Part shown: piece after piece, positions 1-30,945 of the stretch | Numbering within the stretch: position 1 is the stretch's first letter | How the letters are laid out: each line of letters begins with the position of its first letter | Virus record (IMG/VR): IMGVR_UViG_2802429246_000009 | Source: a virus | Lineage: Duplodnaviria; Heunggongvirae; Uroviricota; Caudoviricetes | Reading direction: 5' to 3' (one strand) | Length of the DNA stretch: 30,945 bases | Made by a program: the position numbers and the translations under genes | The notes under the pieces: generated by a model | Databases searched by the model: none | Seen by the model: only the letters and a program-made list of their open reading frames with translations | Told to the model about the DNA's origin: nothing

Positions 1-219
1 TCACATCCACATAATTTGCTGTCCTGATGGTAACGGGTGCGGCCTTACGGCGTGGACTTCTCCCGGCTTCACGATGTATCGCTGTACCGACTCATAGGTG
101 ATGAACGTGGCGCTGCAATTCACGTTCTGACACTGGTGATAACGCTCTTTTGTCGTGTCAGTGATATAGCGGCTTGTACGCGCATGTGCGGCATGCTGGC
201 ATAAAGGACAATGAAACAT
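1..219 (-). CDS. ogr: Ogr late-gene transcriptional activator (C4 zinc finger)
   Basis: 72-aa product from internal ATG at 219 (MFHCPLCQHAAHARTSRYITDTTKERYHQCQNVNCSATF...) with CxxC...CxxxxC zinc-finger spacing; matches my recollection of P2 Ogr. GAGGTG RBS about 6 nt upstream. The upstream extension to 282 in the ORF track is probably not translated. Confidence 0.9.
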   Translation of the reverse strand: MFHCPLCQHAAHARTSRYITDTTKERYHQCQNVNCSATFITYESVQRYIVKPGEVHAVRPHPLPSGQQIMWM

Positions 220-300
220 CGCGAGCACCTCTTCCGGTTTTGTTGACGGTGCCATTTTAGTTAATTTATCCTTATAAAACAAACAGATAAATAAAACACA

Positions 301-1464
301 TCACTCATCACCTTCTGTTTCGTACTCCACATCAGAAAGCCTGACCTCAAGCTCTAAGGACGTCGTGAAGCCGCTATTATTCAGAAAATGTGTCACCTTA
401 GTGATTGTCCAGTCCTGCTCGTCTATGACGCGCTTAAAGCCTGACACTTTGACCGGCGTTTCCGTGTAAATATCTGCCCGACCGGTAGCCAGACTGATGG
501 AGAACTCCGCAACGCCCCGTTGCAGCTTATCCCACTTCGCCTGAGCGGCGCGCATGGCCTGCGCTTTCGTGGCATATACCGTGGTCAGGGCAAAAACGTT
601 GTCAGCCTCACCAGCCATGTATTCACCTTCGCGCGCTTCCGGTACTTTTGGCGCTTTCTTCTGCGTGACTGGTTTCGCTTTCGGGTGCTCCAGTGCGCGC
701 AGGTGTTTCTCTTTCTTTTTGCGTTTCAGTTTTACCTTCTGCTTTTGTGGCTTCGGGTCTTTGGTGTGTAACCACTTTGCCGTTACGCCGGTATAGGCTC
801 CACGGTCAGCAATCGCAAAATGATGGCGGTCGCCGTCGCTGCGGGTTATGGTGACCTGCGGGATTTTTTTACCGCTGGCCGTCACCCCCTGCCCCGCTTT
901 GAGAAACAACAGTTTTCCCATTTTTACCGACACCTCACCGCCGTTGCGTTCAGCAAGACGGGTCAGGAATTTCGCATCTGACTCCTGCGACTGGTCAATG
1001 TGCGGGATTTTAATTCCGGCCAGTGGCGGAGCGACACTGGCTTCCAGCCTGTTACGGGAGGCTATCGCTTCAACAATCGCACCGAGCGTGGTGTCATGCC
1101 AGGAGCCTTCACGGCGGGAATTGAGCGTCCCGCGAAAATCTGCACTCCGGGCGCGGATGGTGACCACATCCGGCGCGCCCCGGTGTTCAACCTCATCAAC
1201 GGTAAATTTCCCTTTGCACACCAGGGCAAAACCTTTCCAGCCGATATACACCGTCAGGACAGCGCCACGAACCGGCAGCCCGACCTGCCCGTCGGCATCG
1301 TTCAGTTCAATATCAAGCTGGTCAGCCTCAAAGCCCCGGTTATCCGTCAGGGTCATGCTCATCAGACGGTCGCTGATATTGCCGGTAATATCCCTGCTGT
1401 CGAGCATCAGCATGTAATCCGGCGTCAGCGTACTGCCTGCATCAAATGTCAGCGCATCCAGCAT
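301..1464 (-). CDS. D: tail protein gpD
   Basis: 387 aa, same length and position as P2 gpD (last gene of the FI-D late operon, just upstream of ogr); lysine-rich central linker. Confidence 0.88.
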   Translation of the reverse strand: MLDALTFDAGSTLTPDYMLMLDSRDITGNISDRLMSMTLTDNRGFEADQLDIELNDADGQVGLPVRGAVLTVYIGWKGFALVCKGKFTVDEVEHRGAPDVVTIRARSADFRGTLNSRREGSWHDTTLGAIVEAIASRNRLEASVAPPLAGIKIPHIDQSQESDAKFLTRLAERNGGEVSVKMGKLLFLKAGQGVTASGKKIPQVTITRSDGDRHHFAIADRGAYTGVTAKWLHTKDPKPQKQKVKLKRKKKEKHLRALEHPKAKPVTQKKAPKVPEAREGEYMAGEADNVFALTTVYATKAQAMRAAQAKWDKLQRGVAEFSISLATGRADIYTETPVKVSGFKRVIDEQDWTITKVTHFLNNSGFTTSLELEVRLSDVEYETEGDE

Positions 1465-1943
1465 TATCCCGCCCCCGTCATACCCGTGAATTTAGTCGCC
1501 ATACTGCCAGCCTTACCGATGAGCGATTCCGCCTGTTTACCGATATCGCCATAAAGCGCGGCCAGTGATTCATCAACGCGGGTGAGCGACAGCGTAAAAT
1601 CAATTTTCCGGGGTGTGCCGTCTGCAAAGAAAATACTCCCTGTTTCACTCACCCTGCTGATGACATACATGCCGTAAATCATGCCGGTGCCATCCAGCAA
1701 CGGCCACGCCCGGCCTTCCTCTGCCATCAGCCTGAGCGTGGTCATCGTCAGCTTTCCGCCGGTCAGTTCGGGATAAAGCACACCGGCAAGCGTGATGTTT
1801 TCCTCGCCAACACCGAGAAACTGAAAGGCATCCCGTTTACCGATACGGGAATTTGACGGCCAGCGATAATCTGATTCACGCTGCATGGTCTGGTGTGGCA
1901 GCGTCTGGCGCATAAAAACAAACATACCTAACGCGAGCATCAT
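1464..1943 (-). CDS. U: tail protein gpU
   Basis: 159 aa, position between T and D; start overlaps the D stop. Confidence 0.88.
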   Translation of the reverse strand: MMLALGMFVFMRQTLPHQTMQRESDYRWPSNSRIGKRDAFQFLGVGEENITLAGVLYPELTGGKLTMTTLRLMAEEGRAWPLLDGTGMIYGMYVISRVSETGSIFFADGTPRKIDFTLSLTRVDESLAALYGDIGKQAESLIGKAGSMATKFTGMTGAG

Positions 1944-1957
1944 TTTTCGTCACCTCC

Positions 1958-4405
1958 TTAACCGTCATGCATCATGCTGGCACGGGCGCGCGCACGTTTA
2001 TCCCGCTCGTATTTTTCGAGCGCATCCTGTAACTGGCGGTCAAGCTGTGTCCCCGGCGCAGTACCACCCGTCAGGCTGATGTGATATTCGTTTTTACTCT
2101 GGTCTACATAAGAGCGGCCAGCCGGTGCCGTGACCGGCTGATAAGCCTGATAACCTGCATAAGAGCTGGTCGCCGGAATATAACCACCGCTGCCATACGT
2201 GGCGGCTTGAGTTCTGGCGGCGGTCTGGTCAAGTGTGTCTGACTCTTTGTTGATAACACCGAGTTTTTCCAGTACCCAGTCAATACCACTGCGCAGTTTG
2301 TTGAACGCATTAAGCGGCAGCATCAGCGCGTCAGCCAGTGCCTGCCCGAACATGACGCCCGTGTCACGGCAACGGTTCAGGGTGTCCTGGGTGGCTTTGA
2401 CCGGGGCAATCAGGTTTTTAAACCACTGCCACGCGGCCTGTAACTTTTCACCCAGCCAGTCAAACACCGGTTTAAGTGGCGTGAACAGTTCCCCCACTGG
2501 CGCAAATGCCGCTTTCAGCCCTTCCACCACACCGCCAAAGAATGCGCTGACAGGCTCCCAGTATTTACGGATAAGCAACGCCCCGGCGACAATGGCGGCC
2601 ACCACGGCCACAACCGGCCAGCTAATCGCCCCGATGGCGGTCATAACAGCACTGCCAACCGTCGTGAAGATTGCCCCCATTGCGCCTGCTGCCGCGATGA
2701 TGGCATTGATGCCGGTGATAACCGGCCAGGCTACAAGACCAATGGCACCGATGATGCCAATAAGCGCCAGCGCGCCACCGACAATGAGGCCGATGGTTGA
2801 CGCCAGTGATTTGTTTTTCTGGATCCAGCCGTCGAGTTTTAACACATACTTCGTGGCCGTCTGAGTGAGCTTACGCAGTGCGCCTTCCTGCTGGTCAAAC
2901 AGGTCAGTCCCCACCGCCTCATAAGCGGACTGAAACTCCTTAAAGTCACCGCCGAGGTTATCCTGCATGATATTTACCAGCTCTGCGGTCTTCCCGTCTG
3001 AGGCTTTCAGCGTAGCGGTCAGCGTATCCAGTTTTCCGCTTGCTGCCGCTGCCAGTAAAACGTTCGCTGATTTCAGGGCTTCCTCACCAAAAATGGTTTT
3101 AAGGTATTCCCCCTTCTGAGACGTTCCCAGCTTGTGTTTATCAAAGCTGACCTGAATCTCTTTCAGAATGGTGAACAACGGACGCATATTTCCCTTTTTG
3201 TCCGAGGTTTTAACGCCAAGCTCTTTTAGTGCTTCCCATGCTTTCCCTGTCGGAGCCTGTAATCGGGTGACAACGGCACTACTCCCCGTACCCGCCATTG
3301 ACCCCCTGATGTTATTGTCATGCAGCACACCTGTCATGGCCGCTGCCTGCTCAAGACTTACACCTGCCGTCCTCGCAACCGGACCGAGGTAAGTCAGTGC
3401 ATCACTGAGTCCCTGAAAATCAGCCGCCGACTTATTCATCGTTGCCGACAACACGTCGCCCACATGGCTGACATCATCATTTGACAGTTGAAAGGATGCC
3501 TTAGTCCCCAGCAACAGTTGCGCGTTTTCTTCCATCGACCGCTGATTCGCCAGTGCCATATTCAGCGTGACCGGCGTTGCCGCCTGAATAGCCGCAGCAT
3601 CTCCACCCGCTTTCGCAATGATAATCTGCGCACCGGCCGCATCATCCGCCGAGGCGGCTGTGTTGTCGCCGAGCTGGCGCGCCTGTTTGCGTAGCGCGGC
3701 CATTTCGGCGGAATCTTTTGCCACACCGAGCACGGCCTGCAATTCTGAGTTTTTCTGCGCAAACTCATAACCGGGCATCAGCAGCTTAACTCCGGCCATC
3801 GTTCCCGCCGCCGCAATCCCCACACCAGAAGCGCCCACCGAGGCCATATTTCCGGCCAGTTCCTTTCCGGCCTGATAACGCTGTTTTACTGCATTAAGTT
3901 TTGCCTGTTGTGCACTGACACGCGCCAGCGCGTCACGCTGCCGGTTAAGCTGTGCGGTGGTTTCACTGATACGGTTTTTCAGCCCTCGTTCATCATGCGC
4001 CAGATTACGGGTATTAATACCCGCCTGACTCAATTCCTGACGCTGGCGCTGTACCGACAATCTCAGGCTGTTATATTTCGCCTGTAACTCAGACGCATTT
4101 TTACGCGCGGCTTCCATTGCCTTTGCCTGTGCATTTGTCGGTCGTTCAGTATTTTTAAACTGGACAGCCAGAGCTGCGGCTTCCTGTCTGGCTTTTTTCA
4201 GTTCCTGACCAGTCACGGCGAGCTGTGCGCTGGTCTTGCGAAATCCCTCAATACGGGATGCCTGACCGTTCAGCTCGCGCAGTGATTTTTGTGTTTCCCG
4301 GATATCCCCCGACAGCGACTTGCTCGCTGTGCGGATGGATTTAAACGGGCGGGATGCCTGGTCAACAGCCCTGAGCAATACCTGTAATTTTACATTGTTA
4401 CTCAT
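1958..4405 (-). CDS. T: tail tape measure protein gpT
   Basis: 815 aa; Ala/Gly-rich hydrophobic central segment and coiled-coil-like N-terminal region typical of tape measure proteins; position after E/E'. Confidence 0.9.
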   Translation of the reverse strand: MSNNVKLQVLLRAVDQASRPFKSIRTASKSLSGDIRETQKSLRELNGQASRIEGFRKTSAQLAVTGQELKKARQEAAALAVQFKNTERPTNAQAKAMEAARKNASELQAKYNSLRLSVQRQRQELSQAGINTRNLAHDERGLKNRISETTAQLNRQRDALARVSAQQAKLNAVKQRYQAGKELAGNMASVGASGVGIAAAGTMAGVKLLMPGYEFAQKNSELQAVLGVAKDSAEMAALRKQARQLGDNTAASADDAAGAQIIIAKAGGDAAAIQAATPVTLNMALANQRSMEENAQLLLGTKASFQLSNDDVSHVGDVLSATMNKSAADFQGLSDALTYLGPVARTAGVSLEQAAAMTGVLHDNNIRGSMAGTGSSAVVTRLQAPTGKAWEALKELGVKTSDKKGNMRPLFTILKEIQVSFDKHKLGTSQKGEYLKTIFGEEALKSANVLLAAAASGKLDTLTATLKASDGKTAELVNIMQDNLGGDFKEFQSAYEAVGTDLFDQQEGALRKLTQTATKYVLKLDGWIQKNKSLASTIGLIVGGALALIGIIGAIGLVAWPVITGINAIIAAAGAMGAIFTTVGSAVMTAIGAISWPVVAVVAAIVAGALLIRKYWEPVSAFFGGVVEGLKAAFAPVGELFTPLKPVFDWLGEKLQAAWQWFKNLIAPVKATQDTLNRCRDTGVMFGQALADALMLPLNAFNKLRSGIDWVLEKLGVINKESDTLDQTAARTQAATYGSGGYIPATSSYAGYQAYQPVTAPAGRSYVDQSKNEYHISLTGGTAPGTQLDRQLQDALEKYERDKRARARASMMHDG

Positions 4406-4825
4406 TCGTGTTTCCGCTTCGCCGGAGCGCCTTTTCGCGCCATGTGATGAGTTCGGTCAGGCTCATGGGATACAGTTCTGATGGCGGCCAGTGAAATATC
4501 ACTGCCACATCCGCCATCAGGTCATCGACCGAGAGATTTTTCGGGAACGTCACTGCACCGAGTTCGGCGACAAAAAACCGACCACCTTACCGGCCAGCGC
4601 CACAAGGTCAGGCAGTTCCAGCGCGGCAACTTCCTGCTCGGTCAGCATCGGTGCCGTCATGCGCGGCAGCACCTTAATCAGTGCATCGACTTCGGAGTTC
4701 GCGACCGCAGCCAGACTGACACCGCGCAGCGTCCCGGCATTGGGTTTCATCAGCGTGACCTGTTCGATGACCTGCTCACCACGCTTGACCGGATTGTCCA
4801 GGGTAATCACATTTTCTTTGTTCAT
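4398..4825 (-). CDS. E': tail assembly chaperone gpE+E' (programmed -1 frameshift product)
   Basis: Hand translation of the -1 frame after the T-TTT-TTG slip site gives an open extension ...VAELGAVTFPKNLSVDDLMADVAVIFHWPPSELYPMSLTELITWAEKALRRSGNTNE ending at TAA 4398..4400 and overlapping the T start, as expected for P2 E+E'. Confidence 0.7.
4550..4825 (-). CDS. E: tail assembly chaperone gpE
   Basis: 91 aa ORF between FII and T; ends ...GKVVGFLSPNSVQ; contains the slippery site near its 3' end. Confidence 0.85.
   Translation of the reverse strand: MNKENVITLDNPVKRGEQVIEQVTLMKPNAGTLRGVSLAAVANSEVDALIKVLPRMTAPMLTEQEVAALELPDLVALAGKVVGFLSPNSVQ
4571..4577 (-). other. -1 ribosomal frameshift slippery heptamer TTTTTTG (E to E')
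   Basis: Minus-strand sequence GGT TTT TTG TCG (plus-strand caaaaaa at 4571..4577) near the 3' end of E; same heptamer class as the known P2 E/E' site. Confidence 0.65.
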
Positions 4826-4882
4826 GGTTTTCTCACTTCTGAATCGGGGGTTAACCGGTCAGCCTGGCTGACCGGATGAAAA

Positions 4883-5401
4883 TCACAGGCCGATATTGCG
4901 GCGGTGTTGCTCCAGACGGTCGACGCCGTTCACCTTCTCAATCATGTTGATGGTGTCGATTTCGACCAGCTCCTTACCGTCCATCGTCAACTTGAAATAA
5001 GTACAAATCACCGGGAGTTTCGATTCGGTATCCTCTCCCTGTTTACCCTCTCCGGTGTCGACTTCTTTCTGACGCCCACGCATGACCACTTCGACGGCCA
5101 CCGTTTCGCCGGTATCGTCGCGCTGGTAAGAACCAGCAAAACGAATCGGTACGGCATCAACACTGGTTGCAGCGTAAAGTTCCCAGATAACCGAATCCGG
5201 GAACCCCCCGAGCGACCACTCCATTGACAGCGCATCGTCATCAAGGCCGAGGTCTACCGGTGCGCTGCCGTTCATCCCCGCACCGCGATAATTTTCGAGC
5301 TTACGGGTCAGTTTTGGCAGCGTGACGGACGTTGCAACGCCCTGATAGCTGTAGCCGTTCAGAAAGACATTCATGTATTTGAGTTTGCGCGGCATTGCCA
5401 T
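4883..5401 (-). CDS. FII: tail tube protein gpFII
   Basis: 172 aa, directly downstream of the sheath gene; same length as P2 FII. Confidence 0.88.
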   Translation of the reverse strand: MAMPRKLKYMNVFLNGYSYQGVATSVTLPKLTRKLENYRGAGMNGSAPVDLGLDDDALSMEWSLGGFPDSVIWELYAATSVDAVPIRFAGSYQRDDTGETVAVEVVMRGRQKEVDTGEGKQGEDTESKLPVICTYFKLTMDGKELVEIDTINMIEKVNGVDRLEQHRRNIGL

Positions 5402-5413
5402 CGGTCAGGCTCC

Positions 5414-6604
5414 TTAATTGCTGTTAACCGAGGTGACCAGATTTGCCAGGTATTTATCAGTAATACGCTGGCGCAGGGTCAGGTTTTCAAGAGGAGGCAC
5501 CGGGGTATAGTCGTAGTCGATATACAGTTTTCCGGCCTTGAGGGTTTCCGCATCGTTGGATTCTTCGCTGAACCAGCAGGTCGCATCCACGATATAGCCG
5601 TTTGTTTTCAGCTCACGGAATTTGGCATTGATGCCGTCAACGATGTCGCGAATCAGCGTTGCGGTGATGGGTTTGTCCACCGCCCACATGTGCGCCTCAG
5701 CCATCGTGTCGGCCAACACCTGCGCGGTGCGGGTGTAGTTTTCAAAGAGGAACAGCGGGTCATCAGAGCAGGTACGGTTACCCCAGAAGCGGAAACCGTC
5801 ACGGCGAATCAGCGTAGTGACGCCTGACTCGTTAAGCAGGTCAGCATCGGTGCCGGACTCCTGCAAATCCCAGAATACAGATGCGCTGATGCCGGTAACA
5901 CCGTTCACCCCGACATTGGACAGCGTTTTATGCCAGCCCTGCTCCTGGTCGATTTTAGCGCGCAGGCCCAGTGCACGGGCGGTGGCATACGCGGTGGCGG
6001 TGGTACTGGTGACCGTATCCCATGCGAGGAAATCCGGCCAGATGACCATCAGCTCACGCTGACTGAAATTCTGGCGATAGGCTTTCACCTCGGAAATGGT
6101 CTTACAGCCCCATGCGCTGATATATCCGAAAGCGCGCAGCTTCTGACAGACTGATGCCAGTGCAACAGCCACCTCTTTGGTATCCAGCCCCGGCACACCA
6201 AGAATACGCGGTTTAACACCGGTTACCGACTCCGCCGCCAGCAGGGCTTTCAGTCCGGTGTACTGACCGTTTTCGTCAGTGGTGCCGATGATATTGGAAA
6301 CGGTCTGCGCGAGTTTCGTTTCCTCGTCGTCGCCGGTGCCGTCTTCCACACGTACGACAACGGTGACCGGTTTTGACTGGTCGGAGATGGCCTGCAACGA
6401 TGCCGCCAGCGTGCCTTTTTTACCGGCCTTTGCAATTGCGCTCTGCACATTGGTAATCAGTACCGGTTTATTGAGGGGGAAGGTTTCGACATCCGCATCG
6501 CTGGCCGTACAGACCATGCCGACAATGGCGGTGGATACGGTGGAAATGACGCGGGTGCCGTCGTTAATCTCCAGCACCTGCACACCGTGATGATAATCAC
6601 TCAT
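5414..6604 (-). CDS. FI: contractile tail sheath protein gpFI
   Basis: 396 aa, first gene of the F operon; same length and position as P2 FI. Confidence 0.9.
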   Translation of the reverse strand: MSDYHHGVQVLEINDGTRVISTVSTAIVGMVCTASDADVETFPLNKPVLITNVQSAIAKAGKKGTLAASLQAISDQSKPVTVVVRVEDGTGDDEETKLAQTVSNIIGTTDENGQYTGLKALLAAESVTGVKPRILGVPGLDTKEVAVALASVCQKLRAFGYISAWGCKTISEVKAYRQNFSQRELMVIWPDFLAWDTVTSTTATAYATARALGLRAKIDQEQGWHKTLSNVGVNGVTGISASVFWDLQESGTDADLLNESGVTTLIRRDGFRFWGNRTCSDDPLFLFENYTRTAQVLADTMAEAHMWAVDKPITATLIRDIVDGINAKFRELKTNGYIVDATCWFSEESNDAETLKAGKLYIDYDYTPVPPLENLTLRQRITDKYLANLVTSVNSN

Positions 6605-6708
6605 CCGTTTAACTCCGTGGTTAATGGGTGAGTGGTATTTTCAGTTGTACAGGGCGTGAGACGCTATTTGTCCTGACTGGTCAGGGGATGAAACAACAGA
6701 TAAAGAAA

Positions 6709-6729
6709 AGGCGGGCAATCCGCCCGCCT
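6709..6729 (-). terminator. putative rho-independent terminator downstream of G (end of V-G operon)
   Basis: Inverted repeat aggcggg / cccgcct with a 7-nt loop, followed on the minus strand by TTTTCTTTAT; sits 5 nt after the G stop. Confidence 0.5.
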
Positions 6730-6733
6730 GTAT

Positions 6734-7264
6734 TTATTGTGGTAGTTCCGGCCATTCAGGATTTGCAGGATCCACACGACTGACCAGAACGCTGTAGCGT
6801 TCCCATGCCTCCAGTCGGCTGCGCTCCTCATCTGTTGCCATATTCAGCCTGACCGCACGCTCCAGCGGCTGAATCAATGCCTCAGCTTCTGCAAGCAAGG
6901 TTGACTTTCGGACTTCGGCTTGCTGCTGCCGTTCTGCATCCGTATATACACGTTTAATTACAGTGTCATCTTTGAACATCCAGTTACCTGAAATATCAGC
7001 GCGACGGTTGGCGGTTATATTCGGTAACTCAACAACACTCAAGCCATCAGGGTTGAGCATTGACACATCTTTCTCAATGCAACGAATAATACCGTTCTCG
7101 TCGTAGGCCATTTTTAAAGTGTCTGGCTGGAAATTCTTTTGTTCCTCATACCAGTTTTTACCATCATCTGACCATAGCCAGACAATATTAAATCGTTTGG
7201 TTAATTCATATTGTTCAATAGTTTTTGGATTCCCTGCCTTAATATTTTTTAAATGCATCATCAT
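6734..7264 (-). CDS. G: tail fibre assembly protein gpG
   Basis: 176 aa immediately downstream of the tail fibre gene; start overlaps the H stop. Confidence 0.85.
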
Positions 7265-9786
7265 TAAATACTCCCTGCGTTATACCATGTGCCATTAATA
7301 CAATACTGAACAGGTCTTGCCTGCGCGATATCAATTAATTCATCAGTATTACTATTGACAACACCAGTAAGAACATGCCCTGACCTGTCATGCCAGCCAG
7401 TACCATTCCACGTTGGAAGGGATGACAAACCACCTAAGCGAATACCTGTAATAAAACGTGAATTACATTCCGCCTTGGTATAAGCGCCAATATCACCTGG
7501 CGATGGTTTATGAGCTGTCGTATAAATTTGCGCCCATCCAGACCATTGAGCATCATCTGTATCCCGCCTTGAACGGATATATGCTGGCGCGTAACCTCCA
7601 CTGGTGCCGCTCCAGCCGATAAGTAATTCACCTTCTCCAACTGCGGACACCCCCGTAAGATGAAGCACATTGCCATAGGTGTAAGGGTAGCCATTGTTAT
7701 ATGCCTCATACATCTGAATACCAGGCGTCCCCTTTGCACTCCCGCTTAATGCTGTGACGCGATTCCGGGATACCAGCGTATTAATATTTATATCGCCGGT
7801 GCCATCAAATTTGACACCATTAATATTTCGTGCCGTTTTCAGCTTTGTAGCTGTAGCAGCATTGCCGGACAGTTCGCCTGAAAGACCGGCGCTGAAGGTT
7901 TGTTTCGCCGCCCATGTCTGAGCTTCGTCGATAATTGGCACACGTCTTGTCGTGATCGTGCGGCTTCCCGGATTTCCTGAAATACGCACCATAAAAAAGC
8001 GGTAGTTCGCTTTACTTACAGTGCTGCGCCACACATGCATTGAGCGCCCCGTACCGGAATCATCACTCGGACCGACTGAGATGTTTATCAGGTTGCCATC
8101 AATGACGCCCCAGTCCATACCGTCGGGAATATTGGCCATGTTATCAAGCCGAACGGTTATCAGACTACCCGGCACAAAGTCGTAGGTCTGCCAGTCCAGA
8201 CTGGATAATTTTGCCACTGCGCCACCGATGCCCAGATTCAGAGGCAACGAAAAGGAGTTATATACTTCTCGCCATTCGGTCCATTTGCTCCCGGCGTAGA
8301 CGCGCTCAAAAGTGCGCCCCTGTGTGGTTTCTGATTTCCCTGTGGTTGTGTAACGCTGCCAGACAGACACACCATCAAAACGTCTGATTACTTCCAGTAT
8401 CCCAAGTAGTGTCGCGCCAACGGTGTCCAGCATCGGACCGTTTGTTGCCTTTCCTGTAACACTGTAAATACCGGGGTCGGTTAGAACATTTAAATCACCT
8501 TCGTAATAACGACTCTCTGACTGATGACCGACTCTTAACCACGGTTCCCACTGCGGATTTGATGCATCCCAGCTTGCCGCAAGGCAGCGGACATACATAT
8601 TTCCACGGCGAGTGGTATAACGTTGCGTTCTTCCATAATTCCCGCCTTCGAGGATCTCAAGCATCCCCTGAGCAAAGCCGCCTTCCTCTGGATAATTGCG
8701 TTCATAGGAAGCTATAGCCGAGCTACTGTTACGCCATAAACCAAGATGTTCGGCGGCTCCAAGCGTATTCAGGTCTATAGTCGTACTCAAAGGGCGGGTA
8801 GCTGATTGAGTGTGACGCCATACGCCCCACGGACCATCAGTGCCATTCCACTTATTGGCGAGTTTACGCATGTATACATTGCCGTCTCTTGTGGTAAAGC
8901 GTTGCGTGCCTGCAAAATTGCCGGCAGCAAAAACCTCAAGCACACCGACAGCATTATCTTCCGGGAAATTTTTCTCCAGTGTTGCGTTAGTTGAAGTAGC
9001 TTTAGACCAGATCCCCAGATAAGCCTTAACGGGACCAAATGTATTCAGATCAGCATCAACCGGCATTTCGCCGTTGTTTTTCATAAACGTCAGGCTGGTA
9101 ACGCCAACATTGTCCAGAAAAGCTGATTTATCCTGGATATCTGCACCATTCTGATTTTTCGCCAGACGTGAATTTGCGTTGTCATTTGCTGCCTTGACCG
9201 CTTTTGGCGTTGCCGCCAGCTTTTCACTGGTGCTGTTTGTTGCACTGCTTAACTGAGTAAAGCCTTTTTCCGTCAGCGTGGCGTCAGGATGGCGGCGGGA
9301 CTGCTCATGCTCTGCGATTTTGTCATCGACGTAATCCTGCGTCGCCATCACTGTGCTGGCATCAATACTCAGCTCAACGGACGCCACGTTGCTGAGAATA
9401 ATAACCATGCGGCAGGTCTGCGCACGTCCGGAGCCTTCAGCCAGTTCTGGCTTATAGCTTTCTGCCATGTTGGATACCGCAATCAGTGTTCCGGCATCGT
9501 CATACAGACCAAGCTCACGCATCCAGAAGCCGCCCACTTCGGGCGGTACAACCAGTTCAGCCACGATATAGTTTTTATTCTTGTTATCCACGCTGACTTT
9601 ATTCAGAGCGTGACGCCAGACCTCATGCACCAGTTTCGTCTGACCGGCATCCGGCACCGGTAATTTGCCATTACCGTCACCCACGGCCATTGCAGACAGG
9701 TTTACTTTTTTCCCGCCGGGGACAGTGGCGGCTGCCAGCTTCGCGGCTCCGGCAGTAGTGATAACGGTTTTAAATTTCGTGCTCAT
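7264..9786 (-). CDS. H: tail fibre protein gpH (extended, repeat-containing C-terminal region)
   Basis: 840 aa; N-terminus [40 protein letters not shown]... matches my recollection of P2 H; longer than P2 H (about 669 aa as I recall), with three tandem internal repeats. Confidence 0.85.
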
Positions 9787-9796
9787 TGTTTCTCAC

Positions 9797-10327
9797 TTAT
9801 CCGGGATAAACAGTAATAACATCACCATCACAGACCACACCGCCTGTATACAGATAGCCGGGAATGTCCTGGATAATGTTCAGGCCGATAAGGTGACGAC
9901 TTGCGGGTTTGGCATCAGCAATCAGCCGTTCCATTTCCAGATACATCTCCTCCGTGATGCCGCTTTCCAGCACACCGATATCAAGGCGAAAGGTTCCGGG
10001 CGGGTCGTTTGTCTCCCACCATTCCTTTACGTTAATGAGATAGCCGAGCGGCTCCACCACGCGTCGGATTGCGCCGATAGTGCCTTTATGACAGTGGATG
10101 AAATAGGCATCGCGGATAACGGCGCGTTTTGTTGCTTCCGGCCACTTTTCATCCCACCTGTCGACCGAAAACGCCCACGCCAGCCACGGCAGCAGATTTG
10201 CCGGACAGGTATCCGGGTTCCACAGCTCACGAATACTGACCGGCGTTTTTTCAATTTCCGCACAGGCTTTTGCAGCGGCGACCTCAAGTGGTGATGAGCC
10301 GGTCGGCAGCAGTCGCGAATCACTCAT
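9797..10327 (-). CDS. I: baseplate assembly protein gpI
   Basis: 176 aa, between J and H as in P2. Confidence 0.88.
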   Translation of the reverse strand: MSDSRLLPTGSSPLEVAAAKACAEIEKTPVSIRELWNPDTCPANLLPWLAWAFSVDRWDEKWPEATKRAVIRDAYFIHCHKGTIGAIRRVVEPLGYLINVKEWWETNDPPGTFRLDIGVLESGITEEMYLEMERLIADAKPASRHLIGLNIIQDIPGYLYTGGVVCDGDVITVYPG

Positions 10328-11228
10328 CCGAGCCTCCGGTCACGACGCGGTATTCGGTACAGAAAGACGCCTGCGTATTGTTGAGCACGATGTCGGCCAG
10401 CGGTGCAGCCAGTTCGACACGCTGCACGCCTTCCACATGCAAAGCGGCATAAATGGCAGACAGACGGATGTCACGCCCCAGCCGGTGCTGTGCCGTGATA
10501 TACGCTTCCAGTTTTTTCACGGCGGCAGCGCGGATGGGTTCGCTTTCGGGACCAGGGTAAAGGTAAAGCGTGGCGTTTATCTGGTATTCAACGATGGCGG
10601 CAGACTGCACGGTCACGCGGTCGGCCACCGGCCTGACGTCCTCGCCATTAAGGGCGTTACGCACCACAGCCAGCAGGTCTTCGGATGCGACGCCGTTATT
10701 TTCACGTGACAGCACAGAGATGGTGACACAGGCCGGAGACGGACTGGTGACAGAGATATCCGCGACACGCCCGTCCGCACTGCGACCATGATACTGATAG
10801 GCACCTACCGACCCGGCGACGCTTAAACCTTCAAACGCCTGCTGAATACGCAGACGATAATCGGTGTCAGATTCCATCACTGCCGGTGTCGGCGGGATGG
10901 TCGAATCATCTGCCGGGGTGATAATCAGGCGCGTGGTGTTGTAATTGGCACCAATCACATCAAGGTCATTACCGGTGGCACAGGCCAGCATCACCGCCCG
11001 TGCGGCCTCATTCACACGCTGACGCCAGATAAGCTCACGATAAGCATTTTCCTCCAGCAGTTTGACGAGAGGCTCGGATTCCAGCGTCAGGGTACGGGCG
11101 ACCGCCTCCTGCTGATCTTCCGGGTAAAGGGAAATCAGTGTCGCCTTGCGTTCGGCGAGAATGGTTTCAAAGTCCAGCTCCTCGACCACATCCGGTGCGG
11201 GTAGCTGGTTCAGGTCGATAATCGGCAT
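10320..11228 (-). CDS. J: baseplate assembly protein gpJ
   Basis: 302 aa, between W and I as in P2. Confidence 0.88.
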   Translation of the reverse strand: MPIIDLNQLPAPDVVEELDFETILAERKATLISLYPEDQQEAVARTLTLESEPLVKLLEENAYRELIWRQRVNEAARAVMLACATGNDLDVIGANYNTTRLIITPADDSTIPPTPAVMESDTDYRLRIQQAFEGLSVAGSVGAYQYHGRSADGRVADISVTSPSPACVTISVLSRENNGVASEDLLAVVRNALNGEDVRPVADRVTVQSAAIVEYQINATLYLYPGPESEPIRAAAVKKLEAYITAQHRLGRDIRLSAIYAALHVEGVQRVELAAPLADIVLNNTQASFCTEYRVVTGGSDE

Positions 11229-11232
11229 GGTT

Positions 11233-11580
11233 TCAACTCACAGGGATGGTTAACGAAAGTGGCTGACCGGTGTCGTTGTGCTGACCGGTTAACGTGACCG
11301 TCATTCGCCCGTCAAAACTGCGCGCCGTGGTGACGGATGACAGGGTGACGCGGGGTTCCCATTTCAGCACTGCCATGTAACAGGCGACCTTAATCTGCAA
11401 CTCAAGCGCCGGGGTCTGCGGCTGGTCAATCATTGACGCCAGCAACGAGCCGTAATCACGACGCATCACCCGTGAGCCGACCGGCGTGCGCAGGATATCG
11501 CCGATACTCTGGCTGATATGTTCAAGGTCAGTGACAGTCAGGCCATCACTGCGATTCATTCCGAGATAACGCGCTGTCAT
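11233..11580 (-). CDS. W: baseplate protein gpW
   Basis: 115 aa, between V and J as in P2. Confidence 0.88.
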   Translation of the reverse strand: MTARYLGMNRSDGLTVTDLEHISQSIGDILRTPVGSRVMRRDYGSLLASMIDQPQTPALELQIKVACYMAVLKWEPRVTLSSVTTARSFDGRMTVTLTGQHNDTGQPLSLTIPVS

Positions 11581-12218
11581 TTTGTCCCCTGCGTCCAGTT
11601 GTCTCCTGACTTAACACCACCGTGACCGTGGTCATCCACCTGAACGCCGTTAGACGTGAATTTCCCGTCGGTATGCTCGATGTTGCCGTGCATCTTTCCG
11701 CCCTTCTGCACTTCCAGCGTGCCGGTAGTCAGTTTGTTAGTGCAGACCACTTCCGGTGTGTCCAGGGTGATGCGGGTTGACGCTTTCACCATGACCACCG
11801 GCACCGTGGCAGTAACAGAATCAGAAGCCGTCACGCTGGCCGTTTTAATTCCGCTTACCGTGAGTGCACTGGTTTCGGGTTCATACTCAATCACCGCCCC
11901 GTCAGGGAAACGGATATGCAGGGCATCCGCCGACGCAGACGGCGCAGGGTTATCGCTGGAATAAATCCCCGGCAGAACAAACGCCGTGTCAAGTTCACCG
12001 CCCACGGCCAGAATCAGCACCTGTTCCCCCACGGAAGGTGCCCACCATGTGCGCGAACGCCCGGCACGATGAGTCAGCCACTGCAGCCAGTCGGTGCACA
12101 TGCCGCCGGTCTGCACACGGCAGCGACCGGCGTTAAGGTCGGTTTCGACGATAACGCCGGTGCGGATCATGTTGCGCAGTGCGCGCGCGAGTTCCTGAAT
12201 ATTTGCGAGAGTGTTCAT
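11577..12218 (-). CDS. V: baseplate spike/assembly protein gpV
   Basis: 213 aa, first gene of the V-G operon; N-terminus MNTLANIQELARALRNMIRTG; start overlaps W by ATGA. Confidence 0.88.
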   Translation of the reverse strand: MNTLANIQELARALRNMIRTGVIVETDLNAGRCRVQTGGMCTDWLQWLTHRAGRSRTWWAPSVGEQVLILAVGGELDTAFVLPGIYSSDNPAPSASADALHIRFPDGAVIEYEPETSALTVSGIKTASVTASDSVTATVPVVMVKASTRITLDTPEVVCTNKLTTGTLEVQKGGKMHGNIEHTDGKFTSNGVQVDDHGHGGVKSGDNWTQGTK

Positions 12219-12229
12219 AACGAGAAGGA

Positions 12230-12253
12230 TGCCGCCGGGTCATACCGGCGGCA
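12230..12253 (-). terminator. stable hairpin in S-V intergenic region (candidate terminator/attenuator at end of the O-S late operon)
   Basis: Perfect 9-bp inverted repeat tgccgccgg / ccggcggca with a 6-nt loop; followed on the minus strand by a C/T-rich tract rather than a clean U-run, so efficiency is uncertain. Confidence 0.35.
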
Positions 12254-12284
12254 ATGTGACGATGAGGTGTCGGGAATGGCACAA

Positions 12285-12737
12285 CTAACGGTCGAGATGA
12301 GCCAGGATAATCTCTTCAATCATCTGCACATCCTCACCGGTAAAGCCGAGCAGAGGACGCGCCGGATAATCAATTTTCTTACCGTCTTTCCGGGTTTCTT
12401 CCGACAGACCGAACTGATGCACACTGGCGATTTTCGGTGACTTTCCGCCGTAAAACTCCATTGATGCCTGTTCCGGGCTGGCGCGGATATGCAAAAAACG
12501 ACTGGTGATAAGTTTCGCAAACATTTTTCGCTTAACACGACCGGTCTTTTTTCTGGCGCTCTGCTGCTGGCGTGGCGCGTAGGGTGTGCCGTCCGGGGCT
12601 TTCTGTGCCATCACCCGACGCTGCTGACTCTGCCGCAGACGCTTCGCCAGTTCGGCACTCAGCCGCCGACGCCCTGACGGTGACAGCGACTCAATAAGTC
12701 CGGTCAGCCGGTCTTCAAAACGCTTAAACTCATTCAT
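12285..12737 (-). CDS. S: tail completion protein gpS
   Basis: 150 aa, position and length as P2 S. Confidence 0.88.
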   Translation of the reverse strand: MNEFKRFEDRLTGLIESLSPSGRRRLSAELAKRLRQSQQRRVMAQKAPDGTPYAPRQQQSARKKTGRVKRKMFAKLITSRFLHIRASPEQASMEFYGGKSPKIASVHQFGLSEETRKDGKKIDYPARPLLGFTGEDVQMIEEIILAHLDR

Positions 12738-13197
12738 CCCACTTGCTCACCAGTTCGCCATTGATATACAGCTCCATCGGGCGGGTGACCGGCTCCGGCG
12801 GCGGAGGTTCCGGGATATTCTTCACATGCAGCGCACCGTCAACCTCACTGACCAGCGTGCGCTCGGTCAGCATCAGGCTGATACTGATATCAAAGCTGCT
12901 GTCATTGTTGATGTCTGCATAAAATGTGAAGCCTTTTTTCTGGCCTTCGTCAGTGGTCATGATGTCGGGCTGATTTTCCCGCAGCCACGCCAGCACCGGC
13001 ACGATGAGCAGGTCAAAATCACCGGTAAAGTCGGTCACAATCACATTGAGCGTGTAACGCTTTTCGAATGACAACGACGCCGCCAGTGTGGAGGCAATAC
13101 TCCCGTTATCCACGAATATCCGCAGCATATCGGGGTTAGTTTTCAGCACCGTGACGGCATCAGTCAGCGCCCTGCGCAGGCTGTCGGGTTTGAGCAT
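12730..13197 (-). CDS. R: tail completion protein gpR
   Basis: 155 aa, position and length as P2 R. Confidence 0.88.
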   Translation of the reverse strand: MLKPDSLRRALTDAVTVLKTNPDMLRIFVDNGSIASTLAASLSFEKRYTLNVIVTDFTGDFDLLIVPVLAWLRENQPDIMTTDEGQKKGFTFYADINNDSSFDISISLMLTERTLVSEVDGALHVKNIPEPPPPEPVTRPMELYINGELVSKWDE

Positions 13198-13450
13198 CGT
13201 TTTCGTCCTGGCAGTGTTTAATCATTTTTACCTGGCTGGCACAGCGTGCCAGCGCGTTCTCAAGCTGCCGGATATCGGCACTTAAATCGCCGTTCGTCTG
13301 CGGGTCACTGCCCGGCATCGGGCAAAGGCTCACTTTCGGGCAGGCGTTGTGGACAATCACTGGCGTCGGCGCAGGCCGGGCGCTGGTGCAACCGACGCAC
13401 AGCATCAGGCAGGTCAGCACCGTACCAGCGGCGAAAATCTTCGTTTTCAT
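13160..13450 (-). CDS. lysC: LysC, outer-membrane lipoprotein spanin (o-spanin)
   Basis: 96 aa; N-terminal signal-like segment with lipobox-like LCVGC then a Pro-rich region; reading frame overlaps the 3' half of lysB, the usual spanin arrangement. Confidence 0.78.
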   Translation of the reverse strand: MKTKIFAAGTVLTCLMLCVGCTSARPAPTPVIVHNACPKVSLCPMPGSDPQTNGDLSADIRQLENALARCASQVKMIKHCQDENDAQTRQPAQGAD

Positions 13451-13730
13451 TCAGTAACCTCGTGATGGTTTTCTCGCGCTGTGCTTCACGCTTCGCGGCG
13501 TTCTCCAGTTCCTGACGCAGTGCCACCTGCGCCAGCTCGTTTTTATCTGCTCTGGTGATGGCAACATGAAGCTGATTTTTCAGCATGGTGATGGTCGTCT
13601 GCTGTTCACTGGCGACGTTATTCGCCCTGTCCAGCGAGGTGCGCAGGCTGGCGTTTTCATGCTTCGCCAGAAACAGACCGACCACCGCCAGTGATAACAA
13701 CACAACCAGCACAATCATCAGCTTTGACAT
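13305..13730 (-). CDS. lysB: LysB, inner-membrane spanin (i-spanin)
   Basis: 141 aa; N-terminal transmembrane helix (LMIVLVVLLSLAVVGLFLA) followed by a coiled-coil-like region. Confidence 0.82.
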   Translation of the reverse strand: MSKLMIVLVVLLSLAVVGLFLAKHENASLRTSLDRANNVASEQQTTITMLKNQLHVAITRADKNELAQVALRQELENAAKREAQREKTITRLLNENEDFRRWYGADLPDAVRRLHQRPACADASDCPQRLPESEPLPDAGQ

Positions 13731-14143
13731 GGTTCCCGCCCCTCAAAACGCTGACGGCAGGCCGTACGTATCAGCCGGAAGAACACCGATACCACGAGAT
13801 AAATCAGCGCGGTAAAAATCCACCCGGCAGCGACCAGCGAGATAAACGTCGCCACCATCACTACCAGAGCCACCGCCCGTCTGCACCACGGCACCGGCTG
13901 CAAAAACAGCGACGTGACAATCTTCACGGCCAGCGATTCCGGCGGCAGCTCCCGCCCGTAGCGTTCCAGCACATACTCAGTGGCATACACGCCGACACCA
14001 CCGGCAACCATACAGATAACCGTCGCCAGAATCGCCCAGGCGGCGACAAAACTGACGGCCACGCTCTGCGGGTAAATCAGGGACAGTGCCAGCATCAGCG
14101 CCAGCGACACGTTCAGCATCAGTGAAAGGGATAATTTCTTCAT
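13718..14143 (-). CDS. lysA: LysA, membrane protein of the lysis cassette (antiholin-like)
   Basis: 141 aa with several predicted transmembrane segments; immediately downstream of the endolysin gene as in P2. Confidence 0.8.
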   Translation of the reverse strand: MKKLSLSLMLNVSLALMLALSLIYPQSVAVSFVAAWAILATVICMVAGGVGVYATEYVLERYGRELPPESLAVKIVTSLFLQPVPWCRRAVALVVMVATFISLVAAGWIFTALIYLVVSVFFRLIRTACRQRFEGREPCQS

Positions 14144-14157
14144 GGTGTTTACTCCGT

Positions 14158-14655
14158 TTAAGCCGGTACGCCGCCAGCGGTACGCCAGACGGTGACCAGT
14201 TTTTCCAGTGAATGCTCACGCTGACCGTAACCGGCACCCGGCAGGGACGCCCAGATATTGCGACAGCGTGAAATGGCGCGCTCAATGCGTCCCGCCCGGA
14301 TGTCATCCAGTGCACCGCGTTCGCGGATCAACTGAATGGCGAGTCTGTCCTGTGACAACGGACTGAAATCCGGCAGGGCAAGCTGTTTGCGGTAGTGCGG
14401 CCAGAACAGGTAAAGCTGCTGATAGCGACCGGAGGCCGTGGACTTTTCACCGCGACGGTTAAACACCTTCGCCGGTCGGCCATGCGCGAACGGGTGGTCA
14501 CTGTAGTCGGTGAAAATTTCCGGCTTCCCGTCCAGTCCGGTGACTATCACGTCATAGCCCCGGTTTTTCGTCAGCGGATGGTTCGCCGTCCCTTCGGACA
14601 CGGCCAGCATGTCGAGAAAGGCGGCGATATTCTGATGCGTGTTAATTACCGGCAT
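14158..14655 (-). CDS. K: endolysin gpK (lambda R-like lytic transglycosylase)
   Basis: 165 aa; FLDMLAVSEGT...GYDVIV...FTDYSDHP...SLPGAGYGQ motifs closely resemble lambda R as I recall it. Confidence 0.9.
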   Translation of the reverse strand: MPVINTHQNIAAFLDMLAVSEGTANHPLTKNRGYDVIVTGLDGKPEIFTDYSDHPFAHGRPAKVFNRRGEKSTASGRYQQLYLFWPHYRKQLALPDFSPLSQDRLAIQLIRERGALDDIRAGRIERAISRCRNIWASLPGAGYGQREHSLEKLVTVWRTAGGVPA

Positions 14656-14936
14656 TACTGTTTCCCCCTGCCCTTAAAGCGGCGCTGAATGGCAATCTCA
14701 ATCACCTGATAACCGGCGATACCCAGCATGGAGCCGATGCCGCACACCGCAGGGAGTGACAGGTCAGGAAACTGCACCAGAACAACACCGGCAACCATCG
14801 AGACAAAACCACCGAGCAACATGCGCCCGATAAACAGACGCGGGGTGATGGGTTCACCACCGGCAAGCACCTTGCCGACAACAATCAGCACCCCAATCAT
14901 GAAAAGCGACAGGACGCTTTTTTCTTCTGCTGTCAT
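14655..14936 (-). CDS. Y: holin gpY
   Basis: 93 aa with transmembrane helices, immediately upstream of the endolysin. Confidence 0.85.
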   Translation of the reverse strand: MTAEEKSVLSLFMIGVLIVVGKVLAGGEPITPRLFIGRMLLGGFVSMVAGVVLVQFPDLSLPAVCGIGSMLGIAGYQVIEIAIQRRFKGRGKQ

Positions 14937-14939
14937 GCG

Positions 14940-15143
14940 TTACTCCCACAGATTGACAGTTTCAGCCACGGGCGCGGTCTGAACGTCGGGCAGTTCGACG
15001 GCGGTGCCGTGTGGCAGCACCGCCCCCAGTTCAGCCAGTCCCGGATTTGCGGCGAGCACGGCCTCGACCACGCCCTCAGTGCGCCCGTAATAGCGGACAC
15101 AAATGGCGTCGAGCGTGTCGCCCTGTAGCGCAAAGGTCTTCAT
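14940..15143 (-). CDS. X: tail protein gpX
   Basis: 67-aa product from ATG at 15143 (MKTFALQGDTLDAICVRYYGRTEG...) matching my recollection of P2 X; start overlaps the L stop (ATGA). Confidence 0.8.
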   Translation of the reverse strand: MKTFALQGDTLDAICVRYYGRTEGVVEAVLAANPGLAELGAVLPHGTAVELPDVQTAPVAETVNLWE

Positions 15144-15652
15144 CAGATTTGACTCACGATGCAGCGCGGCTTGTCCTGGATGCGCGCCACCGCCCAGCGC
15201 ATATCCCGCCACAGCTCATCAATGGTGCTGTCAATGCTGTCGGCCTTCTTGTCGCCTTTCGCACTGGCATCCACGCCGCGATAACGCTCATAAAGCGATG
15301 CGGTCGCCATCGCACACACGGCGCGCTCGTAGTAAAAAACTTTGATGCTTTCACCGTCGATGTCGTCCGCCGGAACGTCCGCCAGACGCGTAAAACCGGC
15401 GGCAATTTTCTGTTCGCGGTACTCGTACAGCTCCGCATTCGTTTCAGCCATGCCTGACTTGATGGCCTCACGCAGACGGGCAGGGGCGACGGTCTGCTCA
15501 AGGCGCATACGTTCCCGGACGCGCTTCGGGTCGATATCGGGAAAAAAGAACGTGTTTTTAATCACCGGCTCGTCGCCTGCCGGTTGCGGGATGACCACCG
15601 TACCCTCACCGGATACGGGAGCCTCCTTTCGCGGAATAATCAGCGTCATCAT
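15143..15652 (-). CDS. L: capsid completion protein gpL
   Basis: 169-aa product from ATG at 15652 (MMTLIIPRKEAPVSGEGT...) with a GAGGT RBS 6 nt upstream; matches my recollection of P2 L. The longer ORF to 15712 has no such RBS. Confidence 0.85.
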   Translation of the reverse strand: MMTLIIPRKEAPVSGEGTVVIPQPAGDEPVIKNTFFFPDIDPKRVRERMRLEQTVAPARLREAIKSGMAETNAELYEYREQKIAAGFTRLADVPADDIDGESIKVFYYERAVCAMATASLYERYRGVDASAKGDKKADSIDSTIDELWRDMRWAVARIQDKPRCIVSQI

Positions 15653-15751
15653 GACTACCTCTGAAAAGTCGGGCGGTGGACGCCGGTGCAGTGTCAGGTG
15701 ATTCACCCTCAATGACCGGCGTGCCGCCCTGGCGCGGGGCGCATTCGGTTG

Positions 15752-16495
15752 TTAACTGGCTTTCTTTTTCGGGCGTCCACGTTTTGCCGGTGTCACGCTC
15801 CGGGTCTTACGTGGGGCGCGGGTGGCCGCTTTGGGCTGCGGCTCCGGCTTCGGTTTCAGCTCCCGCTCCAGTCGTTCAATCTCTTTTTTGACGCCTGCCT
15901 GACAGTCGAGCTGTGTCGCACGTTGCAGGTGAGCCAGCGCACCGGCGGCATCACCAGCGTCACGCAGAAACAGACCGGTGATTTTGTGCAGCTTTGCGCG
16001 CACTTCATCAGGCATGTCAGCCGTGGCGGTCAGTTCAAGGGTCTCCGTCAGCAGGCGGGGATCCACAGACTCACCGGCAGCGTGAGCGCGCATGGCCGCA
16101 AGCGCCACCTCCTCGGTGAACATGTACGGCGGGGTGCGGCGGTGTTTACCCGGCATGGTCAGACCGTACTTCAGGGCATAACGGGCAATCTCCAGCGCAC
16201 CGGCAATATCGCCGGTATCCAGACGCCACAGCATGACCGTCATCAGAATGTCATCCTGTGCACCTTTGCCCTGCTCCAGCACGCCGTTCACCCACGGCAA
16301 CCAGAACGGCAGCAGTTCGCGCTTTTTCGCGGCCTTCAGCTCTTTTGAATAAATCGCTTTCAGTGTGCGCTGGTCTGCGGCCAGCTTGACCAGCATCTGC
16401 TCATAGACAGTTGCATGTCGCAGCGGGGCGGCTTCCCGCTGCGCGGTCATCGCTGCCGAGACCCGCATCATGTGGCGCTGTGCGGGACTCGTCAT
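15752..16495 (-). CDS. M: terminase endonuclease/small subunit gpM
   Basis: 247 aa, position and length as P2 M; basic C-terminal tail. Confidence 0.88.
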   Translation of the reverse strand: MTSPAQRHMMRVSAAMTAQREAAPLRHATVYEQMLVKLAADQRTLKAIYSKELKAAKKRELLPFWLPWVNGVLEQGKGAQDDILMTVMLWRLDTGDIAGALEIARYALKYGLTMPGKHRRTPPYMFTEEVALAAMRAHAAGESVDPRLLTETLELTATADMPDEVRAKLHKITGLFLRDAGDAAGALAHLQRATQLDCQAGVKKEIERLERELKPKPEPQPKAATRAPRKTRSVTPAKRGRPKKKAS

Positions 16496-16498
16496 CGG

Positions 16499-17572
16499 TT
16501 ACGCTCCCGGCTCTGCGGTCGCCTTAGCCGGTGTGGAGAAATCACCGACCTTAATTTTTTCCACCAGACAACCGGCGGCGTAGTCTTCCACCACGTAATC
16601 AATGTTCATTGACTCGTAGTTCTCCACGCGGTCGAGTTTCGGGTTTTCCTCAATCACGCGACGATGGCTGTCATCCATGTAGTAGATGGACAGGTTTTCC
16701 AGCTTCGTGATGAGCATCGCATCCGCCGGGAAGTACGGGACGCGTACCGCCGGCAGGTTACCGATGCGTTTCTGGCTGATGATGACGTCAGCGGCCAGCA
16801 TTTCGCTGTTGTCCTGCTCTTTGTTAACGATGGGAAAATACTTGTCCGCCAGTAGCTGACGCCCCACAATCACCACAAGGTCAGGGTCTTCCTGATACCA
16901 CGGCTCAATCAGGTTGTTGGTCGCATCCATCACCAGTGCATCGAGGCTGGCATAATCACCGCCCTTACCCACGCGGATGACTTCAGAGGTGGTGCGGCCT
17001 TCCTCGTCAGTGACCTTGCTCATCACGCGCGCCGGGGCTTCATTGCGGTATTTCTGCAGCCAGCCGACCGCCACATCCTGCAACATCGGATTACTGTTGC
17101 GGTCAGAGGTTTCGGCACGCTTCACGCCGTTAAAACCGGCCATGATGAAATCAAGGGACTGGCGTTTGATAATGGCGTTACGGATACGGAGCTGGAAATC
17201 CTGATAACGCGCCCACAGGTCCAGCGTTTTGTAGCGGATATAAAAATCGAAGTTAATCTGGTCGCATTCGTACTTGTTTGACGCCAGCTTCGAGAAGTCC
17301 TTCGGCTGACGCTCGGTGCCACCGGCGGTGTCGGTGGTGCTGGCGATGGAGCCGGTGACACCGATGCCAATTTTTTCCCCTTTCATTTCGCTGACCGGCA
17401 CAATGTTGATGCGGGTCAGAAAGTCAGAGGACTCCTGCATGGTGTTCATCAGGGTCTGGGTGACCGACGGTTCAACGGTGAATTTTTTCGACACATCACC
17501 GGCGTCGATGCCGTTCAGTTCGGCAACACGGGACAGGTAGGCATTAAATTTAAAGCGGGTTTCCTGGCGCAT
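16499..17572 (-). CDS. N: major capsid protein gpN
   Basis: 357 aa, position and length as P2 N. Confidence 0.9.
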   Translation of the reverse strand: MRQETRFKFNAYLSRVAELNGIDAGDVSKKFTVEPSVTQTLMNTMQESSDFLTRINIVPVSEMKGEKIGIGVTGSIASTTDTAGGTERQPKDFSKLASNKYECDQINFDFYIRYKTLDLWARYQDFQLRIRNAIIKRQSLDFIMAGFNGVKRAETSDRNSNPMLQDVAVGWLQKYRNEAPARVMSKVTDEEGRTTSEVIRVGKGGDYASLDALVMDATNNLIEPWYQEDPDLVVIVGRQLLADKYFPIVNKEQDNSEMLAADVIISQKRIGNLPAVRVPYFPADAMLITKLENLSIYYMDDSHRRVIEENPKLDRVENYESMNIDYVVEDYAAGCLVEKIKVGDFSTPAKATAEPGA

Positions 17573-17630
17573 AGTTTTTCCTGAAATTAAGGGTTAATCG
17601 TGAAGGTTTTCCCGGACTGACTGACGCCGG

Positions 17631-18485
17631 TCAGCAGTTCGTCATCAGGGCGTCACCGCCACCGCCGGTGGCCTTGCTGCGGCGCTGCTGGGTCAGACTT
17701 TCGGTGTGGTCGAGACTGTTTTTCAGGCGGGTGAATGCCTGGCTGGTTTCATCCGCCCTGTCAGTCACATCCTGCTTAAGTGCGGAAAAGGCGTTTTCCA
17801 TCTCAGCGAGGCGCTGCTCAGTGGCGCTCAGTTTTTCCTGCACATGCTCAGCGACAGCGGTCACCGCTTCATGCACGTCATTCAGACGGGCGTCATCGCT
17901 GGCCTGTTTGCGGCCAAAAATGGATTTCACCTTTTCGGTCAGGGCGGTGAACACGGTTTCAGGCAGGTCTTCAAATTCCAGCTCAACAGGCGTTGCCACT
18001 GAAATCAGGTTTTCAGGGCTTAATTTGAAGCGGTTCAGAGGGTTGTGTTTTGCCGTGCGGCAGAATTCCAGGTATTCCGTGCCGAGGCTTGCCGGGTCAT
18101 CGGTGACGGCCAGACCCACCAGATAACATTTGCCTGTATTGGCAAAGTTCGGCTGAATTTCCATTGAGGTATAGACCTTCTGCGCGGCCTTGTTCATCGC
18201 GATAAGGTCATCGGTCGGGGTGATTTTCGCAAACAGCGCCCATTTGCCTTTCAGCGCCGAATCATCGTCAATCTTTTCGGCCTTCAGTTCGACCACATCG
18301 CCATAACGCTTAAAAATACCGTCAGGCAGGATGCCGCGCAGATGTTCCAGGTTAATGCGGCAACCATAGACACGCGGGTCAAAGGTTTCGGCCATTTCCT
18401 GAATATCCTGCGCACTGATGACACGCCCGTCACAGGTGTCACCCTCAACGCCGATACGAAAGAATTTTGAGACTTTTTTTGCCAT
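17631..18485 (-). CDS. O: capsid scaffold protein gpO
   Basis: 284-aa product from ATG at 18485 (MAKKVSKFFRIGVEGDT...); length matches P2 O; the ORF-track extension to 18551 is probably untranslated. Confidence 0.85.
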   Translation of the reverse strand: MAKKVSKFFRIGVEGDTCDGRVISAQDIQEMAETFDPRVYGCRINLEHLRGILPDGIFKRYGDVVELKAEKIDDDSALKGKWALFAKITPTDDLIAMNKAAQKVYTSMEIQPNFANTGKCYLVGLAVTDDPASLGTEYLEFCRTAKHNPLNRFKLSPENLISVATPVELEFEDLPETVFTALTEKVKSIFGRKQASDDARLNDVHEAVTAVAEHVQEKLSATEQRLAEMENAFSALKQDVTDRADETSQAFTRLKNSLDHTESLTQQRRSKATGGGGDALMTNC

Positions 18486-18658
18486 TGTCAGGAGTCCTGA
18501 ATAGTGATTAGAGGAGTCACATGTCGGCATCAGTTTCCCGACGATGCGCATCCTCCGCCATCAGTCCCGGATGGCTTATCACTGACACAACAGCACCTTA
18601 GCGAATCGCGGGGCGCGACTCAGTAGCCTTGCCGTGTATTCATCACGGCGAGGTATTC
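18486..18658. promoter_or_regulatory. divergent late promoter region between O and P (expected PO/PP)
   Basis: 173-bp gap between the divergently transcribed O and P genes, where P2 carries its Ogr-dependent late promoters; promoter elements not mapped. Confidence 0.5.
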
Positions 18659-20431
18659 ATGACCATCACCACAGACACCACTCTTTTACACGACCCGCGT
18701 CGTCAGGCGGCGCTGCTGTACTGGCAGGGGTTTTCCGTGCCGCAGATTGCCGCCATGTTGCAGATGAAACGCCCGACGGTGCAGAGCTGGAAACAGCGCG
18801 ACGGCTGGGACAGTGTTGCCCCCATCAGCCGTGTCGAAATGAGTCTGGAAGCGCGGCTGACCCAGCTCATCATCAAACCGCAGAAAACCGGCGGTGACTT
18901 CAAGGAAATTGACCTGCTGGGACGCCAGATTGAACGACTGGCACGGGTCAACCGCTACAGCCAGACCGGCAACGAGGCAGACCTTAATCCGAACGTCGCT
19001 AACCGCAACAAAGGCGGGCGGCGCAAACCGAAAAAGAATTTTTTCAGTGACGAGGCCATCGAAAAGCTGGAGCAGATTTTCTTTGAGCAGTCTTTCGACT
19101 ATCAGTTGCACTGGTATCGTGCCGGGCTTGAGCACCGCATCCGCGATATCCTGAAATCCCGCCAGATTGGCGCAACGTTTTATTTTTCCCGCGAGGCGCT
19201 GCTGCGCGCCCTGAAAACCGGCCATAACCAGATTTTTCTGTCGGCCAGTAAAACGCAGGCGTATGTGTTCCGCGAATACATCATCGCCTTTGCCCGGCTG
19301 GTTGACGTTGACCTGACCGGTGACCCGATTGTCCTGGGCAATAACGGCGCAAAACTGATTTTTCTCGGCACCAACTCCAACACCGCGCAGAGCCATAATG
19401 GCGACCTGTACGTCGACGAGATTTTCTGGATCCCGAATTTTCAGGTACTGCGTAAGGTGGCATCAGGTATGGCCTCACAGAGTCACCTGCGCTCGACCTA
19501 TTTCTCCACCCCGTCCACGCTGGCGCACGACGCCTACCCGTTCTGGTCGGGTGAACTGTTCAACCGGGGACGCGCCAGCGCCGCCGAACGCGTGGAAATC
19601 GACGTCAGTCATAACGCCCTTGCCGGTGGGCTTCTCTGTGCGGACGGTCAGTGGCGGCAGATTGTCACCATTGAGGATGCGCTGAAAGGCGGCTGCACGC
19701 TGTTCGACATTGAGCAGCTCAAACGCGAAAACAGCGCCGATGATTTTAAAAATCTGTTCATGTGTGAATTTGTTGACGACAAGGCGTCGGTGTTCCCGTT
19801 CGAGGAGCTGCAACGCTGCATGGTCGACACGCTGGAAGAATGGGAAGACTATGCGCCGTTTGCCGCCAATCCGTTCGGCTCCCGCCCGGTATGGATTGGC
19901 TACGACCCGTCACACCGTGGCGACAGTGCCGGATGCGTGGTGCTGGCACCGCCGGTGGTGGCCGGTGGCAAATTCAGAATACTTGAGCGTCACCAGTGGA
20001 AAGGCATGGACTTTGCCACCCAGGCTGAATCCATCCGCAAACTCACCGAAAAATACAACGTCGAATACATCGGTATTGATGCCACCGGCCTCGGTGTCGG
20101 CGTATTCCAGCTCGTGCGCTCGTTCTATCCCGCCGCGCGCGATATCCGCTACACGCCGGAAATGAAAACCGCAATGGTGCTCAAGGCAAAAGACGTTATC
20201 CGCCGTGGCTGTCTGGAATATGACGTCAGCGCCACCGACATCACCAGCTCGTTCATGGCTATCCGCAAGACCATGACCAGCAGCGGACGCAGCGCCACCT
20301 ATGAGGCCAGCCGCAGCGAGGAAGCCAGCCACGCCGACCTCGCCTGGGCGACCATGCACGCCCTGTTAAATGAGCCACTCACCGCCGGTATCAGCACTCC
20401 GCTGACATCCACCATTCTGGAGTTTTACTGA
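18659..20431 (+). CDS. P: terminase ATPase/large subunit gpP
   Basis: 590-aa product from ATG at 18659 (MTITTDTTLLHDPRRQ...) with a GAGGT RBS; length matches P2 P. Confidence 0.9.
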   Translation: MTITTDTTLLHDPRRQAALLYWQGFSVPQIAAMLQMKRPTVQSWKQRDGWDSVAPISRVEMSLEARLTQLIIKPQKTGGDFKEIDLLGRQIERLARVNRYSQTGNEADLNPNVANRNKGGRRKPKKNFFSDEAIEKLEQIFFEQSFDYQLHWYRAGLEHRIRDILKSRQIGATFYFSREALLRALKTGHNQIFLSASKTQAYVFREYIIAFARLVDVDLTGDPIVLGNNGAKLIFLGTNSNTAQSHNGDLYVDEIFWIPNFQVLRKVASGMASQSHLRSTYFSTPSTLAHDAYPFWSGELFNRGRASAAERVEIDVSHNALAGGLLCADGQWRQIVTIEDALKGGCTLFDIEQLKRENSADDFKNLFMCEFVDDKASVFPFEELQRCMVDTLEEWEDYAPFAANPFGSRPVWIGYDPSHRGDSAGCVVLAPPVVAGGKFRILERHQWKGMDFATQAESIRKLTEKYNVEYIGIDATGLGVGVFQLVRSFYPAARDIRYTPEMKTAMVLKAKDVIRRGCLEYDVSATDITSSFMAIRKTMTSSGRSATYEASRSEEASHADLAWATMHALLNEPLTAGISTPLTSTILEFY

Positions 20432-21465
20432 TGAGCAAGAAAAAAGGGAAAACACCGCAACCTGCGACAAAAACAATGACCGCCAGCGCCCCGAAAATGG
20501 AGGCATTCACCTTTGGTGAGCCGGTGCCGGTACTCGACCGCCGTGACATTCTGGATTACGTCGAGTGCATCAGTAACGGCAGATGGTATGAGCCACCGGT
20601 CAGCTTTACCGGTCTGGCAAAAAGCCTGCGTGCTGCCGTGCATCACAGCTCACCGATTTACGTCAAACGCAATATTCTGGCTTCAACGTTTATCCCGCAC
20701 CCGTGGCTTTCCCAGCAGGATTTCAGCCGCTTTGTGCTGGATTTTCTGGTGTTCGGTAATGCGTTTCTGGAAAAGCGTTACAGCACCACCGGTAAGGTCA
20801 TCAGACTGGAAACCTCACCGGCAAAATATACCCGCCGTGGCGTGGAAGAGGATGTTTACTGGTGGGTGCCGTCCTTCCATGAGCCGACAGCCTTCGCGCC
20901 CGGCTCCGTGTTTCACCTGCTGGAGCCGGATATTAATCAGGAGCTGTACGGCCTGCCGGAATATCTCAGCGCCCTTAACTCTGCCTGGCTGAATGAGTCA
21001 GCCACGCTGTTCCGCCGCAAGTATTACGAAAACGGCGCACATGCCGGATACATCATGTACGTCACTGATGCCGTGCAGGATCGCAATGATATCGAAATGC
21101 TCCGCGAAAACATGGTGAAGTCGAAAGGCCGCAACAACTTTAAAAATCTGTTTCTCTATGCCCCGCAGGGGAAAGCCGACGGCATTAAAATTATCCCGCT
21201 CAGTGAAGTGGCAACGAAGGACGATTTTTTTAATATCAAAAAAGCCAGCGCCGCTGACCTGCTGGACGCGCACCGTATCCCCTTTCAGTTGATGGGCGGC
21301 AAGCCGGAGAACGTCGGGTCGCTGGGTGATATTGAAAAAGTGGCAAAGGTCTTTGTCCGCAATGAGCTTATCCCGCTACAGGACAGGATTCGGGAAATAA
21401 ACGGCTGGCTCGGCCAGGAGGTCATCCGCTTTAAAAACTACTCACTGGAGACTGACAACGGCTGA
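20431..21465 (+). CDS. Q: portal protein gpQ
   Basis: 344 aa; start overlaps the P stop (TGATG); length and position as P2 Q. Confidence 0.9.
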   Translation: MSKKKGKTPQPATKTMTASAPKMEAFTFGEPVPVLDRRDILDYVECISNGRWYEPPVSFTGLAKSLRAAVHHSSPIYVKRNILASTFIPHPWLSQQDFSRFVLDFLVFGNAFLEKRYSTTGKVIRLETSPAKYTRRGVEEDVYWWVPSFHEPTAFAPGSVFHLLEPDINQELYGLPEYLSALNSAWLNESATLFRRKYYENGAHAGYIMYVTDAVQDRNDIEMLRENMVKSKGRNNFKNLFLYAPQGKADGIKIIPLSEVATKDDFFNIKKASAADLLDAHRIPFQLMGGKPENVGSLGDIEKVAKVFVRNELIPLQDRIREINGWLGQEVIRFKNYSLETDNG

Positions 21466-21470
21466 ACATC

Positions 21471-21492
21471 GCCGCCTGCGGGCGGCTTTTTT
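21471..21492 (+). terminator. rho-independent terminator after Q
   Basis: GC hairpin gccgcc-tgcg-ggcggc followed by TTTTTT, 6 nt after the Q stop. Confidence 0.65.
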
Positions 21493-21634
21493 ACACCCCG
21501 CCATCACGCCCTCACACGCTCATCACCGCACAAAAAATCCCGCAGACACACCAACGCCCCGGCGCACAATCTAAACGCCATCACGACGCGCTCAGACGCT
21601 GAAAAAATAAAATCAGCACCACCGCCAGCGCGCA

Positions 21635-21653
21635 GTGCTTTCCCCGCCTCGCC
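21635..21653. other. cos: cos site (19-nt cohesive end sequence)
   Basis: gtgctttccccgcctcgcc is the reverse complement of GGCGAGGCGGGGAAAGCAC, which I recall as the P2 cohesive end; located between Q and the old/tin-equivalent locus as in P2. Confidence 0.75.
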
Positions 21654-21777
21654 CGCCCGCTTCGTAGGGCGGTTTTAATGCAAATGCATTCTGGTTCCAT
21701 GCATTTTGATGGCAATAATATACGCACAAAATTTATCGGACATAACGTATGCATTTTCATGCACCGTCATGCCCCCC

Positions 21778-21836
21778 TTGACAATCCCATGATTTTTTAG
21801 AGCAAGCTTGCATTCCATACTGTCAAAACACATTAT
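21778..21836 (+). promoter_or_regulatory. putative sigma70-like promoter of the cargo operon
   Basis: TTGACA at 21778..21783 and TTGCAT (21808..21813) with a 17-nt spacer to CATTAT (21831..21836), about 30 nt upstream of the RBS; weak match, position uncertain. Confidence 0.3.
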
Positions 21837-21867
21837 ATACTTGGGCTTTTTATACAAGGACTTAAAC

Positions 21868-23568
21868 ATGTTAACAAAATTCTCAGGAAAAAATTACAAA
21901 GCATTTAAGGATTTCTCGTTCGAGATTAAGCCTATAACGGTGTTATTAGGAGCAAATAGCTGTGGAAAAAGCGCACTTATCAATTCACTTTTGATGTTTT
22001 CACAAACAGCAGAAACAATAAACATTTCCGAATCAGCACTAAGATTAAATGGAAATAAGGTTGGCATGGGGGAATCTCTGAATATCATCAGAGAAAAAAA
22101 CCCCAAAAACACCTTAAGTTTTTCATTTGAAATATCAAACCAACAATCCTTGCGATACGACATTCACAAAAGCAAGCGAGATTTTATTGACTTCTATTTT
22201 TCACTTGCCAGATATTTGGGACAAGTATTAAAAAGTGCGGCATCAACAACACCCAGCAGTGATTTGATGAACAATAGTTTTAATGACACGTTAAAAACTA
22301 TTGATAAAATCGAATCAAACTATATGTTTAGAGACACTTACAACTCTGCACAACTTAAAGCCATTTCTGATGGTGTTTGCGAATTATTATCAAAATACAG
22401 ACAACTACCTGAGGATGTTGCAAAAAAATCCCGTCCACATCTCGATCGACTAGCAGAGTTTGTTAATATTGTTTCTTTCGAAAACATTCAAAGCAGCTTA
22501 ATGTCATTAGCATCTCTTAGTGCAAAAAAAATATCCCCCAAACGAATTGATTATGATTTTTGCTTTGATAAAAAATCAAACCAACTAAAAATAACCGGGT
22601 GCGCTTTTCATAATCACTTAGGCGAATGCATCACCAGCTTGGGTATATCTAAAGGGAAATTCTTTTTACGCTCTGACGTTATTAAAAGAACTCACTTAAG
22701 CAAATCCCGAGAAGAGATATCGAAACTAATCAATTTCAATTCACTATCCCTTATAGATGAAATTCAAAACGTTAATTTCATTGACAAACACATTGTGTCC
22801 CTTGACCCATTCGCTAGTTTATTCTGCAACTATCTTGAGAAGCTAACAAAAGCATTTATCTCTGAGTTTAATGGTGTAAAAATAAATCATGTCAGCCCAT
22901 TAAGGGCATTCCCTCAACGCTACTATCTTTTAGACAAGTCTATACAGCATACTTTTCTTAATGTTCTGGAAGGTAATGAACTGGCTGAGGTGTTAAAGAA
23001 AAATCCAGAAATAAAAAATAAAATTAATATTTTACTGGCAAAGTTCAATCTTGAAGTAGATGTCGTCATGGTTAATGACATCATTCATAAGATCAACATC
23101 ACCCAAGATTCCATCTCTCTAGAGTTAACAGATGTAGGTTTTGGCATATCTCAGGTTTTACCTATTTTGGTTCAAGCTTATTTGTCCCCTAAAAATTCCA
23201 TCACTATTATAGAACAACCAGAAATTCACTTACACCCCAAAATGCAAGCATGGCTCACTGATGCTTTAATTCACATTGCATTAAAAGAGAAAAAAAGATT
23301 TATTATTGAAACTCACAGTGACGCTCTAATCAGAAGAATCAGATTGCGTATTGTTGATACTAAATCGAGCCTTACACCAAATGATGTAATGCTTTGCAAT
23401 CTTGAAAGAAAATCTGAAGATAATGTCACTAGTTTAAAAGTGATTCCTATTACCGAGGATGGAGATATAACTTGGCCTGCGGATTTTTTAGACATTGAAA
23501 TTCAAGACACACTTCAAATCCAGAATTTTAAAGTTAAAAAACATCTTAAAAATAAAGGTCTGTTATAA
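21868..23568 (+). CDS. ABC-type (OLD/AAA_15/AAA_21-like) ATPase, candidate defence ATPase; no TOPRIM domain
   Basis: 566 aa from ATG 21868 (AAGGA RBS 7 nt upstream; the ORF-track start at 21808 is TTG). Walker A GANSCGKS about 21949..21972; signature-like LTDVGFGISQVLPIL; Walker B/D-loop ITIIEQPEIHLHP about 23200..23238; H-loop FIIETHSD. Only about 70 aa follow the H-loop. Confidence 0.8.
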   Translation: MLTKFSGKNYKAFKDFSFEIKPITVLLGANSCGKSALINSLLMFSQTAETINISESALRLNGNKVGMGESLNIIREKNPKNTLSFSFEISNQQSLRYDIHKSKRDFIDFYFSLARYLGQVLKSAASTTPSSDLMNNSFNDTLKTIDKIESNYMFRDTYNSAQLKAISDGVCELLSKYRQLPEDVAKKSRPHLDRLAEFVNIVSFENIQSSLMSLASLSAKKISPKRIDYDFCFDKKSNQLKITGCAFHNHLGECITSLGISKGKFFLRSDVIKRTHLSKSREEISKLINFNSLSLIDEIQNVNFIDKHIVSLDPFASLFCNYLEKLTKAFISEFNGVKINHVSPLRAFPQRYYLLDKSIQHTFLNVLEGNELAEVLKKNPEIKNKINILLAKFNLEVDVVMVNDIIHKINITQDSISLELTDVGFGISQVLPILVQAYLSPKNSITIIEQPEIHLHPKMQAWLTDALIHIALKEKKRFIIETHSDALIRRIRLRIVDTKSSLTPNDVMLCNLERKSEDNVTSLKVIPITEDGDITWPADFLDIEIQDTLQIQNFKVKKHLKNKGLL

Positions 23569-24570
23569 ATGTTTTACACTCATTGTATAAGCCCTGAATT
23601 CATGGGGCTTCACATCAAAAATATGGACACTTTTATTTCGATTTTTATGGGTGTTTTAATGAATCCGCAGAACCAGATCGTTTTAGATGAGGCAGGAATA
23701 ATTGAACAACAATATTTATTAAGTCTTAATAACGACAAATCAGCTTTTTTGCTCTACCAAACTTGGGAGAAAGCCATAAAATCAGACAGTTGCCAAGGTA
23801 AACTATTACTTTCTTCTCCCAATATATCATCTTCAATACATGATTATGTAGTTTCAGCTATTTCATGTGCTATAACCACAAACGACAAAACAATATTAAC
23901 TGCTGATAACAATTTGTACAGCGCGGCTTTACCTATTTTATCCAGACAAAAAATTCACTTACTGGGAATAAGTCATCTAACCCCTCAATCATCAGCAAGC
24001 ATTATAGGTAAACATATGTCTTTTACAAAACTTGATTATGATATTGCCTGGTCTCTAGAGAGATTGGTTCGGCTTCATCGAAAAGGGAACACAGAGGATG
24101 ACTTAAATGACTTACTCCGTGAATACTTGCTTGCGAAGGAATACGAGATAAAAGACCAAACTCGTGAAGGCATATCTACAAGTGGAAAGAGCGCCGGAGA
24201 ACTTGATATTATTGTTGAGCACAACTCAAACATGTTTGCAATATTAGAAGCAATGAAGCTTAGTCAGATAAACAAGGAGTATATCACCATTCATTACAAA
24301 AAAATGCTTGTCAATTACAACCCTCTGGACGTAAAGAGATTATTCCTCATTACTTATTACGATGGAAAAAAATTCGATACCTGGTGGGATAACTACGTTG
24401 AATTTGTAAAAAGTATAGACTACACCACATTAAACCCTGAAGTCGAAAACACAACATTTGTTAACACAGAAAAGATTAACACGAACTTTGGGAATGTAAA
24501 AAAAATGCTACACCACGGCCTGGCTAATGGTGAACAATTTTCCGTCATACATTATGCAGTAAAACTGTAA
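23569..24570 (+). CDS. hypothetical protein, partner of the ATPase (possible effector/nuclease; unassigned)
   Basis: 333 aa; ATG immediately follows the gene-1 TAA (TAAATG), AAAGG about 10 nt upstream; AT-rich codon usage like gene 1. Start codon choice is uncertain (other in-frame Met at residues 12, 19, 27, 31). Confidence 0.7.
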   Translation: MFYTHCISPEFMGLHIKNMDTFISIFMGVLMNPQNQIVLDEAGIIEQQYLLSLNNDKSAFLLYQTWEKAIKSDSCQGKLLLSSPNISSSIHDYVVSAISCAITTNDKTILTADNNLYSAALPILSRQKIHLLGISHLTPQSSASIIGKHMSFTKLDYDIAWSLERLVRLHRKGNTEDDLNDLLREYLLAKEYEIKDQTREGISTSGKSAGELDIIVEHNSNMFAILEAMKLSQINKEYITIHYKKMLVNYNPLDVKRLFLITYYDGKKFDTWWDNYVEFVKSIDYTTLNPEVENTTFVNTEKINTNFGNVKKMLHHGLANGEQFSVIHYAVKL

Positions 24571-24578
24571 CTTTTATA

Positions 24579-24608
24579 ACGTGGTGATTGACATCACCAC
24601 GTTTTTAT
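24579..24608 (+). terminator. rho-independent terminator after the cargo operon
   Basis: 10-bp perfect stem acgtggtgat / atcaccacgt with loop TGAC, followed by TTTTAT; 8 nt after the gene-2 stop. Confidence 0.65.
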
Positions 24609-24871
24609 CCTAAAACAAAATAACAGAAGTTTAGTTAAAACCGCCTTTCAATTCTTTTAGATATATGGTCTATATACCAGAATTATTATTTCAGGTAATC
24701 GTCCGCATGATGAGTTCATTGCTATCCATTGCTCTATAGTTTCGGCTATCAACATATCGAACAACCTGACCTGTACTCACCAATTTGCATAAAACTGTCA
24801 CACCCCAAGGTTTTTACCAACACTGAAAATAACACCAATCAGATAATTATTTATTTAGATTAACTTGGTTA

Positions 24872-27160
24872 TCATAAATTCCATTCGGATACTGTTGAAT
24901 AACCAAGCCACTCATCAGCGACCGGATACGTGAATTTTTTCCCGTCATAATTTACGGTCGCGCCACGCGCCAGCGCCTCAAGCTCCCATCGCTGCGGCCT
25001 GATACCGTTCTGAGCAAGGTCAACGCGGATACGGGTAATTTGCAATCGTTCCGACCGGGTCAGCCTGGCTGATGGCGCTATTTCATGCGGTTTTAACGGG
25101 CTTCCGTTTCTTTGCTGACGATTTGGTGTTCTCAGTCCGTGTTTTAATGCACCTCTGAGCGCCCTCATAACCTCCGGATCATTCCATTCGATAACACCGT
25201 CATCAACCAGATTAAGCACTGCTGCGGCGTGCTCAGAAGGTGTGGGAGCCGGTAACGAAGCATCACCGCCGGTGAGCTTTCCACAGTTATTGACAGGACT
25301 CCGAGGCGCGGCGATGCCGCTTTTTAAAGTCAAAGGCTCAACGACCGGAACTTTCGGCACAATGCGCCAGTCCGTCGTTCTGGTGATATGAATATGACGC
25401 GCGCCGAGATGCGGCGCGTAAATGCCGACCACTCTCTCGACTTCTTCCTCGTACTCGTTAACTTCATCCGACGGACTACGGGCAACCCTGACAGTCTGAC
25501 AATCGCGCGGAACATTTGCCCCACCCTGCGCGCTGATATACAACGCAAAATCACCACTGTCTGCGGCAGCGCGTGCAGCCTCGACGCGTTCGTCAAACTC
25601 ATCAGCAATGCTGACGCCGCGAGGCAATTTGCGTAGTTCACGGTAAGCCCCCATTGTCGGCAGGCCAACCGTTTTAAATTGCGGAATGCGCCACGTTGAC
25701 GCCCATGCGGTAACAGCCGCGGCAGTGTCTTTCAGCGGCCTGCCGGTATCGTTATCGAGCTGACCATCCAGTGCATAGCCGTCGATATTTTTCGAAATGT
25801 ATTTCGCGATATATCCCGCAGCACCGCCCCGGTTAAGGTGTTTTGCCTGAAAACGGTTTCGCGCGGCTCCTCTTTCGTCGCCATCCTCTTTGAGCGCATA
25901 GCGACGCATGATTTCGATAATCTGGTTACGCTGGCGTGGATTACAAAAAAGCATCATATGCCAGTGCGGCGTTCCGTCGTGGTGTGGCTCGACGACTCGC
26001 AAACCGTAGACCTGTAAATCATTATCCTTGAATGCCGTGCGCATCAGGCTCCAGATACGGCAGAGATAACGCTGCGCATCCTTTGGATTAAATGCCTCAT
26101 CGTTCCAGCCGTGATTTAGCTGGACGGTTTTACTTTCGCCTTTTCTGACCTGACGTGTCGGGTGATACTTTGACGGCGCGGTCAGCGTGATAAACATCCC
26201 CACATCACCCTCTGCGGCGGCGTAACGCTCAATACCGGCGATGGTGTTCATCAGCTCCATCCGGCGAATTTCTGGATTAGAAATACTGCCCATCACCTTA
26301 CTGATAAGGTCGATGCGCTCGCCGGTTTCCCTGTTCTCAAGGTCACACGATTTAAGAAATTCCAGATTTGCCTGGCGGCGCGCACGCACATCACGAATGG
26401 CATGTTTACTGGCATAAGGAGAACGGTCTTTATTGACCTCCCCGACAGCAATCAGTAACGCCTCATGCCAGCGCATACGCTGGCCTTTAAGCTGATGAGT
26501 CCACCACTCATCGTTAAACAGGCGGGCAATGGCAGAATATGCCTGCCTCGTGGTCATCTGCCCTTTACGGTATTTTTTCCAGTAAAGCGGGGAAATATTG
26601 AAAGCACGTGCAGCGCCAGCAACATGACCATACAGATGTGCCTGCGCCTCATCCGTAAACAGCGATTCTTTTTCGCCATGCGCATCCACCCAGGCATCGC
26701 AGAGTTCCTCATACATCATGAAAAGCTGCGATGAGATACGGGCAGCAAACTTTTTCAGCTCCTTGTCATTCATTCCCGGCAGGCGCGCATAGTGGTCACG
26801 CTCTGCCAGAAACAGCAACGACGCGTCGGTGTTCATTTCATGGCGCTGATTCACACGCTCAATGCGCGGCCATAAACGACGCTGAAAAGTGGATGTGAGG
26901 AAATAAACCCCGTGCACCGGGCTTTTATTGCGCCGGATGTAGTCATAGCGTGAAGTAAACAGCGAGCGCAAAAAGTAAGGCAGGCGGTTAATCGTGGATA
27001 AAACACCTTGCACCTGACGCATCTCGTCACGTGTAAGGGGTCTTTCGCGCCCGACAGCCTCGCGTGGCGCGTTCCATGCATAAGCACCGGTAAACGCCTT
27101 ACCGGTGCCTGTGGCAAATGCTGACGGAGGGACAAAACGCCCGGAGGCTTTAACGGTCAT
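24872..27160 (-). CDS. A: replication initiation protein gpA (rolling-circle nickase)
   Basis: About 762 aa from ATG at 27160 (MTVKASGRFVPPSAF...); the ORF-track start at 27202 is TTG. Size and position as P2 A. Confidence 0.85.
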   Translation of the reverse strand: MTVKASGRFVPPSAFATGTGKAFTGAYAWNAPREAVGRERPLTRDEMRQVQGVLSTINRLPYFLRSLFTSRYDYIRRNKSPVHGVYFLTSTFQRRLWPRIERVNQRHEMNTDASLLFLAERDHYARLPGMNDKELKKFAARISSQLFMMYEELCDAWVDAHGEKESLFTDEAQAHLYGHVAGAARAFNISPLYWKKYRKGQMTTRQAYSAIARLFNDEWWTHQLKGQRMRWHEALLIAVGEVNKDRSPYASKHAIRDVRARRQANLEFLKSCDLENRETGERIDLISKVMGSISNPEIRRMELMNTIAGIERYAAAEGDVGMFITLTAPSKYHPTRQVRKGESKTVQLNHGWNDEAFNPKDAQRYLCRIWSLMRTAFKDNDLQVYGLRVVEPHHDGTPHWHMMLFCNPRQRNQIIEIMRRYALKEDGDERGAARNRFQAKHLNRGGAAGYIAKYISKNIDGYALDGQLDNDTGRPLKDTAAAVTAWASTWRIPQFKTVGLPTMGAYRELRKLPRGVSIADEFDERVEAARAAADSGDFALYISAQGGANVPRDCQTVRVARSPSDEVNEYEEEVERVVGIYAPHLGARHIHITRTTDWRIVPKVPVVEPLTLKSGIAAPRSPVNNCGKLTGGDASLPAPTPSEHAAAVLNLVDDGVIEWNDPEVMRALRGALKHGLRTPNRQQRNGSPLKPHEIAPSARLTRSERLQITRIRVDLAQNGIRPQRWELEALARGATVNYDGKKFTYPVADEWLGYSTVSEWNL

Positions 27161-27425
27161 GTGAGCCAAAAGCCTCTGAACAACGCTTGCTGAGTTGCTC
27201 AACCTGCGCGTTTAAATCAGCAAAAGATTTTGCGCTTCCGGTCAGAATATCGTGATGCATCATGCCGGAAACGAGCTGGCTTAATTTCGGGTAATAACCA
27301 ACCACCGCCAGCCATTCCTGGCCGGCGTTTTTACCGCTTTCCGCTCTCTTTTTCTCGTGGAGAATAAACTGAAAGCTGTCACTGGTAACGACATAACGTT
27401 CGCCAATTTCGATACGAATACTCAT
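27150..27425 (-). CDS. hypothetical early protein (P2 orf83 position)
   Basis: 91-aa ORF tightly packed between the zinc-finger ORF and A; no recognisable motif. Confidence 0.5.
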   Translation of the reverse strand: MSIRIEIGERYVVTSDSFQFILHEKKRAESGKNAGQEWLAVVGYYPKLSQLVSGMMHHDILTGSAKSFADLNAQVEQLSKRCSEAFGSHDR

Positions 27426-27646
27426 GCCATTCTCCGGTAATGCTTGTTTTTTGCTTCAAAGACTGACTGGCAGGAAACACAACGCGTGGCTGACGGATAA
27501 GCCGCACGACGGGCAGCAGGTATTGGCGCGTCACACTCTTCGCAAACCAGCGCAGAAGCACCGCAATGTTTTACCCTTGCCGCGTTAATCTGGCGCTCCA
27601 GTAATTCAGCTTGTTGTTCCTGAATAAAATCTACGTTGTCCGGCAT
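27422..27646 (-). CDS. TraR/DksA-family C4 zinc-finger protein
   Basis: 74 aa with CEEC...x17...CVSC spacing typical of the DksA/TraR zinc finger; start overlaps the stop of the upstream ORF (TAATG). Confidence 0.6.
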   Translation of the reverse strand: MPDNVDFIQEQQAELLERQINAARVKHCGASALVCEECDAPIPAARRAAYPSATRCVSCQSVFEAKNKHYRRMA

Positions 27647-27936
27647 TACCAGTTCCTTTTGTCGTTCAGTTTCTTAAATTCATCAGCGCAATAGCTGGTG
27701 ACTTCTGTCGTTAATTTTGTCAGTTCATCCACGGAGGAAATTTGCTTATGAAATACAGCGCGTTTAACAAGTAAATTGACCACATCAGACAGGAGATTTA
27801 ATTTATCCGCATAAATGGCTATAGTTGATTCAACCATATCCCCAGTGTTTTTATCGCGTTTAATATCAGCTAGAGACAAATCACCATTTTTCATAACTGA
27901 AATCTTCAGCCAGTTATTAAGCAATATATTTTTCAT
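27646..27936 (-). CDS. hypothetical protein (AT-rich small ORF)
   Basis: 96-aa ORF; ATGA overlap with the upstream ORF; AT-rich relative to flanking genes. Confidence 0.5.
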   Translation of the reverse strand: MKNILLNNWLKISVMKNGDLSLADIKRDKNTGDMVESTIAIYADKLNLLSDVVNLLVKRAVFHKQISSVDELTKLTTEVTSYCADEFKKLNDKRNW

Positions 27937-28184
27937 TCGCTATATGCCCTCTCCGCAGAATCAATCATTTCCCGGCCATTATCGGTAATACAGAAACCTT
28001 CTCTTGATTTGGTCACAAGCCCCCATTTCCCCATTGCTATAAATGCTTTTTCCACACGACTAGGCCAGGAGCGGAAGACATCGCTTGATGGATGTAGTGG
28101 AGTCTTGTCATCTAATTTTTTAAGTAATGAAAGTTGATAATCTGTTAAGCGTTTCCTGAACCATTTTGTATTTGTCATCTCCAA
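27933..28184 (-). CDS. hypothetical protein (AT-rich small ORF)
   Basis: 83-aa ORF, coupled to the next ORF by ATGA overlap; no recognisable motif. Confidence 0.5.
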   Translation of the reverse strand: MEMTNTKWFRKRLTDYQLSLLKKLDDKTPLHPSSDVFRSWPSRVEKAFIAMGKWGLVTKSREGFCITDNGREMIDSAERAYSE

Positions 28185-28192
28185 CTTTCCTG

Positions 28193-28435
28193 TTATTTAT
28201 TGAGTCCTAGATTATGGAATTTGGCAGACTCCTGACTGAGCAACTCGACTATCTCCACGCGGGATAACTCCGCCTTTGTGATGTGGCGAATCATGGCATC
28301 AAGATGAGACGAAAAGCGCGTTGCTGCGTCGGCCTGTGCTTCGGTTCTGGCCTGTTGCAGCATTAATGCGTATTTACCGCACTGATTTTCAGAAACTGTA
28401 TGCATGACTTTCTCCAGGCAAAAAGAAGCCCGCAC
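28193..28435 (-). CDS. hypothetical early protein
   Basis: 80-aa ORF downstream of B in the same operon; start codon uncertain. Confidence 0.45.
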
Positions 28436-28467
28436 AATTAAGTGCGTTAAAAACTCTGGTTAATTAC

Positions 28468-28968
28468 TTAATGCAGATATTGCTCTGGTTTTACCGACGT
28501 CAGAATTGTCGGTGCATACTCAAACAGACTGAATAATTCACGTAATGCACGGAATAAAGCATCACGCCAGTAACATGATTCTTCATTAATTCGCCAGTAC
28601 GGCTGGTTAAATTCTTTTTCTGTCAGTCGTGCGTGCATAAATAAAGTGCGACGCTGACTTACTGTTAAAAAACTAATATATGCATACTCACTTGCGCCAA
28701 CCTGACGGCGTTTTGAGAATGCCCCACGCAATTCATCAATTGCACAAACCAGCCGTTCACGTTCGACGTCGTTCATTTCTTCAAAACGCATCGTTGCGTG
28801 ACGCTGTTTTAACTGCGCATGGAAGCAAACCGTTAGCCGTTCGCGTTCCATCATCTGATTATAATAATCGCATGTCTCCTGCCAGCGAGGGACGGCCAGA
28901 TGCTTACCAATTATCCGGCGCATAGCTGCTGGCTGTTTTTCAACGAGATTGAGCGTCATCACTGTCAT
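28468..28968 (-). CDS. B: replication protein gpB (helicase-loader-like)
   Basis: 166 aa, same length and position as P2 B. Confidence 0.8.
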   Translation of the reverse strand: MTVMTLNLVEKQPAAMRRIIGKHLAVPRWQETCDYYNQMMERERLTVCFHAQLKQRHATMRFEEMNDVERERLVCAIDELRGAFSKRRQVGASEYAYISFLTVSQRRTLFMHARLTEKEFNQPYWRINEESCYWRDALFRALRELFSLFEYAPTILTSVKPEQYLH

Positions 28969-29162
28969 TTCCAGACCCTCCGGCTTTTCAGAAAGGTCAG
29001 AGCCTTTTTTAACGGACTCTGTTTTTTGGTGCGGATAATGATTCCCTTACGCCCCTTACCATGGGTGATGGTGAAGTCAATCGCCCTGGGGCTTTCGTTA
29101 CGCAATAACTGAGCAATACAACGCGGCTCATTCATAATCACAACCCCATCCACAAAAGCCAT
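28965..29162 (-). CDS. hypothetical small protein between cox and B (P2 orf78 position)
   Basis: 65-aa ORF; the true start may be the internal Met at about 29135, just after the cox stop. Confidence 0.4.
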   Translation of the reverse strand: MAFVDGVVIMNEPRCIAQLLRNESPRAIDFTITHGKGRKGIIIRTKKQSPLKKALTFLKSRRVWK

Positions 29163-29410
29163 GCATCACGCTGTTCAACCGGTCGGTTATAAAACGCCTC
29201 ATGCACACCGCGATTGAACTCAGGAATGAAAACCAGCTTGTCGCCTGCGCGAGCATTTGGTTTGTTTGGATCACGAAACTCAACAACCGGCAGCTTATTA
29301 GCTTTAATCATTTCAACAACCGCAGTACGCGGTTTTCCGAGCAATTCTGCGAACTTATCAGGATGTACCGCGTCAATCGGATACTGAATTACATAGTTGT
29401 TTGCGTCCAT
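29138..29410 (-). CDS. cox: Cox-like excisionase/early-promoter regulator (HTH)
   Basis: About 90 aa from ATG at 29410 with an AGGTG RBS; ...FAELLGKPRTAVVEMIKANKLPVV... resembles the P2 Cox helix-turn-helix region; first gene of the early operon, divergent from C. Confidence 0.65.
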   Translation of the reverse strand: MDANNYVIQYPIDAVHPDKFAELLGKPRTAVVEMIKANKLPVVEFRDPNKPNARAGDKLVFIPEFNRGVHEAFYNRPVEQRDAWLLWMGL

Positions 29411-29558
29411 AAAACACACCTGTCGTGCTAATCTTATTTGTTCCAGCCCTTTCAAAACCGCTCAGGAACGCTCCTGACTGGCTGGACTCACGCCCCAAAA
29501 GGTTTCCAAACAAGTACCTTTTGAGGGGAATATAGTCTCCATAAGGGAACCATGTCAA
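29411..29558. promoter_or_regulatory. immunity switch region (divergent Pe/Pc promoters and operators expected)
   Basis: 148-bp gap between divergent cox and C; TATAGT (29531..29536) is a candidate -10 for the C promoter; operators not mapped. Confidence 0.5.
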
Positions 29559-29852
29559 ATGAAAATATCGGAGAAACTTCGCGCAATCCGCAAAGCAGAG
29601 GGATTAACGCAAAAAAAATTTTGCGAACTTAGCGGATTAGCACTTAGCTCATTGAAAAATTACGAAGGGGGACATAAAGAGCCTGGACTACAAATCGTAA
29701 AGCAAGTGGTAAACACGCCTCTGTTTAAAAAATATACACTGTGGATTATGACAGATGAGGTTGCGCCAGAAGCCGGGCAGATTTCCCCGGTCGTCGCACA
29801 CTCTGGGCAAGAAGAAACAACCTCGTCACACTCAGACCGCAAAACTGGCTAA
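29559..29852 (+). CDS. C: immunity repressor C (HTH)
   Basis: 97 aa; N-terminal HTH (ISEKLRAIRKAEGLTQKKFCELSGL) and C-terminal ...FKKYTLWIMTDEVAPEAGQISPVVAHSGQEETTSSHS... resembling P2 C as I recall it; AAGGGA RBS. Confidence 0.8.
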   Translation: MKISEKLRAIRKAEGLTQKKFCELSGLALSSLKNYEGGHKEPGLQIVKQVVNTPLFKKYTLWIMTDEVAPEAGQISPVVAHSGQEETTSSHSDRKTG

Positions 29853-29964
29853 CTATTTACCGAAATTACATGCACATAAAATGCATGTTACTGGTAAAAA
29901 AATATTCACCACACAACCATAAAGGGTCAAACAACAAGAAAACACGTGCTCATCGGAGGGCTTT

Positions 29965-30945
29965 ATGAGTATCAGAAAGCTCGATGATGGACGTTATGAA
30001 GTGGATATTAGGCCTCGCGGTCGCGATGGAAAGCGCATCCGCAGGAAATTTGAAAGAAAAGCTGAAGCACTAGCATTTGAGCGATACACAATCGCCAATG
30101 CCAGTCAGAAAGAATGGGGAGGCCAGCGAGCAGACCGCCGAACTTTGACAGAATTGCTCGACATCTGGTGGAAATACCACGGGCAAAACCACGAGCATGG
30201 GACAAAAGAGTTTAATCATCTGCTCAAAACCATCAGCGGCATAGGTGATATACCAGTGAGTCGGATGAACAAAAGGGCTTTGATGGATTATCGCTCCATG
30301 CGACTACGTGATGGCATCAGTGCTGCAACGATAAACCGCGACATGTACCGATTATCCGGCATGTTCACAAAATTAATTCAATTAGATGAATTTTCCGGGC
30401 AACACCCAATTCACGGACTGCCGCCACTGACGGAGGCTAACCCTGAAATGACGTTCCTGGAAAAAGCAGAAATCGAAAAACTGCTAAATGTTTTGACTGG
30501 TGATGACTTACTTGTCGCGCTTTTATGTCTGAGCACTGGAGGAAGATGGACGGAAGTTGCCACGCTAAAACCAGCACAGATTACAAGTTGCAGGGTTACC
30601 TTCCTGAAAACCAAAAACGGTAAAAAGCGAACAGTGCCGATATCTGAGGAACTGGAGAAAAAAGTTAAAGAGGAGGCCAGCGCCAAATTGTTCAAGGTCG
30701 ATTATGAGAAGTTTTGCGGGATTTTACGCAGAGTAAAACCTGACATACCTCCCAATCAGGCAACCCACATTCTGCGGCATACATTCGCAAGCCATTTCAT
30801 GATGAATGGGGGCAATATAATTGCACTGCAACAGATTCTGGGGCATGCGAGCATTCAGCAGACAATGACCTATGCGCATCTTGCGCCTGACTACCTGCAG
30901 AACGCCGTCGCTCTGAATCCACTAAAAGGCGGAGTGACGTTATAA
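29965..30945 (+). CDS. int: tyrosine integrase
   Basis: 326 aa; N-terminus MSIRKLDDGRYEVDIRPRGRDGKRIRRKF similar to P2 Int; C-terminal catalytic-region motifs ATHILRHTFAS and LGHASIQQTMTYAHL; GGAGGG RBS 4 nt upstream. Confidence 0.9.
   Translation: MSIRKLDDGRYEVDIRPRGRDGKRIRRKFERKAEALAFERYTIANASQKEWGGQRADRRTLTELLDIWWKYHGQNHEHGTKEFNHLLKTISGIGDIPVSRMNKRALMDYRSMRLRDGISAATINRDMYRLSGMFTKLIQLDEFSGQHPIHGLPPLTEANPEMTFLEKAEIEKLLNVLTGDDLLVALLCLSTGGRWTEVATLKPAQITSCRVTFLKTKNGKKRTVPISEELEKKVKEEASAKLFKVDYEKFCGILRRVKPDIPPNQATHILRHTFASHFMMNGGNIIALQQILGHASIQQTMTYAHLAPDYLQNAVALNPLKGGVTL

Follow-up and report, generated by a model that had tools for sequence, protein, structure and literature searches.

Three knob domains and a Mu S'-like tip in the mosaic tail fibre H of a P2-like Escherichia prophage

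Why is the tail fibre of a P2-like prophage 171 residues longer than that of phage P2? The question is raised by gene H in a window of 30,945 nucleotides, the whole stretch of DNA that was analysed. This window is a complete P2-like (Peduovirus) prophage of Escherichia: across 85% of its first 25 kb it is ~95% identical to Peduovirus genomes, and the genes for the portal, replication gene A, cox, the repressor and the integrase were recognised. A preliminary description of the DNA gave the lengths of the two fibre proteins, correctly, as 840 and about 669 aa (P2 H, NP_046775.1, has 669 aa; NC_001895 12734-14743) and attributed the difference to repeat expansion in the fibre shaft, which together with a replaced distal region would alter host range. 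H has gene I on one side and the Tfa gene G on the other, within the V-W-J-I-H-G gene order of the operon, and the I-H spacing of 10 nt is that of P2.

7264..9786, minus strand: tail fibre gene H, 840 aa (ORF list; Pfam PF12571 and PF03406; PHROG tail fibre families)
9797-10327: gene I homologue, upstream of H (Pfam Tail_P2_I match)
6734..7264, minus strand: gene G, tail fibre assembly protein (Tfa), 176 aa (PF02413, Caudo_TAP, E 7e-35; 75% identical to P2 G)

RefSeq already contains this 840-aa protein in identical form as WP_105266114.1, whose 90%-identity cluster contains 32 sequences. E. coli PEC41 carries the H-G pair at 99.9% identity, and a match covering 80% or more of the pair was found in 104 of 5,426 complete E. 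coli genomes. With a probability of about 0.85, we consider H to be a mosaic P2-family fibre of at least four blocks, in which three knob domains form beads in the shaft and an S'-like tip provides specificity. The repeats, their fold class, the sharing of the module and the positions of the junctions are demonstrated by the comparisons below.

Three tandem repeats of about 85-90 aa had been proposed for H, and their existence is confirmed at the protein level by BLASTP, hhalign, profile searches and fold. Their proposed coordinates hold exactly, with the first base of aa 245 at nt 9054 and the last base of aa 510 at nt 8257 on the minus strand, and the units are connected by linkers of 9-10 aa.

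8806..9054, minus strand: knob 1, aa 245-327 (profile score 116.7 bits; AF2 pLDDT ~80-86, five main strands)
8527..8778, minus strand: knob 2, aa 337-420 (profile score 104.7 bits; AF2 pLDDT ~73-80)
8260..8496, minus strand: knob 3, aa 431-509 (diverged copy; varies more among homologues than knobs 1 and 2)

The DLN(T/V)(F/L) openings are present as DLNTF (246), DLNTL (338) and DLNVL (431). Two further motifs had been described for all units and were recovered with exceptions: a tryptophan motif is found at the unit openings, but the first motif of unit 3 (GIYSV) is devoid of tryptophan, and the core of the GTQR motif is present, but unit 2 reads RTQR. The third copy is indeed diverged, with WQRYTTTGK...GRTFERVY as its central motif. 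Whole-protein self-BLASTP of H returned the identity match alone, and the units were then compared one by one. Units 1 and 2 (aa 246-323 and 338-416) share 44% identity over 80 aa (BLASTP E 2e-24) and are aligned by hhalign with a probability of 99.8% (E 2.5e-29); the identity between the other pairs of units is ~20-30%. Tandem Repeats Finder detected nothing in the DNA, and a second DNA repeat search (find_repeats) yielded only a single 22-nt in-register match. Thus, the repeat exists at the protein level only.

The three units are "knob" domains, as they occur in R-type pyocin fibres, in the receptor-binding proteins of staphylococcal phages and in T4 gp34. A knob is a sheet of antiparallel strands, five or six in number, whose loops point outward, and it often occurs in tandem (PMC6116203). 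In an AF2 monomer model of aa 226-668, the pLDDT is 75-86 across aa 235-509, and the three units, arranged in tandem within gpH, each display the antiparallel β-sheet expected for a knob of ~80-90 residues, with five main strands at matching positions in all three. In a Foldseek comparison with the PDB, the model matches the R1 pyocin fibre (6CL5) best; next come the receptor-binding proteins of the staphylococcal phages phi812, P68, Phi11 and 80alpha. The recorded fold matches, each with its value, are largely proteins listed as "Knob" carriers by Buth et al. 2018 (PMC6116203).

9EUF, phi812 receptor-binding protein: 10.4
6CU2, R2 pyocin fibre: 9.8
6EU4, AS12 tailspike: 9.3
5EFV, Phi11 host-recognition device: 9.0
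6CL6, R2 pyocin fibre: 8.8
5M9F, phage K gp144: 7.6
5NXH, T4 gp34: 7.1

Pfam coverage of H is limited to aa 1-211, with no match for aa 234-840, and NCBIfam returned no family for H or for any single unit, even at E 10. As no model in the Pfam and NCBIfam copies searched recognises the knob region, the assignment rests on the fold comparison, on our own profiles and on the names of NCBI homologues: near-identical fragments are named "pyocin knob domain-containing protein" by NCBI, and one member of the 90%-identity cluster of WP_105266114.1 carries the same name. The R1 and R2 pyocin fibres (6CL5, 6CL6, 6CU2; PMC6116203) contain two tandem knobs, Knob1 and Knob2, whereas H contains three, and the sequence identity between pyocin knobs and H knobs is only ~16-18%. 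The parts that follow the knobs also differ, with an iron-containing shaft and a lectin foot in the pyocin, and a T-even gp37-like module and a Mu S'-like tip in H. We found no description of knobs in T2/T6 gp37 or P2-like H in the library of papers searched.

The N-terminal part of H is of the P2 type and comprises two features.

9334..9786, minus strand: N-terminal tail-collar fibre domain, aa 1-151 (PF12571, E 3.4e-57)
9088..9288, minus strand: conserved fibre-repeat/linker stretch, aa 167-233 (PF03406 repeat at aa 170-211, E 3.7e-21)

BLASTP revealed 84% identity between aa 1-207 and P2 H, in agreement with the earlier statement that the N-terminal 200 aa look P2-like. In the identity profile against P2 H, the similarity ends at ~aa 207, and the first mosaic junction thus falls within the aa 167-233 stretch, which is also common to Mu S (aa 110-176; phmmer against PDB 8JU3/5YVQ). 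The first recombination junction is located at about aa 207-226. H therefore has the N-terminal tail-collar fibre domain and the gene order of a P2-type gpH, but it is not collinear with P2 H over its full length: BLASTP detected no similarity to P2 H from aa 208 to ~743, and past aa 207 only the last ~100 aa of H align with P2 H, at 29% identity. P2 H in turn is found in the same gene order and with the same type of Tfa partner, and its last ~100 aa are distantly related to those of H; it differs from H by having no knob domains and by the absence of similarity from its aa 208 to ~570.

Downstream of this junction, H enters a module that is shared with the distal long tail fibre protein gp37 of T-even phages.

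7819-9111, minus strand: whole shared module, aa 226-656 (three knobs and ~145 further residues)
7819..8259, minus strand: module remainder, aa 510-656 (its most conserved part, with 81-86% mean pairwise identity)

H 226-656 is 56% identical to T6 gp37 105-531 (YP_010067397.1; BLASTP E 2e-171); for gp37 of Salmonella phage Lv5cm the value is 52%. In translation, the three-repeat region has matches in 227 phage records, 194 of which are below 60% identity; those sampled are mostly T-even gp37. Besides P24E6b and phage 899, most phage records with a match cover 80% or more of this region. The knobs of T6 gp37 are the same three in the same order. Units 1, 2 and 3 of H are 68, 72 and 42% identical to their T6 counterparts, against 29-41% for the other positions. 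Each unit of H is therefore closest to its positional counterpart in T6, which indicates that the triplication predates the split between the P2-like and the T-even versions of the module. Together with the absence of a repeat in the DNA, this makes the triplication ancient. For aa 510-668 the AF2 monomer model has a pLDDT below 50, and about a quarter of the shared module is thus without an assigned fold.

In T6 gp37 the module lies near the N-terminus, after the gp36-binding end, whereas in H a P2-type N-terminus precedes it and a Mu S'-like C-terminus takes the place of the gp37 needle. The gp36-binding N-terminus, the distal part of gp37 and the gp38 adhesin of T2/T6 are all absent, and instead of gp38 the gene downstream of H encodes a Tfa that belongs to the P2 G/Mu U family. 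A conserved motif of ~39 aa, at H aa 630-668 (window 7783-7899) and T6 gp37 aa 63-101, is 62% identical between the two proteins; in H it is found downstream of the three-knob module, in T6 gp37 upstream, and a role as a recombination linker is plausible.

The closest relatives of H are found in other P2-like phages. Over codons 1-656, the H DNA is 95-97% identical in Peduovirus P24E6b, in the Escherichia phages D8 and 12W and in the Yersinia phages vB_YpM_50 and vB_YpM_22, which have the same I-H-G context, and the three-repeat region is 98.5-99.2% identical at the protein level in P24E6b and the Yersinia phages vB_YpM_50 and vB_YpM_476B. After aa 656, however, the five fibres compared at the DNA level diverge from H.

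7267..7818, minus strand: distal region, aa 657-840 (differs from the nearest P2-like relatives)
7267..7581, minus strand: receptor-binding tip, assigned by homology, aa 736-840 (71% identical to the C-terminus of Mu S', BLASTP)

The second mosaic junction is located at aa 656 (nt 7818/7819), where the 97% identity in Megablast stops at query nt 1968. The identity to P24E6b H, a protein of 919 aa, drops from 90-100% to 13-46% after ~aa 656-660 and stays at this low level over the distal 180 aa. In a tblastn search with aa 657-840, the stretch from aa 657 to ~757 resembles the fibres of P1 (Sv'), SSU5 and Ro157c2 (51-75%), and matches to Mu, D108 and SfMu were also obtained. The Mu protein concerned, S', is the G(-) fibre. 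Tip residues 736-840 match PDB 8JU3 385-488 with an E-value of 1.5e-44 (phmmer).

The Tfa protein G shows a corresponding pattern. Its aa 1-100 are closest to Mu U' (74-82% identity), whereas aa 101-176 have their nearest matches in P2 G and Mu U (68-92%, versus 28-42% for U'), such that the C-terminal half of Mu U' is unlike that of G. By these identities, G is a chimera itself. The DNA from 6914 to 7529, which spans the H tip and the 5' half of G, aligns without interruption (75% identity) to the Mu S'/U' junction; a dip in GC content to 0.30-0.46 coincides with it. In Tfa proteins the N-domain binds the fibre tip, while the conserved C-domain drives trimerisation (PMC9608196). Because the N-domain is the tip-binding one, the tip of H and the N-domain of G appear to have been inherited together; the uninterrupted DNA alignment likewise suggests a joint acquisition. 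H and G thus combine S'-type tip homology with a cognate U'-type partner, as in fibres of the Mu/P1 type. Different from Mu S'/U' (8JU3, 5YVQ), which have an invertible segment with an alternative tip, neither an invertible segment nor a second tip/Tfa or a Gin/Cin invertase is present here: only 130 nt lie between the end of G (6734) and the start of the sheath gene FI (6604), too little to accommodate another tip, another Tfa or an invertase. The same interval (window 6605-6733) is a variable slot, occupied by Z/fun in P2 and by an additional ORF in P24E6b, and empty here.

For P2-like phages in general, the C-terminal fibre residues set the host range (PMC5285337). The idea of an altered host range is better attached to the junction at aa 656 and the Mu S'-like tip, and not to repeat expansion. 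The host-range determinants of P88 in the same study concern the other tip of the invertible P88 fibre and bear on the general point only.

We propose the following organisation of the fibre. The P2-type N-terminal domain (block 1, aa 1 to ~207) would dock the trimer to the baseplate. It is followed by a mid-fibre module of ~430 aa, borrowed from or shared with T2/T6-type gp37 (block 2, aa 226-656), by a P1 S'/SSU5-like stretch (block 3, aa 657 to ~735) and by the Mu S'-like receptor-binding tip (block 4, aa 736-840), which would fold with the help of the Tfa protein G. In pyocins, the knob sheets of the three chains pack around the three-fold axis and form hydrophobic cores both between chains and within them; the sheets lie buried at the trimer interface, and a folding role has been proposed (PMC6116203). 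Each knob of H is an antiparallel β-sheet of ~85 residues with five or six strands and with its loops outside, and by analogy, in the trimeric fibre, the three sheets would pack around the axis, giving three successive globular beads at the start of the shaft module. These beads likely nucleate or lock the trimer register and add a defined length and stiffness, as the pyocin structures suggest. Column entropy is lower in predicted strands than in non-strand positions (0.52 versus 0.75 bits, Mann-Whitney p 0.0013), and this stronger conservation of the strands would lend indirect support to trimeric sheet packing. The variable loops may contribute a weak secondary saccharide binding, while the primary host specificity would be set by the S'-like tip, as its homology to Mu indicates.

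Two other accounts of the repeats themselves have to be weighed against this proposal. Unit 3 could resemble units 1 and 2 by chance or be an unrelated domain, leaving two true repeats, and its pairwise BLASTP matches to units 1 and 2 are indeed not significant (E 0.07-0.12). However, an HMM of units 1 and 2 built from nine homologues finds unit 3 in register (E ~4e-5), hhalign does so with a probability of 81% (E 1e-5), and a knob profile of 144 domains aligns it end to end (18.3 bits, E 1.1e-7). This profile was derived from a search of 1.84 billion representative proteins; every domain that showed BLASTP similarity to unit 3 was left out, and the remaining ones were aligned to a model of units 1 and 2 only. 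With profile, profile-profile and fold evidence all agreeing that unit 3 belongs to this family and is in register with the other units, we give a fibre of only two true repeats almost no credence. The second account is the one from which we started, in which a recent expansion of shaft repeats lengthened a P2-type H and, together with the new distal end, altered the host range. The greater length of H and the general variability of knob copy number among fibres speak for it: in 148 cluster representatives, in which the median start-to-start spacing of the knobs is 99 aa, one knob was counted in 53 fibres, two in 48, three in 39, four in 6, and five and six in one each. This variation, however, lies between distant fibres and not within the H lineage, since the same three units are present in the P2-like relatives examined (P24E6b and phage 899) and in the T-even gp37s examined. 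P2 H offers no knob that could have been expanded (knob-profile E 0.8-1.3), the units of H are at most 44% identical to each other, and each of them is nearer to its T6 gp37 counterpart than to its neighbours in H. Neither Tandem Repeats Finder nor the repeat search revealed a tandem repeat in the DNA, and a recent duplication of units is rejected on this ground. The 171 additional residues arise because the portion beyond aa ~207, 462 aa in P2, has been replaced wholesale by 633 aa, not because a P2 repeat was expanded. The claim of a replaced distal region hence stands, as H is not collinear with P2 H beyond aa 207, while the claim of repeat expansion does not. We regard recent expansion as highly improbable, and H as an ordinary mosaic tail fibre.

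A further alternative accepts the knobs and concerns their function: they could act independently as receptor-binding, lectin-like sites. Folds of this class have been linked to saccharide binding, which was shown for the K1F beta-prism, and the pyocin Knob2 is the most diverse region of its fibre and thought to bind LPS (PMC6116203). In line with this idea, the knobs, particularly knob 3, vary more than the flanking shaft (69-79% mean pairwise identity versus 81-86% for the flanks), the variation is concentrated outside the predicted strands, and the H protein of phage 899 differs from H mostly in knobs 2 and 3, which are 53-76% identical as compared to 86-96% just downstream. On the other hand, this excess variability is of modest size and could stem from a relaxation of constraint or from recombination, not from selection. 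The module is also 230-600 residues away from the tip and belongs to proximal gp37, far from the tip, in T-even phages, and it is paired with many different tips (PF21446, PF12604, PF07484 and PF03335 C-termini), as fits a generic shaft element. We therefore consider independent receptor-binding knobs possible but unlikely, and favour their role as structural beads in a mosaic shaft. A more specific version, in which the three-knob module is a portable secondary adhesin whose loops, above all those of knob 3, bind enterobacterial surface glycans, is speculative and in our view rather improbable. If it were true, the exchange of the module between P2-like prophages, which are temperate, and the virulent T-even phages would spread glycan binding independently of the tip.

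The knob family, its tandem arrangement and the exchange of fibre modules between P2, Mu, P1 and T-even phages are already established. The present analysis provides a residue-level domain map for a common Escherichia prophage fibre, with its baseplate domain, three knobs, shaft module and Mu S'-like tip. Such a map will aid the design of chimeric fibres and retargeted tailocins, as it indicates points at which modules can be swapped without cutting domains. It also corrects the reading of the extra length relative to P2 as a recent expansion, a correction with little import beyond annotation.

A genuine duplication of knobs at the level of the module was encountered elsewhere. Fibre P0150, a protein of 1300 aa with no similarity to the P2-type N-terminus of H, contains the three-knob block twice, at aa 217-480 and 721-987.

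Outside the tail genes, the prophage carries a cassette of two genes with low GC content (33-36%) at window 21808-24570 (plus strand), between the portal gene Q and replication gene A, which is the old/tin position in P2. Its first ORF encodes a 586-aa AAA_15/AAA_21 ATPase with PADLOC matches to NsnB (2.7e-52), PDC-M55A, HEC-03B and AriA (1.4e-27), and its second ORF encodes 333 aa and gave neither a Pfam nor a PADLOC match. This AAA cassette is probably anti-phage defence cargo.

Follow-up and report, generated by a model that had tools for sequence, protein, structure and literature searches.

Phage P2 packages its DNA from monomeric circles, and P2 and P4, which are otherwise unrelated, are packaged by the same terminase. 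In phage lambda, cosB comprises the R3, R2 and R1 sites of gpNu1 together with the IHF site I1. For P2, the minimal functional cos is said, after work by Ziermann and Calendar in 1990, to measure about 125 bp. P2 and P4 have a 55-bp cos core in common (PMC5694545, PMC9594776), and the regions flanking cos affect the efficiency of cosmid transduction (PMC5694545, PMC9594776, PMC9122126). Additionally, a cos-adjacent defence hotspot has been described in P2 and P4, with cos as its conserved border (Rousset et al., 2022; PMC9122126). Our literature search, which covered accessible full texts, led only to the statement on the 55-bp core and to nothing on the ATGCA boxes presented here.

The DNA analysed is the IMG/VR record IMGVR_UViG_2802429246_000009 over its 30,945 nt (the window). 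Next to its cohesive end it bears a set of short ATGCA boxes, which very probably form part of the P2-type cos packaging signal.

Gene Order and Position of cos

The window is a P2-like prophage in the reverse orientation of the standard P2 map. The following landmarks were annotated:

15752-16495, small terminase subunit gpM (PF05944)
18629-20431, terminase large subunit P (gpP), with N-terminal Terminase_5/HTH_23 domains
20431-21465, portal gene Q (Phage_portal)
21471-21486, Q terminator
21580..21634, left flank of cos, moderately conserved among P2-like phages in the conservation profile
21635..21653, 19-nt P2-type cohesive end (cos nicking region), GTGCTTTCCCCGCCTCGCC
21653..21676, plus strand, GC-rich hairpin and T-run (CCGCCCGCTTCGTAGGGCGG TTTT), abutting the cohesive end within the conserved cos core
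21868-24570, cargo of two genes with low GC (~34%)
24872-27202, minus strand, replication gene A (Phage_GPA)

The cohesive end GTGCTTTCCCCGCCTCGCC is the reverse complement of P2 GGCGAGGCGGGGAAAGCAC and identical to the annotated cosL/cosR of NC_001895. It is established between Q and gene A with its accessory hotspot, in a P2-like gene order, which is the location of cos in the P2 family; the cargo occupies the cos-adjacent hotspot in which P2 itself carries old and tin. For box positions, +1 is the base directly following the cohesive end (21654). Compared with P2-like phages, the window presents 94-97% identity over 21560-21689, and BLAST homology stops at 21689. Contiguous similarity between P2 and P4 is limited to about -7 to +29 (right end about +26 to +29), a block that matches the 55-bp core of the literature and is present in the window; in the same P2/P4 comparison, only the last ~7 bp of the left flank (GCGCGCA) are common to P4. 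The GC-rich hairpin, which was picked up by a terminator-like scan, is common to P2 and P4 and has a high information content across 92 cos regions.

Concerning the large terminase subunit, the N-terminal region of gpP harbors a helix-turn-helix of the homeodomain-like kind at residues ~22-79 (Terminase_5, HTH_23, HTH_28), and gpP itself could thus contribute to sequence-specific recognition of cos.

ATGCA Boxes in the Window

The earlier note had described the DNA between cos and the cargo as an AT-rich leader with repeated ATGCATT(TT) motifs. ATGCATT is indeed found on the plus strand at 21684-21690, 21699-21705 and 21749-21755, with a palindromic partner on the minus strand at 21683-21689, and the 9-mer ATGCATTTT occurs twice, at 21699-21707 and 21749-21757; with the cohesive end confirmed at 21635-21653, the distances given from cos to the motifs were correct as well. 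The repeat unit itself had to be revised. It is the 5-mer ATGCA, of which two copies had been missed (21678-21682 and 21759-21763), together with a degenerate ATGCC at 21769-21773. Boxes of the window are thereby located at +25, +31/+32, +46, +96 and +106, with the degenerate one at +116:

21677..21690, proximal box pair AATGCAAATGCATT, with ATGCA at 21678 (+25) and inverted TGCAT at 21685 (+32)
21690..21748, spacer from proximal to distal boxes, of varying sequence and low information content, 59-60 bp in length
21699..21707, plus strand, extra copy of ATGCATTTT (+46) inside the variable 60-bp spacer
21749..21763, plus strand, distal boxes D1 and D2 ATGCATTTTCATGCA, ATGCA at +96 and +106, exactly 10 bp apart
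21769..21773, plus strand, degenerate third distal box D3, ATGCC (+116), one mismatch, 10 bp past D2

The first ATGCATT of the earlier note (21684-21690) overlaps the inverted box at +32, just past the ATGCA at +25, with which the classical 55-bp core ends on the right. The third (21749) is D1, with D2 at 21759. The repetition of the 9-mer is a coincidence between one real box, followed here by T4 and in most relatives by A4, and one incidental copy.

Chance repetition in AT-rich DNA would agree with the count of ATGCATT over the whole window, which is unremarkable (8 observed, 7.5 expected), and with a further 9-mer at 29878, which brings ATGCATTTT to 3 observed against 0.77 expected, a number of at least 3 being reached in 5/100 shuffles. 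Locally, however, 5000 dinucleotide-preserving shuffles of 21654-21867 gave 1.86 ± 1.43 copies of ATGCA plus TGCAT, against 9 observed (P = 2e-4, about five-fold), and 0.27 copies of ATGCATT on both strands, against 4 observed (P = 8e-4). The clustering of motifs in 21654-21867 is not due to chance. Moreover, the box positions are conserved across 81 flanks and three reference genomes, as described below, and chance is hardly credible as an explanation of the boxes at 21678, 21685, 21749 and 21759. Only for the 21699 copy is chance, or drift within the lineage, the preferred interpretation.

The third exact ATGCATTTT lies on the minus strand at 29878-29886, in the intergenic region between a C repressor-like ORF (29559-29852) and the integrase ORF (29965 onward), and is probably a chance occurrence, with 0.77 expected per window.

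Conservation of the Boxes in P2-Type cos Flanks

An alignment against the cos flanks of other P2-like phages, which the earlier note had proposed as the way to separate packaging from regulation, was carried out. A total of 120 IMG/VR loci were collected with an 18-nt cos core as the sole probe, oriented like the window, and reduced to 81-82 right flanks of <85% mutual identity. The boxes were found as follows:

P1 (ATGCA), at +25: exact in 77/81, with at most one mismatch in 81/81
Proximal inverted box (TGCAT; labelled 'P2 box'), at +32: exact in 54/81, with at most one mismatch in 76/81
D1 (ATGCA), at +96 to +98 (nominal position +97): exact in 68/81, with at most one mismatch in 78/81
D2 (ATGCA), at +106 to +108 (nominal position +107): exact in 64/81, with at most one mismatch in 80/81
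D3 (ATGCA), at +113 to +123, 9-13 bp past D2: exact in 48/81, with at most one mismatch in 71/81

In all 54 of the 54 flanks with both an exact D1 and an exact D2, the distance between the two is exactly 10 bp, and a control window at +150 contained no exact box in any of the 81 flanks. Variant boxes such as ACGCA or TTGCG are found, for example, in three of the loci. The motif is also one-sided, as ATGCA/TGCAT occurs 5.06 times per 200 nt on the right of cos and 0.06 times per 220 nt on the left. In the information-content profile of the 92 cos regions the boxes stand out as sharp peaks within otherwise unconserved DNA. The surveyed flanks precede cargo of widely differing size, with gene A lying 0.7 to 5.7 kb off, and the surveyed loci include 19 P4-like satellites with psu/sid/delta homologues and without a Q gene. 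The boxes are thus kept regardless of cargo, an outcome that favours the packaging side of the proposed comparison. The combination derived in this analysis, namely boxes at +25, ~+97 and ~+107 that are confined to the right arm, is present in the window.

A search in the reverse direction was performed with the box pattern alone (AATGCANNTGCAT, 52-68 nt, ATGCANNNNNATGCA) in 185,579 species, with one genome each. It yielded 100 matches, 89 of which have a P2-type cos core at most 50 nt upstream and belong nearly all to Enterobacterales; the remaining matches are scattered over unrelated phyla. The spacer measures exactly 60 nt in 83/89 of the cos-linked matches, compared to 59 nt in the window.

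The middle copy of the motif behaves differently. Any ATGCA between +40 and +88 is found in only 5% of 82 flanks, and the 21699 copy is absent from IMG/VR 3300009036_000518, a relative with the same cargo. Consequently, the option of the earlier note that the repeats belong to cos stands for the first and third copies, which are cos elements and, to judge from their conservation, most likely terminase recognition sites, and falls for the one at 21699, which is probably lineage-specific and not functional.

Many members of the family also have a GC-rich dyad in the middle of the spacer, at ~+50 to +68, reading CGCCAG..CTGGCG (e.g., in 186) or CCGCGCC..GGCGCGG (in P4). It is absent from the window (equivalent 21703-21721) and from reference P2, and is therefore not essential.

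Reference Phages and Distant Relatives

The reference genomes of P2 (NC_001895), 186 (NC_001317) and P4 (NC_001609) all bear ATGCA at +25, +97, +107 and +119/120. The inverted TGCAT at +32 is dispensable, since it is missing in reference P2. Past the contiguous block of the core, the similarity between P2 and P4 is confined to D1/D2 (+96 to +113) and D3, whose coordinates agree in the two. The neighbours of the boxes differ in these three genomes: in P4 they abut the conserved psu, with the variable gop cargo on the opposite side of cos, while 186 tum/orf97 is transcribed toward cos and P2 old away from it. As the layout is nevertheless shared by P2, 186 and P4, the boxes track cos and not the cargo or its orientation.

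The window resembles the cos of P2, 186 and P4 in its identical 19-nt cohesive end, the hairpin, the ATGCA at +25, ~+97 and ~+107 and the location between Q and the hotspot on the side of gene A. It differs from them in a spacer of 59 instead of 60 nt, which is AT-rich and holds the extra ATGCA (+46), in a second, overlapping ATGCA at +31, in T4 instead of A4 after D1 and in the degenerate D3.

Pseudomonas phage φCTX (NC_003278) has the same positional layout with another word, CTGC(A/G), at +25, +34, +80, +96 and +106 from the cohesive end, and its record annotates repeats R4-R6 across cos. The boxes at +25, +34, +96 and +106 thus correspond to the window, unlike the additional box at +80, the box sequence and the 21-nt length of the cohesive end. 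In Haemophilus phage HP1 (NC_001697), TTCCGTG occurs three times within 110 nt of the right end. A word that varies by phage genus within a constant layout is what would be expected of sites read by a co-evolving phage protein.

Relation of the Boxes to the Cargo

Another option of the earlier note was that the repeats are operator or promoter elements of the adjacent cargo (defence) operon. Their place 105-190 bp upstream of the ATPase start would suit such a role, the D3 of P2 overlaps the inferred -35 element of the old-tin promoter, and the cargo is usually inherited together with spacer and distal boxes. On the other hand, the boxes at 21678/21685 and 21749/21759 keep motif, orientation and distance from cos in ~80 flanks with unrelated cargo, so that the same boxes stand at the same offsets before dozens of unrelated cargos and in both cargo orientations, and those of P4 lie beside psu with the cargo across cos. 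Sites specific to this cargo were not found, as the boxes are universal across cargos, and the sole copy specific to the cargo lineage (21699) is the one not kept in 3300009036_000518. The module, consisting of the ATPase and a 333-aa protein without a Pfam or PADLOC match, holds no regulator gene, and no sigma-70-like promoter on the plus strand overlaps the boxes. The operator option was rejected on these grounds and we regard it as very unlikely. As judged from conservation, 21654 to ~21775 forms the right arm of cos rather than a regulatory leader; the description as an AT-rich leader upstream of the cargo operon applies only to ~21774-21867, the first ~125 bp being cos.

The ATPase-carrying relative 3300009036_000518 (4514-7456 of the locus) has the same two-gene cargo, with 93% and 89% amino-acid identity, and is a 186-type phage with a 186-type cos core, ATGCTTTCCCCGCCACGCC. 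It retains D1 and D2. It follows that the cassette, together with its spacer and distal boxes, was transferred between phages of the P2 type and of the 186 type. Among pairs of loci, 51 combine a similar spacer with a similar cargo, six a similar spacer with a different cargo and seven a different spacer with a similar cargo. The DNA carrying the spacer and distal boxes is thus usually inherited or exchanged with the cargo, while the boxes themselves are universal. The earlier note had set repeats conserved regardless of cargo, as a sign of packaging, against repeats travelling with the cargo, as a sign of regulation. This alternative is too simple, because the sequence lineage travels with the cargo and the motif does not.

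The locus agrees with the hotspot of Rousset et al. (2022; PMC9122126) in that its cargo lies between cos and gene A and that conserved cos-proximal sequence borders variable DNA. In contrast to the view of cos as the border, the break in similarity often falls inside cos (after +36), so that the cargo is usually accompanied by its spacer and distal boxes. From this it may be proposed, tentatively and as a possibility rather than a probability, that the packaging signal of P2, 186 and P4 (and, with another box sequence, of φCTX) is bipartite, its distal half lying outside the 55-bp core and usually being exchanged along with the neighbouring defence cassette. In that case, every cassette would bring its own half of the packaging signal, and the recombination breakpoints of the hotspot would lie inside cos.

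Proposed Recognition of cos

In our proposal, the boxes serve the P2 terminase as sequence-specific recognition sites, as an analogue of lambda cosB, and we consider it probable, from their arrangement and conservation, that the terminase itself reads them. The site would consist of the inverted pair at +25/+32 and the phased direct array at +96/+106/(+116), separated by a spacer of free sequence and fixed length (59-60 bp). Binding on one face of the helix, with the DNA bent or wrapped between the clusters, is suggested by the strict phasing of D1/D2 at 10 bp and by the constant length of the 60-bp spacer. The candidate reading subunit would be gpM, or the helix-turn-helix at the N-terminus of gpP. 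If both clusters were bound, with the 60-bp spacer between them bent or wrapped, the gpP nuclease would come to lie on the cohesive end 25 bp away and the DNA would be marked for packaging. P4 satellites, by copying the box array, would be packaged by the terminase of their helper. A functional cos that includes the distal boxes is suggested by their conservation and by the minimal cos of ~125 bp reported for P2, which would fit a site reaching that far. The likeness to lambda cosB may be drawn in outline, as short repeats on one side of the nicking site, over ~100 bp, presumably read by terminase with bending of the DNA; there is no sequence relation between the two, and the repeat unit, number and geometry differ.

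The boxes could also be part of cos and yet be read by something other than the terminase, such as a host DNA-bending protein, or the distal boxes could serve mainly as a terminator or insulator shielding cos from read-through. The latter finds some support in many P4-like satellites, where D2/D3 form a hairpin (GCCATGCA...TGCATGGC) followed by T6, and the GC-rich dyad in the spacer of many members also speaks for such readings. However, the window, reference P2 and many others keep the boxes without a D2/D3 hairpin or T-run, and the exact 10-bp phasing of the direct repeats and the genus-dependent motif (φCTX, HP1) point to a phage-encoded reader. Concerning a host factor, a by-eye reading found no match to the IHF-type consensus WATCAANNNNTTR in the spacer of the window or of P2. 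Both variants are improbable and less likely than recognition by the terminase; secondary transcriptional roles of the distal boxes are possible.

The boxes are an ordinary conserved feature of a long-known element. Only the precise bipartite geometry and the co-transfer with defence cassettes are possibly new, and the geometry, if undescribed, would offer a testable model of recognition by the P2 terminase and of satellite mimicry. For annotation, the ~120 bp after the cohesive end of P2-like prophages should be assigned to cos and not to a promoter or operator of the defence cargo, and this arm should be left intact in cassette swaps and in the design of cos cosmids. The boxes at fixed offsets are also a very specific signature for locating cos sites of the P2/P4 type and their defence hotspots, with 89 of the 100 pattern matches being genuine cos.

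Cargo Genes and Expression Signals

The features assigned to the cargo and its leader are:

21807..21838, plus strand, best-conserved leader block CTTGCATTCCATACTGTCAAAACACATTATAT, in which 4/32 positions differ between the window and 3300009036_000518, the flanking leader having diverged
21808-21813 and 21831-21836, plus strand, candidate promoter TTGCAT, 17-nt spacer, CATTAT, with 7/12 consensus positions
21856-21860, plus strand, ribosome-binding site AAGGA of the ATPase (ATG at 21868-21870), read from the sequence
21868-23568, ATPase ORF of 566 aa, AAA_15 / NsnB-like

The start codon of the ATPase is at 21868, not at 21869. In PADLOC this protein matched best to NsnB, the Menshen-system ATPase (E = 3e-52), and more weakly to AriA. 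No NsnA-like ParB/DUF262 gene is present in the cargo (21868-24570), which is therefore not a canonical three-gene Menshen system. The cargo is rare, being detected in 5/5426 complete E. coli genomes and two IMG/VR contigs, all adjoining cos; none of these seven carriers has it outside the cos context.

The truly cargo-specific leader covers ~21774-21867, and the expression signals of the cargo itself lie further on than the boxes, at ~21800-21867. TTGCAT-N17-CATTAT is a weak candidate for the cargo promoter, read from the sequence, and was not reported by the sigma-70 scan, which gave no plus-strand promoter in the leader (21654-21867). As a promoter element, TTGACA at 21778 was discarded, as it lacks a -10 partner and is not retained in 3300009036_000518. 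A minus-strand ORF at 21675-21869 (64 aa) is spurious, with stop codons in every frame in 3300009036_000518. Known RNA families were not found in 21300-22100, where the sole match was a meaningless sub-threshold snoRNA.

In P2, the annotated old-tin transcript starts are at +149/+151. A -35 hexamer TTGAAT, deduced from these starts, overlaps D3 in the stretch +113 to +121 from cos (2453-2461 of the locus taken from NC_001895); cross-talk is conceivable, in which packaging proteins would compete with old/tin transcription for this DNA of P2.

The five E. coli matches present 98.0-98.8% identity to the window. In Escherichia ruysiae NZ_CABVLQ010000001 (~5300-5600 of the locus), the cos flank and leader are essentially identical to the window over the compared stretch. 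Finally, in E. coli O25:NM (NZ_CP024228) the annotation splits the ATPase gene into two overlapping CDS (4214-4897 and 4866-5915 of the locus), and the gene is probably frameshifted and inactivated.

Follow-up and report, generated by a model that had tools for sequence, protein, structure and literature searches.

A P2-like prophage within the 30,945-nt stretch of DNA analyzed here (the window) carries, between cos and replication gene A, a two-gene cassette that probably represents a prophage-borne anti-phage module, of the class that pairs an ABC ATPase with a nuclease effector. The motifs, the linkage of the genes, their location in a hotspot, and their profile relationships are established directly, as are the folds at the level of predicted models, and together they describe a plausible anti-phage system that is not PARIS, OLD, or AbiL.

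An acquired cassette in the P2 old/tin hotspot

The position and composition of the cassette (Table 1) support its assignment as horizontally acquired cargo in the cos-proximal defense hotspot of P2. As stated in a preliminary description of this DNA, the cargo is AT-rich: GC content is 0.33–0.36 over positions 22001–24500 and 0.33–0.39 over the whole 3.2-kb segment, compared with 0.51–0.61 over most of the phage backbone. Similarity to ∼2150 other E. coli P2-like prophages stops near position 21690, and the full cargo is carried by just 5 of 5426 genomes, to which its non-coding tail is likewise confined. We take the 19-mer GGCGAGGCGGGGAAAGCAC, located next to the cargo on the side of portal gene Q, to be the P2 cos sequence. 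The gpA-gpQ locus has been defined as the old/tin hotspot (Rousset et al. 2022), and the same 19-mer is also present in P4 cloned sequences (Rousset Table S2A). A repeat search found no flanking direct or inverted repeats marking an insertion mechanism, and the window gave neither Rfam nor tRNA matches.

The two genes are tightly coupled, as described previously, with the stop codon of gene 1 and the start codon of gene 2 abutting as TAAATG, and RefSeq annotates the same two coding sequences in an E. coli chromosome. The terminator ascribed to the operon was also recovered, as a strong hairpin just 3′ of gene 2 (24578–24603), in a region enriched in terminator-like sites (6 found versus 2.0 expected). 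The promoter-like region claimed for it was not: a sigma-70 scan of the sequence upstream of gene 1 (21690–21867) found no site, and the regional count of such sites is at chance level (14 found versus 13.2 expected).

Table 1. Features of the cassette and its flanks (window coordinates)
Feature	Position	Strand	Basis or remarks
Portal gene Q	20431–21465		Flank of cassette on one side
P2 cos 19-mer	21635–21653	-	Exact single match; 0 expected by chance
AT-rich cargo	21690–24871	.	Between cos and gene A; similarity breakpoint, GC
Gene 1, NsnB/HEC-03-type ABC ATPase, 566 aa	21868–23568	+	ATG after AAGGA Shine-Dalgarno
Walker A, G28–S35, GANSCGKS	21949–21972	+	Read from sequence; nearly invariant in 47 homologues
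Hypervariable insertion, aa 93–335, helical bundle plus β-sheet; candidate sensor surface	22144–22872	+	
Deviant ABC signature, G424-F-G426, GxG for SGG	23137–23145	+	DVGFGISQ invariant in homologues
Walker B, ITIIEQPE, E449-Q450 for D-E	23200–23223	+	
C-terminal helix, aa 545–562, DUF3696-like tail; gene 2 predicted to dock here	23500–23553	+	Model
Gene 2, effector candidate (PIN-like plus PD-(D/E)xK-like), 333 aa	23569–24570	+	
Gene 2 N-terminal PIN-like domain, aa 1–135, predicted catalytically inactive	23569–23973	+	
Gene 2 C-terminal restriction-endonuclease-like domain, aa 150–333	24016–24567	+	
Intrinsic terminator, 11-bp stem, 4-nt loop, T-run	24578–24611	+	Terminator scan and sequence
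Non-coding AT-rich tail of cargo	24604–24871	.	No ORF ≥ 50 aa; no Rfam match
Replication gene A	24872–27202	-	Flank of cassette on other side

Gene 1 resembles defense-type ABC ATPases

Our results support gene 1 as an OLD/SMC-like (AAA_15/OLD-like) defense-type ABC ATPase without a fused TOPRIM. The absence of a C-terminal TOPRIM, already noted in the preliminary description, agrees with the lack of a Toprim match in Pfam and with a predicted C-terminus made of β-strands and one helix. The ABC motif set described there as complete is indeed present in its Walker A, Walker B, and H-loop (ETHS) strings, all conserved across 47 homologues, with E449, Q450, P451, and E452 invariant, but it is not fully canonical: in addition to the E-Q Walker B and the GFG signature, the Q-loop has Arg instead of Gln within an invariant PLR. 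The natural E-Q Walker B hints at a switch based on ATP binding, not at fast hydrolysis.

The insertion has a median identity to homologues of 18–24%, compared with 65–75% for the catalytic core, and is modeled as helices at residues 93–222 and strands at 226–268; we infer that it may act as the sensor. Pfam DUF3696 is matched by 14 of the 47 homologues (best E-value 8e-6), though not by the window protein itself. AF3 models of NsnB4-NsnC2 (PMC12065111) suggest, by analogy, that the C-terminal helix could dock gene 2.

The best PADLOC profile for gene 1 is NsnB (2.8e-52, ∼177 bits, profile positions 1–339 of 345), which matches 47/47 homologues; a score of this size points to a remote sister family. 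HEC-03B matches residues 407–561 (6.8e-41) and also every one of the 47 homologues (best 1e-50). NsnB, HEC-03B, and PDC-M55A score 40–80 bits higher than PARIS AriA (1.3e-27), and NsnB, HEC-03, and PDC-M55 fit far better than AbiLi. In PHROGs, gene 1 falls in the unknown-function family phrog_21420 (2.6e-67) and gene 2 has a weak match only, while the match of gene 1 to OLD in the PDB (6p74) is confined to the Walker B region (9.6e-9).

These relationships bear on whether the pair serves defense at all, rather than being a DNA-metabolism pair of phage or host (an SbcCD/Rad50-Mre11-like repair or recombination module), a toxin-antitoxin addiction module stabilizing the prophage, or a housekeeping ABC transporter ATPase. 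We consider this non-defense reading improbable as a whole; an addiction role, whose mechanism overlaps with that of abortive infection, retains some probability. The top profiles are all defense-system models, the gene 1 model shows no coiled coil or hook as long as those of SMC or Rad50, gene 2 does not belong to the Mre11/SbcD phosphoesterases, and the cassette moves among hotspots of mobile genetic elements (MGEs) independently of any phage backbone. The transporter variant was rejected: gene 1 has no canonical LSGGQ or Q-loop, neither a permease neighbor nor another membrane partner is present, and transporter nucleotide-binding domains rank below the defense ATPases.

Gene 2 is a candidate nuclease effector

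Profile searches, which led from gene 1 to NsnB, PDC-M55A, and HEC-03, matched gene 2 to no model in Pfam, NCBIfam, or PADLOC (none at E ≤ 1 in PADLOC). Weak Pfam matches of gene 2 to DUF6602 and DUF2463 (E-values 0.06–0.09) were dismissed as noise, as they were not reproduced across the family; the sole match of the NCBIfam search was MADS3, at 45 bits and so far below the 420-bit cut-off. Among gene 2 homologues, PADLOC matches were sub-threshold and limited to the unrelated models Unk_05 and CARF_PDDEXK, and a PDB sequence search with the gene 2 profile returned nothing. The earlier statement that gene 2 has no placeable motif is superseded at the level of fold, where the AlphaFold model (pLDDT 84) gives a PIN-like domain followed by a PD-(D/E)xK domain. 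Foldseek, proposed in the preliminary description, found no significant match for gene 2 in the PDB.

In this model, the N-terminal domain lacks the PIN catalytic acids, and its acidic positions are not conserved. The C-terminal domain is predicted to adopt a PD-(D/E)xK fold resembling BglII and BamHI, including the αβββαβ core. D213 and E227 are universally conserved, position 229 is M or L, and H242 and K245 are 99% conserved. Sequence identity to the type II restriction endonucleases BamHI, BglII, BstYI, and OkrAI is 7–12%. Unlike those enzymes, the domain has a hydrophobic residue at the canonical third catalytic position, carries H242 and K245 on the following helix, has no methyltransferase partner, and is used as an effector fused to other domains, in settings that include Roc-COR, STAND-like, and ABC-ATPase proteins. 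Its family, with the signature E..ND...DQ[TS]RxGxS...GExD...E...HxxK...Y, spans about a thousand representative protein clusters, includes fusions to bacterial LRR-Roc-COR and STAND-like proteins, and has no Pfam model.

The top Foldseek matches, all non-significant, were Can2 and Cdn1 (E-values 4e-3 to 1e-2, Foldseek probability 0.3–0.44), and one of 29 gene 2 homologues weakly matched the PADLOC model CARF4--CARF_PDDEXK (E-value 0.02). Both observations would fit a Can2/Card1-like signal-activated nuclease, in which a Rossmann-like N-terminal domain of gene 2 binds a small-molecule ligand in a CARF-like manner instead of docking to the ATPase; we regard this as highly improbable.

Even less credence attaches to a split OLD, which the preliminary description had considered plausible and in which, as in PARIS, AbiL, or OLD-type systems, an ATPase would release a TOPRIM nuclease on sensing an anti-restriction protein. 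The arrangement of an ATPase with a separate effector is supported, but the specific PARIS/AbiL reading is not: Pfam and PADLOC gave no DUF4435, Toprim, RloB, or AriB signal in gene 2 or its 28 homologues, the modeled gene 2 folds are not Toprim, and gene 1 ranks lower on the corresponding ATPase profiles. Membership in PARIS, AbiL, or OLD was rejected on these grounds.

Relationship to Menshen, HEC-03, and other systems

Menshen consists of NsnA-NsnB-NsnC (Millman 2022), for which a detailed domain analysis is available (PMC12065111). NsnB has an E-N Walker B and a deviant GxG signature (PMC12065111), and gene 1 shares the E-Q/N Walker B, an Arg where the Q-loop would have Gln, the GxG signature, and a DUF3696-type C-terminal helix. 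At the level of fold, gene 2 is predicted to follow the order of NsnC, an inactive PIN-like N-terminal domain and then a C-terminal nuclease-type effector.

The cassette also differs from Menshen. NsnA (ParB-DUF262 plus ParBDB) is missing from the cassette, which cos/Q and A flank directly; gene 1 is ∼566 aa long, with a 240-aa hypervariable insertion; and gene 2 matches no PADLOC NsnC model, its PD-(D/E)xK-like effector lying outside the 15 NsnC C-terminal families described, among them BECR, Toprim, PLD, DUF4160, PB-UF1, and DUF2103-like (PMC12065111). A full Menshen assignment was rejected because NsnA is missing, and PADLOC-type rules that need all three genes would not call the cassette Menshen.

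Since sporadic domain loss has been noted in Menshen (PMC12065111), the cassette could instead be a degenerate or truncated Menshen that lost NsnA and is either non-functional or dependent on an NsnA encoded elsewhere, as the best ATPase profile and the NsnC-like architecture of gene 2 would allow. The distribution of the pair makes this very unlikely. The two-gene form is intact and conserved across 22 loci (Escherichia, Serratia, Pseudomonas, and viral contigs), co-evolving down to 34–43% identity, and none of the 22 has an adjacent NsnA (DUF262) gene or ORF of the right size. DUF262 is absent among the Pfam-annotated neighbors of 10 loci (L002–L011), and L007 has no large upstream ORF. In the P2-like loci among the 22, the pair sits between phage genes A and Q, and decay would not be expected to keep the abutting start and stop codons together with conserved catalytic residues.

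HEC-03, found embedded in Hma systems, combines an ABC ATPase with a protein described as VapC-like PIN; experiments in E. coli showed protection that depends on both genes (Payne et al., bioRxiv 10.1101/2024.01.29.577857). Our cassette is similarly a two-gene pair of ABC ATPase and PIN-fold protein without a third sensor gene, but its PIN-like domain lacks catalytic acids, an extra 180-aa restriction-endonuclease-like domain comes after it, gene 2 has no match to the HEC-03 partner model, and the locus is a P2 hotspot, not Hma. The effectors of PARIS (AriA/AriB), Gabija (GajA/GajB), and P2 Old are TOPRIM proteins (AriB, GajA, Old) and that of Septu (PtuA/PtuB) is HNH (PtuB), whereas gene 2 is modeled as PIN plus PD-(D/E)xK; for gene 1, the PARIS, Septu, Gabija, and Old profiles rank well below NsnB and HEC-03. 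Unlike in the OLD nucleases P2 Old and GajA, no TOPRIM is fused or adjacent.

The suggestion that the system was possibly undescribed goes too far. The pair is already in GenBank as P2-EC5 ORF555/ORF333, a variant 48% identical to that of the window, and is listed as hotspot system #69 (Rousset 2022), whose sequences belong to this family. HEC-03 and Menshen NsnB/NsnC are validated examples of this class of architecture. A literature search found no published functional test or system name for the pair.

Proposed mechanism

We propose that the cassette acts as a superinfection-exclusion or abortive-infection module; its complex, trigger, substrate, and defense phenotype are suggested by analogy with related systems. 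Gene 1 would most likely oligomerize, and its C-terminal helices may clamp the catalytically dead PIN-like domain of gene 2, thereby holding gene 2 inactive. Infection would be sensed via the ATPase itself, for which the hypervariable 240-residue insertion offers a candidate surface, and sensing could alter the ATP-bound state of gene 1. The altered state may then free the restriction-endonuclease-like domain of gene 2 or switch it on, and the nucleic acid of the phage, the host, or both would be degraded by this domain, such that phage production stops.

A bolder version of this proposal, which we offer as tentative and rather doubtful, is a sensor-autonomous "minimal Menshen". Here, the ATPase would sense infection through its own insertion without ParB-DUF262, and an ATP-bound switch (the E-Q Walker B) would license a previously unmodeled restriction-endonuclease-like effector family. 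Because LRR-Roc-COR GTPases and STAND-like NTPases are coupled to this family as well, it would be a new and widely shared immune effector domain connecting ABC-ATPase, Roc-COR, and STAND immunity.

Implications

Current annotation of the locus reads "AAA family ATPase + hypothetical protein". Since no PADLOC model recognizes gene 2, defense finders that rely on models are likely to overlook it. If the cassette is protective, the ABC-ATPase/nuclease immunity superfamily would gain a named member made of two genes, and the Menshen NsnB-NsnC module would be shown to work without the NsnA ParB-DUF262 protein, which would bear directly on the proposal that sensing falls to NsnA and that NsnB is a mere transducer. 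The cassette would also make an effector domain that lacks a Pfam model, and is found in LRR-Roc-COR and STAND-like proteins too, accessible to experiments in E. coli with a P2-like prophage.

A two-gene cargo in the cos-proximal hotspot

An almost complete P2-like prophage makes up the window: tail genes come first, capsid, terminase and portal genes follow, and A, B, cox, C and int lie at the far end. Two genes between Q and A meet at a TAAATG junction, the gene 1 stop abutting the gene 2 start, and RefSeq has the same two CDS ('AAA family ATPase' and 'hypothetical protein'). Their GC content is 0.33–0.36, compared to 0.51–0.61 in most of the backbone. An exact 19-mer, which we take to be P2 cos, places the cassette in the gpA-gpQ locus near cos, the site of old and tin in P2, as the preliminary description had proposed for this AT-rich cargo. 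This locus is a hotspot of anti-phage systems (Rousset et al. 2022).

Likeness to ∼2150 other E. coli P2-like prophages ends near 21690, and the cargo is present in only 5 of 5426 complete genomes. The AT-rich non-coding tail after the terminator (268 nt) is confined to the same five genomes, and contains no ORF of ≥ 50 aa and no Rfam match. No GenBank phage record holds the window's cassette variant. The terminator anticipated for the operon was recovered 3′ of gene 2; its promoter-like region was not, as the promoter scan found no such site 5′ of gene 1 and a regional count of 14 against 13.2 expected.

Features of the prophage cargo region and other low-GC stretches
Feature	Coordinates	Strand	Remark
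Gene 1	21868-23568	+	566-aa ORF
Gene 2	23569-24570	+	333-aa ORF
Portal gene Q	20431-21465		flank of gene pair
Replication gene A	24872-27202	-	flank of gene pair
P2 cos 19-mer (presumed)	21635-21653		exact match
Terminator	24578-24603		3′ of gene 2; 11-bp stem + T-run
Non-coding tail	24604-24871		AT-rich
Terminator-like hairpin	21471-21486		GC-rich; 3′ of Q
Terminator-like hairpin	21653-21672		GC-rich; 3′ of Q; directly adjoins cos 19-mer
Low-GC stretch	7001-7500		GC 0.40; tail-fibre region (ORFs 6734-7264, 7264-9786)
Low-GC stretch	27501-30945		GC 0.42-0.47; early/immunity/integrase region

Gene 1 is an NsnB-type ABC ATPase

Gene 1 matches Pfam AAA_15 (5.9e-22) and AAA_21. Its top PADLOC match is NsnB, the ABC ATPase of Menshen (2.8e-52, one stretch spanning profile positions 1–339 of 345), followed by PDC-M55A (1.2e-41) and 'HEC-03B' (6.8e-41), and all 47 aligned homologues give the same pattern. 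AriA ranks lower, at 1.3e-27, and AbiLi, GajA, PtuA and Old are far weaker. A split-OLD arrangement of the PARIS or AbiL kind had been thought plausible; given this ranking and the lack of a TOPRIM or DUF4435 signal in gene 2, that identity is rejected.

The ABC motif set, previously described as complete, is not fully canonical. Across the 47 homologues Walker A is near-invariant and the H-loop ETHS invariant, but three further invariant motifs deviate: EQPEIHLHP has a Walker B E-Q rather than D-E, DVGFGISQ a GxG signature rather than SGG, and HVSPLRAFPQRYY an Arg in place of the Q-loop Gln. The E-Q pair of gene 1 (E449-Q450) is encoded at 23212–23217. Substitution of E by Q at the catalytic base traps well-studied ABC ATPases in the ATP-bound state and is used experimentally for this effect, so the invariant E-Q suggests, speculatively, that gene 1 may act as an ATP-bound switch rather than a motor. 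NsnB is reported to share the three deviations (EN Walker B, R for Q, and GxG; PMC12065111).

DUF3696, the tail domain of NsnB, is matched by 14 of the 47 homologues and not by gene 1 itself. The AlphaFold model of gene 1 (pLDDT 83, pTM 0.82) shows an ABC core, an insertion that is helical (93–222) and then a beta-sheet (226–268), and a terminal helix (545–562). Residues 93–335 are hypervariable, with median identity to homologues of 18–24% versus 65–75% in the catalytic core.

Gene 2 combines PIN-like and nuclease-like folds

Gene 2 had been thought to lack any placeable motif, and neither it nor 28 aligned homologues has a significant match in Pfam, NCBIfam, PADLOC or PDB sequences; its fold, however, can be placed. 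The AlphaFold model (29-sequence alignment, pLDDT 84.4) has two domains, an N-terminal PIN-like one and a C-terminal PD-(D/E)xK-like one, the latter resembling the nucleases BglII (8.5), OkrAI (8.4), BstYI (8.3) and BamHI (8.2), as well as McrC, EC869 CdiA-CT, NucC and HamA. The acidic tetrad needed for PIN catalysis is missing from the first domain: positions after beta1 (HCI[C/S]P), beta3 (LLSS) and beta4 (T-x-[D18/N11]-N-N) hold no conserved acids, and D40 alone is invariant.

An exhaustive profile search returned 1089 representative clusters; among the 146 best representatives, which were re-analyzed, 29 are full-length, with both the PIN-like and the nuclease domain, and 105 have the C-terminal domain only, including LRR-Roc-COR GTPases, a weak nSTAND match, and pentapeptide-repeat, LRR and zinc-ribbon proteins. 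Residues E176, N180, D181, D196, Q197, R199, G201, S203, G210, E211, D213, E227, H242, K245, Y250 and Y263 are each kept in ≥ 80% of the 105. Such conservation across unrelated architectures fits a catalytic module, despite a hydrophobic residue at the canonical ExK lysine position.

The domain lies at the C-terminus of the LRR-Roc-COR GTPases P0232, P0289 and P0315, of a weak nSTAND_NTPase5-match protein, and of pentapeptide-repeat and zinc-ribbon proteins, and is internal in P0218, between two Roc-COR units; P0298, P0225, P0294 and P0226 are among the carriers. No Pfam model covers it in any of 20 proteins scanned.

Tight linkage and distribution of the pair

In all 22 loci compared (E. coli, Serratia, Pseudomonas, and 11 IMG/VR viral contigs), the gene 1 homologue lies directly upstream of the gene 2 homologue on the same strand, and wherever gene coordinates were called, the two coding sequences adjoin directly or share ≤ 8 nt. 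Gene 1/gene 2 identities drop in parallel (99.8/98.2, 92.6/88.9, 68.9/66.7, 51.7/46.6, 48/41, and 43/34%), as would be expected of interacting partners. No DUF262 (NsnA) gene adjoins the pair in the loci examined.

Among P2-like phages with A proteins 33–98% identical to that of the window, the pair is without exception placed between A and Q, in one orientation (loci L002–L006, L015–L017, and L020) or the opposite (the window, L001, L009–L010, L012–L014, L018, and L019), which indicates that it was acquired or inverted more than once. A search of the window for repeats bounding the cassette found none. Other contexts for the cassette include an integrase/AlpA island in Pseudomonas. A second E. 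coli variant (48/41% identical) is just as uncommon, being present in 6 of 5426 genomes.

Some copies appear frameshifted or pseudogenised, given that NZ_CP024228.1, one of the five cargo-bearing genomes, has the ATPase annotated as two CDS and that the clusters hold fragments of 193, 227 and 315 aa (P0190, P0192, and P0172). In the E. coli contig L005 (9283–17002), a rearranged prophage, a variant cassette is directly followed by baseplate and tail genes, not portal and terminase, and an Mrr_cat gene among tail-fibre genes marks a possible second cargo site. The 99%-identical viral-contig copy L012 (IMGVR_UViG_2731957842_000001, 3678–4516) is without gene 1 residues 1–72 and the portal C-terminus, which suggests that the cos region is spanned by a deletion or by a break in the assembly.

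Relation to known systems and proposed mechanism

The suggestion that the cassette might be undescribed holds only for its name and function, as the pair is already catalogued but unnamed. A variant with 41% identity stands in GenBank as AM157364.1 ('Bacteriophage P2-EC5 proviral ORF555 and ORF333', from ECOR5), its products entered as hypothetical proteins, and both proteins of system #69 ('AAA_15/AAA_21', 62 of 18 150 hotspot loci; Rousset 2022, Table S5B) fall in the family, protein 2 at 42% identity. The family motifs are absent from the tables of tested systems in that study, database names for both proteins are all generic, and literature searches returned no other name, accession mention or test.

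The nearest relatives are Menshen, with which gene 1 shares the three motif deviations but whose NsnA is absent here, and the validated HEC-03, an ABC ATPase with a VapC-like PIN protein, both genes being needed (Payne et al., bioRxiv 2024); here the ATPase is instead paired with an inactive PIN-like domain joined to a nuclease-like one. The A/B labels of HEC-03 appear swapped, since PADLOC-DB model PDLC04148 'HEC-03B' matches the gene 1 ATPase (residues 407–561), whereas in the preprint HEC-03A is the ATPase and HEC-03B the PIN protein. Predicted NsnB4-NsnC2 complexes have DUF3696 helices on either side of the inPIN domain, an arrangement likened to PARIS, Septu and Gabija (PMC12065111). The description that suits the cassette best is a two-gene ABC-ATPase system related to Menshen and HEC-03, lacking NsnA and with an REase-like effector that no family model covers.

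A defence-clade ATPase with intact Walker A, natural E-Q Walker B and helical tail lies in a defence hotspot. Its partner is closely linked to it and co-evolves with it, and joins a PIN-like domain that is inactive to a nuclease-like domain that is conserved. The original defence hypothesis is plausible and now stronger, and we think it fairly probable that the cassette is a prophage-borne anti-phage module of ABC ATPase and nuclease effector; the specific docking and release steps are put forward with less assurance. A gene 1 oligomer would grip gene 2 through the PIN-like domain, and the ATPase would sense infection, its hypervariable insertion being the candidate sensor surface because NsnA is absent. 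A change in nucleotide state would then release or activate the gene 2 nuclease, and the outcome may be that infection aborts or that competing phages are excluded.
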